The position numbers were made by a program, and so were the translations under genes. 64,000 bases of DNA, taken from NCBI RefSeq assembly GCF_000143415.4, contig NW_003314458.1, positions 8,822-72,821 of the forward strand, read 5' to 3'. This DNA comes from Selaginella moellendorffii (taxonomy: Eukaryota; Plantae; Lycopodiophyta). Numbering within the stretch: position 1 is the first letter of the stretch; each line of letters starts with the position of its first letter. Below are positions 1 through 64,000 of this stretch, in pieces. Under the pieces are notes generated by a model that made no database searches, was not told the DNA's origin, and worked only from the letters and a program-made list of their open reading frames with translations.

Positions 1-1234
1 CGAACCGAAAAGGCAGAAAATGGCGATGGAGGTTTGAATGGTCTCAACAGTTGCTTGTTGCAAGAGGAGGTGCTGTCAACATGCTGATTGGGATGCTATT
101 GAAGAGGAGAGAGCAAGATACAAGATATTGTCCTGGAAGGCAGCTCGCAATTTTGTATATAAAGGCATATTTGAAACGGTTACACTTGGCTTTCTCATGG
201 TTGGGCACACTCATGAAGACGTCGATGCCATGTTCAGTCACCTGGCAGAGTCCCTCCGGCGATCCAATGTCCTCACCCTCCCACAACTCTACGATGAATT
301 CCAAAATTGCATCAAAGGCACTGTTGAAGCTGCACTTCTGACAAAGGTTCCAGACTTTAAGGGGTTTGTAAGAGGCTACATTAGGGACGGATCCGAAACG
401 CTGATTGGCCACTCCAAGCCTCTTCAGTTTCATTTCAGCATGCGTGACAATGCTCCAGTGATGAGGTACAAGATGAGAGAATGGGACACAGTGTGGCTGC
501 CAGTGGACGGCATTGAACTCTTCAAGAGAGATCCCATAACTGGGGAACCTATGATTCCTCAGGGTTCCCCACGGCCGATGCACCCAAATGGACTCAAAGA
601 CCAGGAAAGTATAGTGGCCGGGATTAGACAGCATATTGCCTTCTGGAAGAGGGGGTTGGTGTTTGGTGGAGAATCCTATTTTCAGAGGTGCAAGCCTTTG
701 CTCGAATACTGGGAGAAGATTATATCTACTATCCAAAATGGGCCGGTTGTATATGAAGAATTGGAAGAGTCCTTTTGGCCAGAACCCAGAGCACCAGATA
801 GTAGCGGAACAATGTCCTCTGGAAATGCAGTGATAGATAACGATGTTGAGGATCACTATTGTGGGCCGAGGAACAAGAAGCCGGATTCAGCATTCAATCC
901 AGTACAGGTCTGCAAAGGAATGGTCGTGCTTGTCAGACCCAGTAATAAAAAACAAATGATATGGGTGGGGCGCTGCATCACTGATGCAGAGGAGGACGCG
1001 GAAACTAACTCCTTCAATGTAACTGTGGAGTGGTTCAAGCCAAGTTCCGGATATACGAAGGATTGCCTAGAAAAGAGATGGGTGCTGAATCCAAGGGATC
1101 CCAGCATGAGCATATCGGTGGATAATGTTGTGCATGGTTGGATGCGGAAGCAGAGTGCCACCATCACCTTGCCAGACCATGCAAGAGATGCAGCAAGAGC
1201 ATTCATAACCCGGGTTCAAGGTGAGATTCATTAA
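1..1234 (+). pseudogene. Defective transposase: nonsense codon plus 1215-bp in-frame deletion
   Basis: TGA at 35-37 where the other copy has CGA. The junction AARNFVY|KGIFETV lacks the segment equal to 46181-47395, which carries the first two candidate catalytic Asp motifs. Confidence 0.88.
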
Positions 1235-2432
1235 TATTCCTTTACTAAGTTTCTAATGTATTTTATTTCAAGGTGAACAATCCGAATCTGAATCAGAGGA
1301 GGCATGATGGCATGTGGCCTGAGATGATGTGACATATGCATTTACCAATCACACGTGCATAAATCTAATAATATCGCGTGTGGCCCATATTAATGGCACA
1401 TAAACCCATATTGTGGGCTTACGTGCTTTATGTACCATCATTCCCTTGCAGCGTGTGTGTTGGTTTCCTTTTATAACACAACGAACTCCATATTTTAGGG
1501 TGAAGAGCGTTCTCATGGCAAGCACAAAATCTGTAAGTGAGGCAGAAAAGGAGACGGAGAAGGAGATAGGTGAAGATGTAGAATATATAAGTCTTCCAAA
1601 CTCCCCGTACTATACTCCAAGTGATCATTTTTCTAAACAAACGGCAACATTAACAACTATCGAGAACGCCCCAGTAACGTCAGAGACAACAATCCAAAGC
1701 AAAACAACTGACCTGGAGAAGGATGATAGTACCGCTGAGAGTACCAAAAAGGAGGTGTCCACTAGCGCTTAGGCTTATAATGGCGTGTGCCCTCATGCCA
1801 TTTACTTAATCACCAAATACCTTTTTCCCTTTGCACTAGTATATCTTAATACCGGTCTGAGAAATAGAATGGCATGTGCCCTCAGGCCTTTTACTAAATC
1901 ACCTTTGAAAGAAATGCAAGCCTCTATGTTGTAAAAAAAAGGTACTAGAGAAATTCCTTAATAATATGAATGTTATTTAGTTTCATGAAAATACACTAAG
2001 GGTCAAATGAGTTAAATGACTTCTCCAGACTAGCAATGCCTCTTGCTACACCTTCACAATTAGATTCGTTAGAAAAAGATAACATTGAATAATATCTAAA
2101 TGTTCTCACCATTAAGTGATATGTCTGGCTAATAGGAATGACGTTCATCTTGGAAAGCTCACCACACGCTCAATGAACAAACAAATAGTGTGTGCGCGCA
2201 TGCCATCGCTCTTCTTTAGCTTCAGATTCGGCTTGTTCACCTTGACAATGAGATTTATTATACAACCAGATGGACTCAGTCTGGACATAAAGTCACCACG
2301 CTAGTCACCATGCCCCAGATATGTCTAGCCCCTGGACAAAAAACATATAATTTCACGTCATTTTCAAATACTTGAAAATTTGTACCTAGTCCCATTTTAC
2401 TGAATAAATCCCACTTTAACGAAATAGAGCAT
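1..2432 (+). mobile_element. Partial, internally deleted copy of the TIR DNA transposon (3' part plus TIR), inverted relative to the copy at 43909-55568
   Basis: Near-identical reverse complement of about 43909-47550. Ends in TCCCACTTTAACGAAATAGAGCAT (2409-2432), directly followed by gypsy pol codons (KGKLRKAPVL). Confidence 0.93.
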
Positions 2433-3570
2433 AAAGGGAAGTTGAGGAAGGCTCCTGTGTTGGCATTATCAAACTTTGGTAAGGACTTTGAGGTAGAAAC
2501 GGATGCTTCAGACTTTGCGTTAGGCGCGGTTTTGAAGCAAGACAACTATCCAGTAGCGTTCTTCTCGAAGAAGTTGGACAAGGCTCAATGGAAGTGGCCT
2601 GTCCACGAGAAGGAATTGTTTGCGGTGGTTAATGCACTCAAGGAGTGGCGACACTACTTTGGGAGACACTTCAAGGTTTACATGGACAATGTGGCAACGA
2701 AACATTTCTTGTCACAGCCTGACCTGAGAGGGAAACAAGGTCGGTGGGCCAATGCTTTGGCCAAATTTGATTGCGAGATTTTGTACAAGCCTGGGAAGAG
2801 CAACATCATGGCAGATGCGCTAAGTCGAAAATCAAGCTTGAAGTTGGCGATAGTCAGCATGACAGCAACCTTTTGGGATGATGTGCAAACAGCATATGAG
2901 AACAATGTTCTAGCATAAGAAGTGTTGTTGAGGAATCTGGAGGCACGGGAAGCTCACCAAAGAGGTGAGCTGCCAAAGAAAGAGAAAATGGGCTATGTGG
3001 AACGCAATGGACTCATCTATTACAAGCAAACGAGGGTGTATGTTCCAGAAGGGGAACTAAGGAATGTAGCCTTAGAAGAGTGTCATGACGGACCTCTTGT
3101 GGGACACGGCAGAGTGCCCAAGACAATGGGCTTACTCAAGAGGAAGTACCACTGGCCAAATATGGCTAAGGACGTCCAAGACTATATAAAGACATGCCCA
3201 ACATGTCAGCAGGTCAAAACCGTGACTAAGGCTAGTGGGGGCTTGTTACAAAGCATCCCAATTCCAGATCGTCCGTGGAAATGTCTTATGATGAACTTCA
3301 TCACGGGACTCCCCTCAAGCGAGGGGTTCGATGCGATATTTGTGGTGGTGGACTAATTTTCGAAGATGGCACATTTCATACCCACCACAACGGAAGTGGA
3401 TGCGAAAGGTGTGGCAAAGTTGTTCTTCGAACAAGTGGTTCGAGTGCAGGGAAGGCCAGAAGAGATTATCTCAGATCGAGATAAGATTTTCACCAATAGG
3501 TTCTAGAGAACTCTCTTGGAGCAGTATCACACCAAGTTGAAATTTAGCACAGCCTATCACCCACAAACAG

Positions 3571-3617
3571 GTATTGGGTATTACGTCAAGTTTGATGGCA
3601 CTAACACTTCTTGACAG
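3571..3617 (+). other. Putative 47-bp spliceosomal intron in integrase
   Basis: GTATTG...CACTAAC...TTGACAG; removal restores HPQT-DGETERVN and the frame. Confidence 0.78.
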
Positions 3618-4035
3618 ACGGAGAAACAGAAAGGGTGAATAGGCAGCTGGAGGATTATTTGCAATGCTATGTCTCGGGAGACTAGACCGATTGGGTAAGT
3701 CATTTGAGACTTGCGGAAATGTGTTATAACAACTCACCACATTCGAGTATCGAGGTGAGTCCATGGGAAGTTAACAATGGGCGAACTATTGAAGGTCCTA
3801 TGAAACTCGGCGTGGCCGAGTATCATGGAGAGTTACTTGCAGTGGAGGCATTCATGGCAGAAAGACTCAACATTTGGAATCTAGTGAGGGATTCCTTGGA
3901 ACAGGCTCAAAAAAGGCAAACCAAGTACGCAAACCAGAATTGTCGGGATGTAAAGTTCTAAGCTGGGGAGAAGGTGTGGCTAAACACCAAGAACCTCAGG
4001 CTACTAAATAGGATCAGTAGAAAGTTAACCCAAAG

Positions 4036-4087
4036 GTAAAAATGCATGTATTCCTGTAAGGGAATTAATCTTGAGTTCCTTAAGCAG
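4036..4087 (+). other. Putative 52-bp spliceosomal intron in integrase
   Basis: GTAAAA...TAAGCAG; removal restores RKLTQR-FAGPY and the frame. Confidence 0.78.
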
Positions 4088-4851
4088 GTTCGCGGGGCCT
4101 TATGAGATTGAGGCACGAATCGGTAAAGTGGTTTATCGTTTCCGATTTCCTCGAGAGATGGGGAAGATACATCCAATGTTCCACGTGAACTTACTTAAGC
4201 CATACTTTGAGGATCCACTTCGCAAGGACCAAGTAAGACCTTTACCTGAGGTTATCCAAGGGGAAGAGGAATACGAAGTCGAGGCCATTCTCAATGCGCA
4301 CAAGAACACAAAGACGCGAGGTGAGAGAGTTCCATGTGAAGTGGAAAGGATTTCCACATTGTGAAGCAACATTGGAACTAGAGGAGAATTTAGCGAACGC
4401 GCGAGATCTAGTGGAGGAATTTCTACAAGGCAGAACTCTATGTACTTATGCAAAGTTTAATTAAAGTATCAATTTGTGAAGTTGAGCAATGACATATGTT
4501 GGGACCCAAAGGCATGTTGAAGGTAAGCTAATTAGCATAGGTTAGCTACGTCGACCAGACATAGAGAACTACGCTCAACTCCCCATGGGGATGTCGAATC
4601 CGTAGACATATTCTACGGAGGTTGGGTTCGAGTCCCAACCCCCTAGTAAAGCAAGGCTGGGTTCAAGTCCCAACCCCATACTAGGGCATAGTGGGGTGAG
4701 GGGTATAGGGACACCTATATTCTGTTGTCATGGGCTCTTGGCCGGGGAGGCTAACTTAAGCACACCGCTAAGTGGGGGGATGCTCCCATAGACATGGTCA
4801 ACAAGTTGTAGGATAAAAAGAGATGTTCGATGAGGGCATCGAACTTCTTTT

Positions 4852-4865
4852 ATGGGTGGTGGAGT
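4852..4865 (+). other. Polypurine tract of the chromovirus
   Basis: ATGGGTGGTGGAGT immediately before TGTAAGG (LTR start). Confidence 0.8.
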
Positions 4866-5243
4866 TGTAAGGAACCAACTTCTCAAGGTGTCGTAGGCTA
4901 AAGGATCCCCGACAGCATGACCAAAATAACAAAGAATTCATTGGATAGGACCGAGTCTGAGATCAAGTCCAAGACTGACTCTGAGACTGAGTTCGCGATA
5001 GAGTCTAGAATTGAGTTCCAGGGCCAGTTTGAGACCGAGTTCGAGACAGAGTCCGAGATCCGAGATTGGATCCGAGACCAAGTCCGAGGCCCAGTCGGAA
5101 GTCGAGTCCGAGATTGAGTCTGAGATCAAGTTCGAGATCGAGTTCGAGACTGAGTCCAAAGTCGGGTCCGAGATCGAGTCTAAGATCGAGTCCGAGACCG
5201 AGTCCGAGTACTAATACAGGTCACCAAAACGTGCATCTCCCAA

Positions 5244-5278
<35 letters not shown>

Positions 5279-5658
5279 GCTCCAGGGGGTTCCAAAAGTA
5301 TAGTAGGGATAGTGAGGTCCAGGAACCAGTCTTGAAGGAACTCTCCAGTGGTGCTTCCAAACTGACTTGAGGTTGAGACTGGGGCCAAGGGGCCTTTTGT
5401 GGGAATGAGCATGGACTTAGGTGGTGCTGGAGGGGCCACCCAAGGAAGTGCTCAAAAGTAGCTCCCAATCCCAAAAAGGAAATCGACTGCAGTGCTCCCA
5501 GCTCATGTGGAGTGGTGCCCCACTTGAGTACCTTATGGCTCATCGGTCCTCGCCCTTCCTAGGGGCTTGGGCCTTCACTTCGGGATGGAAGTGGGGGGTG
5601 GGGGTAGAGGTACTTATACCAGACCGTTAGGCCACTGTGTGTCGCCCCGGCATCCCGA

Positions 5659-7460
5659 TGTAAGCAACTAATTTTTCCATTCTACTTTAATCACTTAACC
5701 ACACCTCCGACCACTTGGAGGAGTCTCAATCACAACCTCCGTAAGTCCAATTCAGGACTTGGGACTTGCTAGCCCCAAGAATGGCATCCATGCCACTCAA
5801 CATTTGCACTTGGTCCAAGTGCTCTATGTGTCTGATCCCACGACCGACACTCAAAGGTACCACTGACATGGCAGCCTGTCACGCTAAGGCCATGCCCAAT
5901 CACCTTTGCCACACTGGTAGTCCAATACCACTTGCATCACAGTCTTGGCTCTCCAAGACTAGGTAAACCATCCGTGAGTGGTCATCTCAGATCCACTCCT
6001 TAGCATCCTTAGGATGCCCACTGACAAGGGGAATAGCCTTCCCCAATATCCCTCTGTCAGTCCCCACTAAGTCCCTTTCTGCCCCTGGCCGTGTTTGCCG
6101 ACACTGCCACTGGATCGAGGCCCACAGGCCCGACCACTAAGTCCCACGGTCCTCTGGGACTTCCTCACCACACGACTGTGTCCTTGGTCACTACCCCAAA
6201 GGACTGCTCCTCTTCCTTTCCACAGTCTGGGCCTTTGGGACAACATTTCGAAACACCGTGGCCTTACGCGAGCCACCTGGGTACTCTCCCCGCCTTCTGC
6301 CTTTAGGTGCTCTAGCCATGGGCTTAGAGCGAGGTTCCGTTGAGCCACGATAGGTATCCAAGTAGGTAGTGCCACCCACACTTGGACTGGGAGCATCGGC
6401 CAGTCGATCTCCCGGGGGAACTAGAGCCGGCTCTTGAACACTTCACCAAGCTACCCCGCTTGTCGGTCCGTGTTCACTTTAGTCTTGGACTTCCCAGTGG
6501 GCAGCTCATCACCCAACACTGGGTCTGGCCTTCCTGGGCCAAACTGGCCTTTCCTGGCCAAACTGGCTCCACTGCAGTCCTCCCCCTACTATACTTTTGG
6601 AGCTCACCAAACCCCCCAGGGTCTGGGAGACGAACGCTTTGGGCTTTCACCCTCTCAGACTCGAACTCGGATTCGGACTCGGACTCGGACTTGGACTCGG
6701 ATTCGGACTCGAACTCGGACTCGGACTCGGTCTCGACTTCGGACTCCATCTCGGGTCCATCTCGGACTCCATCTCGGACTCCATCTCGGGTCCATCTCGG
6801 ACTCCATCTTGGGTCCATCTCGGGTCCATCTCGGACTCCATCTCGAACTCCATCTCGGGTCCATCTCAGACTCCATCTTGGGTCCATCTCGGGTCCATCT
6901 CGGACTCCATCTCGGACTCCATCTCGGGTCCATCTCGGGTCCATCTCGGACTCCATCTCAAGTCCATCTTGGGTCCATCTTGGACTCCATCTCGGACTCC
7001 ATCTCGGGTCCATCTCGGACTCCATCTCAGGTCCATCTTGGGTCCATCTCGGACTCCATCTCGGGTCCATTTCGGGTCCATCTCGGACTCCATCTCGGGT
7101 CCGTCTCGGACTCAATCTCGGATCCATCTCGGGTCCACCTCGGACTCCACCTCAGACTCCATCTCGGGGTCCTTCTCGGACTCCACTTCGGACTCCACTT
7201 CGGACTCCAACTCGGGTCCATCTCGGACACTTCCACGTGTCATGTGTTAGTCCTTTTTGGGTCCCTTTTTGGAGCCTCGCTTATGGCTCGCTTCGTGCTC
7301 ATTCCTCAAGCACTTTGTTAGGGGTTCCACTCCCGCTCTCGACCTTTCAAGGTGGAGCTTTCAGTCCAAACGTGTTACGCTCGTTTGGCTTTCACTTCGG
7401 CCACTACCACGTGGCGCCCTTCCAGCCCCACTTTGGGGCCTAGGGATTTTGTGTCTCACA
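5659..7460 (-). repeat. 3' LTR of element A (1.8 kb)
   Basis: TGTAAGC...TCTCACA; matches 21155-22842. Confidence 0.92.
6657..7228. repeat. LTR-internal minisatellite of GGACTC / CATCTC / GGGTC units
   Basis: Tandem GGACTCCATCTC and GGGTCCATCTC; also at about 11050-11548, 15765-16252, 18950-19446 and 22153-22610. Confidence 0.95.
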
Positions 7461-10050
7461 ACTCCACCACCCATAGACGAAGTTCGATGTCCTCATCGAA
7501 CGGTAAACCCTTTCATAAAGTAACACCCGCATGTGTTACCATTTCCATCCTTGGCACCCAGCCAATATCTGTCTATGGTTTGACACCAAAGGCTCACCAT
7601 ACCTTGTCCATCCTCTAAGGAGCATAACCTCTCCAACTTAGAGGCTCATTTAACCACTTGTGGTGGTTCTCTCCTTTTATTGGTTTAGTTCTCACTAAAC
7701 CTGTTAGAGACACCTTCTCTAACTCGACCCCACTACTTGTTCTCAAGTGGTTTCACTTTTCAGCGCTATAACCCTTGCACTTTGGAACTTTTAATTCTGA
7801 CTTCTCGAAGTCAATTTCCTAGGTGTCTCCGACACCTTGCATTGCACATATTGTGCAACTCCACTTCCTCATCCTAGGAAGTTCTCCACTTGAGGGCACA
7901 ATCATCCTTTGTTTGATTTCATGCCACCTTTGGGCACTGAGTTCCAGTTATCATATTGTGTGCTAGGGCTGTCCATGGCCCTATCTTTTGGCTACTTTGC
8001 CGCTCCCTCACCGTGAGCTTTTACTTCGCCAAATTGGAGCACTTAGGAATCCATCCTTGGAAGTCCACTTCCTTTCCCACAAGCCGTTAGCATCAAACAC
8101 ATTAATGTTCCTTGGCTAACTTTGCCATTTGGATCCCTTCCATTAAATTCCATGGCCCAAACTTGGCCACTAGTCCCTTACTCCTATCCTTGATTGTTGC
8201 ACCCAGCAATATAGGATCGCTACCTCCATTTTTGAGGTATCCTTTTGGTTCCATAGCAAAGACTCTTCTTTGCCAAGTCCGGAGGATGTTCACCCCTAGT
8301 ACGTCTCTTTAGCATCTTCTGCTATGGGCTCTATCCACAGCCCAACTTCGTGACCCTCCCATGGGTCTCTTATAGAGACTACTTTCCTTGGACTCACTAT
8401 GCCATTGCACGGACATAGTTTATTTCCCTTAGGTGCTCTTCCCACTTGGTCGTCAGGACCAAGCCACACCACCTTAAACAGTTCAATTTCAACATTTTGA
8501 ACTAGGAACTTCATTCCTTAGCCAACCAAGGACCTTGTCCTTATGTGGCCATACGATCACCTAGTGATCTCACCTTGGCACCTTAACAGAGTTGCCAAGA
8601 GGTACTTGGTCTTCTAGACCTTCAAATTGTTGACTATAACCCCGGGGGCATCCCCCACACTTGGCGGTGCACCCAAGCCAGCCCTTACGGCCAAGGGTTC
8701 ATAGCTACTGAGATTAGGTGTCCCCATCTCACTCACCACGTCCTTGGTGCCACTTGCACCAAAGCGTTCAAGTTAGATATGCCAAGCTTTCACACTAAGC
8801 AATCTAACCGTGCATCATGACTCCGAGGCATCCCTCGCTTGGCAGTGTGCCCAAACCAGTCTCCACACTGAGAGTCCATGACCACCGAAATATGAGTGTC
8901 CTCATATTCCAAACCATCACCACGCCCTAGTGATTTGGGACTTAAACCCAAGCACTAGAGGGTTGGGACTCGAACTCAACCTCCGTATATGCATCTATGG
9001 ACGGCATCACCCAGGATGCCTGGCGTGACTGCTCACGCCGGTGCACCAACTTATACTCAAAGCACGCTATAGATCACAGCTTAGGAACCTAGTTCCTCCC
9101 CACTGCCAAGTCCTCTCACTTGACAAGCCTGTGATCATGCATGGACTCCTCCATGCTTGGCCCCATGGCCCACCCTTTTTGAAGTTATCACCTTCAACTA
9201 AGGTATTTGTTCCCCTGACTTGCCAATCTCACTTTGGCAAGTCCTCCGACCACTGTAACATGGTTTTTGCACAAGCGTGAAAGCCCTTGATCATTGACTT
9301 TCGTTCAAAGCCCTCTATTTGAACACTCGGGAACTACTTCCCTAACCTTGATAGCCTTGCCTCATGGCAAGCTTCAAGACCACGCTTTTGCTATGCTACT
9401 CTGATTTCACGCGTTCCTTGAACCATTTATGCTTGGCCTTTCTAGGTACTAAGCTACCTAGAATCCTCTTTGAGAACCTTGAATGAACTCTGTCCCTTAG
9501 CTTGCTAAGGCCTCCCTTTTTGCAAGCTTTCCAATTACCATATAGTCTAACATGAACAATTCCATATTTTAGACTCTCCATGGCATCACGGTTGCTAGCA
9601 GCAATGCCCTCGAGCCCCCACTTGATTCTCCACTCCCAGCTGGCATGACCAACCTTGGTTATGCCCTTCGATTCTTATGGTTCGGTTCTATCCCCTTACT
9701 TCTTGCTTTTGGCTTCACACCTTCCCTTTGGTCATTCTCCTCCAGACCAGGAGGATAGCTTTGCACTTTCTATCATGCCTTAGCAAGTATTCTTAGGGAT
9801 GAACCTACCCGATAGCCTAGGGAGTGGTTCCTCAATCCAGGTATGCTCACCCTATAATCCCACACACTGGGATTACGTTGTTGCTTACGGGCCTTTGCAT
9901 GCCCCTTGCTAGCCTTGCGAAAATTCCATTTTTGGCTTTGTCCAATTCGAGTAGATAGTCTTCTCCTGTCTCCGCCACCTTGGACATTTGGATAGCACCT
10001 ACTATCCATCATTTGCTAGGGACTTAGTCCCTTGGGCCTTATCTACTGCC

Positions 10051-13000
10051 TGTAAGAGACTAAATTTTCCATTCTACTTTAGTCACTTAACCACACCTCC
10101 GACCACTTGGAGGAGTCTCATTCACAACCTCCATCAGTCCAATCCAGGACTTGGGACTTGCTAGACTCGAGAATGGCATCCATGCCACTCAACATTTGCA
10201 CTTGGTCCAAGTGCTCCACGTGTCCGATCCCATGACCGACACTCAAAGGTACCACCGACATGGCAGCCCGTTACGCTAAGGCCATGCCCAATCATCTTTG
10301 CCACACTGGTAGTCCAATACCACTTGCATCACAGTCTTGGCTCTCCAAGACTAGGCAAACCATCCGTGAGTGGTCATCTCAGATCCACTCCTTAGCATCC
10401 TTAGGATGCCCATCGACAAGGGGAATAGCCTTCCCCAATATCCCTCTGTCAGTCCCCACTAAGTCCCTTTCTGCCCTTGGCCGTGTTTGCCAACACTGCC
10501 ACTGGATCGAGGCCCACAGGCCCGACCACTAAGTCCCATGGTCCTCTGGGACTTCCTCACCACACGACTGCGTCCTTGGTCACTTCTCTAGAGGACTGCT
10601 CCTCTACCTTTCCACAGTCTGGGCCTTTGGGACAACATTTCGGAACACCGTGGCCTCACGCGAGCCACCTGGGTACTCTCCCCACCTATCGCCTTTAGGT
10701 GCTCTAGCCATGGGCTTAGAGCGAGGTTCCGTTGAGCCACGCCTGGTATCCAAGTAGGTAGTGCCACCCACACTTGGACTGGGAGCATCGGCCAGTCGAT
10801 CTCCCGGGGGAACTAGAGCCAGCTCTTGAACACTTCACCAAGCTACCCCGCTTGTCGGTCTGTGTTCACTCTAGTCTTGGACTTCCCAGTGGGCAGCTCA
10901 TCACCCAACACTGGGCCCGGCCTTCCTGGGCCAAACTGGCCTTTCCTGGCCAAACTGGCTCCACTGCAGTCCTCCCCCTACTATACTTTTGGAGCTCACC
11001 AAACCCCCTAGGGTCTGGGAGACGAACGCTTTGGGCTTTCACCCTCTCAGGCTCCGGACTCGGACTCGGACTCGGATTCGGACTCGGACTCGGGCTCGGG
11101 CTCGGTCTCGGCCTCGGCCTCGGTCTCGGTCTCGGTCCCGATCTCGGTCTCGGTCTCGGTCTCGGTCCCGGTCCCGGTCTCGGTCTCGACTTCGGACTCC
11201 ATCTCGGACTCCATCTCGGACTCCATCTCGGACTCCATCTCGGGTCCATCTCGGGTCCATCTCGGACTCCATCTCGGACTCCATCTCGGGTCCATCTCGG
11301 ACTCCATCTCGGACTCCATTTCGGGTCCATCTCGGGTCCACCTCGGACTCCATCTCGGACTCCATCTCGGGTCCATCTCGGACTCCACTTCAGACTCCAA
11401 CTCGGGTCCATCTCGGACTCCATCTCGGACTCCACTTGGGACTCCACTTCGGACTCCAACTCGGGTCCATCTCGGACTCCAATTCGGACTCCAACTCGGG
11501 TCCATCTCGGACTCCACTTCGGACTCCAACTCGAGTCCATCTCGGACACTCCCACGTGTCATGTGTTGGTCCTTTTGGGTCCCTTTTTGAAGCCTCGCCT
11601 TTTGCTCGCTTCGTGCTCGTTCCTCGAGCACTTCGTTGGGAGTTCCACTCCCGCTCTTGACTTTTCAAGTCGGAGCTTTTGGTCCAAACGTGATATGCTC
11701 GTTTGGCTCTCGCTTCGGCCACTACCATGTGGCGCCCTTCCGGCTCCACTTTGGGGCCTAGGGATTTTGTGTCTCACAACTCCACCACCCATAGACGAAG
11801 TTCGATGTCCTCATCGAACGGTGAACCATTTTATAAAGTAACACCCGCATGTGTTACCATTTCCATCCTTGGTGCGTAGCCAATATTTGTCAATGGTGTG
11901 ACATTGAAGGCTCACCATGCCTTCTCCATATTCGTCAACGGTTGGACATTGAAGGCTCACCATGCCTTTTGCATATCCTCCAAGGAGGGTAGTCTCTCCA
12001 ACTTAGAGGCTGATTGGACCACATATGGTGGTTCTCTCCTTTTATTGGTTTAGTTCTCGCTAAACCTCTTAGAGACCCTTCTCTAAGTCAATCCCACTAC
12101 TCCTTCTCGAGTAGTCTCAATTTCCATCGATATAACCTTTGCATTTTGGAACTTTAAATTTTGACTTGTTGGAGTCAATTTCCTAGGTGTCTCCGACACC
12201 TTGCCTTGCACCTTTTGTGCAACTCCACTTCCCATCCTAGGAAGTTCTCTACTCGAGGGCACCATCATCCTCTTTTCTATTTCGTGCCAAAGTTCCAATT
12301 ATCATACTTTGTGCTAGGGCTGTTTATGGCCCTATCATTTGGCTACCTTACCGCTCCCTCCCTTGGAGCTTCCACTTTCGCCAAATCGGAGCATTTCGGA
12401 ATCCCTCCTTGGAAACACACTTCCTTTCCCACAACTTGTTAGCATCCAACACATTAGTGTTCCTCGCCTAACTTTGTCACTTGGATTCCTTCCAAGGGAT
12501 TCCATGGCCCTATCTTGGCCACTCATCTTTTGCTCCTATCCGTTGATTGTTGCACCAAGCAACATTGAATCTCTACCTCCCTCCTTGAGGTATTGTTTCG
12601 GTTCCATAGCAAAGACTCTTCTTTGCCAAGTCCGGAGGATGTTCACCCCTAGTACGTCTCTTTAGCATCTTCTGCTATGGGCTCTATCCACGGCCCAACT
12701 TCGTGACCCTCCCATGGGTCTTTTATAGAGACTACTTTCCTCGGACTCACTATGCCATCGCACGGACATAGTTTATTTCCCTTAGGTGCTCTTCCCACTT
12801 GGTCATCACGACCAAGCCACACCATCTTAAACAGTTCAATTTCAACATTTTGAACCAGGAACTTCATTCCTTAGCCAACCAAGGACCTTGTCCTTATCTG
12901 GCCATAAGATCACCTAGTGATCTCACCTTGGCACCTTAACAGAGTTGCCAAGAGATACTTGGTCTTCTAGACCTCCAAGTTGTTGACTATAACCCCGGGG

Positions 13001-16000
13001 GCATCCCCCACACTTGGCGGTGCACCCAAGCTAGCCCTTACGGCCAAGGGTTCATAGCTACTGAGATTAGGTGTCCCCATCTCACTCACCACGACCTTGG
13101 TGCCACTTGCACCAAAGTGTTCAAGTTAGATATGCTGAGCTTTCACACTAAGCAATCTAACCGTGCATCACGACTCCGAGGCATCCCTCGCTTGGCGGTG
13201 TGCCCAAACCAGTCTCCCCACTGAGAGTCCATGACCACCGAAATATGAGTGTCCTCATATTCCAAACCATCACCACGCCCTAGTGATTTGGGACTCGAAC
13301 CCAAGCACTAGAGGGTCGGGACTCGAACCCAACCTCCGTATATGCATCTACGAACGGCATCACACAAGATGCTTGGCGTGACTCCCCACGCCGGTGCACC
13401 AACTCATTTTTAAAGCGCGCTACAGATCACAGCTTAGGAACCTAGTTCCTCCACATTGCCAAGTCCTCTCACTTGACATGTCTGTGATCATGCATGGACT
13501 CCTCCATGCTCGGCCCCATGGCCCACCCTTTTCGAAGTTATCACCTTCAACTAGGGTCTTTGTTCCCCCGACGTGCCAATCTCACTTGGCAAGTCCTCCG
13601 ACCATTGTAACATAGTTCCTGCATAAGCGTGAAAGTCCTTGACCATCGACTTTCGTTCAAAGCCCTCTCTTTGAACACTCGGGAACTACTTCCCTAACCT
13701 TGATAACCTTGCCTCATGGCAAGCTTCAAGACCACGCTTCTGCTGCGCCACTCTGATTTCGCGCGTTTCATGAACCATTTACACTTGGCCTTTCTAGGTA
13801 CTAAGCTACCTAGAATCGTCTTTGGGAACCTTGAAGGAACTCTGTCCCTTAGCTTGCTAAGGCCTCCCTTTTGCAAGCCTTCCAAATGCCACATAGTCTA
13901 ACATGGACAATTCCATAACTTAGACTCTCCATGGCATCACGGTTGCTAGCGGCAACACCCTCGACCCCCCACTTGATTCTCCACTCCCAGCTGGCATAAC
14001 CAACCTTGGTTATGCCCTTCGATTTCTATGGTTCAGTTCCATCCCAATACTACTTGCCTTTGGCTTCACACCTTTCCTTCGGTCATTCTCCTCCAGATCA
14101 GGAGGATAGCTTTGCACTTTCTATCATGCCTTAGCAAGTATTCTTAGGGATGAACCTACCCAATAGCCCAGGGAGTGGTTCCTCAATCCGGGTATGCTCA
14201 CCTTATAATCCCACACACTGGGATTACATTGTTGCTTATGGGCCTTTACATGCCCATCACTAGCCTTGCCAAAATTCCATTTTTGGCTTTGTCCAACTTG
14301 GGTAGACAGTCCTCTCCTGTCTCCGCAACCTTGGACATTTGGATAGCACCTTCTATCCATCATTTGCTAGGGACTTAGTCCCTTGGGCTTTATCCATTGC
14401 CCTTGCGACATCAAGCACCACCTTCTGGTGTTCTAGAGTGTTCGGGTGTCCCAATGATGGCTTTCTTGACAATGAGTATTTCCTTTTATGACATTGACTT
14501 ACTATATCGCAACATAAGCAACTTATCCCCCGCAAGGGTATATCCGACTTCCCTATGCTAGAAGTCTTGGGTAGCTACCTTCTACCCGTTTAAACAGTTA
14601 TTTTGCACCTCTTGCTTAGTTGCCTTATAGTTGTCAAGTCTTACAACTCATTGCTTGGTGCTTTCACACCTCCATCATTATTTGGGTCACCGCACTCCAA
14701 CTGCATGCTCTGCAGCTTAGGCTATGCCATTCCCATTTCCATTGGGATTCCTTTGGCAAGGGGTTCTCATGAACCCACCAACATAGCCTCAAGGTATCAC
14801 ACCTTGGCACATTTGGTGTCTCCACACCATCGGCTCCACGAGCCTACCTCTATGACACTTCTTCTTTGTGTCTAAGTCTTTGCCAAGACCAATGCCACTC
14901 TTTCTCATGCCAACCATCCGTTAGCACTACACCATAGAGGTCACACACAACTTTGTGTCAAAGTTGTTTTCTTTTTGGGAACACCTTTCCCACGACTTTA
15001 GCATGGCACATTTTGCCATCGATGAGATACCCTCTGTTCTCACCCTTGGATCCTATGATCCCCCCCCCATCCTTTGTGGGGTACAACACACCTCAGTCCA
15101 CATGCTTCCATCAGTCCTTTTAGGACTATCCCTTGACTCTACTTGAGTCATCAGCAGTTTTGGACTTGGTTAATCCACAGACCCTTAAGGTCCTACTTGT
15201 GAGGCACTAGCTCACTGGAATACACTTCTTGCATTCCTGTCCTACTCAAAAGGACTATTTTCACAAGTGTTACTCCGACACTTGATTTTGTTCTCTGGGG
15301 GCAACTTTTGCCCCTTAGGACCACTTCTCCATATGATGAGAATACCACTCATCCACTTAATACACCCCCAACTCCTTGGGTTGTTCCAGCATTTATTAGA
15401 GGTAGCCCCGGCTACCTTTTCAAGGACTTGAGTCCTCTTCCGTATTTGACCTCCCACGGTCATTACTTCTGGTCTCACATTCATGAGCACCAACCTCAAC
15501 TATATGAGGAAAATCTTGTGACTCCTTTATTGCTTTGGAGTCTTTATCTTTCCCGTGATCCCAACTGTAGTTGTTTACCACAACTACATTAGCCAGTTTG
15601 CTAAGTCAAACGTTCATCTGGATCACATCCTCAACTCTTTGAGGAAAACCATATACTGTTCCCAAGATCCCAAAGTCGTTCCATTATTGGCCCTTTTCTA
15701 TCCACCACTTTGTCTACAAGTTCCCACATATACTGTTCCGCTTTGGGCTTTCACCCTCTCAGGCTCCGGACTCGGACTCGGACTCGGATTCGGACTCGGA
15801 CTCGGGCTCGGCCTCGGTCTCGGCCTCGGCCTCGGTCTCGGTCTCGGTCCCGATCTCGGTCTCGGTCTCGGTCTCGGTCCCGGTCCCGGTCCCGGTCTCG
15901 GTCTCGACTTCGGACTCCATCTCGGACTCCATCTCGGACTCCATCTCGGGTCCATCTCGGGTTCATCTCGGACTCCATCTCGGACTCCATCTCGGGTCCA

Positions 16001-16484
16001 TCTCGGACTCCATCTCGGACTCCATTTCGGGTCCATCTCGGGTCCACCTCGGACTCCATCTCGGACTCCATCTCGGGTCCATCTCGGACTCCACTTCAGA
16101 CTCCAACTCGGGTCCATCTCGGACTCCATCTCGGACTCCACTTCGGACTCCACTTCGGACTCCAACTCGGGTCCATCTCGGACTCCAATTCGGACTCCAA
16201 CTCGGGTCCATCTCGGACTCCACTTCGGACTCCAACTCGAGTCTATCTCGGACACTCCCACGTGTCATGTGTTGGTCCTTTTGGGTCCCTTTTTGAAGCC
16301 TCGCCTTTTGCTCGCTTCATGCTCGTTCCTCGAGCACTTCGTTGGGAGTTCCACTCCCGCTCTTGACTTTTCAAGTCGGAGCTTTTGGTCCAAACGTGAT
16401 ATGCTCGTTTGGCTCTCGCTTCGGCCACTACCATGTGGCGCCCTTCCGGCTCCACTTTGGGGCCTAGGGATTTTGTGTCTCACA
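10051..16484 (-). mobile_element. Element B, same family, nested in A
   Basis: TSD CTGCC (10046-10050, 16485-16489); uninterrupted site visible in B itself at about 14391-14412; LTRs 10051-11778 and truncated 15739-16484; PPT 11779-11792. Confidence 0.9.
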
Positions 16485-17949
16485 CTGCCCTCGCGACATC
16501 AAACACCACCTCCTAGTGTTCTAGAGTGTTTGGGTGTCCCAATGACGGCTTCCTTGACAATGAGTATTTCCTTTTATGACATTGACTTACTATATTGCAA
16601 CATAAGCAACTTATCCCCCGTAAGGGTATATCCACTTCCCTATGCCATTAAGAAGGCTTGGGTAGCTAACTTCTACCCGTTTAACCAATTATTTTGCACC
16701 TCTTGCTTAGTTGCCTCATAGTTGTCAAGTCCTACAACTCATTGCTGGTGCTTCCACACCTCCATCATTATCTGGGTCACCACACTCTAATTGCATGCTC
16801 TGCAGCTTAGGCTATGCCATTCCCATTTCTATTGGGATTCCTTTGGCAAGGGGTTCTCATGAACCCACCAACATAGCCTCAAGGTATCACACCTTGGCAC
16901 ATTTGGTGTCTCCACACCATCAGCTCCATGAGCCTACCTCTATGACACTTCTTATTTGTGTCTAAGTCTTTGCCAAGACCAATACCACTCTTTCTCATGC
17001 CAACCATCCGTTAGCACTGCACCATAGAGGTCATACACAACTTTGTGTCAAAGTTGTTTTCTTTTTGGGAACACCTTTCCCACGACTTTAGCATGGCACA
17101 TTTTGCCATCGATGAAATACCCTCTGTTCTCATCCTTGGATCCTATGATCCCCCCCCCATCCTTTGTGGGGCACCATACACCTCAGTCCAAATGCTCCAA
17201 CCAATCCCTTAGGACCATTCCTTGACTCCGCTTGAGTCATCTAGCATTTTGGACTTTGCTAATCCAATAACCTGCGAGGTCTCAGTTTTAGAGGTGCCAA
17301 CTCACTGGGATACAACTTCTTGTATTCATGTCCTACTCACAAGGACAATCTTTGCAAGTGTTATTCTGACACTTGGTGATTTTCTTGGGGCTAACCTTTG
17401 CCCCTTAGGACCACTTGTCCATATGATGAGAATAGCAACTCATCTTTAAGTACACCCCCAACTCCTTGGGTTGTTCTAGCATTTATTGGAGGTAGCCCCG
17501 GCTACCATTTCAAGGACTTGTGTCCTCTTCTATATTTGACCTCCCATGGTCATCAATTCTAGTCTCAAAGTTATGAGCACCAGCCTCAACTATATGAGGG
17601 TAATCTTGTGACTCCTTTATTGTTTTGGAGTCTACATCTTTCTCGTGATCCCAACTATAGTTGTTTACCACAACTACATTAGCCCGTTTGCTGCGTCAAA
17701 CGCTCATCTAGATCACATCCTCAACTCTCTGAGGAAACCTTATACTGTTCCCAAGATCCCAAAGTCATTCCATTATTGGCCCTTTTCTATCCACCACTTT
17801 GTCTACAAGTTCCCACATGAACTGTAATGGAGAGCCATGTCTTCCCGACTTGCTACTCCTCAAGGATAGGACCTTCCGATGCCAACACCAGTGGTGATAT
17901 ACTTGAGCACCAATAAAAGTCGGACTAAGGAACCGCTCTGATACCAAAT

Positions 17950-19677
17950 TGTAAGCGACTAATTTTTCCATTCTACTTTAATCACTTAACCACACCTCCG
18001 ACCACTTGGAGGAGTCTCAATCACAACCTCCGTAAATCCAATTCAGGACTTGGGACTTGCTAGCCCCAAGAATGGCATCCATGCCACTCAACATTTGCAC
18101 TTGGTCCAAGTGCTCCATGTGTCCGATCCCACGACCGACACTCAAAGGTACCACTGACATGGCAGCCTATCACGCTAAGGCCATGCCCAATCACCTTTGC
18201 CACACTGGTAGTCCAATACACTTTGCATCACAGTCTTGGCTCTCCAAGACTAGGTAAACCATCCGTGAATAGTCATCTCAGATCCACTCCTTAGCATCCT
18301 TAGGATGCCCATCGACAAGGGGAATAGCCTTCCCCAATATCCCTCTATCAGTCCCCACTAAGTCCCTTTCTGCCCTTGGCCGTGTTTGCCAACACTGCCA
18401 CTGGATCGAGGCCCACAGGCCCGACCACTAAGTCCCACGGTCCTCTGGGACTTCCTCACCACACGACTGCGTCCTTGGTCACTTCTCCAGAGGACTGCTC
18501 CTCTACCTTTCCACAGTCTGGGCCTTTGGGACAACATTTCGGAACACCGTGGCCTCACGCGAGCCACCTGGGTACTCTCCCCACCTATCGCCTTTAGGTG
18601 CTCTAGCCATGGGCTTAGAGCGAGGTTCCGTTGAGCCACGCCTGGTATCCAAGTAGGTAGTGCCACCCACACTTGGACTGGGAGCATCGGCTAGTCGATC
18701 TCCCGGGGGAACTAGAGCCGGCTCTTGAACACTTCACCAAGCTACCCCGCTTGTCGGTCTGTGTTCACTCTAGTCTTGGACTTCCCAGTGGGCAGCTCAT
18801 CACCCAACACTGGGCCCGGCCTTCCTGGGCCAAACTGGCCTTTCCTGGCCAAACTGGCTCCACTACAGTCCTCCCCCTACTATACTTTTGGAGCTCACCA
18901 AACCCCCCAGGGTCTGGGAGACGAACGCTTTGGGCTTTCACCCTCTCAGGCTCCAGACTCGGACTCGGACTCGGATTCGGACTCGGACTCAGGCTCGGCC
19001 TTGGTCTCGGCCTCGGCCTCGGTCTCAGTCTCGGTCCCGATCTCGGTCTCGGTCTCGGTCTCGGTCCCGGTCCCGGTCTCGGTCTCGACTTCGGACTCCA
19101 TCTCGGACTCCATCTCGGACTCCATCTCGGACTCCATCTCGGGTCCATCTCGGGTTCATCTCGGACTCCATCTCGGACTCCATCTCGGGTCCATCTCGGA
19201 CTCCATCTCGGACTCCATTTCGGGTCCATCTCGGGTCCACCTCAGACTCCATCTCGGACTCCATCTCGGGTCCATCTCGGACTCCACTTCAGACTCCAAC
19301 TCGGGTCCATCTCGGACTCCATCTCGGACTCCACTTCGGACTCCACTTCGGACTCCAACTCGGGTCCATCTCGGACTCCAGTTCGGACTCCAACTCGGGT
19401 CCATCTCGGACTCCACTTCGGACTCCAACTCGAGTCTATCTCGGACACTCCCACGTGTCATGTGTTGGTCCTTTTGGGTCCCTTTTTGAAGCCTCGCCTT
19501 TTGCTCGCTTCATGCTCGTTCCTCGAGCACTTCGTTGGGAGTTCCACTCCCGCTCTTGACTTTTCAAGTCGGAGCTTTTGGTCCAAACGTGATATGCTCG
19601 TTTGGCTCTCGCTTCGGCCACTACCATGTGGCGCCCTTCCGGCTCCACTTTGGGGCCTAGGGATTTTGTGTCTCACA
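17950..19677 (-). repeat. Recombinant A/B LTR within a tandem duplication
   Basis: Preceded by a PBS (17935-17946) like the 5' LTR of A, but followed by CTGCC like the right LTR of B; 16485-17949 is repeated at 19678-21154. Confidence 0.85.
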
Positions 19678-21139
19678 CTGCCCTCGCGACATCAAACACC
19701 ACCTCCTAGTGTTCTAGAGTGTTTGGGTGTCCCAATGACGGCTTCCTTGACAATGAGTATTTCCTTTTATGACATTGACTTACTATATTGCAACATAAGC
19801 AACTTATCCCCCGTAAGGGTATATCCACTTCCCTATGCCATTAAGAAGGCTTGGGTAGCTAACTTCTACCCGTTTAACCAATTATTTTGCACCTCTTGCT
19901 TAGTTGCCTCATAGTTGTCAAGTCCTACAACTCATTGCTGGTGCTTCCACACCTCCATCATTATCTGGGTCACCACACTCTAATTGCATGCTCTGCAGCT
20001 TAGGCTATGCCATTCCCATTTCTATTGGGATTCCTTTGGCAAGGGGTTCTCATGAACCCACCAACATAGCCTCAAGGTATCACACCTTGGCACATTTGGT
20101 GTCTCCACACCATCAGCTCCATGAGCCTACCTCTATGACACTTCTTATTTGTGTCTAAGTCTTTGCCAAGACCAATACCACTCTTTCTCATGCCAACCAT
20201 CCGTTAGCACTGCACCATAGAGGTCACACACAACTTTGTGTCAAAGTTGTTTTCTTTTTGGGAACACCTTTCCCACGACTTTAGCATGGCACATTTTGCC
20301 ATCGATGAAATACCCTCTGTTCTCATCCTTGGATCCTATGATCCCCCCCCCATCCTTTGTGGGGCACCATACACCTCAGTCCAAATGCTCCAACCAATCC
20401 CTTAGGACCATTCCCTGACTCCGCTTGAGTCATCTAGCATTTTGGACTTTGCTAATCCAACAACCTGCGAGGTCTCAGTTTTAGAGGTGCCAACTCACTG
20501 GGATACAACTTCTTGTATTCATGTCCTACTCACAAGGACAATCTTTGCAAGTGTTATTCTGACACTTGGTGATTTTCTTGGGGCTAACCTTTGCCCCTTA
20601 GGACCACTTGTCCATATGATGAGAATAGCAACTCATCTTTAAGTACACCCCCAACTCCTTGGGTTGTTCTAGCATTTATTGGAGGTAGCCCCGGCTACCA
20701 TTTCAAGGACTTGTGTCCTCTTCTATATTTGACCTCCCATGGTCATCAATTCTGGTCTCAAAGTTATGAGCACCAGCCTCAACTATATGAGGGTAATCTT
20801 GTGACTCCTTTATTGTTTTGGAGTCTACATCTTTCTCGTGATCCCAACTATAGTTGTTTACCACAACTACATTAGCCCGTTTGCTGCGTCAAACGCTCAT
20901 CTGGATCACATCCTCAGCTCTCTGAGGAAACCTTATACTGTTCCCAAGATCCCAAAGTCGTTCCATTATTGGCCCTTTTCTATCCACCACTTTGTCTACA
21001 AGTTCCCACATGAACTGTAATGGAGAGCCATGTCTTCCCGACTTGCTACTCCTCAAGGATAGGCCCACTCCTCGGACCTTCCGATGCCAACACCAGTGGT
21101 GATATACTTGAGCACCAATAAAAGTCGGACTAAGGAACC

Positions 21140-21151
21140 GCTCTGATACCA
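21140..21151 (-). other. Primer-binding site, tRNA-iMet
   Basis: Minus-strand TGGTATCAGAGC 3 nt from the LTR end; duplicate at 17935-17946. Confidence 0.93.
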
Positions 21152-21154
21152 AAT

Positions 21155-22842
21155 TGTAAGCGACTAATTTTTCCATTCTACTTTAATCACTTAACCACAC
21201 CTCCGACCACTTGGAGGAGTCTCAATCACAACCTCCATAAGTCCAATTCAGGACTTGGGACTTGCTAGCCCCAAGAATGGCATCCATGCCACTCAACATT
21301 TGCACTTGGTCCAAGTGCTCCATGTGTCCGATCCCACGACCGACACTCAAAGGTACCACTGACATGGCAGCCTATCACGCTAAGGCCATGCCCAATCACC
21401 TTTGCCACACTGGTAGTCCAATACACTTTGCATCACAGTCTTGGCTCTCCAAGACTAGGTAAACCATCCGTGAATGGTCATCTCAGATCCACTCCTTAGC
21501 ATCCTTAGGATGCCCATTGACAAGGGGAATAGCCTTCCCCAATATCCCTCTGTCAGTCCCCACTAAGTCCCTTTCTGCCCCTAGCCGTGTTTGCCGACAC
21601 TGCCACTGGATCGAGGCCCACAAGCCCGACCACTAAGTCCCACGGTCCTCTGGGACTTCCTCACCACACGACTGTGTCCTTGGTCACTACCCCAAAGGAC
21701 TGCTCCTCTTCCTTTCCACAGTCTGGGCCTTTGGGACAACATTTCGAAACACCGTGGCCTTACGCGAGCCACCTAGGTACTCTCCCCGCCTTCCGCCTTT
21801 AGGTGCTCTAGCCATGGGCTTAGAGCGAGGTTCCGTTGAGCCACGACAGGTATCCAAGTAGGTAGTGCCACCCACACTTGGACTGGGAGCATCGGCCAGT
21901 CGATCTCCCGGGGGAACTAGAGCCGGCTCTTGAACACTTCACCAAGCTACCCCGCTTGTCGGTCCGTGTTCACTTTAGTCTTGGACTTCCCAGTGGGCAG
22001 CTCATCACCCAACACTGGGTCTGGCCTTCCTGGGCCAAACTGGCCTTTCCTGGCCAAACTGGCTCCACTGCAGTCCTCCCCCTACTATACTTTTGGAGCT
22101 CACCAAACCCCCCAGGGTCTGGGAGACGAACGCTTTGGGCTTTCACCCTCTCAGACTCGAACTCGGACTCGGACTCGGACTTGGACTCGGACTCGAACTC
22201 GGACTCGGACTCGGTCTCGACTTCGGACTCCATCTCGGGTCCATCTCGGACTCCATCTCGGACTCCATCTCGGGTCCATCTCGGACTCCATCTCGGGTCC
22301 ATCTCGGGTCCATCTTGGACTCCATCTCGAACTCCATCTCGGGTCCATCTCGGACTCCATCTCGGACTCCATCTCGGGTCCATCTCGGACTCCATCTCGG
22401 ACTCCATCTCGGGTCCATCTTGGGTCCATCTCGGACTCCATCTCGGGTCCATTTCGGGTCCATCTCGGACTCCATCTCGGGTCCGTCTCGGACTCAATCT
22501 CGGATCCATCTCGGGTCCACCTCGGACTCCACCTCGAACTCCATCTCGGGGTCCTTCTCAGACTCCACTTCGGACTCCACTTCGGACTCCAACTCAGGTC
22601 CATCTCGAACACTTCCATGTGTCATGTGTTAGTTCTTTTCGGGTCCCTTTTTGGAGCCTCGCTTATGGCTCGCTTCATGCTCATTCCTCAAGCACTTTGT
22701 TAGGGGTTCCACTCCTGCTCTCGACCTTTCAAGGTGGAGCTTTTAGTCCAAACGTGTTACGCTCGTTTGGCTTTCACTTTGGCCACTACCACGTGGCGCC
22801 CTTCCGGCTCCACTTTGGGGCCTAGGGATTTTGTGTCTCACA
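21155..22842 (-). repeat. 5' LTR of element A
   Basis: TGTAAGC...TCTCACA adjacent to the PBS and the TSD. Confidence 0.92.
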
Positions 22843-23207
22843 CCCGAAGCAAGTGTTGCACCCAAGGCTTGGGATTTAGAGGGTCCCATGATCAAGTCTA
22901 GTTGTACCAAGGGATGTTAAGAACCTGGAGGCTTAGTGTGCTTGGCTGCTTGTGCCTGTGGGGAGCGTAGTTGAACCTTAAGCCCAGTCTAACCTGGGGA
23001 GGGGGATTGGTAGAGATTTGGGAATCCATGGATGGATGGCTAATGCTCCATTGCTCGTGCAGTGAGTAGCTAAAACCAAGTAAGACCAAGTAGGAGTTGG
23101 TACAATAGATGGGAACCTTGGCGAGGGAACTTAACAAAAGCCAAGGCAGTGTTGGTCAGATAGACAAGGTAAGCTAGCAAATTGGAAAGGAAAAATTTGA
23201 GGCTTAC

Positions 23208-24235
23208 AACTGGGTCTATGATATGGAAAATTATTTCATAGCGGCAGACGTAGATGATCGTACAAAAGTTGCATGCTTGCAATCCTTTCTCACCAATCAT
23301 GCCAAAACCTTGTGGCGCCAGATGTGTGCTAAAAAAGGGCAGACTAGAAGTTAGACCAAGATGCGGTCTCGTATCCGTAAGGAATACTTGCCGGATGATA
23401 TTGGTCTAAGAATTCGCGTGGAATTGCGGCGGTTAAAGCAACGAGGGGATCTCATGCATTACATTAATGCATTTGCTTAAAAGCACATTATGATTGCAAA
23501 TATAAGTGACGAAGATGCTCGGAGTTATTTCCTAGAGGGTTTAATTTCACTTTCTCGTAATGAGATTTTGAAGTTTAAGCTGAAAACGTACCTGGAGTGT
23601 AAGGAGGCAATGCAGCAAGTTGCCTTTAGTCACTCACTCATTGAACAATATCAGCAGCCGTATGTTGGTACCTCGGACAAGAATAAAAATTTTGGGAATA
23701 AACAAGGTGATCGGAAACAGAAGGTGGAAGGCAGGTTCCGCTTTGAGGGCTCATAACCAACAATTAACAAAGGTGGTGGTGGTTGGAGACCACCAGTAGC
23801 TTCTTCTGGTCCTAGGCCCTCTGTTCCTCCTCCTGGTGTGGGTACAAGCAGCAGCAACCTACAAAACCTACTCCTAGCGGAACGGGTAGTGTGGGTCATT
23901 GCTCCCATTGTGGAGAGTCAGGACATAGGTCTTCGGAATGTCCCAACAAGCATAAGACAAGGTCTTGTGTTAATGTCATGAGGGAAGATAGTGGTGGTGA
24001 AGCCGAAGGGGTTGACGAGTTGGTCAATGCAGACTATGAGGAAGAAGAGTTGAGTAACTTTCGTTGCTTTCCTCAAACTTTTCTTGCAATCAATGCAAAC
24101 ACTGATCCGTTGATATATTTCATAGGCTTTGTCCGTGGACACCGAATCCGAGTAATGATTGACACAGGAGCTACGCACAGCGTGATATCCAAAGACTTAG
24201 TTAAGTTGTTAGGATTGAATGCTAAGCAAATGTCA
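23208..24235 (+). pseudogene. Ty3/gypsy gag and protease remnant
   Basis: WVYDMENYF (gag), zinc knuckle CSHCGESGHRSSECP, aspartic protease VMIDTGATHS; stops and frameshifts. Confidence 0.88.
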
Positions 24236-27200
24236 ATCTATAAAATGTAGAGATTGTCTTGAACACAATGGTATTCATCCCGTGTCTATATTCACAATGT
24301 AGTTTCATTCCATATTTAATAAGTTTCAAGTAAGTCTCAAGGACTAACTTTAGGTACTAAAGGTGGCTAAGGGTGAAAGCCCAAAGCTTGCATTCTCAGG
24401 GGGGGGGCGGGGGGGGGGGGCGTTTGTCCAAATGTATTCTAGGGATAGTGGATAGATTGGGTATGGTCTACCTCTTGCTTACGTGCTTGTCTTTGTTTTA
24501 TGTTTGGCTTGAGTCTATGTCTAAGTTCCATACCATGGTAGCTAGAGGAGTATCCATATCTTTATATTAGGCTGCCAGTATGCTGAAATAGCACCAGACT
24601 CCATTTAGCTTTATTTTGCATGTTAGTCTTAGCATTGGGATGCTTGATGCTCTAGGACTATTCTAAGTCGCTCTTTGCTCTTGTCCCTTCGCTCTTTGGG
24701 CTGAACGCTCAGAAGTCACTCTTGCTTCAGTTCATTCACTCCTTAGTTGTAAGCTTGGGAGTTTAGCTCTGTTCCTTCGTTCAGTGGCCCAAAGCTCTGA
24801 AACTTGGGTTCCACTCCATTGTCCTTGAGGACACATGGCATATAACATGTGGCATATAGAGGGTTTATGTTCCACTTCATGGTCATCCTATGATAAATCA
24901 TTATAAGATAAAGGTGAAAACCACATGCATTACATTTGATATTAGAGAATGAGTCTCAGTGAGTACTATCCAATAAGATTGGGCAACTAGTCTCATTGCA
25001 TATGCAAAGATAAAAATGATGATTTAAGTGGGTATACGTTTAGGTGCTAAGACTTCACAATCGTTCTTTAGCTCTAGACTTTGGTTACCTTTTTGTACCA
25101 TATTGTATGAGCTTGCGCTTGGGCTCATAAGATGAATTGAGATGGTCCATTTGCACAAGTTTGCACTGAGGGCTCGTGAGTGAGGCATATTAGCAATTCA
25201 AGGTTACATTTTGAGTTGGCAAGATTAATAATGGCCTATTGGTGGTTCTATAAGTTATTCCATGTACCATGGTTAAAAGTAAACCTTCTCTAGGTTTGCT
25301 ATAAATGGCAAATGGGTTAGTCCGCAATTGTTTAGCACAGCACTAGTGGATCCTTCATAGGCATGATTATAAATGGATCAATCAAGACTGTAGGGACTAG
25401 TCTATTATTTCAAGTAGTCATTGCTATGCTCTCTTATACTTTTCTTAGACTGGACTAAAGGCAGTGTTAATGCAAGCTTGAGGTTTGGTCAAAGTTGAGA
25501 CCGAAAAGAGAGTTATTGGGAATAAAGGATCAAACACATAAATCATTTTCTCTTCTTGGAGAGATGATTTGCAATGAGGTGTGATCTTATTGCTCGTGTT
25601 CACATCATGCAATCAAAAGTCCCAACCTTGATGTATGTTAATTATGATGGTCTTACAAGTGGTGAATCATGGGATGGATAGTAGTGAAGTGTTAAACCAT
25701 TTTGTCTAGGCTTGCTATTGAAGACTTGAATTACAATCCTTAATTATTTTTTGGGGAACCTTGCTATTACTCCTTGAATAGTTTGGTGTTGGATTAATTT
25801 TGAGTTTGGTTAAAAAGAAAGTGGTATGAGTTTGTCTATATTGTGAACAAAAGTTGGTGGTGTTTAGTGTTTAAATCTTTATTGGTGGGGTGTGGCATTT
25901 ATGTTGTATTGTGTCAAATTGAGTTGGCACTTGATACTCACATAATGATATGGGCGTTGGTCATGGTGTTGCTTGATTAATGATCAGATTATTGTGATTT
26001 TTATATCATATCCATATGATAGTGAGTAATGTGGTTACAAAGTTGCTTGGTCAAATGATGTTCAACCCCAAAGGTGGCTGATAGTGAAGCTACTCTATTT
26101 GCAATAAATAACATTGAAGTAGCTTTGACTAAGTTCTCAATGGTGATCTATGATATGCTAAACTAGTACCTTATTTCCTTGAGTTTGCCTATTAAGGTGT
26201 TAGAAAAAGTTATAGCATTCATTTGTTATAGTTTATTAATTGATCCATTAGCACTAGGAGTAGATTGTTAAATGGAAAAGGTATGAAGTTGAGGTATTGA
26301 CTTTGCTAATACTTGTGTTAGTGGAAGTGACATTGTTGTTTTGAGTGATGAAGAGTTTTTCCTTGGAACTTGACTTTTCATGTCATTTTTTTAATTAGTG
26401 TTTTGGCTTTATATTGGATCTTGAAGGTGATTGAAGAAAACTGTAGTGCAATGTGGATATCCGAAGATATGGTCTTTATGATCGAGTTTTGGATATTCAT
26501 TTGCATTTTGCAAATATCGGTGTTAAATGTCAAAAATATAGGCAATTCTTAGTTATACTGTTAGGTCATGAGAATTAGTGTTGAGCTGTACCTATGTGAA
26601 GTTGTTAGTAGGACGAAGTTGGTTGAATCTTAAAAGTTTGCATTCCTAGACTAAGAGTCATTTTTTCTCTAAGATGGAAAATTTTCCACAAATTTTCTTA
26701 AGCTTTTCCAATTGCTGATTTATTGATCACTTTACCTAAAAACTATTTAGTTTTCATAAACCAATACAAATTAGTTATAGTTTGTATGATACAGTCCGAA
26801 AGGGATGCTGATTTTTGGGGCTAAGGCAATTAAATTGGATGGAATCTAGAATTGGTGTAAAAAAGTGGTTGTTGTGCTTTTCTAAAATTGTGACTCTTGT
26901 GCCTTTATTTTATAATGTTATACTAGGTGGCAAGTTGCATCTTACATCTTGTTAGACTCTATGAGAATAGATAACTTTTATTGATCTTGACTTATTCTTA
27001 GTAACCTTGCATCTTGGCTGAGGATAGTGATGTCTAGCTTAGTTGTTTGCAGTTGAGGTGTTAGTACCCGTATTATAGATTTGTCTATAAGGAAGTTGTG
27101 TACCAATATGAATCCATCTCATGGTCTTCACTTTAGTTAAGACTGAGTGTTGATTATGCATAGCTAGCCTCTTCAAGGCATTCTCAGAGCTAATGGCTAT

Positions 27201-28520
27201 ACACATTAGTGAGCTTATTGTAGTTAAGTTGGATTCGAGTGGTCATTTTGTTCGTGTTTGTCCATAAACCTTTATCTTGTTCTGGGATATTACATTCATA
27301 TTGAATAAGTATATGACTCGATGACGTGAGTTTAGTGTTTTAGTTTTATAAAAGCAAGTTGAAGAGTAATGGTTGGTTGCTTTGTAACTAGTGATTGTTA
27401 GTAGACTTCATTGAGGACAACTGACACTTACTTCATTGATAATAATTTAGCAATGATATACTTACTTTACCGGATGGTGTTGCGAAGGATCAATTCATAG
27501 ACTTACATGGATTTTCTATGTAAGCATATCAATTCCATTTTATCAATGTCATTTGGTTGTATTTAGTATGTGGTGTTGGATTTCATTGAATCTTGGATGT
27601 GGTGATTCATTCCTTAATAAGGTGTTATCTGTAACTGAGTATTGTTGAAGGATTAGTCTTGGATATTAATTAAAATATCTTTAACTTTGGTTAGTTTAGT
27701 TGCTAAAGAGCTTTCAGTGGTGATTCGCTCTTGCTTTCTATTGGCTTTGTTATAATTGTAAGTTCATAAGTTTAGACTTCTTGGGAGGTCACCAAACCCA
27801 GTATTATTCAAACCCAATGACACTATTGTCATTGAAGTGATTAATGGCATTGAATTTAATGGCATGTCTTGTCATTGACATTATTGATGTTAAGAATCGA
27901 GTGAAATGAGATTTCTTTCCATAAGATTGATATTGAATTTTATTAGTCTTGATATAGATAATATCTATAATTTGGCTGTAACTTATATTATTGGCATTCG
28001 TGCATTTACTAGTTAACAACTATATTGACATTCAAATGAGCTGAGTAACAAGTTGAGTTAATCATGTTGTAGACGAGATTATTTAGTAGGGGTTGAGCTT
28101 GGATTTTCTTTGAAATGTGATTTAGTCATAGACTATGCTAGCTTTATGAGAGGAAGAGTTAGTGATTGATATTGAAATTGATGGTTCCTTATTAGATTTG
28201 AGTTGAGGATATATTGATTATTGATGATTGCTTCTATATTTGTTATGAAGTGAGTTATATCTTGTTTTAGAAAGATGGATTTATGGAGGATCAATTTGAT
28301 GGTCACTTGTTAAGTATAGCTTTATTATGCTTAGCTTTTGGATTGATGCAGAAATGCTCTCTATTAGCTTTGGCATTATGAAATTTAACTTCTGCATGTG
28401 TTGAGGAGGATGTTGTGGGTTGTACTATGATTTCTTCTATAGCATTAAAGTTGGTTTATGTGAGATTTGTGATCATTATTAGGTAAAACTTGGCTAAAGG
28501 CTTTTTTGAGTTTTGGCTAA
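24236..28520 (+). mobile_element. Family C non-coding LTR element fragment: partial 5' LTR 24236-24934, decayed PBS, internal region
   Basis: LTR part is the reverse complement of part of 29632-30711; TTTGATATTAGAGA (decayed Met PBS) follows TACA; internal part matches the reverse complement of about 32125-35790. Confidence 0.75.
27757..27823 (-). mobile_element. Fragment of a 5S-rRNA-containing (Cassandra-like) LTR
   Basis: Minus strand GTGTCATTGGGTTTGAATAATACTGGGTTTGGTGACCTCCCAAGAAGTC...GAACTTACA, homologous to 28934-29000; absent from the paralogous site near 32790. Confidence 0.7.
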
Positions 28521-28716
28521 CTTGAAACTTACTCAATATGAAATGGCTCTAGATTGTTAATTTGGGCATGGGATAAAGACCATTGTGTTCAGAATAATCT
28601 CTACATTCCATAGATATGCCAAATTAGTAAATCTAGACACTTTCCATAAATAACAATTGGGATCAAATAGAACTAACACAAAGTACATGATAGTGAGAGT
28701 GTTTGGCAAACACGGT

Positions 28717-29000
28717 TGAAAATAATCAAAAGGAACAATTCGGGAGAACAATGGCTCTCAGCTTCCATTTACGAGAGCATGAACTTGCAGAGAAACATGG
28801 TGGATTGTAAGCAACCAAAGGAAATAGCTTGGGAGACGATCCATTGGGGTTCAAATATAGAGGGAAAGGGCCCATGAATAAGAGTGCACCCCTTTTTCCA
28901 ATCGGTTAAAATTTTTGGGATATTTGGGGTTAAGTGTCCTTGGGTTTGAATAGTACTAAGTTGGGTGACCTCCCAGGAAGTCCAAACTCAAGAACTTACA
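28717..29000 (+). mobile_element. Cassandra-like TRIM remnant with a 5S rRNA-derived segment (28929-28983)
   Basis: TSD ACGGT (28712-28716, 29001-29005); PPT-like GGTGGAT then LTR TGTAAG...CTTACA (28806-29000); about 45/55 identity by eye to the 3' half of plant 5S rRNA. Confidence 0.82.
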
Positions 29001-32000
29001 ACGGTAAACTATCATTTAGTGAATATTAAGGGATTAAGCTTAATATTGCAAGGGTTCCCAACACTAGTAAGTGCAAGCTAACAACATGAGTTTCTCATCA
29101 CTGTGTCAAGTATGCTTGACTAAATGACAACTTTGGATTTCGTTCCTTAGTGCCCTTCGGGTCTAAGTGCACATGTGATGACCAGTTTCTCAACTAGCTT
29201 AGGTAGAGACTGATAAAGAATCTAACAATATTGACCTTTTGTCATCATGGCAGTAAAAAAAGAATATCTAAAAGGAATAGTCAATAAGTAACTTTTGATA
29301 CCCAAAGTCTCATTTGCGACACTCTCCCCCCTTTAGGGAAGATCGATGTCCTTGTTGATGCATACTATAGTCTCGAGCACTGCCAAGGAAACAACTCCAG
29401 AACAAGTTCACGATGTTCATACTGTGTGAGAAATGCACAACTTAAATGAATTTTGAAGCAACCTCTTTGTCTAATGTAGATGCACTACCAACTCAGACAC
29501 CTTCTGGCCGTTGCCAACAAGGAAATGACCAATGGAGTTAGCCACCCTTGCTGCTCTAGCTGTCACCCAGCTTACAAAAGTGTGATACGCCCCTGCCCAT
29601 AGGGACATAGAGAGAAGTTAGAGGTCTCAACTATAGCACACGTGGTTTTTACCCTTTATCCTATGGTGATTTACCATAGGATAACCACGAAGCAGAACCT
29701 AAACCCTCCATGTGCCATGTGTCATATACCACATGTCCAAAGGACAGTGGTGTGGAATTCAAGTTTTAGGGCCTTGGGCCACTGAATGAAGGAATTGTGC
29801 CAAACTCCCAAGCATGGAGCCAAGGAGCAATAGCACTGGAGCACGGAACGACTCCTGAGCATACAGCCCAAAAAGTGAAGGGATAAGAGCATAGAGAAAC
29901 TTGGAACAGTCCTAGAGTATCTAGCATCCCAATGCCAGGACCAACATACAAAATGGAGCCAAACGGAGTCTGGTGCTATTTCAGCATACCAGTGGCCTAA
30001 CGCAAAGATATGGGCACTCCACTAGTTAACATTGAATGAAACTTGAGCTTAGACTCAAACTAGATGCAGAACAAGGACAAGCACGCAAGTGGGAGTTAGA
30101 CTATACCTTAGGTTGATCAACCATGCCCAACCTACCCACTATCCTTACTATACATTTAGACCCCCCATCTTGAGGAACACATGCTTTGGGCTTTCACCCC
30201 AAGCCTCCCTTAGTATCAAGAGTTACTCTCTAGGACAAGTTCGAAACTTACTAAATATGGAATTGTGAATTTGGACACGGGACGAACACCATCATGTTTA
30301 GGCCAATCTCTACATTCCATAGATATGCCAAATGAGCAAATCTAGGCACTTTCCATAAATAGCATTTGGAACCAAAATGAGACTAACACAAAAGGTATGA
30401 TAGCAAGGGTGTTTAGCAGACACAGTAAGATATCATCTAACCAATATTGAGGGACCAAGCTCAATATCATGAGGGTTCCCAACACTAGCAAGTGCAAGTC
30501 AACGAATGAGTTTCTCTAACCAAATCAAGTATGCTTGACTAATAGCACTTAGGAATTCTGTCCTTATGCTCATCTGGTCAAGTGCACACGCGAAGATCAG
30601 TTTCTCAACTAGCTTAGGCGGAGACTGATAAAGGACTTAGCAGTAAGGAAAGAATATTCGAAAGAAATAGTTGACAAATAACTTTCGATACCTAAAGTCA
30701 CATTCGCAACACTCTCCCCCCCTTTGGGAAGATCGACATCCTTGTCGATGCATACTCCAATCTAGACCATTGCCAAGGAAACAACTCTAGAAAAAGTTCA
30801 CGATGATCACACTATATGAGAAATGCACCAACTTAAATGAGTTAGGAGGCAACTTTTTTGTCTAATGCGGATGCACTACCAACTCAGACACCTTTCGCCG
30901 TCGCTGACAAGGAAATGACCAACGGAGTCAGCCACCCTTGCTGCTCTGGGTGTCACCCAGCTTACAAAAGTGTGATACGCCCCTACCTGCAGGGATATAG
31001 AGAGAGAAGCCTTAGGCCCCAACCCTCATAAGCAAAGAAACCAAACCTATCAGTAAGGTTTAGATAGACTATTATAAATAGACAGTTAGAGTTGTTTACA
31101 CGGTCACACCTTTTTAACGGAATAAAGAACATCGATAGAGAGGTGGGTTATGTGACTAGTCGACAATAGCTACCCCATGACTAAAGATTTCACCATGCAC
31201 ACGAAGTGTCGAAGCTAGTTTGCCTATATTGGCCCAAACCCAAAGATTAGCAGATAGACAATATCAGAGTCATAAACAATGATATTTTAGAGTCTTAATT
31301 ATCAGTGATTAAATCTTAGATTAGAACACTAAATATTCCAAGTAAGTTATCATCTGATAAACCAGTATTTGAATATATGAACCACCAAGATTAGTATGTT
31401 TGGAAAATATAGAATTCACTATCTAACAAAATTTAATAGCAAGTGTATCATCAAGAAAACTCAATGATAAAACTTAACTATCAAAGATTGCAGATAGAAT
31501 GCCAAACAACTTACAAAAGATAACTTAAAGAACACAAAGTATCATTGACTGACAAACAAAATGCTCACGAATGTATCACTTAAAGGAAATAACATCCAAA
31601 TCTATCAAAACTAACTTAAACAATAATCAATAGAACAAAATGAATGTTGTATGACTAACAAACACTCGTTCATGCTAACTATTGCACTAGCCAATTTGTA
31701 TAAATCTCGGTCAATAACACCAAGGAACTAGAGTTGTTCAAGTGAGTGTCAGCAACATCCTACCAATGTCTCAAACCCAAAAGACCAATCCAGAGTAAAC
31801 CACAAAGAACATGTGATATTGTGAGAAGGCATAAGCCATCAAAAAAACAACTAACTATCATAAAAGATCATCAACCATCCTATGAATAGAGAAATACATA
31901 ATCATCATCAAAGAAAAAATTCACCATCCCGAAGAACAGCAAAACATTCTATATCAACAATAATCAAGCAAAACCTTTGATAAGGATAATCAACTCCCAG

Positions 32001-34383
32001 ATGACAGTCAATCATCACTAATGATTGCCAAATGCAAATATTAACTTTAATATCAAAGCTAATGAGCCAAAATACCTTCCCCAACAACTCTTAACAAATG
32101 GAGCAATGAGCATAAACCTCAAAGTCTAAAAGCTCGAAGGATCCTATACCCAAGTCTTGCCTAACAATAATCATGAGTCTCGCATGAACTAACTTTAATG
32201 CTAAAGAAGAAATCATAGCATAATTCATAATATCCTCCTCAACACATCTATAAACTAAACTTTATACTGCAAAAGCTAATGAAGTGCATGTTTGCATCAA
32301 TCCAAAAGCTAAGCATAAAAAAGTTATGCTTAATAAGTGATTATCTAATCAATCCTCTATGAATCCATCTATAGCAAGACGCAACTCATTAAATAACAAG
32401 CACAAGAAGAATCATCAATAATCAATATATTCCAACTCAAATCCAATAAGGATTCAAACATTTTAATATCGATCACTAACTCTTCCTCTCGTAAAGCTAG
32501 CATAGTCCATGACTAAATCACTTTTCAAGGGAAAGCTCAAAACTCAACCTCGACTAAGCAATCTCATCTAGAACACAACTAACTCAACTTGCCACTCAGT
32601 TTATTTAAACGTTAATACAGTTGCTAACTAGCAATTGTACAAATGCCAACAACATAAAGCTACAGCCCAAGTATCAACACTATGTACATCGAGACTAATG
32701 AAACTCAATATCAATCCTACGGAGAGACATCTTATCCCACTTGAATCTTAATAATAATAATGTCAACAACAAAACATCACTTTAATACCATCAACACTAG
32801 AACAAAGCTAAAAGAAAGCAAGTGTGAATCACCACTTAAAGCTTTTCAGCAACTAAGTTAACCAAAGTCAAAGATACTATACTTAATATCCAAGACCAAT
32901 CCTCCAACAATACTCAGTTTCAGATAACACATCATCAAAGAGTGATTCACCATATCCAAGACTCAATAAAATCTAACACCACAGACTAAACGTAACCAAA
33001 TGACATCGACAAAGGAATCGATATGCTAACATGGAAAACCCATGTAAGTTTGAATGACACGATCCTCCGCAACACCATCTGGTAAAGCAAGCCCATCACC
33101 GATAAATCATCATCGAGCGAAGCAAGTGTCAAACAGTTCTTGACAAAGTCTACAAGCAATCACTAGTTGTCAAGTAATTAATAATCACTCTTTCAACTTG
33201 CCTTCACAAGATCTAAACACTAAACTTATGCCATTGAGTCATAAACTTGTCCAACATGAATGTAATACCTTAGGCACGAGATAAAGGTTCATGGACAAGC
33301 ACGAACTAAATGACTACCCGAATCCAACTCAATTGCAATAAGTTCACCGACATGTCTAGCCAACAACTCTGAGCATGCCTTGAAGAGGTTGGCTATGCAT
33401 GATTAACACTTAGTCGAAACTAAAGTAAAGACCATGAGATAGACTCATAATGGTACACAACCTCCTCATAGACAAAGCTATAGTACGGGTACCAACATCT
33501 CAATTTTAAACAACTAAGTTGGATATTACCATCCTCAGCCAAGGCGCAAGGCCACCAAGACCAAGTCAGTGAGAGCTCATTACCCTCATAGAGTTTAACA
33601 AAATGCAAAGTGCAACTTGCCACCCAGCAAAATGCTATAAAAGAAAGGCATAAGGGCCACCTTTCTAGAAAAGCATAACAGCCATTTTTCTGCACGAACT
33701 CCAAACTCTATCCAACTCAATTATCTTAGGTTCAAAAGTTAGCATCCCTTTTGGGCCGCAACATACAAAGTACCTACTAAGGTCTAAGCTAACCAAAATT
33801 AACTCTAACCCCTTCATTAGTTTATACTGGTTTACGAAAACGGAATGGTTTTTGAGCAAAATGATCAATAAATCAGTCATTGAATAAGTCTAAAAAAATT
33901 TGTGGAAAAATTTCTATCCTATAAAAAGAATGACTCTTGGTCCAGGAATGTAAACTTTCAAGACTCAACTAACTTCTTCCTACCAACAACTTCACATAGG
34001 TTCACCTTAACACAAAATTTTGAGACCCATAGTATGCTTATGCATCGAGCATCATGCCCATATTTTTGACATCCAATATCGACATCCACAATATTCAAAA
34101 TGAACATCTAAGATTCGATCACAAATATTATATCTTTAGATATCTAAATTGCACTAACACTCTTTTTCAACCACCTTCAAGATCTAATATGAAGCCAAAA
34201 CACTAACAAGAAAAATAACATGGAAAATAAAGTTTTAAAGAAAATTCTTCATCACTTAAAACAATAATTCCACTTCCACTAACACAAGTGCTAGCAATGT
34301 CAATGCCTCAATTACTCACCTTCTCCATCCAACAATTTACTCCAAGTGCTAATGAATAAATTAACAAGCTATAGCAAGTGAAT

Positions 34384-34602
34384 TGTAATGCACTTTATCT
34401 CTCTCCTCTTAAATCAATTGGAAAAAGGGCAATTGCTTGATAAAATAGCCATTGAAACTTGGGTTTTGCACCACTATCCTTGGACACATGGCATGTGGCA
34501 TGTGGAATGTGACACGTGGTGCATAAAGGGTTTAGGTTCCGCTTCATGGTTATTCTATGGTAAATCACTATAGGATAAAGGGTGAAAACCACATGTGTTA
34601 CA
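34384..34602 (+). mobile_element. 219-bp solo LTR (TRIM-size)
   Basis: TGTAA...TTACA with TSD TGAAT. Confidence 0.85.
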
Positions 34603-35292
34603 TGAATGATATAACCTTTTCCAACACCTTAATAGGCAAATCCCCAGAAAACAAGTACCAGCTTAGCATATCATGGATCACCATTGAGAACTTAGTCAAA
34701 GCTACTACAATATTACTATGTGCAAGTAGACTAGCATCACTATCAACCATTTTGGGGTTGATCATCGTTTAACCAAGCAACTTTGTAAACACATTACTCA
34801 TGATCACATAGATATGATATGGAAATCACAATGACTTGATCATCAATTAAGCAACACCACAAGCAACACCCATATCATTATTACAAAGGTTTATGTGAGT
34901 ATCAAGTGCTAGCTTGATTCGATAAAATGCAACATAAATGCCACACCCCACCGATAGAGATTTACAACACAGACAAACTCATGCCATTCTCTTTCTAACA
35001 AAACTCAAAACTAATCCAATACCAAGCTACTCAAAGAGCAATAGCAAAGTTCCCTGAAGAAAGAATTGAACATTGTAACCCAAGTCTTCCAATAGCAAGC
35101 CTAGACAAAATGGCATAGTGCTTCACTGCTATCCATCCCATAACTCACCACTTGTAAAACCATCACCACCAACATGCACCAAAATAGGGACTCTTGATTT
35201 GCATACTGTGAACACGAGCAATGAGTTAGCATCTCGTTGTGAGCCATTTATCTGTGAAGAGAAAATGATTTACATGTTTGATCCTTTGTCCC

Positions 35293-35444
35293 TGTAGCGC
35301 ATGTGATCATGAGATGAGATTTGGATATATTATCACTGTGGATCCTTAGAACCTTGGGGGATAAAATAACCACTAAGGCCTCTTTCATCAAGCAATTGCC
35401 CTTTTTCTAGTTGACTTAAGGGGAGAGAGATAAGGTGCATTACA
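35293..35444 (-). mobile_element. 152-bp solo LTR (TRIM-size)
   Basis: TGTA...TACA with TSD GTCCC; shares about 60 bp of 5' end with 34384-34602. Confidence 0.85.
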
Positions 35445-36326
35445 GTCCCTGACGACTCTCTTTTCAGTCTCATCTTTGACCCAATCTCAAACTTGCTTTT
35501 GCACTGCCTTTAGTCCAATCTAAGAAAAATTTATGAGAGAGCACGGCAATGACTACTTGAATCAATCAAGATTAATCCCTACAATCTTAATTGATCCACT
35601 TATAATCATTCCTAAGAAGAATCCATTAGTACCATGCTAAACAGCTACGAACTAGCTTATTTGCCACTCTTACCAAACCCAAAAGAGGTTTACTTTTACC
35701 CAAGGTACATGGAACAACTTATGGAACCACCGATAGGCTAACATTAATCTTGCCAACTCAAACGTAATCTCCTCACTCACAAGCCCAAGCGCAACACACG
35801 TTTTGGGCTTTCACCTCAAGCCTCCCTTAGTATCAGAAGTTAGTCTCTAGGACAAACTCAAAACTTACTAAATATGAAATGTCCCTAGATTGTGAATTTG
35901 GACACGGGATGAACACTATTGTGTTCATGACAATCTCTACATTCCATAGATATGCCAAATGAGCAAATCTAGATACTTTCCATAAATAGCATTTGGGAAC
36001 GAAATGAGATTAACACAAAGGGCATGATAATGAGGGTGTTTGGCAAACACAGTAAGCTATCATCCAGCGATATTGAGGGACTAATCCCAATACATGAGGG
36101 TTCTTGTCACGCCAGTGCAAGATGGCTGAATAGACACTTAGGAATTCTGTCCTTATGCTCATTCATCCAAGTATAGATGCAAAGTCCAGTTTACTAATAC
36201 TTGAACAAGAGGGACTGGTAAAGGGTCTAGCAATACTAACCTCCTACCGTCGTGGCAGTAAGGAAAGAATATTCGAAAGGACTAGCCAACAAGTAGCTTT
36301 TGATACCCGAAGTCACATTCATGACA

Positions 36327-37320
36327 ATAACTGCTTTGCATAAGTCTCAACGGTCGGGACCAACACTTCAGACATTGGTTTCAGTACAACATCCTATTGA
36401 AGCACTCCACAAGCATTCCCTTGCAGCATCTCCCATGGAGAACAGCCAATAGTGCTATGAAATGTGTTGTTATAACAGATTTTTTCTGTATCCAATGCTC
36501 AACCCAGTCACGTTAGTCTGTCGCAACATAGTACCACAGATAATCCTCAACTTGAGCATTCACATGTTTGGTTTGCCCATTAGTTTGAGGATGATAAGCC
36601 GTACTAAACTTCAACTTGGTACCAAACAACTAGAACAGTATGCCCCAAAACTTCCCCGTAAATCTCAAATCTCTATTCGAGATCATCTCTTTAGGAAGAC
36701 CATGAACCGGAACTACTTCATGGAAAAAGAGCTTTGCTATTTGTTTCGCATTCATTGTTCCCATAGTTGGAATGAAATGTGCAATCTTTGACAACTGATC
36801 CAAATCCACCATCAAAGTATCATAACCCTTAGACTTCGGCAAACAAGTGACAAAATCAAGGGTCACACTCTGAAATAGCCATACTGGTGCTGGAATGCAC
36901 TGCAACTTTCTAGCCTACTTCTCAGTTCTACGCTTATATTGTTGGCATAAAGGGCAGGAATGGCATAGTCCGCTACATCACCTTCCATACCAAACCAGAA
37001 AAATCCCTTTTTCAACGAAGCCAGAGTCTTTCGCTTTCCACCATGTCCTGCTGCCGGAACATCATGATGTTCCCGCAAAAACAATTGCTGCAGGTCCTTA
37101 GAGGGAAGATACAATCTTTTTTGCTTATAGAATATAAGCCTATCCTGAACTGAAGTGAAGCTTCACATTGGTTCAATTAGCAACTTTCGCTACCTTGCTA
37201 CCAAGGTTCTGCTTCGACAACTCCGCACGGTGCAAGATTGCTTTCGCCAACGACTCACTTCTATACGAAGCCCGAACATCCTCCAACTAGTCCAAACTGA
37301 TTGCTGATATTGCCCGGAAC
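36327..37320 (-). pseudogene. Ty3/gypsy integrase remnant
   Basis: HHDVPAAGHGG, SVTLDFVTCLP, STAYHPQTNGQT; frameshifted. Confidence 0.88.
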
Positions 37321-40300
37321 TAAGTTGTACCTCATACAAGGTGATACCCTATGTATTCTCATGCCTCCACTATTCTAATTCATCCCTGTCGCTTTTGTAT
37401 TTTGGAAGGAAACACTATTTATGAAAACTCTGCATTTATGTTTACCCTTTACTCCAATGGACCTAATGAAGACATGTTCAAGACAGATTCAAACTAGCAG
37501 GTATTCTTAAAGAACCATAGAACTGCACATCATCTCTTTCAGGGAAATTTATGAGGTGTTTGTGAGGCTCTGAAGTGTTAACCTCCTCTGGATATTTTTC
37601 AATAATGGAAAAAAACCTTTAAAACATGAATGGTACTTTTTCACTGCTTCTTTCATGTTTTATGGTAGTCAGGTTACAACTTCTGGAATTCTATGAGCAG
37701 CGTTTGAGGAATGTCTAGAGAATGAGAAATTGTAAGGTGTAGTATGATATTTTCTTGCTCTAATAAATAGTTAAATAGTAGTACATTGTATTGCCTGTTG
37801 TAGCCTTTGTGGCTTTGCTTGACTATAAAACAATGCTTACAAGGTCAGAATGTCACAAGCAGATATTTCATAAAGATGTCAGTCTCTTGCCACTTCACTC
37901 TTAGACAATGAAATCAGATAAATGAATCACCCAAGACAAAATGTGGAAGAAGAATAGAATTGGATTCATCACCTTTGCAAATACCTAGATAGACATATAT
38001 CCTTGCAAGAGGAAGAGATCTAACATCATTTGCATTGCCTGACACTAGATTGATGAGCTTCCTTAGAATGGCTTGTGGTGCACCACAGGGAGCATAGAAA
38101 CATAAGTTCGGGCCACAAAGGTCACCATTTCAAACTTATTATCAAATGGCCCTTAAAAATGTGTTACAATCCACTGCTACAAAAACTAACACCATATGTG
38201 TATGCAAATAATGGTATCCTAGGGTCACAATCTCCTATTTTAATAGTCCAAGCTAACACATTAGCGCATATGAGAGAAGATGAGACTTTATAGTACGCCA
38301 TCACAATATAGTGAATTGTGAATAGTGAAAATATGAGACAGTGATAGGTGGGCTAGAGAAGGATGTTAGAGAAAAACCATATAATGGACTTCGTATGTGC
38401 ACAGAGAAAGATTAAGGAAGGTTGCTAATCTTACAAAAAAATATTTACTATCTATATCAAAAAGTATATTTGTATTTTGCTATTTAGAGAAATTGTTGGT
38501 GATGTATATATTCCAAACATGCAATTCTTAAGAATATCTGAAAATATCATTATTTTTGTAGAAAACTCTACACTTGAAGACTTAAGAAAATTATTCTCAC
38601 TTATAAAAATCCTTGAAAAATGTCAAAATTAAAATTAATGTAAATCAAAGCTATATACATGTGAATTGTAAGTTTTTTATAAATTCTATTAAAAACTATT
38701 TAAATTTTTTTTTATATCTTGATAATTATATTATGTTAAAATTTGAAAAAATATAAAAATTTCATTATATTATTCTTATAGATTGTAAAATTTTAGATCT
38801 AAGTTTATTTTTGTAATTTTATAGTATTTATAATGAAAGTATAAAAAAATAAGAATTATAGAGGATAAAAATATTAACAACACTTTAATCACAAATAATA
38901 ATATTAATACAACAATTTATATTAATTTAAAATAAAATTCAAATTAAAATAACCTTAAATTTTATTATATTTTGATGAAGTTATTATATTATCTTAAATA
39001 TAATAAATATATTAAATATATTAAATATATTAAAAATAGTATAGTGTTAAATACTCTTGATATATTGGTAACTTATATTCTGGTTAGAAAGGTTTTACAC
39101 ATGTATAAATATTTTTAAAAATATTTTTTTTATCTTTACCAACTGAGTTGTATTTTTCTCACAAATGTTTCATGTAATTTTCTCTATTTTGAAACAATTA
39201 ATCTGCTTTTTATAAAATACTTAATTTACCATTTGAACTAACAGGATATTTTTCTTATGCTTAGGTATGGATTGAGATAATACAATATTGAATCAAAAGA
39301 TTAAACTCATGTAAAGCTTTAAGAAAAACCTGTTTAATGTTTTATAATAAAATTATGTGTTCATGCCTCAGTGATGGTGCTCGCCTTCTCATCTGTGTTG
39401 TCTTCTGCANNNNNNNNNNNNNNNNNNNNNNNNNNNNNNNNNNNNNNNNNNNNNNNNNNNNNNNNNNNNNNNNNNNNNNNNNNNNNNNNNNNNNNNNNNN
39501 NNNNNNNNNCTATTCAGATGCAATATTTATCCATTCTTCTTAATAATATATAAGTTATATGAAGATTTCAAAGAAAATAAAACTTCAGTCTTTTAGCACA
39601 AAGAATAACATTAAATTATAAATTATAACATTACGCTTTGAGTAGTAATGAGTTTGATAAAACTTATATTAGATTAAAAATATTTATGAGAACTTATTCT
39701 ACTATTATTGTGGCATTTAAAGTAAAAATAGATATTTAAGATTATATTAAAAACATTTATATATATACTATCTTCTCTTTCCAGCCACACGTGCATCCTA
39801 CCCAGATCAATAAACTAATTAAACCCAAAAACAATAGTCATTTTTGAAAATATAAAAAAATAAGTTAAAAACAAATTATGATTTTAGGTGGATAATTAGT
39901 GAGAGAAAATTCAAAGAAAAAACAATTTTTTATTATCTTCTACATAATATTAGTTAACTTTAATTAATATTTCTAATAGAAAAATTGCGAGTGATTGAAA
40001 ATTTAATTGAATCAGCTTTAAACTTACAATTTTCTATTATGGATTACAACTATAAATTAAACAAATATTATGAATAAAATAATTTAATGTATTGATGGAA
40101 TTAATTATGGCTTTAATGTTGCATGAAAATAAATTATTTTTATTAATAAAAGAACATATATTAAACACAACCCCAATATAAAAAAATAAATAACATATTC
40201 TTTAAGTTATTAGATTGGATGGATCATTAGTAAGTTGTAGTTAAAATCATATGTTTTTTTCAAGAAGTCTCATTCTTGAAGTGTGTTCCTGATGTTCCTA

Positions 40301-41542
40301 CTGTTTGACCTTGGAAATAGAAGAAATCCACAAGAAAGTCCCATAGGATTTACTAGGCTAACGTATTTGTATGATAGGGTTTTCAGAAAGATATCTAACT
40401 TTAGGCATCTAGGAAGTCATGTCACTAAATTGAGTGATGGGTAAATAAGAAATCAAAACTCAAATGTTTACAGTCTCTTTTATTTTTTTAAGAATATTCT
40501 TCTCATGTGAGGTTCCTTTACTTTACTTTAATCTAGCCCTTATTTCAAAACATATATTCTTGGTGACAGTTTTCCAGTTTGGCTTTACTTGCTAGAATTA
40601 AGCTTAATAGTTGATAAGCTACCTTAGAAAGGTATTCTTTTTTACTAAAGTGAACCTATGATACAAGGTAAATATATCTCATAAAAGTGTGTTGCTAAAA
40701 GAATGTATTAATTGGAAGAAGGAATCATTGGCACAAGAGGGCATTCTTTTAGATTTGCAACTATTAAAAGTAAAAGGGTGCAGTTCATGGGACAAGTGTT
40801 ACTTCTTAGAGAGGAATGAAACAAATATTTATTTATAAATAATGACTTCCTAATGCATTTTGTGCTCATCACATTCTATCCTACAGCAACATGTGTTTTA
40901 TATAAGTTCAAGTACCAACTTAACCTAGTTGCTAGCACTCTTTGAAGTCAAAGGAATCCCTCCCTTTTGGAATATATATAAAAAAAAAACAGAGTGCCAC
41001 AGAATAGCTCTAGCAATGAAACTCACAACTTCATGGATAATTCTAAAACATGGTATAGGAGATTGTCTTGATATACAAAACTTTTATAGTTCTATGTGAT
41101 AAATTATTTCAATGGCTGATGCAATTGCAAGAAAAACTCGTGAAGAGATAATGTGAAATATAAGGAATTCTTGCTAGTTTGTAGGTGGTCAAATTCTTAT
41201 TGTGAGAATGAAATGGTCAGTTATATGGATCTCCAAGAAGTTTTAATGCCATATCAAACTCTCAAGGGCATTAATGTTTAAGCTAAACACAGTGGACATC
41301 CTTATTTAATACAAATAGTGCACTCAATCTATTTAACTCCTTGATAGTCTACAAGAATAATGACATACATTTATTCAATGACAACTAATGGTGTGTTAAT
41401 TTCTCATACATTCATCTAGCTGAATTCCTCTTGGCTACAGTTCTACAAGACAAAATTTTTATGAATAATAATATTTTAAAAAAATGATAGCTGAATACTT
41501 TTAAGTTTAATCTAAAATGAAAAGATATGTATATGTGTATAG

Positions 41543-42502
41543 CCATTACTATAAAGAATGAAAACTGACCTTACCACATAATGCAACTATAAATGACAAT
41601 ATGTGCTGAGTAATAGAAGATAAACTCAAACTTATACTAACTAAATAACAAGGGATCTTTTGTTATAAAAATGAGTTTGGAAAGAGAACACTAAATGAAT
41701 TGATGCCAATTCTACACCTAAAACGATGGAGAGATCATTAACTTATTCACACAAGGACTCTCCACTACTCATGTGACTCTTTATTCCTGAAGAATCTCTA
41801 TGTCAAAACCTTGCACTACAATAGTATTAACATGATATTATTAATACGAAGACGTTAACCCAGTAAATAGATAGTGCCAATTTAAAAAGCATTGAAAACT
41901 TAGCAAATATCATGGCCACGACCACATCCTCGCCTTTGTCTTTGCAACAGCATCCATCTCCATTAAAACAAGAGCATCTCCTATAGGAAGTAGAGTTGAA
42001 GCATGTACAACTTTAAGTGGGAGAGGTGATGTCTCATAGTATTGTACTAGGTAAAGAGCATTGTCAAGAGTAGCTGGGGCAAGTGCATGCATAAGTTTCA
42101 TAAAATCTTGATGAAGTATTAAGCACAACATTCCCAACTTGATTCACTATAAGATATTGACTTTACATATTAGGGAGAAAGCTTTAATTTACATAAGTGG
42201 TTATCCTCAAACCATTATACCATTACAATGCCATCCTTTGAGACATGTGGGAAACTCATATTAATGCCGGGCATCATCAATCACCATGAAGTGATCAAAC
42301 CAATTGTATGTATCATCCTTAAGATTCCCACCGAAGAAATTTGGCCAGATGTAAGAATTGGCATTAAAAGCAAGAGAAGTTGCACCATACACCATGAATA
42401 TTACCATCAATTAAGTTTAATTATTCAATTGCAACTCTATAACATCAAACAATTGCATCAATTGCTATTCTATTATAACATTACACTTTTAGTAGCAATG
42501 AG
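41543..42502. repeat. About 1-kb unit repeated at 43251-43908 plus 55573-55875; shows the empty site of the TIR transposon
   Basis: Colinear similarity; GATATTGACTTTACATATTAGGGAGAAAGC versus AATATTAGCTCTA|CATGTTATGGAGAAAGC. Confidence 0.85.
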
Positions 42503-42951
42503 NNNNNNNNNNNNNNNNNNNNNNNNNNNNNNNNNNNNNNNNNNNNNNNNNNNNNNNNNNNNNNNNNNNNNNNNNNNNNNNNNNNNNNNNNNNNNNNNNN
42601 NNNNNNNNNNNNNNNNNNNNNNNNNNNNNNNNNNNNNNNNNNNNNNNNNNNNNNNNNNNNNNNNNNNNNNNNNNNNNNNNNNNNNNNNNNNNNNNNNNNN
42701 NNNNNNNNNNNNNNNNNNNNNNNNNNNNNNNNNNNNNNNNNNNNNNNNNNNNNNNNNNNNNNNNNNNNNNNNNNNNNNNNNNNNNNNNNNNNNNNNNNNN
42801 NNNNNNNNNNNNNNNNNNNNNNNNNNNNNNNNNNNNNNNNNNNNNNNNNNNNNNNNNNNNNNNNNNNNNNNNNNNNNNNNNNNNNNNNNNNNNNNNNNNN
42901 NNNNNNNNNNNNNNNNNNNNNNNNNNNNNNNNNNNNNNNNNNNNNNNNNNN

Positions 42952-43251
<300 letters not shown>

Positions 43252-44568
43252 CCATTACTATAGAGAATGAAAACTGATTTTACCACATGATGCATAAATG
43301 ACAATATATATTGAGTAATAGAAGATAAACTCAAAGTTATATCAACTAAATAACAAGGGACCTCTTGTTATAAAAATGAGTTTGGAAAAAAAACACTTGA
43401 TGAACTGATGCCAAGTGAATTGTACTCCTAAAAGGATGGAAAAGTCATTGACTTATTCACACAAGGACTCTCTACTACTTATATAACTCCTTGTTCTTGA
43501 AAAATCTCTATATCAAAACTTTCCACTATAATAGTATTAACATGATGTTGTTAATACCAAGACCTTAACCTAGTAAATGGATAGTGTTAATTCAGAAAAC
43601 ATTAAAAACTTTAATATATCTGGCCAACCTCATCACACACTTAGTAGTAAATATCACGGCCACGACCACATCCTCGCCTTGTCTTTGCAACAGCGTTCAT
43701 CTCCATTGAAACAAGAGCATCTCCTATGGGAAGTAAAGCTGAAGCATGTACAACTATAAATGGGAGAGGTGATGTCTCATAGTATTTTGTTAAGTAAAAA
43801 ACATCATCAAGGGTAGCTGGGGCAAGTGTATGCATAAGTCTCATAAAATTTTGACAAAGTACTAAACACAATATTTCCAACTTGATCTACTCTGAAATAT
43901 TAGCTCTAATGCTCTATTTCGTTAAAGTGGGATTTATTCAGTAAAATGGGACTAGGTACAAATTTTCAAGTATTTGAAAATGACGTGAAATTATATGTTT
44001 TTTGTCCAGAGGCTAGACATATCTGGGGCATGGTGACTAGCGCGGTGACTTTATGTCCAGACTGAGTCCATCTGGTTGTATAATAAATCTCATTGTCAAG
44101 GTGAACAAGCCGAATCTGAAGCTAAAGAAGAGCAATGGCATGCGCGCACACACTATTTGTTTGTTCATTGAGCGTGTGGTGAGCTTTCCAAGATGAACGT
44201 CATTCCTATTAGCCAGACATATCACTTAATGGTGAGAACATTTAGATATTATTCAATGTTATCTTTTTCTAACGAATCTAATTGTGAAGGTGTAGCAAGA
44301 GGCATTGCTAGTCTGGAGAAGTCATTTAACTCATTTGACCCTTAGTGTATTTTCATGAAACTAAATAACATTCATATTATTAAGGAATTTCTCTAGTACC
44401 TTTTTGTTATGACATAGAGGCTTGTATTTCTTTCAAAGGTGATTTAGTAAAAGGCTTGAGGGCACATGCCATTCTATTTCTCAGACCGGTATTAAGATAT
44501 ACTAGTGCAAAGGGAAAAAGGTATTTGGTGATTAAGTAAATGGCATGAGGGCACACGCCATTATAAGC

Positions 44569-44843
44569 CTAAGCGCTAGTGGACACCTCCTTTTTGGTAC
44601 TCTCAGCGGTACTATCATCCTTCTCCGGGTCAGTTGTTTTGCTTTGGATTGTTGTCTCTGACGTTACTGGGGCGTTCTCGATAGTTGTTAATGTTGCCGT
44701 TTGTTCAGAAAAATGATCACCTGGAGTATAGTACGGGGAGTTTGGAAGACTTATATATTCTACATCTTCACCTATCTCCTTCTCCGTCTCCTTTTCTGCC
44801 TCACTTACAGATTTTGTGCTTGCCATGAGAACGCTCTTCACCC
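44569..44843 (-). CDS. Possible additional 3' exon of the transposase gene (acidic, Thr-rich tail)
   Basis: Open in both copies (1499-1772 on +), preceded by TTTTAG; a donor CAAG|GTGAGA lies just before the transposase stop. Confidence 0.35.
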
Positions 44844-45106
44844 TAAAATATGGAGTTCGTTGTGTTATAAAAGGAAACCAACACACACGCTGCAAGGGAA
44901 TGATGGTACATAAAGCACGTAAGCCCACAATATGGGTTTATGTGCCATTAATATGGGCCACACGCCATATTATTAGATTTATGCACGTGTGATTGGTAAA
45001 TGCATATGTCACATCATCTCAGGCCACATGCCATCACGCCTCCTCTGATTCAGATTTGGATTGTTCACCTTGAAATAAAATACATTAGAAACTTAGTAAA
45101 GGAATA

Positions 45107-48100
45107 TTAATGAATCTCACCTTGAACCCGGGTTATGAATGCTCTTGCTGCATCTCTTGCATGGTCTGGCAAGGTGATGGTGGCACTCTGCTTCCGCATC
45201 CAACCATGCACAACATTATCCACCGATATGCTCATGCTGGGATCCCTTGGATTCAGCACCCATCTCTTTTCTAGGCAATCCTTCGTATATCCGGAACTTG
45301 GCTTGAACCACTCCACAGTTACATTGAAGGAGTTAGTTTCCGCGTCCTCCTCTGCATCAGTGATGCAGCGCCCCACCCATATCATTTGTTTTTTATTACT
45401 GGGTCTGACAAGCACGACCATTCCTTTGCAGACCTGTACTGGATTGAATGCTGAATCCGGCTTCTTGTTCCTCGGCCCACAATAGTGATCCTCAACATCG
45501 TTATCTGTCACTGCATTTCTAGAGGACATTGTTCCGCTACTATCTGGTGCTCTGGGTTCTGGCCAAAAGGACTCTTCCAATTCTTCATATACAACCGGCC
45601 CATTTTGGATAGTAGATATAATCTTCTCCCAGTATTCGAGTAAAGGCTTGCACCTCTGAAAATAGGATTCTCCACCAAACACCAACCCCCTCTTCCAGAA
45701 GGCAATATGCTGTCTAATCCCGGCCACTATACTTTCCTGGTCTTTGAGTCCATCCGGGTGCATCGGCCGTGGGGAACCCTGAGGAATCATAGGTTCCCCA
45801 GTTATGGGATCTCTCTTGAAGAGTTCAATGCCGTCCACTGGCAGCCACACTGTGTCCCATTCTCTCATCTTGTACCTCATCACTGGAGCATCGTCACGCA
45901 TGCTGAAATGAAACTGAAGAGGCTTGGAGTGGCCAATCAGCGTTTCGGATCCGTCCCTGATGTAGCCTCTTACAAACCCCTTAAAGTCTGGAACCTCTGT
46001 CAGAAGTGCAGCTTCAACAGTGCCTTTGATGCAATTTTGGAATTCATTGTAGAGTTGTGGGAGGGTGAGGACATTGGATCGCCGGAGGGACTCTGCCAGG
46101 TGACTGAACATGGCATCGACGTCTTCATGAGTGTGCCCAACCATGAGAAAGCCAAGTGTAACCGTTTCAAATATGCCTTTGGCAACAAGCATCCCCAAGT
46201 ACGTGAAGACGTACATGTTTTTGTTCTCACTGCCAGCATTGTCTGTTTGGAGCAGAAGATGGGGTGGAAGGCCACATTGGCCGCAAGAACTTCCTTGAGA
46301 TTCTGCTTCGTTTGGATGAGGCTGTGCATTCACCGGGCGACCAGCCTCGTCGGAATGGCATGAGGCCTCACGTGATAACCCTACAATCTGACGGCCAACA
46401 TATTCACTGGGATGGCATGGGGCCCCACGTGATACTGCAAGCCTTTGCTCCTCCTCCAGCTGAACCCTGTATGGGGTTCGATCGACAAGGGCCTTATGCA
46501 AGGGTTGGCCGTTCAGCTCAGTCTGCGCACTTTGCAGAGACCTTAAGTGTTTTGCTAGGGACGCAATCATCATGTTTGCACCCCCGCCACCCCATAGAGG
46601 TACAAAGAAGTTCCCATAGTTCTGGGCACCATGCCCATGAGCGATTATGCCAAACAGAGACACAGGCAGCTGCATGGATGAAGAGATTGCCTTGGGAGCA
46701 GGATTGAGTCGAGGTAAGCACGTCTTTTTCTGGTCCATTTTGTCGTGGATGATGCAGAGGTAAGAGTCAGGTCTCTCCATGGAAAGAATCCTGTTATGAT
46801 AATATGCAGTCCTGCAGCTTCTCTGCTCGATGTTGTGGTCGAGCCGCCTTCTAACCAGCGTCTCTCGCTCTTGAGTGCTGCAAGAATTCTTCGACAAAGC
46901 CATTTTGATAGCAGTGCACTCGTCACACTTTGAAAAGCTGGAGTACTTTCCTATACTCACATCCCTGAACCTGTTGCTCCACAATCTACTAAATCTAGAT
47001 TGGCTCAGCTTCTTGTAGCCATTACTCTGGAGTTCCCGATTCACATCTTCCAATATAGCCCCCTTGGTATACATGGAAGGGAGAACTCGTTGGGTGTCTC
47101 GTGTTCCATCTTCCAAGAGGCGGGTTTTATGTGGTTGCTGCTCGCTACATGTCTCGACAAACCTCTTGAAGATTGCCTCTCCATATACAACATGACCCCT
47201 GGTTTTGTGCATACCGTCGTTCCCATGGACTGCCTGTTGAACCCTTTGTTCCTCGAACTCAGTTTTGATTCTGTAGAATGTGGTTCGAGGGACTCCATAA
47301 ATGATTCTCCATGCCTTCATGCAGACCAAACCCCTCTGGAAGACCATGCCCCCCACCTGATGTTCTGAAGCATCAACAGATGATCGTAATGCCTCATACA
47401 CAAAATTGCGAGCTGCCTTCCAGGACAATGTCTTGTATCTTGCTCTCTCCTCTTCAATAGCATCCCAATTAGCATGTTGACAGCACCTCCTCTTGCAACA
47501 AGTAACTGTCGAGACCATTCGAACCTCCATCGCCATTTTCTGCCTTTTCGGTTCATTGCTCAGATCCCTTTGGCTGCGCTTTAGGAAGGTGTACTTTCTT
47601 TTCCCATGAAGAGATGTTCTGTCATCAGTTGTAGTGGTGTTTGATTGTGAATCCTTCACATTCTCAAACACTAAGTGCCTCAATTTCCACCGCACAATGC
47701 TTCCAATAGTCAGACTGTTTTCTTCTGTATCAACAACCTCTAAAATCGCAACTCCAATATCATCCCAGCCCAATTCTTGATTAGCAACTGCATCTCTTGG
47801 ATCGACAACTGTGGCTAAGCCCTCAGCTACCACCTCCCCCTCGGGGTTGTTTAGAAACACCTTCGCCTGAATCCATGTAGCACGGTTCTTAAGATCCACG
47901 GAGGGAACATGCGTCGCACTTGCGCTGTCCCCAACATCTGCTTTCTTCTGAAGATTTTTCAAGGCAACAACAACATTTACCCCGACGACCATCTCTCCTC
48001 GTTCAATAGCGACCACATTCCCATCGAAGACAGTCTCTACTGATACAGCAGCATTGCCTTCCCCAAGCCTTTGACAGTGTATAACAAAGTTCCGATCCAT

Positions 48101-48199
48101 AGACACAAGGGTCCCTTTTGCAACTCTCTTCCCACCATACCTTTTCCCCAACCCTGAAAGCCATTCTGAAAGTGTAGAAAAGAAGTTAAGACCATACAA
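45107..48199 (-). CDS. DDD/E transposase, Sola-like (about 1030 aa; true termini probably spliced)
   Basis: IIHDKMDQKKTCLP, LLLQTDNAGSENKN, FLMVGHTHEDVDAMFS, SKCDEC; uninterrupted 3.1-kb ORF between TIRs. Superfamily inferred from motif style and the 4-bp TSD. Confidence 0.85.
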   Translation of the reverse strand: MYGLNFFSTLSEWLSGLGKRYGGKRVAKGTLVSMDRNFVIHCQRLGEGNAAVSVETVFDGNVVAIERGEMVVGVNVVVALKNLQKKADVGDSASATHVPSVDLKNRATWIQAKVFLNNPEGEVVAEGLATVVDPRDAVANQELGWDDIGVAILEVVDTEENSLTIGSIVRWKLRHLVFENVKDSQSNTTTTDDRTSLHGKRKYTFLKRSQRDLSNEPKRQKMAMEVRMVSTVTCCKRRCCQHANWDAIEEERARYKTLSWKAARNFVYEALRSSVDASEHQVGGMVFQRGLVCMKAWRIIYGVPRTTFYRIKTEFEEQRVQQAVHGNDGMHKTRGHVVYGEAIFKRFVETCSEQQPHKTRLLEDGTRDTQRVLPSMYTKGAILEDVNRELQSNGYKKLSQSRFSRLWSNRFRDVSIGKYSSFSKCDECTAIKMALSKNSCSTQERETLVRRRLDHNIEQRSCRTAYYHNRILSMERPDSYLCIIHDKMDQKKTCLPRLNPAPKAISSSMQLPVSLFGIIAHGHGAQNYGNFFVPLWGGGGANMMIASLAKHLRSLQSAQTELNGQPLHKALVDRTPYRVQLEEEQRLAVSRGAPCHPSEYVGRQIVGLSREASCHSDEAGRPVNAQPHPNEAESQGSSCGQCGLPPHLLLQTDNAGSENKNMYVFTYLGMLVAKGIFETVTLGFLMVGHTHEDVDAMFSHLAESLRRSNVLTLPQLYNEFQNCIKGTVEAALLTEVPDFKGFVRGYIRDGSETLIGHSKPLQFHFSMRDDAPVMRYKMREWDTVWLPVDGIELFKRDPITGEPMIPQGSPRPMHPDGLKDQESIVAGIRQHIAFWKRGLVFGGESYFQRCKPLLEYWEKIISTIQNGPVVYEELEESFWPEPRAPDSSGTMSSRNAVTDNDVEDHYCGPRNKKPDSAFNPVQVCKGMVVLVRPSNKKQMIWVGRCITDAEEDAETNSFNVTVEWFKPSSGYTKDCLEKRWVLNPRDPSMSISVDNVVHGWMRKQSATITLPDHARDAARAFITRVQGEIH

Positions 48200-48950
48200 A
48201 AAATGATTGGAGAATGGCCTAAATCATAACATACCAAACAACCTCAATAGCATGAGGCCACATGCCATTATTCAAACATGCTATTGACACCCACGTGAAA
48301 TTTTGCATTCACAAAATTGGCATGAGCCCTCATGCCATCTTGATATACACACAGCTGCAGGCAAGTAAAAACATACATGACAATACGCTAGCCATGAAAT
48401 TGCAAGGGCCCAAGATGGCATGTGGCCTCATGCCATTTCTAAATGTGGTCCTAAGCCATTCCATGGTGAACATACCAGGAAGCACAAGTGCCGAATATCA
48501 AGAGGAAGCGGTAGCCACACCAAAGATAGTGCCGCTCGCAACACCGCAACTACTTGTAGCGCCGCTCGCAACACCGCAACTGCTCGTAGCGCCGCTCGCA
48601 CAAACTGCCACTCGCATAAACTGCCGCCCGCAATGGTGCTCGCAATGCCACAACCGCTCGTAGATGCATAAACCACAGCCCACATCACCGCTTACACAAG
48701 CAGCGCTCACTGCGCTCAGCGGAACCAAGAACACGGCGCACAAAAATGATAGACCTAGGAATGAGTTCGAGAATTCAAAAATAACACACGCTTGAATGTC
48801 ACATCAAATCCTCTGACAAACCAGATCTTATGACTCCTCTGACAAATTTCAAACTGAGTAGCTTCTAGACTTTGCTGTCGGAGGTTGAACTTTGTCACAT
48901 CATGTCCTTGCCTCGATCCAGCTATGCCATGTCAGTGATTCGAACTTTGC

Positions 48951-50350
48951 CATGCCATGTCAGCAATCCGCGCCAAGATTATTCGCCGTGTAAAGGAATA
49001 ATTATGCTCTGTGTGTACGTCCATTTATGGCAATATAAGGCCACACGCCATTCAAAAAATAATGCTAGTCGAGCATTTTTTGGTGCATTTTTGGGTTCAA
49101 AATTGCATGAGCCCACACGCTATAAAGTTTACCTGTACCAAAAATAGAAACAGCTTTATTTACTTGGGAATTTAAGTGGTTGAGGCATTTTTAAACTTAC
49201 AAACACATGCCCTACTTACATTCCTTTGGTTGCTTAAAATTCAAAAATATTATAAACCTTTCTTTTTGCATTTTCAATGTTTTCAATTATGGTTTTTGAT
49301 TTTCGCAGGACCAGCCTAGTAATCTATTTGCATCCCGTCATGTTTATAGCTAGCTTTCGTTTGTCCCCTTCGCTAGCCTGAGATACATCTGCTCGGCATC
49401 TGCCTCTTACAGCATTTGCCCAGAAAGGGCATCTTTCTTCACGCAGCATTTGCCACATGTTTAGGGTTTAGGGTTTAGCAATTCAGTAGCTTGATAAAAA
49501 TGCAAATACAGAACTTGATGCAAAATCCTTTGATATGTCACAATGCCCCTAGGACCATAAACACATTTCAATAGAGAGGGTCCTTTCATTTCATAACTCC
49601 TTACGTAGATCTTGGTGAAACCAGAGTTAGTGAAGTTAGTTTCTTGTGATCCCGCATCTGATTGTGATGTCCCTTTGCAGTGTCGATGGAAAGGTCAATG
49701 CACACCAAACTGTAAAATCTTGGAGCAAAATAACGGTCGGATCTATAGCAAATGCCCCTAAAACATTGTAAGGCTCGTGTGGTCTCATGTGGTGTCCGAT
49801 CGAGATGCTTCTTTGCAGGGTCATCAAGAAAGACATTGTATACCATTCTGTAAAATCTAGTTGCGATCTAATGGTTGAATCTCCAGAAAACTCAAAACAA
49901 TCTCGCGCGTGTCAGAATATCCTAGGAATATACTCCTATGTGCCCCTGAAAATGGCATGCGGCCCCACGCCATTCAAGAGATAACGCCAGATGACGCCGA
50001 GAATTTTTTGGTGCATTTTTTGGGTTCAAAATTGCATGAGCCCACACGCTATAAAGTTTATCTTTGCCAAATAGAGAAAAGTTTATTTGTGTCATGTGAG
50101 GTAGTTACAGTCCTTTGTGCTCGGCATCTGCCTCTTGCAGCATTTGCACTGAAAGGGAATTTTTCTCCATTCAGCATTTGGCCCTGAAAATGGCATGCGC
50201 CCACACGCCATTCAAGGAATAACGCCATAGAACGCCTGGATTTTTGGATTTAAAATGTTTAGGGTTTTTTGGGTTTTTTCAAAATATTTTGGGTCCAACG
50301 TTTTTTGGGTTTCTTTGGTTCAAAATTGCATGAGCCCACATGCTATAATA
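48951..50350. promoter_or_regulatory. Divergent intergenic region with three approximately 100-160-bp repeats, each with two palindrome copies, and telo-box-like TTTAGGG
   Basis: Repeats at about 49027-49130, 49951-50060 and 50189-50350; TTTAGGGTTTAGGGTTTAG at 49460-49478. Confidence 0.55.
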
Positions 50351-51061
50351 TTGATTTGAGAGAAAAATAGAAACAGATAGAATTTCTTTATTTAGCTGAA
50401 CATCTGCCATTTTTGGAAATACAAGATGCTTTGGAATATCCAATCATGCATGGTATAAATATAGCGAGGGTATTAAATGATATCCCAATCATGATCTTTC
50501 TTTTGGATTTCGCGTGCATGCAGTTCGAGGAATGATGACGTTGTGGATTTCTTTTGGATTTTGCGTGCTTGCATGCCCGCGGCAATCCAGAAATTAATGG
50601 TGGCGCCCAAGTCCGAGGAATGATGACGTGGCGGGATTACCAACCGTTGTGACATTTCGCGCGTGTGAGGTTAGGTTTTGCATTTTGCTTCGTACTCGCA
50701 CTCGCGCTCGCATCACACTCACGCTCCCGCTCGCATCGCGCTCCCACTCGCGATCACGCTCACTTCTCTACAGGTTTCTCGTGTGCATCGGCGTCCACTC
50801 GCACTTGCATCACACTCGCGCTCGCATCGCGCTCGTGTGCATCGGCGTCCACTTCAAGACACACCCAGTTTGTAACTTCGCCACCAACTCCGCCGCCCAC
50901 TCCGCCACCCACACGCAGCCCACTTGGCGTCTCGGGAGATTTCAGTGCCACTCTCCAACTGTAAGTGGCAGAGTAGCCTTGCTGCTACGATCCACTGCAC
51001 ACACTGTGCACATTCGCCAGCGAGTCCGGCCTCGATTGTCACGGCCTCCATTCGGCTTCAA

Positions 51062-54000
51062 ATGGTAAGTCTTTTAGGCCAAGTAGAAAATGGCATGAGG
51101 CCACATGCCATTCAGTAGCAACATTGGCATGCACCGATTGCGCTCTCGAGTGCAGTCCAGTTATAGATGGCGTGTAGCCTCATGCCATCTTAGGATGCAG
51201 CCTCAAGACATCTAATGCAGTGGTGAATGGCGTGTGGCCTCACGTTATTTCCAGCTGCTAGCTTTTCATCTGTCAGCTCTAATTGTTGTGCATTTCTGAA
51301 CAGGCGAGGAATTGCGTTCTTCTTCCAGCCACTGTCAATGTGGATGCAGAGAAGGGGGAGGAGCTCACCAGTTAGACTTTCGGGATGGAAGGCAAGGATC
51401 TGATGCTGTACAACACAGATGGTGGGAGAAAAGAATGCATGGGGATCCTCATCCAAGTGACAGACACTCCATGCAGTTCCATGCAAGAATATGGACTGGC
51501 ACTTGTGGTAGAGACAGCGTCCGCCTTCAAGATCCACCTTGCACATCCTAGCGGCTTCCCGGAGGGGGGCAGCGGCTATGAGGAATTCCTAGAGGGAGCT
51601 AGGGAGAGGTTGTCCAGGAGGCCCACAATTTCAAAGACGCTGCGGGTCTATGAAGATCACATGGAATCCACGGACCTCACCTACGGCGATGTTCAAAAAC
51701 TATATTCCAACATTGAGCCGTTGAGAGTGCCTCCAGTTCGCGAAGCGAAGGGGAAGGGGGTCGATCTGGAAACTACCCCGAAGCAGAAAAGGGTGGTCAA
51801 GCTCAAGCCGACATCCGACTCTGCTGCTCCAAAAAAGAAGCTACTCGGTGATGCCATTGCCTCGGGTTCGAACACTACACCCACCAAAAAGAAGAGCCGC
51901 AAAAAGCAGAAAGAGCAAGAAGAGGCAGCAAAAATCGTCGTAGATAATAGTACTTGTTACTATTCCAACAAAGTATATACAATCGACGTGACCCGTATCG
52001 ACATCCAAAGCAAATACAACCACAGGCTAGTATCTGATGAGTGGGTGGAGAAACTGAAGCAGAAGATGCTGGCAAGTCCAGTAACACCCGACATCGCAGA
52101 CGTGATCCCCTACTACCAAACAATGAAGGGCGAGACGAGGTTTCCAAACTTGATCAATAGGAAGGTGTTGGATGATCAGAACATCCGGTTCTATGCCGTC
52201 TCCGGGCAGCATTCTAGCTTGGCGATGCAAGAGATAGTTCTGGATATTATGGTGGGCGAGGAGGTGAAGAAAGTCTTCAAGACAAGAGTTGTTCGCCTGA
52301 TAAAAGGCAACTCGCCCCTCCGATCTATCATATCCATCTCCCACGCGCAGAATGTCAAGCAAGAAACGTGCTACAAATCGGGTTTGCACGAGACATTGGC
52401 ACGAACACGGAAGCTCTGGGTTCAACTGAAGAAGCCACAAAAACCAGGACAAGGACGTGCACTAGCAACTAGCGCCTGGCAGGTAAGCCTCGTTGCATGT
52501 GGCATAGCATGTGGCCTCACGCCATTTCCATTGCAGGAATTCTCGAGTCTTCTCTCGAAAACACTGGGGGTCAATGACACACTCAGCATCCATAACATTC
52601 TACTCGCGACAAAAGTTGTTTTTGACAAATGGGTAGATGTGCTGAGGAGGTACCATGACGGGGAGTTGCTAAACTCAATGGGTGTGGAGGACGGCCGGAA
52701 GCCTAATGATTTGAAGCTCAACGCCTTGCGTTTCTCGCGGTCTCTAGACGACGACGACCTTCTGACAGTGGCTAATGGTGAGGTAGTCTTCAACAAGACC
52801 AAAATGACTCCCGGCCATATTGTGACATACGAGGACTTGTGCACGACTCTGAGAGCTCGTGCGCTATTGAAGGATTGGATCTTCGAGCAAGGGGCCATGG
52901 AGAGGGTGAGCATCGACACCACGCAAGAGATGATGGAAGAGCTGGACTTGTCAAATGAAGACATCGACGAGTACGTGAAGGGGGCCCCCATGTTCATCGA
53001 TCTGCTGCGGGATGCCACGAAAAGTAAAGCTGAGAAGTTGGATCAGTATCCAAATTTCATTAAGAGGGATGTTGACCGCCGGCTTCAGAAATAGCTCGAC
53101 CCCGCAGCAGAGGCCTATCGAGAACCTTACCGGGTATACGTGAATTCGGATGAGGATCAAAGGTGGAGGAGCATCGTTTCCCGCGGAGATGAGCAGGTCA
53201 AGAACATCTTTTGTGTGATGGACTTCACAAACGAGGAGATCACTCATGCAGACGAAGTCAGCTCCATCATTGACTTAATGGTGGGACTTGCGGAGGTGGA
53301 ATCTTCAGTCCACTATATGATCTACGACTCCAAATCCTATCACAAGTTCTGGAAGGCCTTGAACGAGGTGAAGGCTCGGTTGAAAGGCAAGGAGATGCGG
53401 GAGATCCATGGGATAATGGCTAAGAAGAAGATACCGACGAATGTCCGCATCTTCACACTCGCCCTTGTTATTGGTCCTGCAGCAGAGTGGGACTGGAGTG
53501 ACTTCCTAGCTTAGTTCAACAAGGCCGATCGAATTGATCTGAGGGAGGTCAATTTACCCGTGCCTGAGGAACTGAAGATGGCTATGGAGCTTTCGAATCC
53601 AAAGAAAGCTCCAGGTGCAGCATGGGAAATGCTTAGCTGGGTCTTCAATGCAATAGCGGGTGACTCCAAGGGCAAATGCGTTGTCGAGTACAATTGCGGC
53701 AGACTATTCTTTCGAGCTGCACTACTCAAGGGTGTCCTGTGTGTTGCGGTGACAAACTCCATTGAAGAGGTGACTTCAATGGAGCATATAATTACAGTTG
53801 CCAAAGAAAAACAGTATCTTCTCTACGAACCTGGTAAGTACGCACTTTAAGTTTAAATGTTATCTCACAAGCTCTGTATGCAGGAGCGTGGCCACCCCCA
53901 GATGCTGAAACGGCGTTAACAGCTACTGATGTTAGGCTGAGCTCACTACCTGCACAAGGTAAGGTCACGTGAGGCCTCACGCCATTTTGATTATAGATCG

Positions 54001-54897
54001 TTGTGAATATTCAGACACGAGGACTGAAAAGCGCACTGGTGGCGCGTCGAAGAAGGACAAACAGACAAGCAATAGGAAAAAAGGAGGTACAAATTATATT
54101 TGCAATGGCGTGTGGTCTCATGCCATTCCTTGCAGGAGACACTTCTTCAAAGGCAAAACAGGCAAGCACCAGTCAAGCTCAAACTGACAGTGGTCATAAA
54201 AAGCGAAAGCACGTTGGACAGTCGTCGGGATCAGAGGCGTTTGATTCGAAAAGGAAGAAGGGCAACGAAAAGATGATATAGGTAATGCCTCGCGGTTATG
54301 GCGTGTGTGCTCATGCCATTCATTGCAGATCAAGGGCTGAGTGAAAGGAGCCAGTCACCACCTCCTGACTCAGATTCCTATGGCAAACTCCCCTTCCCCA
54401 ATCTCAATGGAGAGGTACAATGGATGAGGGATGCTTTTCAAGTCAGGGCCACGTTTTTCTCATCTCGTCATCTTCGAAGGGTGCAAGAACGTGCAGAAAC
54501 CATGTTAAGACAGTCGGGTGAGGATAGGTCCTAGGTCAAGCACTGAAACAGGCTATGGATGTCTTGTATTTTGAGATGGAGACTCGGCCAGATGATTTTC
54601 CCAAGATGGTCCCTCCTCTTCTTCGTCCTCCTCTTCTTTGTCCTCCTCTTCGTCCTTCTGCTCTTCCTGCCCATTATCTTTCTCTGGCTCCTCATCCCCC
54701 TCCTGCATTTCTTCCATAGGCTGCTCAGGCTGCACCTCTACGGATGCAGGAGGACGAAGAAGAGGAGGACGAAGAGGACTTGGATGGTCCTCACAATGGT
54801 GACGATCACAATAACAACGATGATGATGATGACGACAATGGCCAGCCTGAGGTGGCCAAAGAGCAGCGGAGGAAGGTCATACAAGACAAACCATCAG
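51062..54897 (+). pseudogene. Second transposon gene: ParB/Srx-like domain, degenerate N6/N4-methyltransferase-like fold, Pro-rich and acidic tail; several TAG stops in this copy
   Basis: ATG|GTAAGT at 51062; one frame from 51304 to 53833 broken only by TAG at 51373, 53092 and 53512; GT-AG introns at 51065-51303, 52483-52536, 53834-53883, 53959-54014, 54087-54135 and 54282-54328; motifs HR..., FYAVSGQHS, SHAQN, CVMDFTN, NPKKAP, VVEYNCG...AALLKG. Confidence 0.7.
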
Positions 54898-57515
54898 GTA
54901 AATAATAGTACATCCATTCCTAACCTTTTACCATTTCTAACATTGTCCATGTAGGTCGCAGAAGAAATGGTAAGTAGAGATTATTCAGTTGAATTAAGAT
55001 ACAAACTCTAGCCTTTAGTGTCGAGGAAGGATAGTGCCAAGCAAGGGTTTAAATCCTGATAGTGTGGAGAGTGATGAAATTCCAAGATTATTGTATAGGC
55101 GTTGGAGGCAAAAAATAACAGTCTGAGATGGCATGTATTTATTTAAAAATGTAACTTATTATGGCATGGGGTTCCATGCCATTGTATTAATATTAAAAGA
55201 CAATTCTTTGAGAGGATTTGCATTATACTAGAAGTGTTACAGCATGTTATTGGAAGTCTACGAAGTTGTTTTATTAATAAGGGGAAAGTAAAGATTGAAT
55301 GGGGACTTGGGCTCCACCTAGACTCGGAGCAACTGAGCCAATATTAAAAGGATGGAAAGAAATTGGACGACGATGACAAGGAGAAGAGAGAGGTGAAGCA
55401 GTGGCAGGGGGAGGAGAAGTGATTGAGTAGACATTTCCTTGTTTAAAATAAAATGGCATGTGCCTCAATGCAGTTGAATTTTGTTATATTTATATACTAT
55501 ATAAAGGTTTGGAAACCTTATTTTACAAGTGGGATAATGACAATTCCCACTTTAACGAAATAGAGCTTTCTACATGTTATGGAGAAAGCTCCAATTCACA
55601 TGAGTGGTTGCACGCAAACCATTGTACCATTACAATGCCATCCTTTGAGACATGTGGGAAACTCATATCAATGCCAGGCATTATCAATCACCATAAAGTG
55701 ATCAAACCAATTATATGCATCATCCTCAAGATTCCCATTGAAGAATTTAGCCGAACGTGAGGATTGGCATCAAAGGCAAAAGAAGTTGCACCATACACCA
55801 TGAATATTACCATCAACTAAGTTTCATTATTCAATTGCAACCATATAATATCAAGCAATTGTATCAATTATTATTCTAGAGTCAAAAGAGGAAGATGCTT
55901 CTGCAAAGGAGGAGTATTCTATTCTGCCATAAAGATGAATGAAAATAAGAAAAACAAAAGAGAAGAAATGGAAAAACTACAAGAATAAGAGAGATCTAGA
56001 CAATGCAAAAACTACACAAGTTTAAGCACTTCTCAAGGAGAACAAAAATTACTTTTCACCTCCACCAATGGAATATAGAAGTGTATTCAATTAGCCCAAA
56101 AACTAGTTTATATACAGAAGTGAGTGGTCTGGATTAAAACTAATTCAATAGTTACTATGCTAATAATAGTAAACAACATCATATCCATAAAACAACAATA
56201 ATCCTTTGTAAATATTTCTAAATCTTATAAATTTATTAAGAAAAGAATAAAGATTTTATTTATCAATTAATCAAAGCACTCCTAAAAGATGTCAATCTCA
56301 ACCTTTAATAAAAGGTCTTCAATCTTTTTACTTTAATTTCTTCGAGACTGTTTGGAGGATAAAGATAAATAAGTAATCCCTAAATAAAACTTTTTCTATG
56401 CTTAATTTTATTAAAAGGCATTAAATCTGTTTTTAACACAATAACTCTTCAAATTCATGAAGTTAAATGCTCTTGATGTAGCTTGGAAATGGGACAATCC
56501 ATGCCATTAGAATCCCTCATGGCATTATTTTTCCATAATAGCCATGTTAATCATTGCAAACATGTGCTCTGAGAGAAAGCTTTTCATACAGCTATAACCT
56601 AGTGGCTAATCCAAAAGGAAACACATGGTTCTCAAAAGCATTTCTGAGATCTTTTTCTTTTTATTAATGAAAATAAACCTAGTGTTTATTTAAACTACTC
56701 AAATAGGGAGAGAATTCCACTTTGACACTGATTACTTTTAGCTCAAGTATATATAAATTTCTTTCTGCCATTGTTGGAGAAAAAATGTGTGTGTGTGTGT
56801 GTGTATGCTCAAGACAACCTTACAAGTGAATGGTAAATTAAGATATTGATAGTTTTCTCAATTTCTTATTACAAAACGAGTATTTGCCCAGCAAATGCTA
56901 TGGTGCTGCTCATGCACTGCGAGCAAGCAAAGCAGCCATGGAGCCCTAGGAGTGCATGGTGCAACACCTGTCACTACACCCTTGGCTGCCACAACATTGA
57001 GCCGATATTCGCACTAACCATGGCCACCAACCTTGGCCCTAGCCTAGGGTGGCCTCCCCTTCCTGAGAACCATGGCTTCAAAGGCTGCCTTGGGACCGGG
57101 ACCAGATGGCTGCAAGGTCTGGGCCCTTTGTTCTTATTATTATAGATGTTATTTCTAGATTGGCCACAAAGTACCCTTTACTATATATAAGTCCAACATA
57201 TACATACACAACCAAAGTTGCACAAGTAACCAACCAATAACAGAAACTTATTATTTCCCATATATGACTATTCTTTGCTGTAATCTAATGGTTCATATTC
57301 ACCCTATAACTTGCTTTTAAAAAATGAATCCATTATTGTGTTTATAACTAATGTTTCATCTTTGATCCATAACAATTTGTTGCTACAAATTATTAAACAT
57401 TTCTTAGATCCAACATATATTCTCTCTAATGCCATTCAGTGTCCCCACAAGTTTGTTCATGAATGTAATAAAAATTGTAGCTTAAGTAATTTATTATGCT
57501 TTGGTGTACTATCTC

Positions 57516-57542
57516 CCCCAGTGGAGCTGAGATCCCAGCTAG
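57516..57542 (+). mobile_element. Helitron-type 3' end (decayed hairpin plus CTAG|T)
   Basis: CCCAGTGGAGCTGAG..CCCAGCTAG|T, homologous to the reverse complement of 63908-63934. Confidence 0.6.
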
Positions 57543-57628
57543 TATTCATAAATAATATTTTTAAAATGGAATAAAAGATGCCAGATGCCAGATGCCATAT
57601 GCCAATAGCACTTTGAAATAAGGGAGTA

Positions 57629-57655
57629 CTAGCAAAAGTCCCAGCTACGCTGGGA
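57629..57655 (-). mobile_element. Helitron-type 3' end
   Basis: Minus strand TCCCAGC-GTA-GCTGGGA hairpin then CTTTTG CTAG|T. Confidence 0.72.
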
Positions 57656-60600
57656 GCATTGTGTTTATTTCTGATATTTTAATAATTTCAAAGAGTTGTA
57701 AGCGTATTTGTAATTTTTAACATAATCATAATTATAAGATATATAGTTAAACATAACATATTAAAAATATCTTCTACAATTGACTCCATCACCAACAAAC
57801 ATCATAACATAATAAATATAACTCCGTACATTATATTATATTTAAAATTCGGATTGTTGACTGAAGTCTTGGATATTCTATAAATGGAATTTCTCACTGT
57901 GGGATCCCATCACCAGATGAGTCATTTTTTATTAACCAATTTTTTTATTTGAAATCTCTATATAATTGATAAAAATCTTATTATTTGATGATTTATTAAA
58001 CTATATAATTTTTCCTCTTAATAAAGTATGTGTTACATAGGTACACTCAATTATAATGATGTTAAAAATATATTTAATATATATTTAAAAACCCACTTAA
58101 AGTGCATACATCTTTTAAATTTAAAAAATATAAACATTGTTATGGAGTTTCTCTTTTTATCATTTCAGACTGAAAGTTTTGGAATTGCATAATAATAAGT
58201 GAAAGACGTTAGCTTTATGTGTTATATATTCTTTTAAAAACTTTTAATATATTACATATTTATCATTGATATTCCCTTTTTACCTAATATTTATATTCAT
58301 GTATTTTGATAGTAATATTTAAAATAGAAAGTATTCTATTATATAATAAACATTATTTCTGTATTTAATTTTATAAATCTGAAATAATATTACTATTTAT
58401 TTATATTCATGTTTTTATATTTGAAATTAAGGCTTTATAACACTGTTATGAATGCTAAAACTTTATGATGATAAATGAATTGTAATGTTTTACTCTATAC
58501 TGGGGTAGAGTAGGGTTTGATGATATATAATCTTTTCTTTATGCTAGAGCTATAATATATCAGAAAATTCATGAATGGCATATAGATAGGTTTAATATCA
58601 TATAATTAAAATTCTGTATATGGTCCATGTACTAATGTTGTCTCAATCATATTTATACCTTATTATGTTTTTCATGTATAAATGCAATGTAGGATAAAGT
58701 GGTAGAAAATTTATGATATTATAGAAATATTAGACTACATCTTAGCCAACCATAAGTTTACTAATAAGAAAATATTTTACACAACAAATATCTAGAACTA
58801 TTAAATCCTCTATTTTAAGTTAGAAAATATCATATTTTTATAGAAATTATTATTTTTATATTCTAATTTAGATACTTTTTTTCTTTTATTATANNNNNNN
58901 NNNNNNNNNNNNNNNNNNNNNNNNNNNNNNNNNNNNNNNNNNNNNNNNNNNNNNNNNNNNNNNNNNNNNNNNNNNNNNNNNNNNNNNNNNNNNNNNNNNN
59001 NNNNNNNNNNNNNNNNNNNNNNNNNNNNNNNNNNNNNNNNNNNNNNNNNNNNNNNNNNNNNNNNNNNNNNNNNNNNNTATGTTTTTATATAGAGAGAATG
59101 CTAAATTGAATTAAGATTATTACCTTTATGTTTAATTTATTTTTATATAAATTTACATTGAGGCTAAAATCTTTCAATGAAAGTTATGTTTTTATCCTGA
59201 TATTATGGTATTGATGATTCATAATATTGTTTTTTTCCTAAAACCATAACATATCAGAAAATAAAAAGAAGGTCCATTGATTTCTTTATTAAAAATAAAA
59301 TTTTAAGTGATGAGGAATCACATTTTTTAAGATGGTAGCCTTTTGTATTTGTCTAATATTGTCTCAATGATATTTTATGTATCTGTTTTCCATGTATCAG
59401 TGCACAAATTATTAGTGTAAATAACAGACTTATTACACATTCATCAATGAATATACTCATGTTGAGTGGTCTATTAGCTTAGATATAGTCTCATATTTGT
59501 GCAATATCATAAAGTTAAAAATCATAAGATTATGATAAAAGTATAACTTATTTACAAGATATAATAGCTGGAGCTATTCAACTCTTCTATTTTAAGTTAT
59601 AAAATATATCATTTCTATAGTCACTACTTTATTTACTTTTAACTTTAGAGTATATCTTTTATTGTGTGTACTATATACCATCTTTGTAAAAAAATTATGT
59701 TTAATTTTAATAATGTAGCATTGAATTAATCAGATACTCTTTGTTCTATAAAGTTTTTATTCTATAGAAGAAAGAGTATATGATTGATTTGATAATACAT
59801 GTTTAAACATATTGAACATATTTTTTGTTTTAAATATATCGTACATAGTGACATAATAAAAAAATTCATCAATGAATACCATCTTTGTACAACTAAATGT
59901 TTAAAATCATTTGAACCTAGTGCATTATATTATCTTGGATCAGTTGTCTAATTGCCTTTTATATGTATTACAATATCACTTATGCCTCCTTGAAAATTTG
60001 TTAATTTTAACACTTCAATCTCTATTTCTTACAATATTGTGAATGCATTAGTATAGGGATTTATCTCTTTTAATANNNNNNNNNNNNNNNNNNNNNNNNN
60101 NNNNNNNNNNNNNNNNNNNNNNNNNNNNNNNNNNNNNNNNNNNNNNNNNNNNNNNNNNNNNNNNNNNNNNNNNNNNNNNNNNNNNNNNNNNNNNNNNNNN
60201 NNNNNNNNNNNNNNNNNNNNNNNNNNNNNNNNNNNNNNNNNNNNNNNNNNNNNNNNNNNNNNNNNNNNNNNNNNNNNNNNNNNNNNNNNNNNNNNNNNNN
60301 NNNNNNNNNNNNNNNNNNNNNNNNNNNNNNNNNNNNNNNNNNNNNNNNNNNNNNNNNNNNNNNNNNNNNNNTTCAACTCCCTCGTTTTCCTTTTCGTTCC
60401 ACTTGTTTTCATTCTGCATTTGTTCTCGGCAGCCACTGAAAATGTTTTCCAGCCATAGACATAAGAGATGTTGATGTCCGGAGAATACAAAAAAGAAAAA
60501 CGCAAGCAAATGAAGTTAGTAATGGTGAAGGAAAAATAGGAACTTACTGCTGGCATTTTCTTTTAAGCCACTTGAACTTTCTTCATGCCCAAGTTGTTCT

Positions 60601-60719
60601 CAAGGCCGGGAGCACTCCTTTTCACACCACTCCTTCACAGCTTGTCGGTCTTAATGCTGCAATTTTTGACAAATCCATGGGTGTTGCAGAACCTGATCGA
60701 ACCTGAACCTGATTGGTCC

Positions 60720-61115
60720 TTGCTTGTTTGCAGCAGAGGATCTCCTTTCTAAGATGTTGGCCGTGGATCCGAAACAGAGGTCGCCCCCTGTCACATGAGA
60801 TCAAATGCTTCCATTGGCTGGTATCCTCCCTTTCCCAGCGTCTTGTATAAAATTGCTCCTAGCCCCCACATTTCGATGGCTGCCATGTAGAGCTCCAATC
60901 CTTGTTCTCCACCACCTCAGCTGCCATGTACTTCGCTGTTGTGATATCTCCTAAAGGTGCTGATCACCACTTGTCATGCATGTTTAGCTTGGAAAGAATG
61001 TTGTCGAGCTTGAGATTCTGGTGAACCACGCCCCTCAAATAAATCTCTTTGAAGGTCTTTACCAGCTGCTTGATGATTCTGGCTGCTTTCTCCTCACGAA
61101 TCTTCTCGCAAATAT
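60720..61115 (-). pseudogene. Ser/Thr (CAMK-group-like) kinase fragment
   Basis: AARIIKQLV...GVVHQNLKLDNIL (decayed HRDLKxxNIL), YMAAEV, EMWGLGAILY; frameshifts, no N-lobe seen. Confidence 0.72.
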
Positions 61116-61936
61116 GCTATATTTAAAAGACCAAGTAATTATGGAATAACGCCTTAAGAAGGGAAGGCAAAATTTCCACCAACGAACACAACCACTGGAG
61201 GAAAAATGCCCGTGCCCTGTCCAAAAGGAGACTTGGACAACACCACAAAGTCAGCAAACTTTCCTGGCGTCAGCGACCCAACCAAATCCTCCAATGCAGC
61301 TGCATACACAGCCGAGGATGTGTACCTGTGAATCCAAAAACAAAAACTGCATTTCAGTTTCTCATCTGTTATCTCTTACCCTGCCACTACGTCCCATGCA
61401 GAAATCCTTTCCTCGGGATGACTCCAGCCTGAAGTGTTCTCTCCATGGCTGTGCGGATTCCTCCAAGTGGATTCACTGCTACCACCTTGAGACAAACCAT
61501 TCATGTAACGCATGTATTTGGCCAATCAGATCCTAGAGCAACCACACTACCGTTTCCGAGGAGGGAAATCATTGCACTTCACCAGTTTATACCCCTCTTT
61601 GTGGCAAGCCTGTAGCTTTTGCATTATAGAAGTGTAAAGTAGGGACCATGTATTAGCACCCACTCTGCAAAAGAGAGTCGATTAGGAAGGATTCTAGCAG
61701 TGTATCACCTTTTCACGTCCGTGTTCACAGAAGATTATAAAGAAGGTAAACTAACAAAAAAAAGCACATTACTAAAAAACAATCTTTTGTATTGTGTAGA
61801 CAAAGAAGAAACAACTGATAATCCAGAAGAACAAAAAAAAGGTGAGGCTGTGTAATAAAGACTTTGTGAAACTTTAATAATTATAGGAAGAGCAGGTATG
61901 GATATCCATGGTTTCTTTGAACTCCTCTTTGCTCGG

Positions 61937-63205
61937 TTAGCTTTTACTACGGCCTTTTGGACGTGCTGTGGTTTCCTCCTGTGATGCTTTCCTTCCTGGC
62001 ATTAGAGAGTAACTGAGGATGTAAGATTGCACTGCCTGAGCAAAGCCAGGCTTGTACGAGAAGAGCAGCCCACGGAAGAGCTTCCCATCGATGGAGGCTT
62101 CTAGCGTGTATCTGTAGTTGAATACGTCGCTTACTTTAGCCTCGAACATCTTCTCGCCTAGCGGCTGAACGTGAGCTTGAAACTCTGTAGCATGAGTTTG
62201 ACAGAGAAAATTTGGAGAGGTCCAAGGTTTTCTGCAGATACCTCCGTGAGATGAAACCAAGCTCTTGTCCGCATCCCGTTGCTTGTCTAGCACAAATGGC
62301 GTGGCACAATACTCTTGCCGCCTTCTCTTAAGTTCCTTACGCATGGGTAGCTTTGGTTCTGATGGATCTTTCTCCCTCAGCATCTTTTCACAGAAAAACG
62401 GCAACCATATTGTCAGCAGCAATGTCAATAAAAGAAGAAGCCAACCTGTGTCGAGGAAATACATGTCATCCAGAGCTTCAAACTCTTCGTTACATCCCCC
62501 ATAGAAGAATAATATGCCTCGCCCTGCGTTCACCAGCTCTTGGCATCAGCTCGGCACTAGTCGTCTTTACCTCCCGCCATGCCATTGTTTCTGGAAACAC
62601 AAATGAATTCGCAAGTTTAAAACCAGCACAATGTATGTACCTGTGTCCAGAATATGAATGTCGTATAGATAGGCATTACCACCGTTCTTGCCACCCATGA
62701 CAATGCAACAGTTCTTATTATGGATATCCCGAGGAATAGGTGAGACTCCAGTGGTAGAAATCTTCTTCCAGAAAAAAGTATCTACAGGAAAAAAAAGAGT
62801 TTAGAAGAAAACCAGGAAAGATAACAGGATATTACTCATGTTCAAAACATGGAGGTCGTTGTAGTACTCCTCCTCTGAGGGATCGCTGGATTTCCCACAT
62901 CCCCCAAACACTAACAGGTTGTCACCGATGAGAGATGTGCTATGTCCTTCTCTCGGAGCAGGAACATCACCAAAAACGTCGGGTTTCCCCCAGGTGTTGG
63001 TAGCTGCATTGGATGATAAGAACAAGAAAAAAAATTTGATAGAACTCGCTTACCAGTATCCAAAACAAAGAGATCATCTAGCGGGCTGGTTCCATCGGTA
63101 CCACCAAACACATAGAGCTTAGACCCGACGGCCGTGGGGCTGTGGCTGTCCCGAGGAGAAGGGTGCGTTCCTTTCATCACAGGCTTGCTCCAGATGTACG
63201 TCCCT
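61937..63205 (-). pseudogene. Kelch-repeat protein, multi-exon, apparently truncated and internally deleted
   Basis: PSPRDSHS...LYVFGG, PAPREGHS...LLVFGG, IVMGG, FFYGG repeats separated by approximately 50-bp introns; C-terminal FEAKVSDVFNYRYTLEASIDGKLFRGLLF; only about 4-5 partial blades. Confidence 0.75.
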
Positions 63206-63658
63206 GCACGATCCCAGCAAAACATGATCAAAACCATATTTCCAGTTGAATAGCGAAGAGCAAGAGAGTGAAAAACCTTGATTCTAGTCGTGGTTCCAGC
63301 CTCGAGAACCTGGAACAAACAGGGACTTGAGAGACTCGAAAAAAGAATGGCAACGAGCAAGAGAGTGAAGAACCTTGATTCTAGTCATCGATGACAACGT
63401 GAATCCCCTCATTTTCCGAGACGTCATCCCTGTCGTGCGCTCCATCAGAGCCTCTTCGCCTTTCACTCCCAATCCTCGTCGCATTTCCGAGCAGAGCACG
63501 TCGATCTACCAAATGCACCTGCGCAGGCGGATGCTGGCGGATTTGTTCCCCACGTAAGTCTGGAAGGCGTTGAGCCTGTTCTCGCTGATCATCGAGCACA
63601 ACTATGGCGACACAGAGAAAGCCGTGAGCCTCTCAAACCTTTGCAAACAGAGAAACAA

Positions 63659-63664
<6 letters not shown>

Positions 63665-63710
<46 letters not shown>
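63665..63710. repeat. (AG)n microsatellite
   Basis: Direct. Confidence 0.95.
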
Positions 63711-63713
<3 letters not shown>

Positions 63714-63907
63714 CTTCCCGCAAGCGATGATTGACGCTCTCTGCTCGTGCTCACGCGCCCTAAAAGAGAATTGAAATTTTTTATGATCCCAAAAGTCACG
63801 GCTCTCCATTGTTTAATCTCAGCCATTAGATTTTGGCATATGCCCAGAATAAGTGACGCCAGTATATGCTATTATTATACCGGCTCTTTTGTTTAAATAT
63901 ATGAGTA

Positions 63908-63934
63908 CTAGCAAGGACCCCAGCTCCGCTGGGA
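63908..63934 (-). mobile_element. Helitron-type 3' end
   Basis: Minus strand CCCAGC-GGA-GCTGGG hairpin then GTCCTTG CTAG|T. Confidence 0.72.
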
Positions 63935-64000
63935 GATATAGCATACCCAAGATAAATACATCTTCTTTTCTAATTTTACAGTGTTGATTCTAATTATAAA

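Follow-up and report, generated by a model that had tools for sequence, protein, structure and literature searches.

This locus raises the question of why a 24-bp palindrome, AATGGCRTG-N6-CAYGCCATT, should recur through a single element of a Selaginella moellendorffii contig, and what it might be recognized by. The window, as we call the whole stretch of 64,000 nt that was analyzed, had received a first-pass annotation. It took the copies for binding sites of a dimeric protein, kept by selection at places that the coding sequence leaves free, and gave a splicing-regulating RNA hairpin as the alternative.

A Sola1-type transposon with two genes

The palindromes belong to a full-length DNA transposon of 11,660 bp (43909..55568), delimited by its terminal inverted repeats (TIRs), its flanks and an empty-site joint in which 43904 passes to 55569 with 4 letters shared (runs X1 and X2). 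The 4-bp target-site duplication TCTA (43905..43908, + strand; right copy 55569-55572) encloses a left TIR of about 24 bp (43909..43932, +) and a right TIR (55545..55568, −) that was placed by TIR and flank comparison. The left TIR is free of the palindrome and the TIR motif differs from it, the nearest copies lying 225 and 93 bp inward. This full-length copy is mutated, with stops and frameshifts. A second, internally deleted copy in inverted orientation (copy 1, 1..2432; 99% identity) extends past the window start on one side and abuts a reverse-transcriptase RNase H region at its other end.

Two genes stand head to head. Gene 1 (45034..48164, −) encodes a DDE transposase with the DUF7869 domain (Pfam PF25273, E 1.4e-41; 14 homologs), which we take to be the Sola1 transposase; the homolog alignment has the conserved blocks HDKMD, DN..ENKN and GHTHED, the predicted ATG is at 48164, and the stop overlaps a palindrome half-site at 45012-45035. 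Sola1 elements have TIRs and a 4-bp target-site duplication, and the present element, which is like them in these two features and in the type of its DDE transposase, is assigned to Sola1 on that sequence evidence. The definition of Sola1 by Bao and colleagues in 2009 reportedly included neither a second gene nor internal dyads. A Physcomitrella Sola1 is listed in PMC9033089. Gene 2 (51062..54969, +, as far as it was followed) encodes a predicted protein with, in order, a ParB/Srx-fold domain (~51950-52370), a helical region, a degenerate N4/N6-methyltransferase-like region (~53190-53800) and a low-complexity tail, and carries TAG stops at 51373, 53092 and 53512 in this copy.

Form and distribution of the palindrome

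The exact pattern matches six times in the window, against 0.00 expected from 100 shuffles. A symmetric weight matrix recovers 22 sites within the element and none in the 49,908 window bases outside both element copies, and its null is a mean of 0.03 and a maximum of 1 in 100 Markov shuffles. All 22 full sites have at most 4 mismatches, and 20 have at most 3. The 24 starts first listed for the element comprise these 22 and two half-sites with 7 mismatches (45012 and 49029); three starts were off by one and become 44134, 50030 and 50324. In copy 1, the listed sites at 1779 and 1868 hold, the one at 1307 (about 1306-1307) is likewise a half-site, and a full one at 2184 had been overlooked. The spacer had been described as variable and is in fact constrained, with G at position 2 in 21 of the 22 sites and C at position 5 in 20; these six base pairs are symmetric as well, including at positions that would be unable to pair in the loop of a hairpin. 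At the variable R/Y positions CpG alternates with TpG/CpA, from which we infer that the site would withstand methylation and deamination. Flanks are unrelated in 15 of the 22 copies, none of them inside a TRF array; the remaining seven have common flanks by way of three local duplications (44450/44539; 49951/50189; 49101/50030/50324). Helical phasing is absent from the window copies, and the palindrome was found neither in viral contigs nor, beyond three single near-matches, among 80 transposase loci.

The claim that the palindrome is concentrated in introns is borne out: 10 of the 22 copies lie in predicted introns (1.3 expected, p 2e-7), two in coding sequence (12.6 expected, p 3e-6), and ten outside both. 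The two coding copies share an insert in the transposase (46354..46434) that is not conserved among homologs, as judged from alignment A1, columns 700-830. Three of those outside lie downstream of gene 1 (44134, 44450 and 44539; 44134..44562), five in the intergenic region with the half-site at 49029 (49101, 49951, 50030, 50189 and 50324; 49029..50347), and two close to the right end (55160 and 55452; 55160..55475).

Each gene does have a trio at its 5' end, and both trios sit within long predicted introns: the 5' UTR intron of gene 1 (48166..48475, −; copies at 48246, 48316 and 48414) and intron A of gene 2, directly after the ATG (51065..51303, +; copies at 51089, 51166 and 51226). Single copies occupy four short predicted + strand introns of gene 2, namely B (52483..52536, 54 nt; copy at 52503), D (53959..54014, 56 nt; 53963), E (54087..54135, 49 nt; 54104) and F (54282..54328, 47 nt; 54297), and are missing from C (53834..53883, + strand, 50 nt), G (54898..54954, + strand, 57 nt) and the predicted last intron of gene 1 (45069-45120, −). 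The statement that four of five introns of 47-56 bp carry a copy is therefore correct as worded, the fraction being 4/6 once G is counted. Intron B shares its position with an annotated Selaginella moellendorffii homolog, against whose protein its prediction corresponds to an 18-residue gap at the same place; removal of C, D and E yields a single open frame, and an alternative acceptor for D at 53996 likewise preserves it. At F the frame is broken in this copy, and indels near 54276 and 54526 vary among other copies. Contigs of one possible RNA run cross intron A unspliced with no joint listed, and are uninformative about splicing. An introner-type origin of the motif-bearing introns is ruled out because intron B is old and these introns have no common flanks.

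A candidate binding protein

Structure models give the N-terminal part of gene 2 a predicted ParB/Srx fold. Foldseek ranks Noc in complex with its DNA site first (E 9.4e-5), followed by ParB, Srx and KorB, and the result was reproduced with a second structure model; VIA returned Z scores of 9.8 for PadC (rmsd 3.1, 98 aligned), 9.2 for KorB and 8.7 for ParB-N, and the Atlas neighbours are DUF3723 and ParB_N. Confidence is high across most of residues 180-330 (pLDDT 84-96), in a first model whose alignment, A3, contained two unrelated repeats (P0063 and P0070) among 17 representative hits. Profile searches of Pfam, NCBIfam and PDB with gene 2 named no family and gave nothing above the Pfam cut-off, and the 572-aa gene-2 frame, used as the query against a word index, gave no match. 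ParB proteins bind nucleotide through a GxxR motif; the corresponding residues are GQHS in the clade of the window element and GSHS in that of a relative, L051, so that the arginine is absent. The KorB alignment extends past this domain in the first model (residues 199-429) at an rmsd of 13.8, is confined to 25-157 in the second, and the second model matches ParB proteins solely over residues 16-164. A helical region follows, a possible helix-turn-helix, and the domain junction, where an in-frame intron is also located, has a pLDDT of 46-59.

The methyltransferase domain of the window family is probably inactive, to judge from its sequence. Pfam finds no PF01555 match in the window gene 2, and the likely position of motif IV reads, by eye, DFTN, against the catalytic (D/S)PP(Y/F). 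The motif I region has a weak hhalign match to the relatives' exon (P 0.0005, probability 31%), the C-terminal half gave no hhalign alignment with the relatives' DIPY exon, and structure searches with the model found no methyltransferase fold in this region, where pLDDT is below 55. Riccia homologs of gene 2 have a weak PF01555 match (E 0.004).

Related elements carry their own dyads

A homolog of gene 2 adjoins the transposase in 11 of the 80 transposase loci, and 10 of these 11 have their own, different dyad, in 1 to 15 copies; these occupy the gene's inferred first intron, which separates exon 2 from the short exon ahead of it, a placement comparable to that of the window trio at 51089. Three or more copies of a locus's own dyad occur in 26 of the 80 loci, against none of 240 shuffles. 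Two loci of two other lineages (L011 and L012, which like L001 are too short to reveal a gene 2) have short introns that hold unrelated dyads, and that of L011 lies also at a stop codon, as with gene 1 of the window. Our transposase tree, from a quick and unfinished search with several short rows, is a sketch only. No target duplication was seen around L053, a relative bounded by TIRs.

In one lineage the dyads are spaced at whole helical turns (31-33, 40-43, 50-54, 62-64 and 72 bp), with 102 of 108 spacings deviating by at most 2.1 bp from a multiple of 10.3, against 41% expected. These arrays, whose gene-2 exon is 51-73% identical to L051, come from this single lineage and are tandem repeats, so they represent few independent events. 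Between families of the L051 lineage the arms change jointly (A-T 82, G-C 33, mixed 11), a pattern that a homodimer switching specificity could explain, as could an RNA stem or template switching.

Relatives L039-L077 appear, from sequence motifs, to encode a beta-class N4/N6 DNA methyltransferase with an intact-looking enzyme. One of their exons matches PF01555 (32.8 bits, cut-off 26.7), PHROG methyltransferases are matched as well, DIPYG (DIPY being a variant of DPPY) is present in all 8 loci that cover the exon, and the order DIPYG ... QKP ... DLFSG places motif IV ahead of motif I.

What the palindromes may be for

We propose that the 24-bp palindromes are family-specific operators for the ParB-like protein of the element, in an anti-silencing system of the VANDAL/VANC kind built with parS-like parts, and put the probability of this reading at roughly one half. 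Its starting points are the two-gene transposon, the 22 dyads lying in predicted introns and outside conserved coding sequence, the fold predicted for gene 2 and the layout of the relatives; the rest proceeds by analogy. The gene 2 protein, a predicted dimer, would bind the dyad and mark transposon copies as self; like ParB, KorB and VirB, it would load there and perhaps spread over the transposon, and its binding, like that of VANC and TnpA, would counter host silencing or set the element's transcription. Where the enzyme of a relative looks intact, its fused methyltransferase may write 6mA or 4mC near the arrays, and the window family may retain a probably inactive enzyme domain. The initial view of selected dimeric-protein sites, placed where coding allows, gains partial support from the lack of covariation, the symmetric spacer, the restriction of coding copies to a variable insert, the relatives' different palindromes in comparable places, the helical phasing seen in one lineage and the presence of a candidate binder.

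The same DNA-level evidence would fit equally a different binder. It could be the transposase, in which case the dyads would enhance transposition, or the transposase's own transcription, from inside the element; it could also be a host transcription factor. This is the rival we weigh most seriously, though we hold it unlikely. Six long, decayed loci with 3-4 dyads (L014, L015, L040, L048, L050 and L054) lack a detectable gene 2, and a 2026 preprint reports sequence-specific activation of cognate copies by the AtMu1 transposase alone (10.64898/2026.08.24.746577). Against this, the TIRs carry a motif of their own in place of the dyad, the dyads vary between lineages in a manner unlike a fixed host-factor site, and the arrays reach their greatest density in gene 2's first intron.

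We consider it improbable that the palindrome works as a hairpin in the pre-mRNA, either throttling splicing in the two genes by masking the branch point and 3' splice site or serving as a source of small RNAs. In its favour, an arm supplies the sole or best branch-like sequence, CTCAY, in introns B, E and F, the A falling at −18, −16 and −16 (−17 and −15 in the motif-free C and G), and E and F fold over the acceptor at −14.5 and −16.2 kcal/mol; this overlap still speaks for the hairpin. However, flank pairing in B, E and F is within that of shuffles (p 0.085, 0.24 and 0.165), and the ten copies outside introns and coding include five with a weaker + strand fold (−1.8 to −6.9 kcal/mol). Covariation among the window copies gave no signal of an RNA stem (0.122 against 0.139 shuffled, 415 of 500 shuffles scoring as high, in a test of low power given 22 similar copies), and changes at paired positions were compensatory once and one-sided 29 times. 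Sense-strand mismatches in the 12 transcribed copies do favour G-U over A-C (11 against 6, with 8 others) and the relatives' arms covary between families, but in the relatives G-U and A-C stand at 28 and 26, the centres measure 0-3 nt and the dyads occur in either orientation. The lack of covariation in the window, together with the symmetry of the would-be loop, favours a DNA site and weakens the hairpin. Improbable too, finally, is a neutral origin by local duplication and template switching, tolerated where coding permits: three local duplications do account for 7 of the 22 copies, the relatives' arrays are tandem repeats, and a tandem duplication elsewhere in the window gives a 4-copy palindrome too, but the other 15 have their unrelated flanks outside TRF arrays, four different introns of 47-56 nt, including an old one, hold a single copy each, and unrelated dyads occur in similar places in at least three other lineages.

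Relation to known systems

As far as the portions of the sources drawn on here go, the closest counterpart of the proposed operator system is VANDAL/VANC, in which an accessory protein encoded by the element acts with short motifs, specific to each family, in introns, intergenic sequence and the non-coding parts at the termini (Hosaka et al. 2017, PMC5735166). The window element is like it in its element-encoded accessory protein and in non-coding motifs that differ between families, and VANDAL arrays expand through tandem repetition, like those of the relatives (PMC5735166). In contrast, VANDALs are MuDR elements with non-palindromic words of 8-9 bp, and their demethylation has been demonstrated (PMC5735166); here a 24-bp dyad occurs mostly as scattered single copies, in a DUF7869 element that encodes a protein of predicted ParB fold joined to a methyltransferase-like region and, by Pfam and the gene 2 fold, no MuDR transposase or VANC-family protein, and anti-silencing is an analogy. 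Spm TnpA and the AtMu1 transposase likewise have cognate motifs that lie in clusters, diversify together with the families and direct activation, but those motifs are terminal and the proteins derived from transposases (10.64898/2026.08.24.746577). The sites described here lie inside the element, and the fold of their candidate binder is of prokaryote type.

The ParB/parS superfamily (Noc-NBS, KorB, PadC, VirB) provides the same fold and palindromic sites in many dispersed copies, and Shigella VirB, which is related to ParB, has come to act as an anti-silencer with no ParA (PMC10653881). Gene 2 differs in being eukaryotic, intron-containing, carried by a cut-and-paste transposon, fused to a methyltransferase and devoid of the GxxR arginine. 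ParB-associated N6/N4 methyltransferases of prokaryotic origin occur in eukaryotes, akin to the phage ParB-Tls methylase loci, and the present fusion resembles these (Iyer et al. 2016, PMC4738411, in part). The beta-class motif order of the relatives is also that of phage ParB-Tls and eukaryotic amino-methyltransferases in the parts consulted (PMC4738411; 10.1101/2021.02.12.428880), although Marchantia DN4MT1 is a host gene with TSPPY and the relatives have DIPY (10.1101/2021.02.12.428880). The portion of PMC4738411 used here reports that chlorophytes and chytrids have ParB-HTH fusions and that DIRS1 has inactive methyltransferases, and names no Sola-borne land-plant fusion. Such a system is not described in the literature that we searched, the scope of which stopped short of Repbase Reports, subscription journals and supplements (those of PMC4738411 may list fusions).

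A wider proposal, which we offer tentatively as possible, is that transposons of seed-free land plants form a widespread class that captured a prokaryotic ParB-methyltransferase module, with parS/ParB-like loading at family-specific intron dyads, sliding, and, given an intact enzyme, self-marking by 6mA/4mC against 5mC silencing, some lineages being reader-only. If gene 2 does bind the dyad, plants would have a second, independently built form of transposon self-recognition, made from bacterial partition and methylase parts, and a set of proteins paired with 18-24-bp sites, different from one family to the next. Putative regulatory sites would have been fitted into introns of 47-56 nt by way of overlap with the branch point, and questions would open about ParB-type loading and spreading on eukaryotic chromatin, about transposons that may write their own 6mA or 4mC, and about the source of the amino-methyltransferases of plants.

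The element and its copies

The element runs from 43909 to 55568 and is bounded by TIRs of about 24 bp, flanked by TCTA at either side; two sequencing runs of a single sample gave contigs that join 43904 to 55569 with four shared letters, and this empty-site joint confirms the element's ends and target duplication. The host repeat that received the element also has a paralog, at 41525-42472, in which the site is empty. Positions 1-2432 carry a second copy, which has an internal deletion. Gene 1 encodes a DUF7869 transposase (14 homologs), which we take to be of Sola1 type, and the element agrees with Sola1 in every feature that was checked. In sequencing run X1, summed contig depth, which is not a copy number, was about 700,000 over the element versus 113-276 in the flank contigs listed, and suggests that the family is very abundant. 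Reads differ from the window copy mainly by A>G and T>C, which may mean that this copy has undergone C>T and G>A change of the kind that methylation brings about.

We note several further features of the window. A 62-bp inverted duplication (77%; 44081-44142 / 45027-45087) mirrors the gene-1 end and its site near the element's left end. The short words GTGGGA/TCCCAC recur in and beside both TIRs (43916-43950 and 55528-55560); they differ from the internal dyad and are candidate sites for the transposase. At 4950-22700, five repeats of ~3.2-4.7 kb lie beside reverse-transcriptase RNase H sequence, and every one contains a GC-rich tandem array (6/12/23/35 bp) that is open in several frames; they are probably tandem LTR-retrotransposon parts. 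The stretch 24200-36000 contains an inverted duplication that is old (74-85% identity) and several kb long.

Distribution of the palindrome

The first-pass annotation had described the palindrome AATGGCRTG-N6-CAYGCCATT as dispersed through the element, and this was confirmed: a symmetric weight matrix returned 22 sites, from 44134 to 55452, against a null mean of 0.03, and the exact pattern occurs six times in the window against 0.00 expected. Twenty-two of the 24 copies listed for the element proved to be full sites, the other two half-sites. The same matrix found no site in the 49,908 bases of the window outside both element copies, and none lies in the short introns predicted for a kelch-repeat-like host gene (61900-63700, minus strand, named by eye). 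The description of the flanks as mostly unrelated needs qualification, for local duplication has given seven of the 22 sites common flanks; none lies inside a tandem array.

Predicted introns hold 10 of the 22 sites versus 1.3 expected (p 2e-7), coding sequence two versus 12.6 (p 3e-6), and the remainder of the element ten versus 8.0, in a count that used gene-1 bounds off by up to 8 bases with site assignments unaffected. Both coding sites fall within a transposase insert whose sequence varies freely among transposases, and a half-site overlaps the gene-1 stop codon. Intron B of gene 2 is old, since it corresponds to an 18-residue gap versus XP_024528744.1 and nine homolog frames stop near the same place, and taking out introns C, D and E leaves the reading frame intact. 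For introns B, E and F, a branch-like CTCAY is provided by the right arm and is spaced as in the introns that carry no palindrome.

A protein site on DNA or an RNA hairpin

We consider a protein site on DNA to be the best reading of the dyad (probability about 0.75), because it is family-specific, conserved in sequence and symmetric, shows phasing in one lineage and stays outside conserved codons. The spacer, described earlier as variable, proved to be constrained: its position 2 is G in 21 of 22 sites and its position 5 is C in 20 of 22, so that the symmetry extends into the supposed loop. The alternative, an RNA hairpin that regulates splicing, draws on the ability of introns E and F to fold over their own acceptors, but flank pairing is no better than in shuffles. 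The proposed covariation check likewise favoured a DNA site, with no covariation among the 22 copies and arm changes that were one-sided in 29 cases and compensatory in one. Across the variable R and Y positions, plus-strand pairing was A-C in nine, A-T in seven, G-T in three and G-C in two; both positions are CpG alternating with its deamination products, and position 51183 is T in the window copy and C in most others.

Dyads in related transposase loci

A metagenome scan retained 80 of 261 transposase loci, 11 of which carry a gene-2 homolog, upstream and divergent in ten as in the window, in one contig orientation. TIRs bound L039 (26 bp) and L053 (33 bp). Ten of these 11 loci have a different dyad, with core TCGAT or CCGAT ... 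ATCGA or ATCGG, in the order TATA box, short first exon, GT, dyad, exon 2 (introns inferred by eye); L076 begins too late to show this region, and L053 and L066 have a single copy each. Dyad spacings cluster at 31-33, 40-43, 50-54, 62-64 and 72 bp, and 102 of 108 deviate by no more than 2.1 bp from a multiple of 10.3, although the phased arrays are tandem units of one lineage and the independent evidence thus amounts to about five size classes. The non-palindromic CTGTACGGACA is conserved near the inferred first-intron start, just after gene 2's first GT, in otherwise unalignable introns (L039, L042, L045, L049, L051, L075, L077).

At least three copies of an own dyad occur at 26 of the 80 loci versus 0 of 240 shuffles; many of the other 54 are short or decayed. 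Six long loci have dyads and undetectable gene 2. L011 carries an unrelated dyad six times (two coding, one in a homology-supported 125-nt intron, one at the stop codon, two downstream), L012 another in ten copies, one within a short intron-like stretch, and L001 seven to ten copies upstream of an acceptor. The L011 intron (2017-2141) is a possible gain, since the window transposase and the aligned homologs have no intron in that region. Decayed loci (L022, L023, L026, L043, L044, L054, L065, L068) share the 16-bp perfect palindrome CCTAGTGG-CCACTAGG or close variants.

Gene 2 as the candidate binder

Sequence libraries gave gene 2 no name; a full HMMER search returned 17 matches, 15 plausible, with named homologs in Selaginella moellendorffii, Riccia sorocarpa and Calypogeia fissa, which points to a seed-free land plant as the probable host. 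Its structural model, confident over residues 180-330, has as matches site-bound Noc (E 9.4e-5) together with ParB, sulfiredoxin and KorB, and a VIA comparison puts it close to PadC (Z 9.8), KorB (9.2) and a ParB-N domain (8.7). A second model again gave a ParB-type fold, in which a helix-turn-helix is at most putative, and the GxxR arginine of ParB is absent. We therefore call gene 2 ParB-like, by its predicted ParB/Srx fold; CTPase clamp would be too strong a label. Fungal DUF3723 clusters are among the top Atlas neighbours of the ParB regions of the window (51934-52482) and of L051 (6817-7749; 0.95, 0.96), hinting that DUF3723, a Starship gene, is ParB-like; a literature search found no paper treating DUF3723 and ParB together.

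The C-terminal region of gene 2 is similar to an N4/N6 methyltransferase at the motif I end. In the relatives it is a beta-class methyltransferase (DIPYG, QKP, DLFSG) that could add 6mA or 4mC; by eye, the PPY motif is unrecognisable in the window gene and in the Selaginella and Riccia homologs, and the window protein would read without being able to write.

Both the binder and the function of the dyad are what we infer. At roughly even odds, gene 2 would be the likeliest binder, because the element encodes a protein with a fold whose members bind dispersed palindromes; binding by the transposase or a host factor comes next and is rather unlikely. A literature search of incomplete coverage turned up no account of Sola elements that carry a ParB-methyltransferase gene or have dyads in their introns. 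In layout the element is like VANDAL/VANC, of which it is not itself a member. Purely by analogy with VANC (PMC5735166), TnpA (10.64898/2026.08.24.746577) and VirB (PMC10653881), the dyad-bound protein would likely serve to maintain the expression of cognate copies in the face of silencing by the host, and the whole may, quite tentatively, be a eukaryotic parS/ParB-like self-marking system.
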